From Pseudomonadota bacterium (GTDB taxonomy: Bacteria; Pseudomonadota; Alphaproteobacteria; MPNO01), in assembly GCA_036339495.1 (NCBI GenBank), contig JAYZAW010000100.1, positions 1 to 37,092 on the forward strand: a DNA stretch of 37,092 bases, given 5' to 3'. Shown here in pieces: positions 1 to 37,092 of the stretch. Numbering within the stretch: the first letter of the stretch is position 1; each line of letters opens with the position of its first letter. Under the pieces are notes generated by a model. That model ran no database searches. It was given only the letters and a program-made list of their open reading frames with translations, and was not told where the DNA came from. The position numbers and the translations under genes are program-made.

Positions 1-59
1 CCGAAACCGGCTGCGAAGAGCTCAACACCCTCCCGACCCGGGTTCGGCACGTCCCATAA
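1..59 (+). CDS. 3' end of a probable M24 (Xaa-Pro peptidase/creatinase) family protein, partial
   Basis: Frame from base 3 reads ETGCEELNTLPTRVRHVP* (TAA 57-59), like the C-terminal T-x-x-G-x-E-x-L motif of M24 enzymes; only 18 codons visible. Confidence 0.45.
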   Translation, partial: ETGCEELNTLPTRVRHVP

Positions 60-74
60 GAAGATTACTGGCGT

Positions 75-233
75 TTAACCCGCATCAAAAAAACTGGGGG
101 AGAGTGTTATGCCTAATCCGGCAATTGGGAGGATGTTATGAATAAATTTGGTTTGTTCGGTTTCGCGCAATTCGCGATAGGCCGGATAAGGATCCTCGAT
201 CAGCGCCGGCGTATCAAAATCAGGCAGGTCCAT
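75..233 (-). pseudogene. Truncated cytochrome P450 N-terminal remnant
   Basis: ATG at 233, 11 bp after the DUF3500 stop; reads MDLPDFDTPALIEDPYPAYRELRETE (typical bacterial P450 DPYP-x-Y-x-x-LR start), then unrelated sequence to TAA at 75-77. Confidence 0.65.
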
Positions 234-244
234 CTATCTATCCG

Positions 245-1483
245 CTAGCCATGCCGGTGGTGCGGCGCATGCCGGTAATGCAGCCGCAACAGATCGAGCC
301 CGTAATCATTGCCGCTGGGGGTGCGCACCAGTGTGTGAACATGGAATTTCTCCGGCTCCTCATTAATCAGAAACACGCCGCAATGATGGTCGAATTCGAT
401 CATCACCACGGGGCTCTGAATGCGGTAATAGAACGGGTTGTCCTCGCCCGCCCCCCCGATCCAGCAGAAATGGGTATCGTCCAGATGGCGTTCAACATCC
501 TCGATCCGCGCACTGAACGGGCCCGGCGGCAGCGGCGCCAGATAGCACTCGACAAGATCCATCAGCCCGCGTCTTTGCAGTTTCGACAGTTCCGCGCCTG
601 CGAGACCTTCATATGGTATCACGCGGTTGTCTTGATGGGCGCCGCCGAGATGCAGATTGTCGGCGAAATGACGCCGGTCGTCGGGCAAATCGCCGCCGAT
701 AATGGAATGCGCGACAATGGCCTTTTCGTGCTGAGCGGAATTCAGCGAGCGCATCAGCTCCAGCCCGGCGCGCTCCTCATCCTCAAACAGTCGAATGCCG
801 GCGAACGGGCCTTCGTCGGCCTGGTACGGTTCGGCTCCCCAGAATAATGGCGACAGAACCATCTGGCCCTCGATCACCAGACAGCTGACGCAGAGATGAT
901 GCCCAAATATCTGCCAGCCCCAGGGTTCGCTCATGGACGGCGTACCGAAGACGCAGAAGATATAACTCCACTCGCCCAGAATATGCGGTCCGCCGACGAG
1001 ATCGCCGAGAAACCGGTTGAGCTTCATCACGTCGCGCGACATTTTGAATCCCTTGGGACTGAGCCCGGCGCGCAGCACCGCCATGGCTGCCTCGCGCAGA
1101 GTTGGTTCAATTTCCTCAAGTCGCAGCCCGTGCCGGTCGACATAAATTTCCGTGTTCTGCCAATTACGCCAATGGTGGGAATCGATTTCCAAACAGGCCG
1201 CCCCGCGTTGTTCGCTGGACAGTTGGGCGAGGAATTGATTGGCGGCATCCACCATCGCCGCCGTCGGCGCGTCTTCATGGCGCAGCGAAAAAAGATCGGG
1301 GATCACTTTTCCGGCCGTCGTGATGCCCTTGAACGGTTCGTTCAACATTTTGCGCCACGTGCTGAAGAGTTCTTACGCGCGCGGGCCTTTTAACTTGGCT
1401 TCCGCATGCGCGCGCGCCGTCGACCCCACGATTTTGCCGTGATCATGGGGCGGCAGAAAACGGCGAAAATCGGATTTTGACAA
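245..1483 (-). pseudogene. DUF3500 family protein with an in-frame nonsense codon (367-aa ORF 245..1348 remains open)
   Basis: DUF3500 motifs WGWQIFGHHL, FYYRIQSPVVMIEFDHH, HVHTLVRTPSGNDYG. Upstream TTG at 1483 with AGGTG SD is in the same frame: LSKSDFRRFLPPHD...KLKGPRA*(TAA 1373-1375)ELFSTWRKMLNEPF. Confidence 0.7.
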
Positions 1484-1585
1484 CGCGAGACACCTAATGG
1501 CGATAGAAAAATTACCTCTTCTCGAAAGTGTAACAGGACCAAATCCATCTGACTCGCCGAAAGTGAACCCGAGCTCGCCGCCATG

Positions 1586-1618
1586 TGCTAAAATTTTCAA
1601 AATCCCGGTGAGAATTTT
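1586..1618 (+). promoter_or_regulatory. Extended -10 (TGcTAAAAT) and overlapping inverted repeat, candidate operator of the Rieske gene
   Basis: AAAATTTTCA (1590-1599) N9 TGAGAATTTT (1609-1618), 9/10 complementary. Confidence 0.4.
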
Positions 1619-1623
1619 CGGTA

Positions 1624-2880
1624 ATGCTGGATCATAAAACCAATAAACTGCTTTCGGAGGTCGGCGCGGGCACGCCCATGGGCCAGCTCATGCGGCGTTA
1701 TTGGCAACCGATCGGGGCGGTATCGGAATTGGCGCGCAAACCTGTCAAATCGGTGCGGCTGATGGGTGAGGATCTGGTTCTCTATAAGGATCTGTCGGGC
1801 AATTACGGGCTGGTCGACCGGCACTGTCCGCACCGCCGCGCCGATCTGAAATTCGGCTTTCCGGAAGAATGCGGTCTGCGCTGCAGCTATCACGGCTGGC
1901 AGTTCGACCATACCGGCGCATGCGTGTCCCAGCCGTTTGAGGAAGTCGACGATCCGGAAGGCCGGTTCAAGGACAAAATCCGCATCAAGGCCTATCCGGT
2001 CGAGGCCAAGGGCGGGCTGCTGTGGGCTTATCTTGGGCCGCAACCCACGCCGCTTGTGCCCAATTACGAACCCTTCGAGTGGGAAAACGGGTTCGTCCAG
2101 ATCGTGTTTTCAGAAATTCCCTGCAACTGGTTTCAGTGCCAGGAAAATTCCATCGATCCGGTCCATTTCGAATGGATGCACGCCAATTGGGCTGTGCGGG
2201 GCACGGGCGAAACCGGACCCTATGCGCCAACACATCTTAAAATCGAGTTCGAAGAGTTCGAACACGGCATGATCTATAAGAGGATTCGCGAGGACACCGA
2301 CGAGAACAACCCGCTCTGGACCGTCGGGCGCAACTGCCTATGGCCCAACTCGCTCTTTACCGGCGATCATTTCGAATGGCGCGTGCCGATCGACGACTGC
2401 AACACGCTCAGCGTCGGCTGGTTCTTCAACCCGGCGCCCCAGGACAAGCGGCCCTTCGTGCAGGCCGAAATCCCGAGCTGGCATGGCCCGGTGGTCGATG
2501 AGGCGACCGGCGAATGGATTACCAGCCATGTGATGAACCAGGATTTTACCGCCTGGGTCGGGCAGGGGGATTTGTCCGACCGGTCCCAGGAACATCTCGG
2601 GCGCAGCGACCGCGGCGTGATCATGATTCGCAAACGGTTCCTCGACGATCTGGAGCGGATCGAAAAAGGAGAGGACCCGAAAGCGATCTACCGCGACCCC
2701 GCCACCCATGGGCGGATCGAACTGCCCATACTAGAGCGCGACTATCTGAGCCGGGGACCGACCCGCGCGGAGGCCAATGATCCCAATTTCAGGATGGCGC
2801 GATTTTTCGTAAAATTCATTTTCCAGGCCGGCCAACCGGAAGAAGTCTGGGCGAAATATTGCGACGCGATGGGGATTTAA
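1624..2880 (+). CDS. Rieske non-heme iron aromatic oxygenase, alpha subunit (phthalate 4,5-dioxygenase / LigXa-like)
   Basis: Rieske CPH...CSYHGW; mononuclear Fe motif ENSIDPVHFEWMH and QD; N-terminal GTPMGQLMRRYWQP; EHLGRSDRGV. Confidence 0.9.
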   Translation: MLDHKTNKLLSEVGAGTPMGQLMRRYWQPIGAVSELARKPVKSVRLMGEDLVLYKDLSGNYGLVDRHCPHRRADLKFGFPEECGLRCSYHGWQFDHTGACVSQPFEEVDDPEGRFKDKIRIKAYPVEAKGGLLWAYLGPQPTPLVPNYEPFEWENGFVQIVFSEIPCNWFQCQENSIDPVHFEWMHANWAVRGTGETGPYAPTHLKIEFEEFEHGMIYKRIREDTDENNPLWTVGRNCLWPNSLFTGDHFEWRVPIDDCNTLSVGWFFNPAPQDKRPFVQAEIPSWHGPVVDEATGEWITSHVMNQDFTAWVGQGDLSDRSQEHLGRSDRGVIMIRKRFLDDLERIEKGEDPKAIYRDPATHGRIELPILERDYLSRGPTRAEANDPNFRMARFFVKFIFQAGQPEEVWAKYCDAMGI

Positions 2881-2921
2881 AATATCCCGGGCTTTTCACT
2901 TCGCTTGAACGAAAACCCTAA

Positions 2922-3722
2922 TCAGCCTTCGATGATTTCGACGATGCCTTCCGCCGGGGTGACGCAGGCGGCGACCAGGGGGCCACCGAACCCGCATCCA
3001 CCATCGATCGTGGCGGCGAATTCCGTGACCTTCATGCCGTCATGGGCCGGGTCGAAACCGCGCACCACGAGGCGGCATCCGTAATACGCGTCCGTGATCT
3101 GGTCGAAGCCGCGTCCGCCCCACCATAAAATATCGCCCTGGGCGTCGAGCGGCCGTTCGGGTTCGATGCCCGCGCTGACAAAAACCAGCGATCCGTCCTT
3201 GACGTAAGCGGCCTGGCGAAGGGCGCTGAGGTAGTCGCGGTGGCCCGGGGCGTCTCGCACGAGGTCCCGTAGCGCCGATGTCCAGCGGCCGAGCGCGATG
3301 GTGCCCTGCCGCGCGGCGATCAGCCCATCCATTCCCCGGGCGCCATAGGCTTCAATGGAGGCGGCCACCCCCTGATCGAGCATCCACTCCAGAACTTCCG
3401 CCGGATTAACCGAAAACTGCAACTCGAAAAGCTTGTTCCACATTTCCTCCTGGGCGCCCCTCAACAGGGCCACGTCGGAGGCGTCGTTGCCGCGCCGGGC
3501 CATGAAGTCGCGCCTGAAACGGAGAATTTCATCGACAACCTGGCGGGCGCTTTTTCCACGCCCAATCATGTTGCCCAGGTACGCCAGGCGGTCCCCGCTC
3601 ACAATTCTTGGCTCCAAGGCAGCGTGCAGCCGCGCCAAATTTTCGAATTCGCCGTGAATCGACGCCACCGCCCACACCCGGCAAGGCGTATTCAAAACTG
3701 CGAAAGAAGAATGATCTGCCAT
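2922..3722 (-). CDS. Calcineurin-like metallophosphoesterase homolog with degenerate active site (pseudophosphatase)
   Basis: Motif order preserved but altered: VASIHG, LGNMIGRG, LRGAQEE, FVSAGI, VVRGFD, IDGGCG; likely start MADHSS at 3722. Confidence 0.8.
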   Translation of the reverse strand: MADHSSFAVLNTPCRVWAVASIHGEFENLARLHAALEPRIVSGDRLAYLGNMIGRGKSARQVVDEILRFRRDFMARRGNDASDVALLRGAQEEMWNKLFELQFSVNPAEVLEWMLDQGVAASIEAYGARGMDGLIAARQGTIALGRWTSALRDLVRDAPGHRDYLSALRQAAYVKDGSLVFVSAGIEPERPLDAQGDILWWGGRGFDQITDAYYGCRLVVRGFDPAHDGMKVTEFAATIDGGCGFGGPLVAACVTPAEGIVEIIEG

Positions 3723-3825
3723 GGTTGCGTTCCGCGCCCGGCCCCGCGTCATTCTATGTTGGATAGGCTTCGCCGTCAGCCCAGAAGCTTCATCCGGAGT
3801 TTGGTTTTGCGGTAACCATTGCAGC

Positions 3826-3884
3826 TGTCGGAAAATTTTACAGTTTCGGTTTGATGAACCGGAATTGTGTCGAGATATTTTACA
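3826..3884 (+). promoter_or_regulatory. Two TGT-N11-ACA enhancer-binding-protein sites
   Basis: TGTCGGAAAATTTTACA (3826-3842) and TGTCGAGATATTTTACA (3868-3884), 42 bp apart. Confidence 0.7.
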
Positions 3885-3904
3885 TGATCCTGAATCGAGC
3901 ATCA

Positions 3905-3917
3905 CAACTTATTGATT
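3905..3917 (-). promoter_or_regulatory. IHF binding site
   Basis: Minus strand AATCAATAAGTTG matches WATCAANNNNTTR exactly; lies between the enhancers and the sigma54 promoter. Confidence 0.75.
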
Positions 3918-3934
3918 TTGTGGAATAAAAATAA

Positions 3935-3951
3935 TTGGCATAATTCTTGCG
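3935..3951 (+). promoter_or_regulatory. sigma54 (RpoN) -24/-12 promoter
   Basis: TTGGCATAATTCTTGCG with GG-N10-GC spacing; predicted +1 near 3962. Confidence 0.8.
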
Positions 3952-4099
3952 TACTTCTATTGAATAAGCCAGTCGACAGGCTTTTAATGACGGGGTAGCC
4001 TCAAGGAACCTAAATTTTCCGGCGATGGGGATATCAAATAAGGAATGATCGGGATGCCGGGTGGATGCCGGCGTAACCGAAAATATAGGGATCGAACTG

Positions 4100-4279
4100 A
4101 TGAAGACCCAGGACCGCAGGGATGAAGTAGCTACGGAATCGTTGGATTATTTCAATGGCTTGAGCTTGAAGGAACGTTCAGAACTCACAGATGCATTGCG
4201 TGACCCTCGGACATATTTTGCCGGGAACTTCGAGGACTTGCTGGCGGTGCTCAAGCACATTGAAAGCGATCGCGTTTAA
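4100..4279 (+). CDS. Small acidic hypothetical protein (59 aa)
   Basis: AGGGA SD upstream of ATG 4100; helical-looking MKTQDRRDEVATESLDYF...; GTG at 4061 is an alternative start; downstream of the sigma54 promoter. Confidence 0.55.
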   Translation: MKTQDRRDEVATESLDYFNGLSLKERSELTDALRDPRTYFAGNFEDLLAVLKHIESDRV

Positions 4280-4307
4280 CCGCCGCTGCTGAACCGGCGC
4301 CAAGTGC

Positions 4308-4336
4308 TTGACTTGACGCCACGACATCCTTAAATT
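4308..4336 (+). promoter_or_regulatory. sigma70 promoter of the ffh operon
   Basis: TTGACT-N17-TAAATT. Confidence 0.75.
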
Positions 4337-4342
4337 CCGCGC

Positions 4343-4425
4343 AACCCAAGGCAGATTCCATCGCCTGACGCCCAAGGGTGTACGCCAGTCCGCGCGTTGC
4401 GCGCACTGGCGCGTTTTGCGTTGGA
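4343..4425 (+). ncRNA. Structured ffh 5' leader RNA (probably the alphaproteobacterial ffh motif)
   Basis: Hairpin CGCCAGT-c-CGCGC-gtt-GCGCG-c-ACTGGCG (4383-4411) followed by GTTTTG, directly upstream of ffh; family assignment from memory, no CM search. Confidence 0.6.
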
Positions 4426-4460
4426 AATTGCCCGCAATTAATTTGTGACTGAAAGCGGCT

Positions 4461-5813
4461 ATGTTCGACAGTCTCAGCAATCGGCTCGGTGAAGTTTTCG
4501 ACCGTCTTAAGAAGCGCGGCGCGTTGAGCGATGCCGATGTGAATACGGCCCTGCGTGAAATCCGCGTCGCCCTGCTGGAAGCGGATGTCGCGCTGCCCGT
4601 GGTCAAGGATTTCATCGACGGCGTGCGGGACCGCGCGCTGGGCGAGGAAGTCGTGAAAAGCGTGACCCCTGGGCAAATGGTCGTCAAGATTGTAAATGAC
4701 TGCCTGGTTGATGCGCTGGGTGCGGAGTCGGAAGGTATCGATCTCGCCGCGATCCCCCCCGTGCCGATCATGCTGGTCGGGTTGCAGGGGTCGGGCAAGA
4801 CGACGACGGCAGCCAAGCTGGCGCTGCGGCTCAAGGATCGGCAAAAGAAAAAAATTCTGCTCGCGTCGCTTGATGTCCGCCGTCCGGCGGCCCAGGAACA
4901 GCTCGCCGTGCTCGGCGCACAGGCCGGCATCGATACGCTCCCGGTCATTCCGTTGCAGACGCCGAAGATGATCGCCGATCGCGCCTTGGAAATCGGACGG
5001 CTTCAGGCCTATGACGTGGTCATTCTCGATACCGCGGGCCGGCTCGCCGTCGATGAAGAGTTGATGGCGGAGGTGGCCGTGGTCGCCGATGCGGTCAAGC
5101 CGAAGGAAACCCTGCTGGTCGCCGACGCCATGACGGGCCAGGACGCGGTCAATGTGGCGGAAGCCTTTCATGCGCGCCTCAATCTGACCGGTATTGTGCT
5201 GACCCGCGTTGACGGCGATGCGCGCGGTGGCGCGGCGCTGTCCATGAAAGCGGTGACCGGACGCCCGATAAAGTTTCTGGGCACCGGTGAAAAGCTCGAT
5301 GCGCTCGAGGAATTCCACCCCGAACGGGTGGCGTCCCGCATTCTCGGCATGGGTGACGTCGTCGGCCTGGTCGAAAAGGCGCAGGAAACGATTGACGAAG
5401 CGGAAGCCGAAAAACTTGTTGCCAAAATCCAAAAGGGCAAGTTCGACATGGACGACATGGCGTCCCAGTTTCGCCAGCTGCGCAAGATGGGCGGGATGTC
5501 GGGCGTGATGGGAATGCTGCCGGGCGTCGCCAAGGCCAAGAAACAAATTGCCGCGGCGAATATCGATGATGGCGCGTTCGACCGTCAGGAAGCCATCATA
5601 TCGTCCATGACGCCCGGCGAAAGATCGCGGCCCGAACTTATCAAGGCGTCGCGCAAGCGGCGCATCGCGACCGGTTCGGGCACCACGGTTCAGGACGTCA
5701 ACAAGTTGATGAAACAGTTCAATGAAATGACCCGCATGATGAAGCGCATGAACAAGATGGGCAAAAAAGGCCTGATGCGCGGCGGGATGCAAGGATTGAT
5801 GCCGCCCCGCTGA
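4461..5813 (+). CDS. ffh: Signal recognition particle protein Ffh
   Basis: ALLEADV, GLQGSGKTTT, DTAGR, DGDARGGAALS, Met-rich M domain. Confidence 0.98.
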   Translation: MFDSLSNRLGEVFDRLKKRGALSDADVNTALREIRVALLEADVALPVVKDFIDGVRDRALGEEVVKSVTPGQMVVKIVNDCLVDALGAESEGIDLAAIPPVPIMLVGLQGSGKTTTAAKLALRLKDRQKKKILLASLDVRRPAAQEQLAVLGAQAGIDTLPVIPLQTPKMIADRALEIGRLQAYDVVILDTAGRLAVDEELMAEVAVVADAVKPKETLLVADAMTGQDAVNVAEAFHARLNLTGIVLTRVDGDARGGAALSMKAVTGRPIKFLGTGEKLDALEEFHPERVASRILGMGDVVGLVEKAQETIDEAEAEKLVAKIQKGKFDMDDMASQFRQLRKMGGMSGVMGMLPGVAKAKKQIAAANIDDGAFDRQEAIISSMTPGERSRPELIKASRKRRIATGSGTTVQDVNKLMKQFNEMTRMMKRMNKMGKKGLMRGGMQGLMPPR

Positions 5814-5855
5814 TCGTGGCGCGGCGCTAAATATCTCCAGAGAGGATACCAACAT

Positions 5856-6389
5856 ATGGCTTTGAAAATTCGATTGTCTCGCGGCGGCGCCAAAAAGCGG
5901 CCTTACTACAGGATCGTTGTCGCGGATTCGCGCAAACCCCGGGACGGCCGGTTCATCGAACGTATCGGCACCTATAACCCGATGCTGGAAAAAACCGACC
6001 CCAGCCGCGTCGTTATCGATATAGAGCGCGCCAAGCACTGGCTGTCCCACGGCGCGACGCCGAGCGACCGGGTTGCGCGTTTCCTGGGCAGCGCCGAGGT
6101 TATTCCGATGCCGCCGCAAAAGGATAATCCGAAAAAGAGCCAGCCCAAGGCCAAGGCGCAGGAGCGCTTGAAAGAAGCCGAGGAAGCCGCCAAGGCGGCG
6201 GCGGAAGCACCCGCCGAGGAAGAAGCTCTCGCCGAGGAAATTGCTGCGGAAGATGCTCCAGCGGAAGAGGCTCCGGCCGAGGAAGCCCCGGCCGAGGAAG
6301 CCCCGGCCGAGGAAGCCCCGGCCGAGGAAGCCCCGGCGGAAGAGGCTCCGGCCGAGGAAGCCCCGGCGGAAGAAGAGGCCAAGGAGTAG
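5856..6389 (+). CDS. rpsP: 30S ribosomal protein S16 with long acidic C-terminal tail
   Basis: [35 protein letters not shown]. Confidence 0.98.
6246..6380 (+). repeat. 15-bp coding tandem repeat (AEEAP x7 plus degenerate units)
   Basis: 5 copies of GCCGAGGAAGCCCCG, 2 of GCGGAAGAGGCTCCG, 2 degenerate flanking units. Confidence 0.95.
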
Positions 6390-6450
6390 GGCCACGGCGC
6401 GCGCGGGACAAAACAAGGGACGCGCGGGTCCTTCAACGATCGCCTCCTCG

Positions 6451-6996
6451 ATGGCGGTTGAAGGCGCGCATTCCGATCGCGTGTGCCTCGGCGCCATTGC
6501 CGGCGCGCATGGCGTCGGCGGCGCGGTGAAAATTCGGAGCTTTACCACCGAGCCCGCCGATGTGGCGGCATATGGGCCGGTGAGCGACGAGGACGGAAAA
6601 CGGGTGTTTGAGATTGAAATCATCGGCGAGGCAAGGGGTGTGATTCTGGCGCGGTTGCAAAGCGTGAATGATCGCGACGCGGCCGAAGCGCTGAAAGGCA
6701 CACGGCTTTACGTCACGCGTGATGCATTGCCCGCGCCCGATGATGGTGAGTTCTATCACGGCGACCTGCTTGGGCTTGCCGCCGAGCTTGCCGACGGCAC
6801 CCGGTTCGGCGCGGTCACGGCGATCCGCACGGTCGGCGAAACCGACGTGTTGGAGATCACGCGAGATGATGGGAAGCCATCCGTGATGGTGCCGTTTACC
6901 AGCGAAGCGACGCCGATGGTCGATCTCGATGGCGGCCGGATCGTGATCGACCCGCCCGCGGGCCTGATCGAGGATCTGGATGGGGATGCGCCATGA
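6451..6996 (+). CDS. rimM: Ribosome maturation factor RimM
   Basis: [34 protein letters not shown]; position between rpsP and trmD; start placed at ATG 6451. Confidence 0.95.
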
Positions 6997-7733
6997 CGGC
7001 CGCACTTTCACCTGAAAGCGAAACCGCGCCCTGGCGGGCAACGGTGCTGACGATATTCCCGGAAATGTTTCCCGGGCCCTTGGGGTGTTCGTTGGCCGGC
7101 AGAGCGCTTGAAGATGGTATTTGGAGCCTCGAAACGGTGGACATTAGAGGCTTTGCGCGCGATAAACACGGTTCCGTCGATGATGCCCCATTCGGGGGCG
7201 GGCCCGGCATGGTGATGCGCCCGGATATCGTGGCCGATGCGCTGGAAGCCAAGACGGAATCGGAAGGCGCGGTGATTTATATGAGCCCGCGAGGACGCGC
7301 TCTCGACCAGGCGCGTGTGCGGGAAATCGCTTCCGATCCCTCGGTGACGCTGCTTTGCGGCCGGTTCGAGGGGATTGATGCGCGGGTGATGGATGAATTT
7401 GAAATCGACGAGGTCAGCCTTGGCGATTTTGTTCTGTCCGGCGGCGAGCCGGCGGCGATTGCGCTGATCGATGCATGCGTCCGGCTGCTGCCGGGCGTGG
7501 TGGGTCAGGATGAGTCGCTCGCCGAGGAAAGTTTTGAACGGGGATTGCTGGAATATCCCCAATATACCCGGCCGCAATCGTGGCGCGACCGGGCGGTGCC
7601 GGAAATTCTCTTGAGCGGGCATCACGAAAAGGTAAAGGCCTGGCGCCAGGACCAGGCGGAGAAGATCACGCGGGAGCGGCGGCCGGATCTCTGGCAACGA
7701 TACGTCGCTGAACGCGCAACGTTAAAGGAATAG
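6993..7733 (+). CDS. trmD: tRNA (guanine37-N1)-methyltransferase
   Basis: [47 protein letters not shown]. Confidence 0.98.
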
Positions 7734-7737
7734 GATC

Positions 7738-8187
7738 ATGAGCCTGATCAATGAACTCGAAAACGAACAGATCGCCAAACTGACCGCCGATAACCCGGTG
7801 CCGGAATTCGCGCCGGGCGACACGGTGCGCGTCCACTACAAAGTGGTCGAAGGCACGCGTGAGCGCATCCAGGTTTATGAAGGCGTGGTCATCGCGCGCA
7901 CCAATAAAGGGATCAATTCCTGCTTTACGGTGCGCAAGATTTCCTATGGCGAGGGGGTTGAGCGCGTCTTTCCGCTTTATGGTCCGCGCATCAACCAGCT
8001 GGAAGTCATCCGCCGCGGCGCGGTTCGCCGGGCCAAACTTTATTATTTGCGCAACCGACGCGGCAAGAAGGCGCGTATCGCCGAAAAGGTCGACCGGCGC
8101 TTTGTCGGTCAAACCAAAAAAGGCCAGCCCCCGGGGACAGCCGGCGAAGCGGCCGCAACCGAATCGACAGAGCAAAACGACGCCTAG
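7738..8187 (+). CDS. rplS: 50S ribosomal protein L19
   Basis: [36 protein letters not shown]. Confidence 0.98.
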
Positions 8188-8255
8188 CAGAACCGGCCTT
8201 GGAGGCGCCGGGGCCGTGCTCGGCATTGGGATTAGTGGGATGAAGGAGACCGCGT

Positions 8256-9662
8256 ATGTCGGGGCCTAAGACGCTGTTCGACAAAATTTGGGAAAAACAC
8301 CTGGTTGATGTCCAGGATGACGGCACCTGCCTGATCTATATCGACCGCCATATCATTCATGAGATCACCAGCGCCCAGGCGTTTGACGGGTTGCGTGAAA
8401 ACGGCCGCAAGCCGCGCCGGCCGAAATCCACCCTGATGGTCGCCGATCATAATGTGCCGACGTCAGACCGGTCGCTGCCGATAGAGAACGAGGAATCCCG
8501 AATTCAGGTCGAGTTGCTGGAAAAGAACGCCCGGGAATTTAATCTTCCCTTTATCGATTACCGCGAAGTCCGTCAGGGCATCGTCCATGTCATTGGCCCG
8601 GAACAGGGATTTACATTGCCGGGCTGCACACTGGTCTGTGGCGATAGCCATACCTCGACCCATGGTGCGCTCGGCGCGCTGGCATTCGGGATCGGCACGT
8701 CCGAGGTCGAACATGTGCTGGCGACCCAGACATTGATTCAGAGCCCGTTGAAAAACATGCGTATCACGGTCGATGGTTCGCTGCCCGACGGGCTGACCGC
8801 CAAGGATTTGATCCTGGCCATAATCGGCAAGATCGGCACCGCCGGCGGCACCGGTCACGTGATCGAATATGCCGGCCGGGCGATCGAGGAATTGTCGATC
8901 GAAGGCCGCATGACGGTGTGCAATATGTCAATCGAGGCCGGCGCCCGCGCCGGGCTGGTGGCGCCCGACCAGAAAACCTTCGATTACGTGATGGGCCGTC
9001 CCATGGCGCCCAAGGCCGGGCAATGGGAACACGCCGTGAAAATGTGGAAGCAATTGCCGTCCGATGAGGGCGCGGCTTATGAGACCGAGGTTACGCTGAA
9101 TGCGGCGGACATCGAACCGCAGGTGACCTGGGGCACCAACCCGGAAATGGTGTTGCCCATATCCGCCAACATTCCGAACCCGGCCGATGAACAGGATCCG
9201 GGCCGGCGCGATCTCTACGAACGGGCGCTCAAATATATGGAGCTCGAAGCCAATTCGAAGCTCACCGATATCCATATCGATAAGGTGTTTATCGGGTCGT
9301 GCACCAATTCGCGCATAGAAGACATGCGCGCCGCCGCCCAAATTGCCAAGGGCCGCAAGGTGGCCGACAGCGTTTACGCCATGGTCGTGCCCGGCTCAGG
9401 TTTGATCAAGGAACAGGCCGAGGAAGAGGGGCTGGACAAGATATTCACCGAGGCCGGATTCGATTGGCGAGAGCCGGGCTGTTCTATGTGTCTCGGGATG
9501 AACGGCGATATGCTACAGCCGGGCGAACGGTCGGCTTCGACATCGAACCGCAATTTCGAGGGCCGCCAGGGTCCCGGCGGGCGCACCCATTTGGTCAGCC
9601 CCGCCATGGCCGCGGCCGCCGCGATCAACGGGCATCTGTCGGATGTCCGGGATTTCATATAG
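8256..9662 (+). CDS. leuC: 3-isopropylmalate dehydratase large subunit
   Basis: [43 protein letters not shown]. Confidence 0.98.
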
Positions 9663-9671
9663 GGAGGCCGG

Positions 9672-10280
9672 ATGATGGAAAAATTCACCAAGCTCGACGG
9701 CGTCGCCGCCCCTATGCCGATGATCAATTGCGATACCGACCGCATCATCCCGGCGCGGTTCCTGAAAACCATCAAAAAAACCGGACTCGGCGTGAACCTG
9801 TTCAATGACGTTCGCTATAACGAAGACGGCTCGGAAAAGCCGGATTTCGTACTCAATAAAGGGCCGTATCGCGAGGCGAAGTTCCTGGTCGCGGGCGAGA
9901 ATTTCGGCTGCGGGTCGTCGCGCGAGCATGCGCCGTGGGCGCTGATGGATTTTGGCATCAAATGCGTAATCGCGCCAAGCTTCGCCGATATATTCTACAA
10001 CAACAGCTTCAAGAACGGCGTGTTGCTGATCACCCTGCCGCAGGAGCAAATCGACCGGTTGATGGATGACGCGGAAAAGGGCGCAAATGCGCGCATGGCC
10101 GTCGATCTGGAAAGTCAGGAGATCACCCGCCCCGATGGCGAGACCATCCCGTTCGACATCGATCCCCATAGAAAACACTGCCTGCTGAACGGGCTCGATG
10201 ATATCGGCCTGACCATGCAAAAGGACGAAAAAATTTCGACTTATGAAGGCGCGCGCAATACCGCCGAGCCCTGGCTGTAA
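9672..10280 (+). CDS. leuD: 3-isopropylmalate dehydratase small subunit
   Basis: [38 protein letters not shown]. Confidence 0.98.
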
Positions 10281-10304
10281 CACCAACCCGGCGATCGAAT
10301 TGCG

Positions 10305-10332
10305 GTGAGGGCGGGCTTGAACCCGCCCTTGC
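10305..10332. repeat. GC-rich palindrome between leuD and leuB (REP-like or stem-loop)
   Basis: AGGGCGGG (10308-10315) loop CTTGAA CCCGCCCT (10322-10329); no long U tract. Confidence 0.5.
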
Positions 10333-10361
10333 GCTGTCGAGATAAATAGGAGATTTAGAAT

Positions 10362-11474
10362 ATGGCCGCCAACAAGAAGCTTCTAATTTTGCCGGGCGAT
10401 GGGATCGGACCCGAGGTCATGCGTGAAGTGCGCCGGGTGATCGACTGGGCCGATAAACGCCGTCATATCAGCTTCGATATGACCGAAGAGCTGGCCGGCG
10501 GGTGCGCGATCGACGCCCACGGCGTGCCGATTACGGATAAGACGATGGAAACCGCCATGTCGGTCGATGCCGTGCTGCTGGGCGCGGTCGGCGGACCGAA
10601 ATGGGACGGCATCGATTTCGACATTCGCCCGGAAGCGGGGTTGCTGCGTTTGCGGAAAGACCTGGAGTTGTTCGCGAATTTGCGCCCGGCGCTGGTGTTC
10701 GATGCCCTGGCCGAGGCCTCCAGCCTGAAGACTGAGCTGGTCGCGGGGCTCGATATCCTGATTCTGCGGGAACTCACCGGCGGCGTCTATTTCGGCGAAC
10801 CGCGCGGCATCGAGACCCTGCCCGATGGACAACGCAAGGGGGTCAATACCCAGGTTTACACCACGTCCGAGATCGAGCGCGTTGCCCGCGTTGGTTTCGA
10901 CCTGGCGCGTAAGCGCGGCAACCGTCTTTGCTCGGTGGAAAAGGCCAATGTGATGGAAAGCGGCCTGCTGTGGCGCGAGGTCGTGACCGAACTGCACAAG
11001 GCCGAGTTCAGCGACGTGGAATTGTCCCACATGCTGGCCGATAATTGCGGCATGCAGCTGGTGCGCAACCCGAAACAGTTCGATGTGATCGTTACGGACA
11101 ATCTGTTCGGCGATATGCTGTCCGACGTCGCGTCCATGTTGACCGGTTCGCTCGGCATGCTGCCCTCGGCTTCGCTCGGGCCGGCGGATGAAAGCGGCCG
11201 GCGGCGCGCCATGTACGAACCGGTGCACGGCACCGCGCCCGATATCACTGGAGAATCCAAAGCCAATCCGTTGGCGACGATTTTGAGCTATTCCATGATG
11301 CTGCGCTATTCCTTCGACATGGGGGAAGACGCCGATCTGGTCGACCAAGCTGTTGAAAACGTTCTCAATTCCGGCCTGCGCACCGGCGATATCTTGCAGC
11401 CCGGCAAAACCCTGGCGTCGACCGGTCAAATGGGCGACGCAGTCCTCGCCGAACTCGACAAGCTGGCGGCTTAA
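10362..11474 (+). CDS. leuB: 3-isopropylmalate dehydrogenase
   Basis: [41 protein letters not shown]. Confidence 0.98.
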
Positions 11475-11499
11475 GCCGAATTTAGGATAGGAACGCAAA

Positions 11500-12516
11500 A
11501 TGGGTTACAGGGTCGCCGTGGTTGGCGCGACCGGCAATGTCGGTCGCGAAATTCTGCAATGCCTCGCCGAGCGGGAATTCCCCGCCGATGAGGTTGTTGC
11601 GCTGGCGTCGGAAAATTCCATCGGCCAGGAAGTATCGTTCGGCGAAGACGATATCCTTTTGGTGCAGAATCTCGATGGGTTTGATTTCGAGGGAACCGAC
11701 ATCGCGCTGTTTTCCCCCGGCGCCAAGGTGTCGGCCAAGCACGCGCCGCGCGCCGCCGCCGCGGGATGCGTGGTGATCGACAATACGTCGCAATTCCGCA
11801 TGGACCCGGATATTCCGCTGGTGGTGCCGGAAGTCAATGGCGACGCCATCGCCGATTATAAAATACGTAATATCATCGCCAACCCGAATTGTTCGACAAT
11901 CCAGATGGTCATGGCGCTCAAGCCGCTGCACGACGCGGCCGTCATCGAACGCGTGGTGGTGTCGACCTATCAATCGGTGTCGGGGGCCGGCAAAGCCGGC
12001 ATGGATGAGTTGTTCCAGCAGACGCGGGGCGTTTTTGTGAACGATCTCAAGGATCACGAGCAGTTCACCAAGCAGATCGCCTTCAACGTCATTCCCCATA
12101 TCGACGTGTTCATGGATGACGGCGCGACCAAGGAAGAATGGAAAATGGTCGTCGAGACCAAGAAAATTCTCGGTGATTCCATTCAGGTCGCCGCGACCTG
12201 CGTTCGGGTGCCGGTGTTTATCGGCCACGGCGAAGCGGTCAATATCGAGTTTGAAAATTCCATGTCGGAGGCAGAAGCGCGCAAACTATTGCGCGCCATG
12301 GACGGCGTCACCGTGATCGACCATCGCCATGACGAAGGCTATGTCACGCCCGTGGAATGCGCCGGCGATGACCAGGTCTATGTCAGCCGCATCCGGCTCG
12401 ACCCCAGTGTGCCCTTTGGCCTTAGCATGTGGGTAGTCTCCGATAATCTGCGCAAGGGCGCGGCGCTGAACGCAGTCCAGATCGCCGAAAAGCTCGTAAA
12501 AGATTATCTCAGCTAG
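11500..12516 (+). CDS. asd: Aspartate-semialdehyde dehydrogenase
   Basis: VVGATGNVG, IANPNCSTIQ, DNLRKGAALNAVQIAE. Confidence 0.98.
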   Translation: MGYRVAVVGATGNVGREILQCLAEREFPADEVVALASENSIGQEVSFGEDDILLVQNLDGFDFEGTDIALFSPGAKVSAKHAPRAAAAGCVVIDNTSQFRMDPDIPLVVPEVNGDAIADYKIRNIIANPNCSTIQMVMALKPLHDAAVIERVVVSTYQSVSGAGKAGMDELFQQTRGVFVNDLKDHEQFTKQIAFNVIPHIDVFMDDGATKEEWKMVVETKKILGDSIQVAATCVRVPVFIGHGEAVNIEFENSMSEAEARKLLRAMDGVTVIDHRHDEGYVTPVECAGDDQVYVSRIRLDPSVPFGLSMWVVSDNLRKGAALNAVQIAEKLVKDYLS

Positions 12517-12528
12517 ACCATTGTCCGG

Positions 12529-13212
12529 TTAGTTGACCGTCTTCCTGGTCCCGTCATGCTGGCGGCAGGCGACGCCGCGGATGGTTTCAGTTCGGCCGTT
12601 GATGGTCGACCGGGCGGTATAGTCGCGGCAATAGCGGTTTGGGTCGCTGGTGTTGGTGGCGACCGGCGTGACTTCGTAAGTGCCGCCCGAGTCCGGGTTG
12701 CGCCAGGCCACGGTCTGGCCGGTGCGCGCGGTTTCGAGTACGCGGCCGACGCAGGTTTGGTCGATTTCATCCATGGCGCGGCCAATGGAACCGCCGACCA
12801 AAGCGCCGAGAATGGCGCCGATCGCCGTGGCGGCGAGCCTGGTGTCGCCCTTGCCGATGGTTGAACCGATATAGCCCCCCGCCGCGCCGCCTATCGCGCC
12901 GCCTATCAGGTCGCGGTTGCAGTTGTCGAGCGTGATACGGGGCAGGGTGACCGGGGTCGCGGCCGGCTCGACGCTTTCGCGATAATCACGATAGCGCTCA
13001 CGGGAATATCCGTCCTTATGTTTTTTGTGCTTCCTGTGTTTTTTGTATTTACCTTTTTCGTGCTTGTCCTTGTAACCATGCGCCGGGGCCCAGCGCGGCG
13101 GGTCGGCAAAGACCGATTTGGAGAACAGGACCGGTGCGGAAAACGTGACGGCGCACATAGCCAGGGCGCAAAACAGATAAGTGGTTTTACGGATTATCGA
13201 CGTCTCGGTCAT
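12529..13212 (-). CDS. Glycine-zipper 2TM / Rickettsia 17-kDa-antigen-like (RT0821/Lpp0805) surface protein
   Basis: GGAGG SD before ATG 13212; signal peptide; DPPRWAPAHGY; GGAIGGAAGG glycine zipper; WRNPDSG, YCRDY, ACRQHDG. Confidence 0.85.
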   Translation of the reverse strand: MTETSIIRKTTYLFCALAMCAVTFSAPVLFSKSVFADPPRWAPAHGYKDKHEKGKYKKHRKHKKHKDGYSRERYRDYRESVEPAATPVTLPRITLDNCNRDLIGGAIGGAAGGYIGSTIGKGDTRLAATAIGAILGALVGGSIGRAMDEIDQTCVGRVLETARTGQTVAWRNPDSGGTYEVTPVATNTSDPNRYCRDYTARSTINGRTETIRGVACRQHDGTRKTVN

Positions 13213-13234
13213 TTCGACCTCCGTTAAATGCCTT

Positions 13235-13711
13235 TCAATAGGGCGTCCCGTCGCTATGCAGGAACGTCCGTTCTCCATCCGATTTTGACAGCCGCAAATC
13301 CGCGTCCGGATAAGTGACCTCATCCTTGGCCGCTCGGGTGCCCACCTCCAGGTAAGTAGAGGGCGCATCGGAGCGGTTCTCCAGCCTGTGGCCGTCGTTT
13401 GAATTGGCCGGAAAGCCCGCCATAATGCCGGGGCCGAGCAGCTGTTCGCCGTCATCGGTGACCAACGTCGGCGTGCCGGTCAGGATCAGCACGAATTCGT
13501 CTTCGGCGCTGTGCGTGTGGCGCAGCGAGGAATTGGCGCCCGGCGCCAGCCTGCCGAGATTGACCCCGAACTGGGTAAGCCCCAGAACGTCGCCGATGAT
13601 CCGGCGTTCGCGTCCGGTCATGGCGGTGTCATAGGGTGGCGGGTAAACCTGGCGGCCGAACCATTCGGTGGTTTCCGGGTCCAGCGCCGGCAATTTCAAT
13701 TCATCGGCCAT
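13235..13711 (-). CDS. Cupin domain protein
   Basis: GLTQFGVN, SSLRHTHSAEDEF, GHRLENRS, YLEVGTR, YPDADL. Confidence 0.9.
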   Translation of the reverse strand: MADELKLPALDPETTEWFGRQVYPPPYDTAMTGRERRIIGDVLGLTQFGVNLGRLAPGANSSLRHTHSAEDEFVLILTGTPTLVTDDGEQLLGPGIMAGFPANSNDGHRLENRSDAPSTYLEVGTRAAKDEVTYPDADLRLSKSDGERTFLHSDGTPY

Positions 13712-13744
13712 TTATATCTTCTCCCCGATTGGGTGGTGTTCGGT

Positions 13745-15142
13745 TTACGGCAGGAAATCGGCAAGGTCGACTTTGTCGTAATTGAGCGGCATGGCCGCAT
13801 CGAACCGTTCCGGCGCCTCCCCGCCGACGGGCCGGGTCGCGTCGATCAGCCATTTCGCGCCGATGCGGTACATCGGGTCCTGCCCGGAAATGGTATTGGA
13901 GGCATTGTCGAGCGACCAGGTGCGCGTGTTGGGAATCATGGTCACATCACGCTCGGCATGAACCCGCGTGGTCATCGACCAGAACACATGGCCCATATCC
14001 GACGCATCAATATCCTCATCGACCGCGATCACCAGTTTCGGATGAAGCTGGGGGCCGGACAACGCCGCCAGAAGCGCGGTTTTGGCCTGTCCCGTGACCC
14101 GCGGCCGCAGTTTGATAACCACCGCCATGCATCCCGATTCTCCTAGGGCGCGCACGTCCAGAAGATCGAGCCCGCCTTCGACATTGGCGAGATGACGCCA
14201 CAGCAGCATATCCTGGGTGGTGGTCACGATCGCCTGGGTATCGGTCATCGGCGCGCCGCATTGCATCGCGTAAAACACCGGATCCGCGCGCCGCGTAATC
14301 GCCGAGACTTGTATGACCTGAGTTACCCCGGCCGGGCCATAGCCACCCGACCCCTCGCCGAAAGGTCCTTCCTCGACCATGACATCCGGCGGGACCACGC
14401 CTTCGATCACCAGCTCCGCCTCGGCGGGGACTTCCAGATCGACGGTTTCGCATTTCACCAGCCGGACCGCCTCGCCCAGCAGTGATCCCGCCAGCGCGAA
14501 TTCGTCATCGCCATAGCGCGCCGTGAAGGCGGCCGCAAAATAAAACGCGGGGTGCGCGCCGATCACCATGGCGATCGGCATTGGTTCATTGCGCGCCTGA
14601 TATTTTTGATAGATGCGCTGCGCCTGGCGCGGGCAGATCAGAAAGCCCGTGCGGTCCGGTCCCTGAATTTGTTGCCGGTGGATCGACACATTTCGCAGCC
14701 CCGTATCCGGGTCGCGGATCACTGCCATGCCGGATGCGATATAAGGTCCCGGGTCCCGTTCCGACGTCCAGGCCGCGGGGATTTTGGTCAAATCGGCCTC
14801 CGGCCCGCGCAGAATGACCTCCTTGACCGGCGCGGTGGCCGGGTCGGCGGCGACCGGCGGAATTTCCCCTTTACTCCGGGCGGTGATTTCACCGATGACT
14901 TGGCTTTCCGTGACGCCCAGGGCGATGCCCCATTTGCGCCGGTCGGTTACGATCTGGTTGGCCACGCGCCAGCCCGGAAAGCCTTTCAGATTGTCGAATA
15001 AAGACGACTTTCCAAGCTGGTCATAGGTTTTCCACCCGATCGCGGTGAGGTCGGCATGGGGGTCGACTTCGGCGCTGAACCGAAGTAGCTCCCCCTGTTG
15101 TTCCAGGCTGCCGAGATAGCCTCTTATGGATTGGTCCGCCAT
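13745..15142 (-). CDS. UbiD-family (prFMN-dependent) decarboxylase
   Basis: ERDPGPYI, NVSIHRQ, VPAEAELVIEG, EGPFGEGSGGY, VDEDID, IDATRP. Confidence 0.93.
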   Translation of the reverse strand: MADQSIRGYLGSLEQQGELLRFSAEVDPHADLTAIGWKTYDQLGKSSLFDNLKGFPGWRVANQIVTDRRKWGIALGVTESQVIGEITARSKGEIPPVAADPATAPVKEVILRGPEADLTKIPAAWTSERDPGPYIASGMAVIRDPDTGLRNVSIHRQQIQGPDRTGFLICPRQAQRIYQKYQARNEPMPIAMVIGAHPAFYFAAAFTARYGDDEFALAGSLLGEAVRLVKCETVDLEVPAEAELVIEGVVPPDVMVEEGPFGEGSGGYGPAGVTQVIQVSAITRRADPVFYAMQCGAPMTDTQAIVTTTQDMLLWRHLANVEGGLDLLDVRALGESGCMAVVIKLRPRVTGQAKTALLAALSGPQLHPKLVIAVDEDIDASDMGHVFWSMTTRVHAERDVTMIPNTRTWSLDNASNTISGQDPMYRIGAKWLIDATRPVGGEAPERFDAAMPLNYDKVDLADFLP

Positions 15143-15189
15143 GAGTCGAGCCTATCATGGCGCATGCTCCATCTGCTACGGTTGACGGC
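15143..15189. promoter_or_regulatory. Back-to-back extended -10 elements, putative bidirectional leaderless promoter
   Basis: Minus: TGaTAGGCT, 6 nt, ATG(15142). Plus: TGcTACGGT, 7 nt, ATG(15190). No clear SD on either side. Confidence 0.55.
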
Positions 15190-16545
15190 ATGTTCGATCA
15201 CATAATGTTCAAAAGCCATTCGGAGATTGTCGCCGCGCAGGAGACGAATTTCGCCGAGACCATGGACCTCGCCGTTGATCGTCACCCCTGGTGCGCCCGG
15301 GTCATGGCGGATCGCGGTCTGACCCGGGGCGATTTCCGTTCCCTCGACGATATCGTCAAATTGCCGGTCACTTTCAAGCGGGATTATATGTCCGCACCGG
15401 ACGCATTCCGGTTGAACACGGATGGGCTGGCCCCGGAAATGCAGGCGGCCTGGGATGTCATGCACACTACGGGAAGCACCTCCGGAAAGCCGACGCCGTT
15501 CCATTCAACGACCTGGGATTTTTTCGATATCCTCACCCTGCAGCATGCCACGATGGCGTTGCGCAAAGTCGATGAAAGAGATGTCATCGCAAATCTCTTT
15601 CCCCTGACCATGTGGCCCCATGGCGGGTTTACCCGTGCGATTCACGCCGCCGCCGTAATGAACATCCCGGTGGTCTCGGCGCTGCCCGGCAACCCGTCTC
15701 CCCATTTTCAGTGGGGCCGGGGTCTGGATGAGGTGGTGGCGACGATCCAACGCAGCCAAGCCACGGTGTTATGGGGCGTGACAAGCTATATCCGGCGGGT
15801 TCTGGTGCGCGCCGCCGAGTTAAACTCGGATTTCTCGCCGGTGCGCGTGGTTCTGGTGACCGGAGAAGCCGCGCCGGAGGGGCTGCGCCGCGATCTGGTC
15901 ACCCGGCTGGAAGCGCTTGGCGCAACGGATCCGTTCGTCAGCATTTCTTATGGGTCGACGGAGATGCAGGGCGGGATGGTTGAGTGCGCTCACGGCAGCG
16001 GTTACCACAACCCGGCGCCGGACCAGTTTTATGTCGAGATCGTCGACCCCGATACCCATGAACCGGTTCCCGACGGCGAACCCGGCCTGATTTTGCTGAC
16101 CCATCTCCGGCGGCGCGGAACCTTGCTTCTGCGCTACGCTTTGGGCGACATTACGCGGCGCACGCGCGAGACATGCCCCCATTGCGGCACAAATTCCGAC
16201 CGGTTGACCGAAATCCCCCATCGGGTGGATTCATTGGTGAAGATCAGAGGAATGCTGGTCAACCCCGATCTCATCAGTGAAATACTCGCCGCCCAGCCCG
16301 GCATCGCGGAATTCCAGATCGTGATCGACCGCACCGATCTGTCCGATCGCCATTCCATGGACCGGATGACGCTGCGCATTGCGCTCACGAGCGAGAATGC
16401 GGCGGTGGATGGGCTCGCCGACCGCGTCAAACATACGGTCGGCGTTACCCCGGTTATTGAGATACTGTCCGGTGACGAAATTTATCGTCCCGGTGATACG
16501 CTGAAATCGAAAAGGATTGTCGACCTGAGAACATCCGACGAATAG
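15190..16545 (+). CDS. Phenylacetate-CoA ligase (PaaK)-like aryl-CoA ligase
   Basis: KLPVTFK, TTGSTSGKP P-loop, YGSTEM, VEIVDP, LLRYALGD, RVDSLVKIRG, KSKR; in-frame ATG at 15157 is an alternative start. Confidence 0.88.
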   Translation: MFDHIMFKSHSEIVAAQETNFAETMDLAVDRHPWCARVMADRGLTRGDFRSLDDIVKLPVTFKRDYMSAPDAFRLNTDGLAPEMQAAWDVMHTTGSTSGKPTPFHSTTWDFFDILTLQHATMALRKVDERDVIANLFPLTMWPHGGFTRAIHAAAVMNIPVVSALPGNPSPHFQWGRGLDEVVATIQRSQATVLWGVTSYIRRVLVRAAELNSDFSPVRVVLVTGEAAPEGLRRDLVTRLEALGATDPFVSISYGSTEMQGGMVECAHGSGYHNPAPDQFYVEIVDPDTHEPVPDGEPGLILLTHLRRRGTLLLRYALGDITRRTRETCPHCGTNSDRLTEIPHRVDSLVKIRGMLVNPDLISEILAAQPGIAEFQIVIDRTDLSDRHSMDRMTLRIALTSENAAVDGLADRVKHTVGVTPVIEILSGDEIYRPGDTLKSKRIVDLRTSDE

Positions 16546-16622
16546 CGATTTCCTTACGCGGCATATTGACGGATTCGCCGGACATGCTTGTCGACGACGG
16601 GGCATCGATTTATAACGGGGCC

Positions 16623-17303
16623 ATGTCGGATGATGTTTCTATTTTGGATTCCGCCGTCGCCGCCCACCATGAAGGGCGGTTGGACGAAGCGGAAGCGCTC
16701 TATCAGCAGATCATTGCCGCCGAGCCTGAACACGGCGAGGCGCTCCACCTTTTGGGAATGCTGAGTTTTCAACTGAACCGCACCGACCAGGCCGTGGATT
16801 ATTATAACCGCGCCGTCGCGTCGAACCCGGCGATCGCCAAATATCACGGCAATTTGGGGACGGTGCTGGTCGCGCTCAGGCGTTATGACGAAGCGGCGGC
16901 CCATCTCGAACAGGCGTTGTCTCTCGACCCGGCTCTCGCTGAAATTCAAAACAGCCTGGGGGCCGTGCGCCGAGACACCGGCCGCATGGACGAAGCCATG
17001 GCGGCTTTCCGCGAGGCGATCCAACTTGACCCCGGTTATGCCCAGGCCCATGCCAACCTTGCCGCGGTGCTGCTGGCGCAGGGCAACAGGAGCGAGGCGC
17101 TGTCCGCCGCCCGCGCGGCCGTCGCGGCCGATCCAAATGATCTGGACGCCCGCAATATTCTGGCGGCGTCGCTGGCGGAATCCGGCTTTCGGGAAGATGC
17201 CGAAAAAGAACTGCGCTATGCCCTGGAACTCGCTCCCGGTGACCCGGAAATTCTCAGAAACCTGGACGTATTGGCCGAAATATCAGACGCGTCGGATTCG
17301 TAA
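16623..17303 (+). CDS. Tetratricopeptide repeat protein
   Basis: About six 34-aa TPR units; TTGTCG-N17-TATAAC promoter ending 6 nt before ATG 16623 (leaderless). Confidence 0.88.
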   Translation: MSDDVSILDSAVAAHHEGRLDEAEALYQQIIAAEPEHGEALHLLGMLSFQLNRTDQAVDYYNRAVASNPAIAKYHGNLGTVLVALRRYDEAAAHLEQALSLDPALAEIQNSLGAVRRDTGRMDEAMAAFREAIQLDPGYAQAHANLAAVLLAQGNRSEALSAARAAVAADPNDLDARNILAASLAESGFREDAEKELRYALELAPGDPEILRNLDVLAEISDASDS

Positions 17304-17328
17304 GAGCCCCGGCATCGCGATTCGGTCG

Positions 17329-17934
17329 TTACATTTCTTCGACAATAGTCGCTGTCATTGAGGGACGCCGGTTGAATTCGTCCGACCAGGCGGCGAGCTT
17401 CGGATGTTCTTCGCGCCAGGAATCTTCCGGGAAATGCATATCGACAAAGGCCAGCGCGACCGCCAGGGTAATGGTCCCGGCATCGATAACATCGGCAAGG
17501 TCGCCGACTTCCGCTTCCAGGGAATGAATGGCGCGATCCACGGCGGCCTTGTTATGGACCATCCAGCCTTTTGACTGGCGCTCGGGTTTGCGCATTCTTT
17601 CCACGAAAATATTGACCGTGCATCCAATCATGCCATCGCCCAGAGCTTGACGCCGGAGCGTCGTCCAACGCGCGGTGCCCTTGGCCGGAATGAGACTGAG
17701 ATCATCCAGAAAGCTGTTGAAATAATCCATAATGACAGGGGAATCGAAAAGCACCATCCCATCATCGGTCACAAGGCACGGTATTTTACCGAGCGGGCTG
17801 GGCGAAGATTTCACGTCCTCTGGATTGATCGGACTGACCATGACGCGCTCGATGCGCTCGGCGAGCCCGGTTTCAAGGGCCGCGACCCAAACCTTGCGGA
17901 CAAAAGGCGAGGTCGATGAGAATCGAAGTTTCAT
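17329..17934 (-). CDS. Glutathione S-transferase family protein
   Basis: TSPFVRKV, PLGKIPCL, FDSPVI, WREEHPKLAAW, RPSM. Confidence 0.9.
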   Translation of the reverse strand: MKLRFSSTSPFVRKVWVAALETGLAERIERVMVSPINPEDVKSSPSPLGKIPCLVTDDGMVLFDSPVIMDYFNSFLDDLSLIPAKGTARWTTLRRQALGDGMIGCTVNIFVERMRKPERQSKGWMVHNKAAVDRAIHSLEAEVGDLADVIDAGTITLAVALAFVDMHFPEDSWREEHPKLAAWSDEFNRRPSMTATIVEEM

Positions 17935-17986
17935 GGCAATGTTCCCTTGAACGGAAATTTAGGTAGCTCTGTTGGAGTCGGCGTAC

Positions 17987-18037
17987 TCAAAAATGGTCTC
18001 TGCGGGTCCATATCTAATGGATTTCTATTTTCAACAT
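17987..18037 (-). pseudogene. gloB: Collapsed remnant of hydroxyacylglutathione hydrolase (glyoxalase II)
   Basis: AAGGT SD, then MLKIEIH*IWTRRDHF*: resembles a GloB N-terminus (xLEIHQI) fused to a GloB C-terminus (RKDxF*), at the usual gloB position divergent from the methyltransferase. Confidence 0.6.
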
Positions 18038-18149
18038 GTGCGGACCTTATTGTGAAACGTCATCCTGATTGCGCCGTCCGCCAAATTAGCAAAGTCCATC
18101 CTGCAACGCTATCGTACGTGTCGCGCACCCATTGTGGTACAATGCGACC

Positions 18150-18899
18150 ATGTGGTCCGACGCTATTGATCTTCGCGATTTCTACCGTACGTCGCTCGGC
18201 CAGATGGCGCGCCGTATCATTCGCCGGCGGGTTCGTGAAATCTGGCCCGATACGACCGCCATGGGAGTTCTCGGGCTTGGCTACGCCTCGCCCTATTTGT
18301 TGCCCTTCCGCGATAATTCCGAACGGGTGATCTCGGCGATGCCGGCGGGCCAGGGCGTTCTGCATTGGCCGACCGACGGTCCGAACTTGGTGGCCTTGGC
18401 GGATGAGGCGGAACTGCCGTTCGCCGATACGAGCTTTGATCGGGTGTTACTGGTCCATGCGATCGAATCCGCCGAACAGCTCCGCCCCATGTTGCGGGAA
18501 ATTTGGAGGGTCATGCAGGATGGCGGACGCCTGCTGATCATAGTGCCCAACCGCCGGGGTATCTGGGCGCGACTCGACCGGACGCCGTTCGGCAATGGGC
18601 GTCCCTATACCCTGTCGCAGATCACCCGGCTGATGCGGGAGAATTTGTTTACACCGATGGGGACGTCCTACGGGTTATTCATGCCGCCAAGCCGCCGGCG
18701 CGTGCTGGTGTCTTCCGCGCCCGCCTGGGAACAGATCGGCCGGCGCTGGTTCCCCCATTTCGGCGGCGTGATATTCATTGAGGCGTCAAAACAAATCTAC
18801 GCCGCGACGCCGGAATCGGCTCGCAAGACGCGCCGCCGGCGGGTTTATATTCCCATGCCCGGCGCTACCGAGCGCATCACCCCGGACTTATTTAAATAA
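18150..18899 (+). CDS. Class I SAM-dependent methyltransferase (YafS-like, usual gloB neighbour)
   Basis: DLRDFYRTSLG, LGLGYASPYL, LPFADTSFDRVLLVH, VPNRRGIWAR, TPFGNGRPY; TGgTACAAT 6 nt before ATG. Confidence 0.9.
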   Translation: MWSDAIDLRDFYRTSLGQMARRIIRRRVREIWPDTTAMGVLGLGYASPYLLPFRDNSERVISAMPAGQGVLHWPTDGPNLVALADEAELPFADTSFDRVLLVHAIESAEQLRPMLREIWRVMQDGGRLLIIVPNRRGIWARLDRTPFGNGRPYTLSQITRLMRENLFTPMGTSYGLFMPPSRRRVLVSSAPAWEQIGRRWFPHFGGVIFIEASKQIYAATPESARKTRRRRVYIPMPGATERITPDLFK

Positions 18900-18904
18900 A
18901 GCCG

Positions 18905-19672
18905 TCAGGCCGCGCTTTGACTGGGCGCAGGCGGGCGCGCTGGGGCTTCATCGGATGGATTATAGACTTTGATAACCGCCGGGCGCGCCAATACCAGGTC
19001 CAGCCATTCCTTGGATTCGGGATGTGCGCCGTCCTCGATTAACTGGGGCCGGTATTTGGCGAACTGGTCGATGAAGGGGAGCATGTTGATATCGGCCAGG
19101 GTGAACTGGTCGCCGACCAAAAATGGTCCGCCTTCATCGAGCGCTTGTTCGACGCTATCATAGACAAAATCCATTTTGGCGTATGCATCTTCGAATTCTT
19201 TTTCACTGAAACCACCTGCTGCGATCTGGCGATATTTGTCGCGGTGATCCTGGAGCGGAATGCGGGCGATCGCCGCGTCGAGATTGTCGGCTTCCTTCAA
19301 GGCGTCGATTGCGGCAAGCTTGGTGCGCGACCATGTCGGGTTGCGCACCGCCGCCAGTCCGAAATCATCGGCCAATTTGCCCCAGCCTCTCATTTTGGCG
19401 CGCAGCAGTGGGTCCGTCGGGGTAAGCGCCGGGCCGGGGAACACTTCATCGATATATTCGTTGATGAAAGTCGATTCGACGACCGCCTGGCCGTCATGAA
19501 TCAGCGTTGGCACGACCCCGTTGGGATTTATGGCGAGGTATTCGGGGGTGTGATTTTCGAACGCCCGCAGATTGACGTAATGGCTGACATAGTCCAGCCC
19601 TTTTTCATTGAGGCAAAGCCGCGCCTTTTTCGAGCATGTCGTAAGCCCGGCATGGTAAAGTTCGAGCGTCAT
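18905..19672 (-). CDS. Glutathione S-transferase family protein with active-site Cys motif (TTCSKK)
   Basis: LYH...TCSKKARL, INPNGVVPTL, ESTFINEYID, FTLADI; GGAGG SD. Confidence 0.9.
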   Translation of the reverse strand: MTLELYHAGLTTCSKKARLCLNEKGLDYVSHYVNLRAFENHTPEYLAINPNGVVPTLIHDGQAVVESTFINEYIDEVFPGPALTPTDPLLRAKMRGWGKLADDFGLAAVRNPTWSRTKLAAIDALKEADNLDAAIARIPLQDHRDKYRQIAAGGFSEKEFEDAYAKMDFVYDSVEQALDEGGPFLVGDQFTLADINMLPFIDQFAKYRPQLIEDGAHPESKEWLDLVLARPAVIKVYNPSDEAPARPPAPSQSAA

Positions 19673-19751
19673 AATCGCCTCCGTTTTCGAAGTGTAAATA
19701 CAATAGGTCCGGCCCGGAAAACTCCGTTTGAACCCGTTATCGCTTATCGGA

Positions 19752-20008
19752 TTACTTGTAACCCAGCGTGGCGTGAATCTTCTTGATCAGCGGCTTGGGA
19801 GATTCGCAAAGGAACGAGCCGTCCTTCGGCGCGATGTTGTAACAGTAAATGGTTCCCTTGATGCCGCCTGATCCCGACGGAACCAGAATCGCGACCGCCC
19901 GGCCTTTAAAAAATTCGCGACTCAATCGGCGTGGCTCAGGCCTAAGGCGAATATCGTGGAGATCGCCGCAACCACCTTAAGGCCTGCGTGAAGGCGGCTT
20001 ATTGCCAT
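19752..20008 (-). pseudogene. Collapsed remnant of a TctC/Bug tripartite tricarboxylate transporter substrate-binding protein
   Basis: GGGAGA SD; signal peptide MAISRLHAGLKVVAAISTIFALGLSHAD*; VANF; frameshift; KGRAVAILVPSGSGG-IKGTIYCYNIAPKDGS-FLCESPKPLIKKIHATLGYK*. Confidence 0.75.
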
Positions 20009-20124
20009 GAGTCTCTCCCAATTTCATCAATAGCGTTATTTTGAATTTCAACTTTACCCCCTGATCCCCCGCAATGTCACGCCACCCGCGCGTTTTAACG
20101 GTCACAATTTGCCCAGGCGCGCCG

Positions 20125-20140
20125 TTAACACACTGTTCAC
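20125..20140 (+). promoter_or_regulatory. CtrA-box-like site
   Basis: TTAA-CACACTG-TTCAC, one mismatch to TTAA-N7-TTAAC, upstream of ORF 20210. Confidence 0.4.
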
Positions 20141-20209
20141 CGCTCGCGTATATCTCCCGTCAATTATTTGGTCGCGAAAATAGAGTCAAATTTTGAGATG
20201 GAGTGCGTC

Positions 20210-20473
20210 ATGACCTTATCCGATGATGACCGGGTCGCGCTTCGCTCACGCTATGTGAGTTGGGGTGTGGATACTGTACGAAAAGATTTGAGACGGCCGC
20301 TGCGGCATGCGTTTGTCAGAAAGGACGTCAATGAATTCGCTCGTGAGTGGGTTGATGAAACCGACGAAAAAGAAGTCAAACGCGAAGTCCGCAAGGACCG
20401 GCTGGTGAAATTACTTATGATCGTCGCGGCAATTGAGTTCGTAATCGGTATTGGTATAAATATTTCGTTCTAA
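20210..20473 (+). CDS. Small hypothetical protein with single C-terminal transmembrane helix
   Basis: GGAG SD before ATG 20210; charged body, then [23 protein letters not shown]. Confidence 0.65.
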   Translation: MTLSDDDRVALRSRYVSWGVDTVRKDLRRPLRHAFVRKDVNEFAREWVDETDEKEVKREVRKDRLVKLLMIVAAIEFVIGIGINISF

Positions 20474-21111
20474 TTCCGAGTCAGACAGAATATTCCCTGT
20501 TGGCCGAGCAGATTCGCCGCCGCGCCGATGCGGCTGATTTCCCATGATGACCCTGTGCGGCTCAGCGAGACCGCGCGTTCGACTTCGAGGTCAAGGGTGC
20601 GGCATAGCTCCACGAAATCCCGGATCGTGCATAAATGAATATTTGGGGTGTCGTACCACATGGTGCCGTCGTCGCCGATCGCGGGCATGCGGCCGAACCA
20701 TGTCAACGACCAGCGCATGCGCCAATGTCCGAAATTGGTGAACGAGACGACTGCGCGGCGCGCAATCCGAACCAGTTGATACAGCAATTCCCGGGGGTCG
20801 CGCGTCGCCTGCAATGTTTGGCTCAGCACCGCATAGTCGAACGCCTGGTCCGGATAGTTCGACAAATCCGTGTCCGCGTCGCCCTGGATGACCGATAGGC
20901 CATGGGTCACGCAGGTATTCACGCCGGTTTGGCTTAGCTCTATGCCTCGCCCATCGACATTTTTTTCGTGGACCAGAAAATCGAGGAGCGCTCCGTCGCC
21001 GCAGCCGATATCCAGTACCCTGGAGCCGGGCTCGATCATATCGGCGATAATGCGAAGATCGCTTCGGATCGGCAGCCCGCCGCCCGGAGATTGTCCGATT
21101 GGATCGTTCAT
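20470..21111 (-). CDS. metW: Methionine biosynthesis protein MetW
   Basis: [40 protein letters not shown]; coupled to metX. Confidence 0.96.
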
Positions 21112-22286
21112 GTGGATGTCAGGCCACGATGTTCGGCGGCGCCGTTCAGAAAGCCTCTGAGTGTTGAATGAAACTCGGGTTCTTCCAGAAGAAACGCGTC
21201 ATGACCCTTGTCGGTTTCGATTTCGACGAAGCTGACATTGGCGGCGACCGCATTGAGCGCCTGGACAACCTCCCGGCTTTCAGCGGTCGGAAACAGCCAG
21301 TCGCTGGTGAATGAGATCACACAAAACCGCACATTGGTGCCGCGGAATGCGCCGGCCAGCACGCCGTCATGTTCTTCCGCCAGGTCGAAATAATCCATCG
21401 CCCGCGTGATATAGAGATAGGAATTTGCATCGAAACGGTCGACGAAGGTGCTGCCCTGGTGGCGTAAATAGCTTTCAACCTGGAAATCCGCATCGAAGGC
21501 GAAACTCAGCGCCTCGCGTTGCTGCAGCTTGCGTCCGAATTTTCGGTGCAGCGCGGCTTCGGAAAGATAGGTGATATGGGCGGCCATGCGAGCGACCGCC
21601 AGGCCGCGCGAGGGTTTTTTCTCTTCAATGTGATAGTTGCCCTGGCACCAGTCCGGATCGGCCTTGATGGCCTGACGCCCAACCTCATGAAACGCAATAT
21701 TTTGTGCGGAATGGCGCGCCGCCCCCGCGACGGGCACCGCGGAAAACACTCTGTCAGGATAGCGCGCCGCCCATTCAAGTGTTTGCATGGCGCCCATGGA
21801 GCCGCCGATGACGCAAAACAGCTGGTCGATACCGAGATGATCCAGCAGCAATACCTGGGCGCGGACCATATCCGAAATTGTGATGACCGGAAAATCGAGT
21901 CCATAGGGTTCATGGGTCGCGGGGTCGATATCCATCGGCCCTGTGGTGCCCATGCAGCCGCCCAGCACGTTCGCGCAAATGATGAAATATCGATCCGTGT
22001 CCAGAACCTTGCCCGGCCCGGCCAGGGACTCCCACCATCCCGCCTTGCCGGTCAATGGATGATGGTCGCCGGCGACGAATTGATCTCCGGTCAGCGCGTG
22101 GCACACCATCACCGCATTGGATTTATCTTCATTTAACGCGCCATAGGTCTGGTAGGCGACGGTAAACGGGCCTAATTCGACGCCGCAATCCAGCGCCATC
22201 GGCTTGTTTTCGGCCAGCCGCACCCGATGTCCGGGAACGGAATCGTCCCCTTCCAATCGATTGTGGTTCAAATCGGTAACGTTCAT
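21108..22286 (-). CDS. metX: Homoserine O-acetyltransferase
   Basis: CHALTGD, GGSMG, RFDANSY, SDWLFP, GHDAFLL. Confidence 0.96.
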
Positions 22287-22472
22287 CCGCTTTGATCGGG
22301 CCTTGGCCTGTCCTCTATTTGGAAACTGAATAGCTATGAGGGGGGGTGTCCTATGTCAATGTTTTCTTTGCTTTTACAGGGCGCACCAACTAGGTATAAC
22401 GCCCTGCTTGACGTTGATTTGATCGATCTGGCATGACCAATTGACGTCACCGAAACCAGAATCAGAATTGAA

Positions 22473-23366
22473 ATGAACGACGCCGAACTCTCCAGATTGC
22501 GCCGGGAAATAGACGCTATTGACGATGTGCTCCATGACGCGATCATGCGCAGGACATCTCTTGCCGATCAAATTCGGCTCGCCAAGGGCGGCGGCGCGCC
22601 CACTTTCCGCCCGGCGCGCGAAATTCTAATATTGCGCCGGTTGGCGGACCGTCACGAAGGTCGATTTCCAAAATCGGTGCTGGTGCGTATTTGGCGAGAA
22701 ATCATATCCGCGACGCTTGGTCTGCAAGGGCCGTTCTCGGTCGCCGCCCATGCGCCGGAAGGCGTTACTGCCCGCAATGATCTTGCGCGGGAGCATTTCG
22801 GTTATGCGACGTCCATTACCGCTCACCAATCGACCCGCGCGGTGGTGCATGCGATTGGCGAGGGCGCGGCGACGGTCGGCGTCCTTCCGGTTCCCGAGGA
22901 AAATGAACGCGACCCGTGGTGGCCGGCATTGCTGGCTTATCCCCGGCCGGGTCCTATGATCGTTGCCCGGCTACCGGTGGCGCCCGTTGAGGAAACCCAT
23001 GGCCAGACCCCGGAAGCACTGGTCATCGCGATGATCGCGCACGAGGAAACCGGCAACGACCACGGATTTTTGATGATCCGGGCGAGCTCAGGGGTCAGCC
23101 GTGCGCGGTTGAGCGAAGCCCTGAGTCAGGCCGACATGGTGACGGTCGGCATGATCACCCGCCCCGATGACGGCAATCCTGATTTGACTGAATTTCTGTT
23201 CGAGGTCGAAGGGTTCATTGCCGACGGAGACCCGCGCCTGGCCGCATTGCTGGATTCCGAAGATCTGCCGATCGAAGCCGTCGAAGTTCTAGGCGGTTTC
23301 GCCGTCCCCTTCAGGACCGCGGATCTTGCAGCCGCCAAAGCCGGGCAGGGAGGTATCGGACAGTGA
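22473..23366 (+). CDS. Chorismate mutase with prephenate-dehydratase-like/ACT C-terminal region
   Basis: LRREIDAID, FRPARE, RIWREII, AREHFG, VGVLP, EVEGF; upstream of hisC-tyrC. Confidence 0.88.
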   Translation: MNDAELSRLRREIDAIDDVLHDAIMRRTSLADQIRLAKGGGAPTFRPAREILILRRLADRHEGRFPKSVLVRIWREIISATLGLQGPFSVAAHAPEGVTARNDLAREHFGYATSITAHQSTRAVVHAIGEGAATVGVLPVPEENERDPWWPALLAYPRPGPMIVARLPVAPVEETHGQTPEALVIAMIAHEETGNDHGFLMIRASSGVSRARLSEALSQADMVTVGMITRPDDGNPDLTEFLFEVEGFIADGDPRLAALLDSEDLPIEAVEVLGGFAVPFRTADLAAAKAGQGGIGQ

Positions 23367-24451
23367 CTGGGCCAACGCCCCGGCCCGGACTTTCCGATCT
23401 TTCGCCCTATGTTCCGGGCAAGTCGACGGTCGCCGGCGCCAGAGAGATCATCAAGCTTTCATCCAATGAGGGCGCGCTGGGACCGAGTCCGCGCGCGATC
23501 GAAGCTTATATCGAGACCGCGAATGAGCTTCATCGGTATCCCGATGGGGATTCCACTGAACTGCGCGAGGTCATCGGCGAACAGCACGGGTTGGATCCGG
23601 GCCGTATTGTGTGCGGCGCCGGCTCCGATGAAATTCTTTATCTTCTCGGGCGCGGTTACGCCGGGCCGGGCGACGAGGTGCTGACCCATGCCCATGCCTT
23701 CATCATGTATGAGCTGGTCACGCTCGGCATCGGCGCCACACCGGTAAAGGCGGATGAAGTGTCGCTGACCGCGAATGTCGATAACTTGCTGGCCCGTGTC
23801 TCGCCACGAACTCGGGTGGTCTATCTGGCAAACCCCAACAATCCGACCGGAAGCTATTTGGCGGAAGATGAATTGAAACGATTGCGCGCCGGGCTACCGG
23901 AAGATGTACTGCTGGTGGTCGATTCCGCCTATGCGGAATATGTCACGGTCAATGATTATGCCGCCGGCGCGGAACTGGTCGATGCAGGCGGTAACACGGT
24001 GATGACGCGCACATTTTCCAAGGCCTATGCGTTGGGTGGCGTGCGGCTCGGCTGGGCATATTGCCCACCGGAAATTGCCGATGTGATGAATCGAATTCGC
24101 GGGCCGTTTAACGTCGGGTTGCCGGCGCAGGCGGCGGGCGTTGCCGCGCTGCGCGACAAGGAATTTCTCGCGAAGTCCCGGGACCATAATTCGACCTGGC
24201 TACCATGGCTGTCTGAAAGAATAGAAGCGGTCGGGCTTACGGCCTATCCCAGCATCGCAAATTTCGTCCTGGTCCGGTTTCCCGAGACCAAGCAACATAA
24301 CGCGATGGCGGCGCTCGATTTCATGCAGGGCCGGGGGATAATTCCGAGAGACACCAGCAGCGTCGGTTTGCCGGGCTGTCTGCGGATTACCATTGGGCGC
24401 GAGGACGAAATGCGCGCGGTGGCCGACGCCTTAACCGATTTTATGGCCTGA
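23363..24451 (+). CDS. hisC: Histidinol-phosphate aminotransferase
   Basis: KLSSNE, RYPD, GAGSDE, ANPNNPTG, DSAYAEY, TRTFSKAYALGGVRLGW. Confidence 0.95.
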   Translation: MTGPTPRPGLSDLSPYVPGKSTVAGAREIIKLSSNEGALGPSPRAIEAYIETANELHRYPDGDSTELREVIGEQHGLDPGRIVCGAGSDEILYLLGRGYAGPGDEVLTHAHAFIMYELVTLGIGATPVKADEVSLTANVDNLLARVSPRTRVVYLANPNNPTGSYLAEDELKRLRAGLPEDVLLVVDSAYAEYVTVNDYAAGAELVDAGGNTVMTRTFSKAYALGGVRLGWAYCPPEIADVMNRIRGPFNVGLPAQAAGVAALRDKEFLAKSRDHNSTWLPWLSERIEAVGLTAYPSIANFVLVRFPETKQHNAMAALDFMQGRGIIPRDTSSVGLPGCLRITIGREDEMRAVADALTDFMA

Positions 24452-24458
24452 ATGTTTG

Positions 24459-25385
24459 ATGGCCAAGAATCCTAATCCCTATTTTGAGCGGGTGTGCCTG
24501 ATCGGTATCGGGCTGATCGGATCGTCCCTGGCCCGGGTGATGCGGCGGGACGGCTTGGCCGGTCATATCGTGGCCTGCGCGCGCAGCGCGGCGACTCTCG
24601 ATGCGGTAACGCGGCTTGGTTTGGCCGACAGTGTGACGTCCGATCCCGCGGAAGCCGTGGCCGGCGCCGATCTGGTGATCATCTGCACGCCGGTCGGCGT
24701 CTATGAAGCCATTGGCCGCACAATCGGTCCCGCGCTGAGCCCGGGGTGCATTGTGTCCGATGTCGGGTCGGTAAAACAGGCGATGATCGATTCGGTGGGT
24801 CCCCATTTGCCGGATAATGTTCACCTTGTCCCCGGTCACCCAATCGCCGGGACTGAGCATTCGGGACCCGAATCCGGATTTGAGACCTTGTTCGAAGGAC
24901 GCTGGGCATTGTTGACGCCGCCTGCCGGAACCGATCAGGCCGCCGTCGACAAGATCGCCCAACTATGGCGCTCCGCGGGCAGCCGGATCGATATCATGGA
25001 CCCGGTCCATCACGATCAGGTCTTGGCGATTACGTCCCATATTCCCCATTTGATCGCTTACACGATTGTCGGCACCGCCACCGATCTGGAAGATCACCTG
25101 AAAGCCGAGGTCATAAAATACTCGGCCAGCGGATTCCGCGATTTCACGCGTATTGCGGCATCGGACCCCGTGATGTGGCGCGACGTGTTCCTGAATAATC
25201 GCGATGCGGTGCTCGAAATGCTGGGGCGATTTTCAGAGGATCTGACGCAATTGCAGCGCTTCATCAGGGTCGGCGACGGCGATGCGATGGAAAAGCTGTT
25301 TACGCGCACCCGGGAAATCCGGCGTGGCGTCGTCGAGGCGCAACAGCACGTTCCGCCCGCGCCGCTGGACGACGACGGCAAGTAG
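24459..25385 (+). CDS. tyrC: Cyclohexadienyl (prephenate/arogenate) dehydrogenase
   Basis: IGIGLIGSS, DVGSVK, GHPIAGTEHSG, HDQVLAITSHIPH, GFRDFTRIAASDPVMWRD. Confidence 0.93.
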   Translation: MAKNPNPYFERVCLIGIGLIGSSLARVMRRDGLAGHIVACARSAATLDAVTRLGLADSVTSDPAEAVAGADLVIICTPVGVYEAIGRTIGPALSPGCIVSDVGSVKQAMIDSVGPHLPDNVHLVPGHPIAGTEHSGPESGFETLFEGRWALLTPPAGTDQAAVDKIAQLWRSAGSRIDIMDPVHHDQVLAITSHIPHLIAYTIVGTATDLEDHLKAEVIKYSASGFRDFTRIAASDPVMWRDVFLNNRDAVLEMLGRFSEDLTQLQRFIRVGDGDAMEKLFTRTREIRRGVVEAQQHVPPAPLDDDGK

Positions 25386-25403
25386 CCTTCAGGCGGTTAG
25401 GCC

Positions 25404-26858
25404 ATGAATCTCGCCGATATGCTCATCCATCAGGCACGGCGCAGGCCGGACCACCCCGCGATCATCGAGGAATCCCGGGTCATCACCCATGGCGAGTTCG
25501 ATCCCGTGGTGCGGCGCTGGGCGGCCAGGTTACAGGCGCTGGGCGCCGAGCCCGGAGATGTGATCGGGATCGCCCTGAAAGATCACGCCGAGCATTTGAT
25601 CGCGTTTTATGCGGTGGCGCGAATGGGCGGAATCATTTTGCCCGTCGACTGGCGTTGGACGGCGGGCGAAAAACAACGCATCACGGAATTCTTCGGAGCG
25701 GAAAGAACCCTTGCTGAACCGGGCGACGAGATTCCAGGTGCATTTACGATTGATGGCGCCTGGCATGCCGCGCTGCCCGCGTTTGATCCGGAAGTCTCCT
25801 TTCCGTCCGACGCGGATGCGCCCGTCGTGCTGTCATTGTCGTCGGGCACGACGGGGACGCCCAAGGGCCCCGTGCTCAGCCATCGCCAGTTTCTGTCACG
25901 TTGGGTCACCCAATTTGTGACACTGACATTTTCCGAACATGACCGTTATCTCTCGGCGACGCCGCTGTATTTCGGCGGCGGGCGGTCTTTCACCATGAGC
26001 GCACTTTATGCCGGGTCCACCGTCGTGATGTTTCCGCCGCCCTACGAGCCCGCGCAGCTGGTTGCCGCAGCCGCTGATTACCGGGCCACGACAACATTAT
26101 TGGTGCCGACGATGCTGCGTCGATTGCTTGGGATCACCGTGGAGGGCGATGAAAAACTATTTGCCGGACTGCGTCTGTTGCTGTCGACCGGCGCGATTCT
26201 GCATGGCGATGAACGCAGCGCGGTGATTGACCGGCTGTGCGCCGGCTTCATCAATTACTACGGTTCGACCGAAGGCGGCGGCGTGTCGGTGCTATTGCCA
26301 CATCACGGGGAAGAAAAATCAACCTCGGTTGGCTCCACGGTCTTTCAAACGGATGTCGAGATTGTCGGTGATGACCACACTGCGCTTTCCGTGGGTGACA
26401 TCGGGCGTATCCGATATCGCGGGCCGGGCGTCGCCAACGGGTTTTTCCGGGATGAGGCGGCGAGTGCGCAAAGTTTTCACGACGGCTGGTTCTATCCCGG
26501 CGATCTCGGGAGGCTTGACGATGATGGATTCTTGTACCTCGCGGGCCGCGCCGATGATCTGATTTTGCGCGGTGGGGTCAATATCTATCCCGCCGAAATC
26601 GAACAGACATTGTTGACTCATGACGGCGTGCGCGACGCGGTCGTTCTCGGCTGGCCATCACGTGAGATGGGCGAGGAAATCGCGGCCTTCGTGGTGTGCG
26701 ATGCGCAGGTGGATCGCGACGCCCTGGCGGAACATTGCCGCGAGACCCTGGCGTCTTACAAAATACCACGTGAAATATTTGTGGTTGATGCCTTTCCCCG
26801 GAGTGCGCTCGGCAAGGTTGCCAAGGGCGAACTCAAGGCGCTATTGACGCCGCTTTAA
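25404..26858 (+). CDS. Class I adenylate-forming enzyme (acyl-CoA synthetase)
   Basis: SSGTTGTPKG, YGSTEGG, GDLG, GGVNIYPAEIE, YKIP, GKV. Confidence 0.92.
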   Translation: MNLADMLIHQARRRPDHPAIIEESRVITHGEFDPVVRRWAARLQALGAEPGDVIGIALKDHAEHLIAFYAVARMGGIILPVDWRWTAGEKQRITEFFGAERTLAEPGDEIPGAFTIDGAWHAALPAFDPEVSFPSDADAPVVLSLSSGTTGTPKGPVLSHRQFLSRWVTQFVTLTFSEHDRYLSATPLYFGGGRSFTMSALYAGSTVVMFPPPYEPAQLVAAAADYRATTTLLVPTMLRRLLGITVEGDEKLFAGLRLLLSTGAILHGDERSAVIDRLCAGFINYYGSTEGGGVSVLLPHHGEEKSTSVGSTVFQTDVEIVGDDHTALSVGDIGRIRYRGPGVANGFFRDEAASAQSFHDGWFYPGDLGRLDDDGFLYLAGRADDLILRGGVNIYPAEIEQTLLTHDGVRDAVVLGWPSREMGEEIAAFVVCDAQVDRDALAEHCRETLASYKIPREIFVVDAFPRSALGKVAKGELKALLTPL

Positions 26859-27724
26859 TCGAGACCGTAGATACGCATCACATTGTCCCGTAGCAGCTTG
26901 CGCTTGGGGCCGGGGCGGAGGCCGAGCGCTTCAATTTCATCTCGCGTGCGATCGAACTCCAGCACCGGCCAGTCGGTGCCGAAGATCACCTTGTCCTGGC
27001 CGTAGCTGTTGCAGTAATGGACAAAGGTCTCCGGCCAGTATTTCGGACTGTGGGCGTCGCTGCCGATGAAAACGTTGCGGTGCTTCCACGCCATGGCGAT
27101 CATCTCATCGGCCCACGGAATGCCCACATGAATGCCGATCAGCTTGAGCTCGGGAAAATCGCAGGCGACCGTATCCAGCGTGATCGGGCGGCCGACGGAC
27201 CGTAGCGGGCGTTTGAGGTCATAAACCAATGACTGCCCGACCTGCATCTGGATCGGTACGTCGAGTTCGACGCATTTTGCATAGAACGGATAGTATTTCG
27301 CATGATCGGGGGCCAATTCGAACCAATGGGGATAGAGATGCGCGCCGATAAAGCCCAGCTCCTTCACCGCATGTTCCAGCGCGCGGACGCCCTTCATGCC
27401 CTCCGTCGGGTCGATCCCGGCGAGGCCGTAAAACCGGTCCGGATGTTCGGCGACCAGCCCGGCGATCAATTCATAGGATAGATGCCAGGACCCCTGTAGC
27501 CCAAGCTGGCCGACCTTGGCGGCAATCAGAAAGGCGCGTTCGATGCCGGCCTTGTCCATCATGTCCAGCAATTGTTCCGACGACACGCCGTCGAGCGGCG
27601 TGCGGTCACGGCCGATCTTTCCGGTGTAGAATGATTCGCTCCACTCCGGCCGTTGCGCGACGATTTCCGCCGTGGCGGGGTTGACCACGGCATCAATGGC
27701 CAGGACGTCGTACTTGTCGGTCAT
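26855..27724 (-). CDS. Amidohydrolase_2 family protein
   Basis: HPDRF, YYPFYAKCVELDVP, DFPELK, HVGIPW, FGTDWP, NVMRIY. Confidence 0.9.
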   Translation of the reverse strand: MTDKYDVLAIDAVVNPATAEIVAQRPEWSESFYTGKIGRDRTPLDGVSSEQLLDMMDKAGIERAFLIAAKVGQLGLQGSWHLSYELIAGLVAEHPDRFYGLAGIDPTEGMKGVRALEHAVKELGFIGAHLYPHWFELAPDHAKYYPFYAKCVELDVPIQMQVGQSLVYDLKRPLRSVGRPITLDTVACDFPELKLIGIHVGIPWADEMIAMAWKHRNVFIGSDAHSPKYWPETFVHYCNSYGQDKVIFGTDWPVLEFDRTRDEIEALGLRPGPKRKLLRDNVMRIYGLD

Positions 27725-29796
27725 GTAGCGCGCCTCACGATGACGTTGCCGAAATCATCGACCTCGCCGGCGAGACCTGGATCGATGAAAATTGTCGTGT
27801 CGGTCTGTTCCAGAATTGCCGGGCCCGTGATGCGCGCGCCGATCGGCAGCGCCAAGCGGTCATGAATCCGCGTGGTTTGCCAGCCGCCATCAACCCAGAC
27901 CTGCCGTTCCGACGTAACCGTATCTTCGACCGAACCAGTGGCCGTCGGGCGCAGCGCCGTCAGATCGAATTTCGGCTGCCGCCCGATCACCGCCGTTCGA
28001 AGTGATAGGATGCGCACGCCGATATCGTCGAGCAGGCGGCCATAGGTTCGCCGATAGGCGTCTTCAAAGGCGTCACGAATGCCGTCGCAAGTAATCCCGG
28101 CGGATTTGTTTTCGATTTTGACCGATAGCGGCACGGGAACCGTGTGGGTCTGGCCGATATAGGACATGTCGAGTTCGAACTCGATATCAAGCCTTTCAAG
28201 ATTGACGCCCGATTGACGCAGCAATTCGAGGCCCTTATGGGCGGTCGCCGTCATTTCGGAATCCAGCGCGGCGATGTCGAGGCCGTCCAGCGGCCGGTTG
28301 ATGGTGTGAACGAAATCATGACGCATATCGGCGATTACGCAGCCCATGGCGCTGGTGACGCCCGGAAATCGCGGCACGATAGCGCTGTCGAGCCCAACTT
28401 CGCGGATCAGTACGCCGGAATGAAGCGAGCCCGCGCCGCCGAACGGCATGGCGGCAAAGTTCTTTGGATCATGGCCGCGTTCAATCGAAACCAGACGGAT
28501 CGCGCCGGCCATGCGTGAATTAGCGACGCGCACGATGGCTTCGGCCGCTTCCATGACGCCCAAACCAAGCGGTTCCGCCACGTGAGATTCGATTGCCGCC
28601 TTGGCGGCTTCCGTATCGAGCTTGTCGATCTTGCCGCCGATCGGCTTGTCGCCGTTGATGCGTCCCATGACAAGATTGGCGTCGGTCACCGTCGGGCGGT
28701 CATTGCCGAGCCCGTAACAGACCGGTCCCGGGTCCGAGCCCGCTGATTCCGGCCCAATTTGTAAGAAGCCGCCGCGATCGACCCAGGCGATCGAGCCGCC
28801 GCCCGCGCCGATGGTGGTGATCTCGATCATCGGCGTGCGGATGACCAGCCCGAAATCAATTGAGCTTTGCAGTGACTGCGCCGCCCTGCCCTCGGACACC
28901 AGCGCCACGTCGAAGCTGGTGCCGCCCATGTCGCAGGTAATGACATTGGAAAACCCCGCCGCTTCCGCGATATACGCGCCCGCGATCACGCCGGCGGCCG
29001 GGCCCGACAAAGCGGTGCGCACCGGCAATGTGCGGGCGGTATCGGCCGACATTACCCCGCCATTGGATTGCACGATTAGCAATTCGCCGTTGAAGCCTTC
29101 CTCGCCGAGCCGTTCATCGAGCCGCCCGAGATATTTCCCGACCACCGGCTGCAGGCAGACATTCAGTGCCGTGGTTGACGCGCGTTCAAACTCCCGGATT
29201 TCGGGCAAGATCAGCGACGAAGCATTGACGCAGTCATTTGGCCAGATCGCGCGCACGGCCTCCAAGGCCGCAAGTTCGTTTTCGCTATTGGCGTATGCGT
29301 TGATAAAAACGATACCGACCGCCTCGCAGCCATCATCGAGCAATTGCCGGGCCGCGCGGGTGACTTCTTCTGTATCCACCGGTTTCATCACGGATCCGTC
29401 GGCCAGCATGCGTTCGTCGACTTCGATTGACAGATCACGCGGCACCACATGTTTGAAGCTGCCCCACAGCCCCCAGGTGTTGGGCCGGTCGCGCCGGCGC
29501 ATTTCCAGAACGTCGCGGAAGCCCTTGGTGGTGATCAGCCCGGTACGCGCGCCCTTGCGTTCCAGCAACGCGTTGGTGCCGATCGTGGTGCCATGCACGA
29601 TGGACGCGACCGGCGCCAGCTCTTTGACCGCCGATGACACGCCTTCCAGAAACCCTTGCGCGATATCGCCCCGCACCGAAGGTACTTTCACGATGCCGAA
29701 TTCGCCGCTGGCTTCATCGGCAAAGAACACGTCCGTGAAGGTGCCGCCCACATCGACGCCGACGACGATGCTCGGTGTTTTGTCTGTATCGCTCAT
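27721..29796 (-). CDS. Hydantoinase A / 5-oxoprolinase ATP-binding subunit
   Basis: DVGGTFTD, HGTT, REFERASTT, SGPAAG, DMGGTSFD, GAGGGSI, SAGSDPGP, TVTDAN. Confidence 0.95.
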   Translation of the reverse strand: MSDTDKTPSIVVGVDVGGTFTDVFFADEASGEFGIVKVPSVRGDIAQGFLEGVSSAVKELAPVASIVHGTTIGTNALLERKGARTGLITTKGFRDVLEMRRRDRPNTWGLWGSFKHVVPRDLSIEVDERMLADGSVMKPVDTEEVTRAARQLLDDGCEAVGIVFINAYANSENELAALEAVRAIWPNDCVNASSLILPEIREFERASTTALNVCLQPVVGKYLGRLDERLGEEGFNGELLIVQSNGGVMSADTARTLPVRTALSGPAAGVIAGAYIAEAAGFSNVITCDMGGTSFDVALVSEGRAAQSLQSSIDFGLVIRTPMIEITTIGAGGGSIAWVDRGGFLQIGPESAGSDPGPVCYGLGNDRPTVTDANLVMGRINGDKPIGGKIDKLDTEAAKAAIESHVAEPLGLGVMEAAEAIVRVANSRMAGAIRLVSIERGHDPKNFAAMPFGGAGSLHSGVLIREVGLDSAIVPRFPGVTSAMGCVIADMRHDFVHTINRPLDGLDIAALDSEMTATAHKGLELLRQSGVNLERLDIEFELDMSYIGQTHTVPVPLSVKIENKSAGITCDGIRDAFEDAYRRTYGRLLDDIGVRILSLRTAVIGRQPKFDLTALRPTATGSVEDTVTSERQVWVDGGWQTTRIHDRLALPIGARITGPAILEQTDTTIFIDPGLAGEVDDFGNVIVRRAT

Positions 29797-31502
29797 GTCG
29801 CCATTCTCGTCACTTTTCCATTGACTGCAACGGAAACCCCGTAATCCCGTTCCGCGCCGGCTTCGGTGATCATGCCCTGACGCAGGTCGCGTTCGATGTC
29901 AGCCAATTCACGGTTCGCGGGCGAACCATACCCGCCGCCGCCGGGGCTTTCGACCCGCACCCGCTGCCCGCGCCGCAGTTTGACACCCGACAGCTTGGCG
30001 CCGAGCGTCGGGCTGTGCTTCCCGTCCGACTGGTCATAAATTATCCGGTTCGGCGCACCGTACGAGCCGCCCAGAACTCCGAAGGCGGGAAAGACCGCGC
30101 GCTCGCCGAACACCACCACATCGGCTTCGTCGCCGGTCAATTCGAATTCATAGATGCAGCCGAGTCCGCCGCGCTGTCGGCCCGGGCCGCCGCTATCGGG
30201 ACGCAGCCCCCAATGGGTGATGCGCACCGGATAGGCGGCCTCCTGAATTTCCGCCGGCGGAATGTTCGCCATGCCGATCGGCGCGTTACCATGGCTCAAC
30301 CCGTCGCCTTCCGGATTACCACCCAGCCCGCCGCCGAAGAACGTAAACATGATGAAGCGCTCATCAGCGTCGCCGCGCCCTGAAAACAGTAGCGCGTTGA
30401 TGGTGCTGAAGGCCGCCCCGTTGACCCGGCCCGGCGCGCACTGCGCCATGGCGCCGAAGATAACGTCGATGGTGCGCATAATGTTTTCGGTATAGCCCGA
30501 AACCGGTTTTGGCGCGGGGGCCGACAAAATCGTGTTGTCGGGGATAATGAATTCGATCGGCGCCAGGCAGCCCGCATTGGCCGGCACTTCGGGGAATATA
30601 TGCTTTAACGCGACGAAGCAGACCGCCACGGTTGTCGCGTGGGTTACGTTCATCGGGCCTTCGCAGCAAGGGGCGGACCCGGTGAAATCCAGAATCAGGC
30701 GGTCGTCCTTGACGGTGAGTGCAAGCGCAATGCGCAGCGGCGCGTCGGTGATGCCGTCATTATCCAGATTGTCTTCGAATTGGTATGCGCCATCCGGAAT
30801 TTCACGGATCAGATCGCGCATCTGCGCGCCGGCTCGGGAATAGATTTCCGCCATGGCGTCGGCGATCACATCGTCGCCGAAATCGTCGAGCAGTTCGTGA
30901 AGCCGGGTTTCGCCCAACTCGAGCGCGCCGAGCTGGGCGTTCAGATCGCCATAGCTGTATCGCGGCATGCGGGTATTGGCGAGCAGGATATCGACCACGT
31001 CCTGGCGCATCTCTCCCCGGTCGAACAGTTTGACCGGCGGAATGCGCACGCCCTCCTGCATGATGTCGGTAGCGCGCGGGTTGTAGTTTCCGGCCACATT
31101 GCCGCCCACATCCAACCAATGCCCGGCCGATGCGAGATGGCAAAAAACCCGCCCGTCGCGGAATATGGGTTTGATAATCTTGATGTCATTCAGGTGTGTC
31201 GCGCCCACATAGGGATCGTTCAGCAGCCAGGCGTCGCCGGGCTGAAACCCGCCATCTTCTCCGGCGCGGTCGATCACCGCCTTGGTGGCGAAACTCATGG
31301 CGCCGATAAAAACGGGTAGGCCGGTTTTGCCCATGGCCACCGTCGCGCCGCTTACTGCGTCATATATGCCGTGGCTGCCGTCGCGCGCCTCCGCGATCAC
31401 CGGGCTGAACGCGGCGCGGAACAGGGTGGCGTCCATTTCATCGACGATCTGTTCCAGCCGGCCCCTTATGACCGCCAGCGCCACCGGATCAAATGTCGTC
31501 AT
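29793..31502 (-). CDS. Hydantoinase B / 5-oxoprolinase subunit, paralog 2
   Basis: AFSPVIAEARD, NDPYVGATHLND, HWLDVGG, QEGVRIPP, DSGGPGRQRGG, SPGGGGYG. Confidence 0.95.
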   Translation of the reverse strand: MTTFDPVALAVIRGRLEQIVDEMDATLFRAAFSPVIAEARDGSHGIYDAVSGATVAMGKTGLPVFIGAMSFATKAVIDRAGEDGGFQPGDAWLLNDPYVGATHLNDIKIIKPIFRDGRVFCHLASAGHWLDVGGNVAGNYNPRATDIMQEGVRIPPVKLFDRGEMRQDVVDILLANTRMPRYSYGDLNAQLGALELGETRLHELLDDFGDDVIADAMAEIYSRAGAQMRDLIREIPDGAYQFEDNLDNDGITDAPLRIALALTVKDDRLILDFTGSAPCCEGPMNVTHATTVAVCFVALKHIFPEVPANAGCLAPIEFIIPDNTILSAPAPKPVSGYTENIMRTIDVIFGAMAQCAPGRVNGAAFSTINALLFSGRGDADERFIMFTFFGGGLGGNPEGDGLSHGNAPIGMANIPPAEIQEAAYPVRITHWGLRPDSGGPGRQRGGLGCIYEFELTGDEADVVVFGERAVFPAFGVLGGSYGAPNRIIYDQSDGKHSPTLGAKLSGVKLRRGQRVRVESPGGGGYGSPANRELADIERDLRQGMITEAGAERDYGVSVAVNGKVTRMAT

Positions 31503-33190
31503 TGAATTTCGCCGTCCGCCATAAAGCCGACGTCATAATCCCGCTCCGCTCTTTCACGGGTGATCAGCCCAAGCCGCAAATCCTCGGCGATGGCCTCGGT
31601 TGCGCGCTCGCCCGGCGCGCCATAGCCGCCGCCGCCGGGGCTTTCGATGCGGACACTTTGGCCGGGCTTTAGTTTGACGCCAAAAAGCTTCGCGCCCATC
31701 GACGGCCGGTGGGCGCCGTCATCCTGCTGATACTCGACCACGTTTTTATCCGCCGGCAGACCTTCCAGAACGCCAGGCGGGTGGTAATTGCCACGCTCGC
31801 CCAAGACCACCAGATCAGCTTCATCATGTAGAGGTTCGATCTCATAGACCGCGCCCAGCCCACCGCGATGCCGTCCCGCGCCGCCGCTGTCGGGGCGCAG
31901 CGCCCATTGCTTGAAGATCACCGGAAAAGACGATTCCAGAACCTCGACCGGCGGGATAGTGGCCATGGAAATCGGCGCGTTACCGTGGCTCAGCCCATCG
32001 CCGTCCGGATGGCCGCCATGGCCGCCGCCGAAAAACGTGAATAATATCCAAGGGATGCCGGTGTGGCGCTTGCCGGAGATCAGCAGCGCATTGATGGTGC
32101 CATAGGGCGCGCCATTGACCCGGTCCGGCGCGATCTTGGCGAATACGGTGAACATCACATCGATCATGCGCAGGATGGTTTCGGTATAGCCGGAAACCGG
32201 TCTTGGCGCTTCGGCCGCCAGGATGCTGCCGTCCGGGATGATGACCTCGACCGGTTTCATGACGCCGGCATTGGCCGGCAATTCGTGGAAGATATGTTTC
32301 AGCCCGACGAAACATGCTGCCGCCGCCGTGGCGCGCGAAATGTTCAGCGGCCCGGCGCAGCCATCGGCTGAGTTCGAAAAATCGAGCGTCAGCCGGTCAC
32401 CCTTGATCGTTACTGTCAGTCCGATCGCCAGTGGTTCATCGACCACACCGTCATTGTCGAGAAAATCGAGCCCCTCATAGAGTCCATCTTCCAAAGCTTC
32501 GATTTCGGCGCGCATCAATGTTTCGGCGCGGCTCAGCATCTCGTCCATGGCCTGGGTGATCAGATCATCGCCATATTCGTCGAGCAGATCGTGCAACCGC
32601 CTCTCGCCGAGCTCCAACGCGCCGATCTGGGCTTGCAAATCGCCGTTCGCGCTGACCGGAAGGCGTGAATTGGCCAGTGCGATCTCGACCATGTCCTGTC
32701 GGATTTCGCCTCGGTCGAACAATTTGACCGGTGGAATGCGGACGCCCTCCTGCATGGAATCGGTCGCTTGCGGATTGTAATTGCCCGGCACATTGCCGCC
32801 GACATCCTGCCAGTGCCCGACGGAAGCAAGCTGGCAGAACACCATGCCGTCACGGAAGAACGGTTTGACCAACTTGTAGTCGTTCAGATGGGTCGCGCCG
32901 TCGTAAGGGTCGTTCATGAAAAAGACGTCGCCTTCATTGGGGCCGCCTTCGGCGTTGGCGCGGGCGATGGCCGCGCGCGCGGCGAAGCTCATCGCGCCGA
33001 CGAATATGGGCAGGCCGGCCTTGCCCTGGACCAGCGTATCGCCGGTTTCGGCGTGGTAGATGCCGTGGCTGCCGTCGCGCGCCTCGGCAATCACCGGGCT
33101 GAAGGCGCTGCGGAACAGCGCCGCGTCCATTTCATCGACGATTTGCTCGAGACGGCCGCGAATGACGGCGAGGGTGACGGGATCGATCAT
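31499..33190 (-). CDS. Hydantoinase B / 5-oxoprolinase subunit, paralog 1
   Basis: AFSPVIAEARD, NDPYDGATHLND, HWQDVGG, QEGVRIPP, DSGGAGRHRGG, SPGGGGYG. Confidence 0.95.
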   Translation of the reverse strand: MIDPVTLAVIRGRLEQIVDEMDAALFRSAFSPVIAEARDGSHGIYHAETGDTLVQGKAGLPIFVGAMSFAARAAIARANAEGGPNEGDVFFMNDPYDGATHLNDYKLVKPFFRDGMVFCQLASVGHWQDVGGNVPGNYNPQATDSMQEGVRIPPVKLFDRGEIRQDMVEIALANSRLPVSANGDLQAQIGALELGERRLHDLLDEYGDDLITQAMDEMLSRAETLMRAEIEALEDGLYEGLDFLDNDGVVDEPLAIGLTVTIKGDRLTLDFSNSADGCAGPLNISRATAAAACFVGLKHIFHELPANAGVMKPVEVIIPDGSILAAEAPRPVSGYTETILRMIDVMFTVFAKIAPDRVNGAPYGTINALLISGKRHTGIPWILFTFFGGGHGGHPDGDGLSHGNAPISMATIPPVEVLESSFPVIFKQWALRPDSGGAGRHRGGLGAVYEIEPLHDEADLVVLGERGNYHPPGVLEGLPADKNVVEYQQDDGAHRPSMGAKLFGVKLKPGQSVRIESPGGGGYGAPGERATEAIAEDLRLGLITRERAERDYDVGFMADGEIQ

Positions 33191-33254
33191 TGTTTAAATT
33201 TAATCCTGGAAACAGCCATATGATAATGTCTATCTGATGTGATGGGGAGGAGTC

Positions 33255-33833
33255 ATGACAGAAATTAGAAAGCTGATCACCGTCGTCCAATCGACGCGGT
33301 GGGAACAGGGCCAGGAAATCGACCCGCCATCGCACCAAGTCGCTGCGATCGCGGTGATCCGCAACCCATATGCGGGTCGGTATTCCCATGATTTGTCCTT
33401 GTTGGAGGAAGCCGGGGCCGAACTGGGCGAATTGCTGGCCGTGCGTGGGGTCGATGCGCTGGGGATCGCACCGGCTGACATTCACAGCTACGGCAAGGCC
33501 GCAATTGTCGGCACGGAAGGCGAAAAGGAACACGCCGCCGCCGTACTCCATCCCCGGCTTGGAAAACCGGTGCGCGAACTGATCGGTCCGGCGAGCGCGA
33601 TCATCCCGTCGGCGAAGAAAATTGGCGGGCCGGGCGCGACCATCGACTGCCCGCTGCATTACAAGGACGACGCCTGGAAGTTTAGCCACTTCGACGCCAT
33701 GGAAATTTCCGTCCCCGGTGCGCCACGGGCGGATGAGATCGTGGTGATCCTGGCGCTCAGCGACGCCGGGCGCCCGCTGCACCGCGTCGGCGAAGATCTA
33801 AATGTGTCCGATGTGATGTCGGCGAAGGAATGA
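33255..33833 (+). CDS. Amino acid synthesis family protein (AA_synth / DUF1185)
   Basis: EIRK, VIRNPYAG, SYGKAAIVGTEGEKEH, IDCPL, SHFD, APRADE, GRPLHR; GGAGG SD. Confidence 0.9.
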   Translation: MTEIRKLITVVQSTRWEQGQEIDPPSHQVAAIAVIRNPYAGRYSHDLSLLEEAGAELGELLAVRGVDALGIAPADIHSYGKAAIVGTEGEKEHAAAVLHPRLGKPVRELIGPASAIIPSAKKIGGPGATIDCPLHYKDDAWKFSHFDAMEISVPGAPRADEIVVILALSDAGRPLHRVGEDLNVSDVMSAKE

Positions 33834-34240
33834 CCGGCCAAACCAATCGGGAACTCATCGAACGCTTCTATGGTTAGGTAGGGAATCAATGGGATGCGGA
33901 TGTTGCGCGCGAGATTTTATCGCCGGATCTCGTGTTTCGCGGGTCGCTCGGTGTCGATGTAAACGGGCATGACGGTTTTCTCGGATATGTTGCGTTAATC
34001 CGGACCGCTTTTCCGGATTTTCACAATCAGATCGAAGAGATTGTTTCCGAGGAGTCCCATGCCGCCGCGCGGCTGACCTATAGCGGTACCCATCAAGGCG
34101 AGCTTTTTGGGAGGCAGGTGACGGAACGCGCAATTACCTAAGCCGGCGAGGCATTTTTCAAGTTTTCGGAAGGTAAGATCGATGAAATCTGGGTGCTGGG
34201 CGATCGCATGGCGCTCATGGAGCAGATAAACGCCCCATAG
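33830..34240 (+). pseudogene. SnoaL-like ester cyclase pseudogene (two nonsense codons)
   Basis: ATGA-coupled start; MTGQTNRELIERFYG*VGNQWD...FRGSLG...AFPDF...GTHQGELFG...AIT*AGEAFF...WVLGD...*; TAG 33875-33877, TAA 34139-34141. Confidence 0.85.
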
Positions 34241-34344
34241 ATATACGCAATTATGGCTTTTCGTGCCGTCATCCGTTAAACACGGCTCCATTTCGTACCC
34301 AACCATTCCTGGAGCGCTTCGTGACGGCGTCATCGATATCAAAC

Positions 34345-35607
34345 ATGTGTGTAACAATCAATTCCGTTGGGCTTATTCGGCCGTTCGCTGGCATCCGTCC
34401 GGGCGTCGGCTGGGCTGAAAAGGTGGCCGCGCCGCCCTATGACGTATTATCGACCGAGGAAGCGATCACGCGCGCCGGCGACAATGAATGGAATTTCCTA
34501 CATGTCTCGCGCCCCGAAATCGATCTGCCGCCGGGCAGCGATTCCCATGCGCCCGAGGCCTATGCGAAATCCGCTTCCAACATGAAGCGGATGTTGGCGG
34601 AAGGAGTGCTGCTCCGCGATGCCCAGTCGGCCTATTACGTTTACCGCGTTGAAGCCGACGGGCGGTCCCAGACCGGGTTGGTGGCCGCGGCTTCGGTGGC
34701 GGCATACGAAACCGGACGCATCCGCCGCCACGAATTGACACGGCCTGAAAAGGTCGAGGACCGTACGCGCCAAATCGATGCGCTCAACGCCCATACCGGG
34801 CCGGTGATGATGGCCTATCGGTCAACCCCGGCAGCCAATGAGATGCTCAAGAATATTTCGGCGCGCATGCCCGATATCGACGTTGTGGCCGATCACTGCG
34901 TCCGCCATTGTCTCTGGGTCGCCAATGATGCAAATGACATCGCCGGTTTGACCAAGGCGTTTGACGCCATGGAGGCGCTTTATATCGCCGATGGCCATCA
35001 TCGGTCGGAAGCCGCCCTGCGGGTTGCCCAGGAGCGCCGGGCCGCAAATCCTGATCATCGCGGCGACGAACCTTATAATTTTTTCCTGTCGGTAAATTTC
35101 CCGGAGGAAGAGGTCAACATCCTCGATTATAATCGGGTGGTCCGTGACCTCGGCTCCCAAACCCCTGAACGGCTGCTAGCGGAAATCAGCAGGCGTTTCA
35201 CTGTTCACCCCACCGAAGCCGCCTATCGACCTGATCAGCCCATGCGTTTCGGCATGTATCTCGACGGTCGCTGGTATGCGCTTTTGCTAGCGGATGATTT
35301 TGATGCGGGCGACGACCCCGTGGCTCGGCTGGATATCAGCCTGCTGGCGACCAATCTTCTTGAACCGCTACTCGGCATTACAGATCAACGGCTGGACACA
35401 AGGATCGATTTCGTCGGCGGTATCCGAGGTCTCGAAGGTCTGGAAGGCAGGGTCGATTCGGGTGAAATGGCGGTCGCGTTCTCGATTTTCCCCACTCAAA
35501 TGAACGATCTGATGTCGGTCGCCGATTCCGGCCGAGAAATGCCGCCGAAATCGACCTGGTTTGAGCCCAAGCTCGCCGACGGACTGATTTCTTATCCGAT
35601 AGATTAA
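34345..35607 (+). CDS. DUF1015 family protein
   Basis: IRPF, PPYDV, FLHV, HELTRPEK, YIADGHHR, ILDYNRVV, FVGGIRG, MPPKSTWFEPKL; start uncertain (GTG 34321 or ATG 34345). Confidence 0.93.
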   Translation: MCVTINSVGLIRPFAGIRPGVGWAEKVAAPPYDVLSTEEAITRAGDNEWNFLHVSRPEIDLPPGSDSHAPEAYAKSASNMKRMLAEGVLLRDAQSAYYVYRVEADGRSQTGLVAAASVAAYETGRIRRHELTRPEKVEDRTRQIDALNAHTGPVMMAYRSTPAANEMLKNISARMPDIDVVADHCVRHCLWVANDANDIAGLTKAFDAMEALYIADGHHRSEAALRVAQERRAANPDHRGDEPYNFFLSVNFPEEEVNILDYNRVVRDLGSQTPERLLAEISRRFTVHPTEAAYRPDQPMRFGMYLDGRWYALLLADDFDAGDDPVARLDISLLATNLLEPLLGITDQRLDTRIDFVGGIRGLEGLEGRVDSGEMAVAFSIFPTQMNDLMSVADSGREMPPKSTWFEPKLADGLISYPID

Positions 35608-35655
35608 ACCGGCCGCGCGTCAGGGGGCGAGAAGTCGTGCGGCCGGCCGACGCAG

Positions 35656-36573
35656 TCAGCGTAATTCAGCTGTCCGTGCGCCTCCCGTGACGATGCCGAT
35701 TTCAACCCGGCGATTTCGTGGTTCGACCTTCCCATCCGGCGTCAGCACGGCGGGTTTGTCCTCGCCATGCGACTCCATCCGAATGGTCGACCCATCGACG
35801 CCCGCGCTTGTGAAGGCATCCGAAACCTTATCGGTGCGGCGCTGGCTGAGTTTGGCGTTGTAAGGCCGCTTGCCGGACCGGTCGGCATGACCGGCGATCC
35901 GGACCACGGCCGCGCCGAGACGCTTTGCGGTGGCAATGGCTTTATCGAGGATTTTCTTGCCGGTTTCCGTGATCCGGGAGCTGTTGAGGTTGAACAGCAC
36001 CACATAGCCGGTCTGGGTAATGTCCTTGCGCTTGACGGTGGCGGATGCGGGGATGGCGCGCAGCAGTGGGGAAAGCGGGCGGTTTTCCGCGACTTTTTTT
36101 CGCATTTCGATGCCGGTGAGCAATTTCGAGAAGCGCTCACGACAGGCGGATATGTCATCGGGCTGGAAATTTTCTTCCTGTTCCTGCATCCAGCACTCGA
36201 AGGCGAGCTGAGCTTGTGCGGCGGTCTTTGGCTGATGCGCGCGCGTCGCATCATCCAATGTCGCGACCAGACGTTCCCGCGCCAGGGTCAGGTCGGGGAT
36301 TATGTTGGTGAGAAGTTTGCGTTTGGAAATTTCTTCCGGCGCCACCAATTCGCCGCGTCCTGAGCGAATTGCGCGGGTGGCAAACGCATTCGTGTCCACC
36401 AGATCAAGTTCGTCAAGCTCGGCGCCGGCCAATTTCAGATAGCCCGCATAAAGCGCCTTGTTGAAATCCGAACCGACAGGCCGCATTTTGGTGGCCTGGT
36501 CATAACTTGCGCTACAGCCTGATATAGCGGCGGCAAATACAAATAAAATGGCTGTTTTTAGGGGTCGTTGCAT
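35656..36573 (-). CDS. OmpA-family peptidoglycan-binding lipoprotein
   Basis: Lipobox ISGC; FECWMQEQEEN N-terminal domain; GHADRSG, YNAKLSQRR, NRRVEI. Confidence 0.9.
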   Translation of the reverse strand: MQRPLKTAILFVFAAAISGCSASYDQATKMRPVGSDFNKALYAGYLKLAGAELDELDLVDTNAFATRAIRSGRGELVAPEEISKRKLLTNIIPDLTLARERLVATLDDATRAHQPKTAAQAQLAFECWMQEQEENFQPDDISACRERFSKLLTGIEMRKKVAENRPLSPLLRAIPASATVKRKDITQTGYVVLFNLNSSRITETGKKILDKAIATAKRLGAAVVRIAGHADRSGKRPYNAKLSQRRTDKVSDAFTSAGVDGSTIRMESHGEDKPAVLTPDGKVEPRNRRVEIGIVTGGARTAELR

Positions 36574-36722
36574 AATCCGTCCTTTTCCGGAACTCTAATG
36601 TCCATATCGTTTTGGCGTTTATTTGAGGCAGGATCGGGGCGGAGAAGAGGAGTTTTCGTGACCATTCGAGGTCGCAAATGTGGCGGATTCGATTGATTGA
36701 GGCGATAATCGGCGCGATTTCA

Positions 36723-37092
36723 ATGTCTGGTTCGATAAATGACAGATCAACCTATCAGCCGGGAATTTTTGAGGCGGAAGATGCCGCCGATCCCTTGACG
36801 GGATTTCGGGGCGAATTTGATCTGCCCGAGGGTGTTCTCTATTTCGATGGCAATTCATTGGGTGCGCTGCCCAGGGCGACAAGCGCGCGCGTGAGTCAGG
36901 CCATCGGCCGGGAATGGGACCAGGATCTGATCGGAAGCTGGAATAGTCATGACTGGATAAATTTACCGTCCCGCGTCGGCGACAAAATTGCGCACTGTAT
37001 CGGCGCGGCTCCGGGAGAGGTGGTAGCGGCGGATTCCACCTCAATCAATCTGTTCGAGCTGCTGGTGGCCGCCCTACGTCTGCGACCGGGCC
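36723..37092 (+). CDS. kynU: Kynureninase, 5' partial (runs off the window)
   Basis: DPLTGFRGEF, YFDGNSLG, LIGSWN, VGDKIA, EVVAADSTSINLF; absent from the ORF track because no stop is reached. Confidence 0.9.
   Translation, partial: MSGSINDRSTYQPGIFEAEDAADPLTGFRGEFDLPEGVLYFDGNSLGALPRATSARVSQAIGREWDQDLIGSWNSHDWINLPSRVGDKIAHCIGAAPGEVVAADSTSINLFELLVAALRLRPG

Follow-up and report, generated by a model that had tools for sequence, protein, structure and literature searches.

A hydantoinase/oxoprolinase-type operon encoding one HyuA and two paralogous HyuB subunits in a marine alphaproteobacterium

Organization of the locus

We focused on positions 25404 to 33833 of a stretch of 37,092 nucleotides (the whole DNA analyzed, referred to as the window here), where all six open reading frames (ORFs) gave strong matches in a Pfam scan and lie exactly where an earlier note on this DNA had placed them. 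Four of these genes form an operon on the reverse strand, which starts with hyuB1 (positions 31499 to 33190), encoding a HyuB-type metal-dependent hydrolysis subunit of 563 amino acids (PF02538, E value of 1.8e-162) that is the ancestral-like paralogue. It is followed by hyuB2 (29793 to 31502), which encodes a second HyuB-type subunit, the derived paralogue, of 569 amino acids (PF02538, 5.3e-169), by hyuA (27721 to 29796), which encodes the single ATP-binding, ASKHA-type activating subunit of 691 amino acids (PF05378, PF01968, and PF19278), and by a gene for an Amidohydro_2 protein without an HxH motif (26855 to 27724; 289 amino acids; PF04909, 6e-40). The Pfam domains of HyuA and HyuB are matched over their full length, with E values from 1e-14 to 1e-169. 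As the earlier note had described, three ATGA overlaps join these genes, which we read directly at 31499 to 31502 (B1/B2), 29793 to 29796 (B2/A), and 27721 to 27724 (A/Amidohydro_2); the Amidohydro_2 gene is translationally coupled to hyuA. The same 4-nt overlaps are found in relatives, for B1/B2 in genome G001 and for B2/A and A/Amidohydro_2 in genome G002.

On the forward strand, an AMP-binding acyl-CoA ligase gene (25404 to 26858; 484 amino acids; PF00501 and PF13193) lies tail to tail with the operon, the TTAA at 26855 to 26858 being a stop-codon overlap shared with the Amidohydro_2 gene. At the other end, a gene for a DUF1185 protein (33255 to 33833, forward strand; 192 amino acids; PF06684, AA_synth, 2.9e-68) diverges from hyuB1 across an intergenic region of 64 nt (33191 to 33254), presumably the promoter region. 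A consensus scan for promoters and terminators between positions 25000 and 35800 returned sites no more common than in shuffled sequence and no promoter-like site in the 64-nt gap. RNA evidence is thin: in one oligo-dT run, whose library may also hold DNA, short contigs fall on the genes for the ligase, the Amidohydro_2 protein, and HyuA and on the junction between the last two, and B1 and B2 have none. A scan of 35 ORFs of the window turned up neither a regulator nor a transporter family, in agreement with the earlier note. The gene arrangement is not an assembly artifact, because the junctions Amidohydro_2/HyuA, HyuA/B2, B2/B1, and B1/DUF1185 are each spanned in contigs of three further public runs; for the ligase/Amidohydro_2 junction, there was no bridging contig among the pieces listed from other public runs.

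The solved relatives of the DUF1185 protein are 2QTP (E value of 2e-59) and 3BYQ (6e-30), with a fold of the Bacillus chorismate-mutase-like type. Its stop codon overlaps in an ATGA with the start of a SnoaL-like pseudogene (33830 to 34231, forward strand), which had escaped the earlier note. This pseudogene contains two in-frame stops (TAG and TAA) and is 67% identical over 129 amino acids to an intact gene of G002. The next gene on the same strand (34321 to 35607) encodes a DUF1015 protein of 428 amino acids (PF06245, 2.3e-101) for which no solved relative was found. It is syntenic with the DUF1185 gene across the host family and is possibly unrelated to the Hyu enzyme; the DUF1015 family is proposed to be the serine kinase SerBK, according to a preprint (bioRxiv 10.1101/2024.10.14.618325), and there is no serA or serC within the window.

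The PF04909 match of the Amidohydro_2 protein covers only residues 84 to 288. The metal-dependent Amidohydro_2 decarboxylases, hydratases, and lactonases of the ACMSD/LigW/LigJ/LigI type are generally defined by an HxH motif where strand 1 ends; here, this position reads AIDAVVN, and the pattern AIDxVxN is present in all 21 aligned homologues. The nearest solved chain is the uncharacterized 3IRS, the ESM Atlas returned generic amidohydrolase names only, and NCBIfam holds no model for this protein or for the DUF1185 and DUF1015 proteins. For the ligase, which starts 18 nt after tyrC, none of the NCBIfam models was matched at its cut-off. Both the tyrC-ligase and the ligase/Amidohydro_2 arrangements recur in G001, and homologues of the ligase and the Amidohydro_2 protein are paired in other orientations elsewhere. 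Of 15 loci with an Amidohydro_2 homologue, 11 contain a ligase homologue and 2 others have an adjacent CoA-transferase III gene. This recurrent adjacency supports the link between the Amidohydro_2 protein and CoA activation made in the earlier note.

HyuA and the enzyme class

The best solved matches to HyuA are the N-methylhydantoinase 7HK5 (E value of 7e-123) and 6YRA_A, a chain of the caprolactamase CapAB from Pseudomonas jessenii. The motifs DVGGTFTD, DMGGTSFD, and GSDPGP, read in the alignment, correspond to the phosphate-binding aspartates and the GxxPGP adenosine motif; the roles of the ATP-site residues and of the metal ligands, as well as the A-B-B-A architecture, follow the account of CapAB in PMC8453981. 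CapAB resembles the window enzyme in its two-gene, B-then-A order without a gamma subunit and in its two sites, with B binding metal through Asp-His-Asp-His and A holding an ASKHA ATP site. CapAB assembles into an A-B-B-A tetramer, whose B-B core residues align with B1 131 to 176, but it has one B gene, whereas the window operon has two. In the pocket, CapB Leu38 and Thr336 correspond to invariant glutamates of the window-type B subunits (E36 and E337), which makes caprolactam an unlikely substrate. 7HK5 is also the second-best solved match to both B copies and shares the E-x-x-D motif with them; it differs in that A and B are fused into one chain of 1,288 amino acids with a single B part and in that B1 E337 is replaced by serine.

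Acetophenone carboxylase (Apc; 5L9W) and acetone carboxylase (5SVB and 5M45) belong to the same superfamily, but their similarity is much lower than that to the lactamases, the match to the acetone carboxylase alpha subunit being marginal (E value of 3e-10). Both carboxylases need a gamma subunit. No ORF in the operon matches it (PF08882), and the genome's only match is found on contig C88, next to another HyuB/HyuA pair. The NCBIfam caprolactamase equivalogs (NF050156/NF050157) score A at 521.5, B2 at 317.1, and B1 at 319.2 bits, far below the cut-off of 1,000, and the Apc equivalogs score A at 316 and 203 bits (cut-offs of 1,500 and 1,250) and B at 121 to 127 bits (cut-off of 1,500). Given the missing gamma subunit, we assign the enzyme to the lactamase/hydantoinase type represented by CapAB and N-methylhydantoinase, a ketone carboxylase being unlikely from these comparisons.

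Divergence of the two HyuB subunits

The two B subunits are intact, as the earlier note had stated. They share 353 of 561 residues (63%) without gaps, and both carry the motifs E-x-x-D, THLND, and HW-x-DVGG, along with the differing stretches quoted at the time (TLVQGKAG in B1 versus TVAMGKTG in B2, YTETILRM versus YTENIMRT, and MATIPPVEVLE versus MANIPPAEIQE). The nearest solved chain to B1 is 6YRA_B, CapB, whose metal ligands are D41, H99, D102, and H124 (PMC8453981). The corresponding tetrad is D39, H101, D104, and H126 in B1 and the same residues at +2 in B2, and neither copy has lost catalytic residues.

Comparison of the B1 and B2 clades yielded 36 clade-fixed differences in 563 positions. 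When polarized against 52 outgroup sequences, 21 of these are derived in B2 and 7 in B1, while 8 are unclear, indicating that B2 is the derived copy and B1 the ancestral-like one. Fixed changes in B2 (e.g., Q55M, V64I, T338N, and S408G) affect sites that are 96 to 100% invariant in the outgroup, and B2 has changed otherwise invariant residues around the pocket. Among the 13 pocket positions, which were assigned manually using a HMMER alignment with gaps near positions 382 to 410, 3 hold clade-fixed differences (0.83 expected, P = 0.044), compared with none of the 46 B-B interface positions (2.9 expected, P = 0.042); these P values are marginal, and both tests were chosen after the data had been seen. 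B1 and B2 have the same residue at the other 10 pocket positions, the three substitutions (I/V, L/M, and L/F) are conservative, and the raw difference rate in the pocket (3/13) is below the protein average (210/563). The proposal of two specificity subunits served by one ATPase, put forward in the earlier note, has only modest support, since most of the pocket is identical and the remaining changes are conservative.

We also predicted the complex of the N-terminal domains of B1 and B2, which obtained a binding score of 0.70, compared with 0.00 for the best of 3 controls; of the solved complexes, 116 of 157 attain the mark used for this score, as do 2 of 215 mismatched pairs. At least 96% of contacts are shared between runs, the partner pLDDT is at least 83, and the contacts at B1 131 to 176 coincide with the CapB-CapB interface region. 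The prediction covers these domains only and does not separate hetero- from homodimers, and the score probably reflects likeness to solved homodimers.

Age and distribution of the duplication

To place the B subunits, we used a 73-row HyuB tree, a check that the earlier note had proposed. In this tree, a B1 clade of 6 rows (SH-aLRT of 99) is sister to a B2 clade of 14 rows (100), the grouping of the two having a support of 100. The copies cluster by type and not by genome, showing no gene conversion, and B1 and B2 derive from one old tandem duplication within the host family. The 6 rows of the B1 clade come from three genera, and both copies are kept in all 6 genomes of those genera. Far from being unique to one genome with relaxed selection on one copy, both B1 and B2 are under equally strong purifying selection (dN/dS of 0.093 and 0.094, respectively, between genomes G000 and G001).

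Two other histories were considered. A duplication after the split of genus g6 was rejected (p-AU of 0.0046, the group tested having been named after the tree was seen). A horizontal origin of B1 was likewise rejected, the 47 sequences from other taxa falling outside the single clade (SH-aLRT of 100) that unites B1 and B2.

Several genomes of the host family depart from this pattern. A fourth genus, g6, has B2 alone in 12 of 12 genomes. In G004, an intact B1, still under selection, is accompanied by a frameshifted B2 (dN/dS of 0.35), although the frameshift could be an assembly error. G002 carries B1 at a separate locus, unlinked from B2 and without HyuA, and some loci of the family may be in decay, since G008 contains B2 but no orthologous HyuA. 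Of the conserved B-B'-A-amidohydrolase-DUF1185 synteny raised in the earlier note, the DUF1185 part stands, as 13 of the 14 family genomes examined have this gene diverging from their first hyuB, but the B-B'-A-Amidohydro_2 order is confined to two genera; in other genera, cupin, EamA, Amdase-like, and AMP-binding genes take the place of Amidohydro_2 downstream of HyuA.

The nearest outgroup of B1 and B2 is the single B subunit (54 to 63% identical) of a widespread, uncharacterized operon with the gene order PEP-mutase family/HyuB/HyuA/isochorismatase family, in which B precedes A as in the window. An isochorismatase-family gene directly follows HyuA in 47 of 49 outgroup loci and a PEP-mutase/ICL-family gene directly precedes HyuB in 41 of 49, compared with 0 of 15 host-family loci in both cases. 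Two adjacent B genes were found in none of 80 fetched loci. A second tandem pair occurs in another family, where genome G138 (locus L140) encodes one HyuA and two intact HyuB subunits with a 4-nt overlap, the metal tetrad in both, and an Amdase-like gene downstream. The duplication there is independent and belongs to a distant clade of Hyu proteins (30 to 36% identical to the window proteins); the order is A-B-B' instead of B-B'-A, and the B copies are 73% identical. The G138 pair shows no pocket enrichment (3/13) and no interface depletion (12/46 versus 158/575 overall). The frequency of tandem B genes among the HyuB matches listed across the class is a lower bound, so such pairs are at least that common.

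DISCUSSION

Our preferred reading, to which we give about even credence, is that one HyuA and two paralogous HyuB subunits make up an ATP-dependent cyclic-amide hydrolase with alternative, freely mixing B subunits. By homology, HyuA would use ATP to activate the amide oxygen in a ring resembling a lactam or hydantoin, and an internal tunnel would lead the activated intermediate to the HyuB metal site (Asp-His-Asp-His), where water would open the ring. The complex would be an A-B-B-A tetramer with a B-B core, and either B would be able to work with HyuA alone. Mixing of B1 and B2 is expected because the dimer interface is unchanged, and the cotranslated subunits would give A2B1B1, A2B2B2, and mixed A2B1B2 complexes, providing one ATPase with two active sites that differ slightly. 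The acid formed by ring opening might then be handed to the non-HxH Amidohydro_2 enzyme and the acyl-CoA ligase.

Plain redundancy, in which B1 and B2 share both reaction and substrate and the extra copy serves only to increase or stabilize the amount of B, is the strongest competitor, although we judge it unlikely. It would account for the largely identical pocket and complete metal ligands, as well as for the lineages in which either copy is lost or broken while the other genes are kept. Against it, copies that are 37% diverged are both held at a dN/dS of 0.09 and retained together across three genera, gene conversion has not homogenized them, and B2 has fixed changes at otherwise nearly invariant sites.

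Slightly less probable still is an obligate asymmetric A-B1-B2-A heterotetramer, in which B1-B2 replaced an ancestral B homodimer, mirroring the alpha/alpha' subunits of acetophenone carboxylase. Apc is a known case of one subunit type duplicated within a complex (described in PMC13677872), and two 5L9W chains match HyuA and one matches HyuB, so that, as the earlier note had it, Apc duplicates the ATP-binding subunit, whereas the window operon duplicates the HyuB-like one. The tandem, translationally coupled B genes, their co-occurrence in three genera, the conserved interface, and the predicted B1-B2 binding, with the reservation on homodimer likeness given above, fit such a complex. However, the natural single-B states of g6 and G004 disfavor the obligate B-B'-A heterocomplex considered in the earlier note, as does the separate B1 locus of G002; moreover, neither copy lacks catalytic residues, and an interface free of fixed differences bars no homodimer. 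A single HyuA with alternative B subunits is favored over an obligate B1-B2 core because fixed differences occupy 3 of 13 pocket positions but 0 of 46 interface positions.

The ATP-dependent ketone carboxylation also raised in the earlier note, in which a ketone would become a β-keto acid, be activated by the ligase, and be cleaved by the Amidohydro_2 protein in the manner of CouO (an amidohydrolase-superfamily enzyme that carries out the final deacetylation step, with a CoA ester as substrate, according to PMC4737184), draws on the homology of HyuA and HyuB to acetone and acetophenone carboxylase subunits, the adjacent CoA ligase and amidohydrolase-superfamily genes, and the bicarbonate requirement of caprolactamase itself reported in PMC8453981, but it is highly improbable, given that the 4-nt overlaps leave no room for a gamma gene, the sole genomic PF08882 match accompanies a different HyuB/HyuA pair, the acetone carboxylase match is marginal, the NCBIfam scores for acetophenone carboxylase fall behind those for caprolactamase (A, 316 versus 521 bits; B, about 125 versus 318), and the nearest solved and curated relatives are of the lactamase/hydantoinase type.

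In the literature searched, we found no paper on a duplicated HyuB, and the make-up of A plus two B subunits appears not to have been described yet for hydantoinase/oxoprolinase-type enzymes. Function in this superfamily depends on subunit composition, as the main difference among acetone carboxylase, acetophenone carboxylase, and the lactamases lies in the subunits combined, and a conserved A+B+B' adds an example in which it is the catalytic subunit, facing the substrate, that is duplicated. A bolder possibility, which we also regard as unlikely, is that A+B+B' is a recurrent, unrecognized third composition beside A+B(+gamma) and A+A'+B+gamma, with two metal sites dividing labor in an asymmetric A-B1-B2-A complex, and that the marine family moved from the ancestral operon to a new pathway with the non-HxH Amidohydro_2 enzyme and the CoA ligase. 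If true, each metal site might, for example, handle one enantiomer of a substituted ring, or the two sites might open two amide bonds of one substrate in turn.

The lineages with B2 only, with a broken B2, or with an unlinked B1 are natural controls, making this a clean system for studying how paralogues that share a homodimer interface diverge. The mild hydrolysis of stable lactams and hydantoins is also of practical interest. The host organism is marine and common in seawater metagenomes, and its genome bin of 2.9 Mb contains 14 HyuB and 11 HyuA matches, which suggests that the ocean has a large, unexplored capacity to turn over cyclic amides.

Organization and reality of the tandem-B operon

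The operon runs on the reverse strand from hyuB1 (31499-33190) through hyuB2 (29793-31502) and hyuA (27721-29796) to an Amidohydro_2 gene (26855-27724), and it is flanked on the forward strand by genes for an AMP-binding ligase (25404-26858) and a DUF1185 protein (33255-33833), all of them entries of the ORF list with strong Pfam matches. The three ATGA overlaps that an earlier note had described were read directly in the sequence, and the stop codons of the ligase and Amidohydro_2 genes have TTAA in common. The two hydrolysis subunits, B1 and B2, align over 561 residues with no gap and at 63% identity, and every motif and B1/B2 difference quoted in that note was found in the alignment. Given that the Amidohydro_2/hyuA, hyuA/hyuB2, hyuB2/hyuB1, and hyuB1/DUF1185 junctions are each spanned by contigs of three other public runs, the tandem arrangement is not a binning or assembly artifact; among the pieces listed, no contig bridged the ligase/Amidohydro_2 junction. 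Some part of the stretch occurs in 20 runs from 12 studies, and 17 marine or seawater runs contain at least half of its sampled words.

A probable ATP-dependent lactamase/hydantoinase

According to Pfam, HyuA contains all three Hyu A domains, and a complete Hyu B domain is present in both B1 and B2. HyuA also retains the motifs for phosphate and adenosine. The closest solved relatives are caprolactamase CapAB (PDB 6YRA) and a fused N-methylhydantoinase (7HK5), with the subunits of acetophenone and acetone carboxylases far more remote in the solved-structure comparison. Caprolactamase models also top the NCBIfam ranking, yet their scores lie far under the equivalog cutoffs. The CapB metal ligands, pocket residues, and A-B-B-A architecture, as well as the B-B interface at CapB residues 129 to 174, were taken from PMC8453981. 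In contrast to CapB, with a Leu and a Thr in its pocket, the B1/B2 clade has an invariant Glu at both positions (E36 and E337), which makes caprolactam an unlikely substrate; a more polar ring is likely. The earlier note had also proposed ketone carboxylation, but there is no gamma subunit gene at the operon, and the sole PF08882 match of the source genome (G000) lies on another contig (C88), beside a different HyuB/HyuA pair. Lacking such a gene in its operon, the enzyme was grouped with the ATP-dependent lactamases/hydantoinases rather than the ketone carboxylases.

The G000 bin (2.9 Mb, 79.5% complete) has unusually many Hyu matches, 14 to Hydantoinase_B and 11 to Hydantoinase_A, spread over C12, C43, C46, C88, C100, C108, C224, C280, C313, C329, and other contigs; the C88 set contains an acetone carboxylase gamma subunit match.

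History and divergence of the two B subunits

We searched 41 related genomes for B1- and B2-type genes. Both types are present in all six genomes of three genera of the family (g1, g2, and g4), while each of the 12 genomes of a fourth genus, g6, has only one such gene, of the B2 type. In a tree of 73 rows, 6 B1-type and 14 B2-type rows each form a well-supported clade, and the two clades join (SH-aLRT, 100) into one whose sister consists of genes from a neighboring family. Since the copies cluster by type and not by genome, there is no sign of gene conversion. The phylogeny indicates that the duplication is old and that B1 was lost in g6. The earlier note had considered a duplication unique to this genome, with relaxed selection on one copy; the spread over g1, g2, and g4 speaks against this, as do the Nei-Gojobori dN/dS values between G000 and its congener, 0.093 for B1 and 0.094 for B2 (0.10 to 0.24 in other pairs). 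Two adjacent B genes were absent from all 80 loci fetched from other species.

A duplication placed after the g6 split was also evaluated and rejected; that tree was 113.6 log-likelihood units worse (p-AU, 0.0046), for a group chosen after inspection of the tree. The complete genome G008 (L028) has B2, DUF1185, and DUF1015 but nowhere an orthologous HyuA, the best match being 41% identical.

B1 and B2 show clade-fixed differences at 36 of 563 positions. Polarized against 52 outgroup sequences, 21 of these are B2 derived, 7 are B1 derived, and 8 are unclear, and several of the B2 changes hit sites 96 to 100% invariant beyond the B1/B2 clade. Because most polarized differences are B2 derived, some at near-invariant sites, the alignment identifies B1 as the conservative copy and B2 as the shifted one. 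Of 13 pocket positions mapped by hand, 3 carry a fixed difference (0.83 expected; P = 0.044), and of 46 B-B interface positions none does (2.9 expected; P = 0.042). The other 10 pocket positions are identical in B1 and B2, the three changes are conservative, and the mapping runs partly through a gapped alignment stretch, all of which weakens these results. Plain redundancy of the two copies, one of the two main rival readings, seems improbable to us.

Proposed pairing of one ATPase with two B subunits

Natural variants suggest that either B subunit is dispensable for the other. Besides g6 with B2 alone, the one-contig genome G004 has an intact B1 and a B2 interrupted ∼64 codons in (raised dN/dS, 0.35), and in G002 B1 lies beside DUF1185, apart from the locus that has B2-HyuA-Amidohydro_2, with a single orthologous HyuA. 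These same variants argue against an obligate B1-B2 heterodimer, which we rate slightly below redundancy, and thus against the B-B'-A heterocomplex of the earlier note, if obligate. A complex prediction for the N-terminal domains of B1 and B2 scored 0.70 versus 0.00 for the best of three controls; of 157 solved complexes 116 reached the former mark, as did 2 of 215 mismatched pairs. Runs agreed in at least 96% of contacts, with partner pLDDT of at least 83 and contacts at B1 131 to 176. Binding is thus predicted, but the score very likely reflects likeness to solved homodimers and does not separate hetero- from homodimer. With the interface unchanged, B1 and B2 should also mix once cotranslated. 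We give an even chance to the other reading in that note, a single ATPase serving two alternative B subunits, here taken as freely mixing, and favor it.

The frameshifted B2 orthologue of G004 (L024, 10467-12223) has a long branch; the neighboring B1 and HyuA are intact, and the locus lacks DUF1185 and DUF1015.

The Amidohydro_2 gene and its ligase

The ligase gene starts 18 nt after tyrC, an arrangement shared with the congener G001, whose tyrC orthologue (C90:893-1810) contains one in-frame TGA that may be a sequencing error or mark a pseudogene. Amidohydro_2 homologues were present in 15 of the 301 class genomes sampled. Of the 15 loci fetched, 11 contain, in various orientations, a homologue of the window ligase, and in 2 further ones a family III CoA-transferase adjoins the Amidohydro_2 gene. 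The second Amidohydro_2 copy of G000 has both nearby, that of G002 is head-to-head with a ligase homologue, and in G227 an Amidohydro_2/ligase pair is head-to-head with a distant HyuA-HyuB. In all 21 aligned sequences of the subfamily, AIDxVxN replaces HxH, with the later His and Asp motifs kept; the closest solved chain is an uncharacterized protein. It is reasonable to infer that the enzyme acts on a CoA ester or its precursor.

Members of the AIDxVxN subfamily (L125-L139, L023, L051, L121, and L122) nearly always have an AMP-binding ligase or family III CoA-transferase as neighbor. Elsewhere in the window (13745-16545), a UbiD-family decarboxylase gene (reverse strand) is head-to-head with one for a PaaK-like AMP-binding enzyme (forward strand), among the housekeeping genes leuCDB and asd.

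Recurrence and genomic context

At least one other tandem HyuB pair, in G138, was found among the matches listed for 121 genomes of the class. This HyuA-HyuB-HyuB' operon (L140, G138:C1:336000-352000, at 3912-9531) represents an independent duplication in another family and a distant Hyu clade; its two intact B genes follow HyuA, are 73% identical, and overlap by 4 nt, with an Amdase-like gene downstream. The pair showed no comparable pocket/interface pattern. In acetophenone carboxylase it is the HyuA-like, ATP-binding subunit that is doubled, as the earlier note had stated, solved-chain matches confirm, and PMC13677872 describes; here it is the B subunit. We found no report of a duplicated HyuB in the open-access literature searched.

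Of 14 family genomes examined, 13 have the DUF1185 and DUF1015 genes divergent from the first hyuB, bearing out the synteny expected for DUF1185. Published sources describe DUF1185 as a chorismate mutase-like fold of unknown function (PMC2954203), a homologue, TgnF, as reportedly stimulating an aldehyde dehydrogenase in trigonelline breakdown (PMC7913881), and DUF1015 as a proposed serine kinase/phosphatase substitute (bioRxiv 10.1101/2024.10.14.618325); the latter may be a housekeeping neighbor. Between them lies a SnoaL-like pseudogene (33830-34231, forward strand) with in-frame stops TAG (33875-33877) and TAA (34139-34141), whose start shares ATGA with the DUF1185 stop. An intact version is present in G002 (L022, 11362-11766); G001 lacks the gene, and its DUF1185-DUF1015 gap is only 90 nt.

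The proposed B-B'-A-Amidohydro_2 synteny holds in part: the Amidohydro_2 gene follows hyuA in g1 and g2 but is replaced in g4 and g6 by genes for a cupin, EamA, an Amdase/racemase-like protein, and another AMP-binding enzyme that shares 26% identity with the window ligase. In one g6 genome (G013, L031, 8782-9360, reverse strand), a HigB/HigA-like toxin-antitoxin pair (92 and 95 amino acids, named from ORF translations alone) and palindromic repeats lie between hyuB and hyuA; other g6 genomes have inserts of 600 to 900 nt at this junction.

The PEP-mutase/ICL-HyuB-HyuA-isochorismatase operon (L041-L120) is very regular, occurs in Alphaproteobacteria and Burkholderiales, and often has a Liv-type ABC transporter, with a binding protein in 20 of 49 loci.

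Of 49 loci of single-B relatives from other taxa, 47 have an isochorismatase-family gene after HyuA and 41 have a PEP-mutase/ICL-family gene before HyuB; neither was found in any of 15 loci of the G000 family. These different surroundings suggest that the family shifted the enzyme to a new context near the time of the B duplication.
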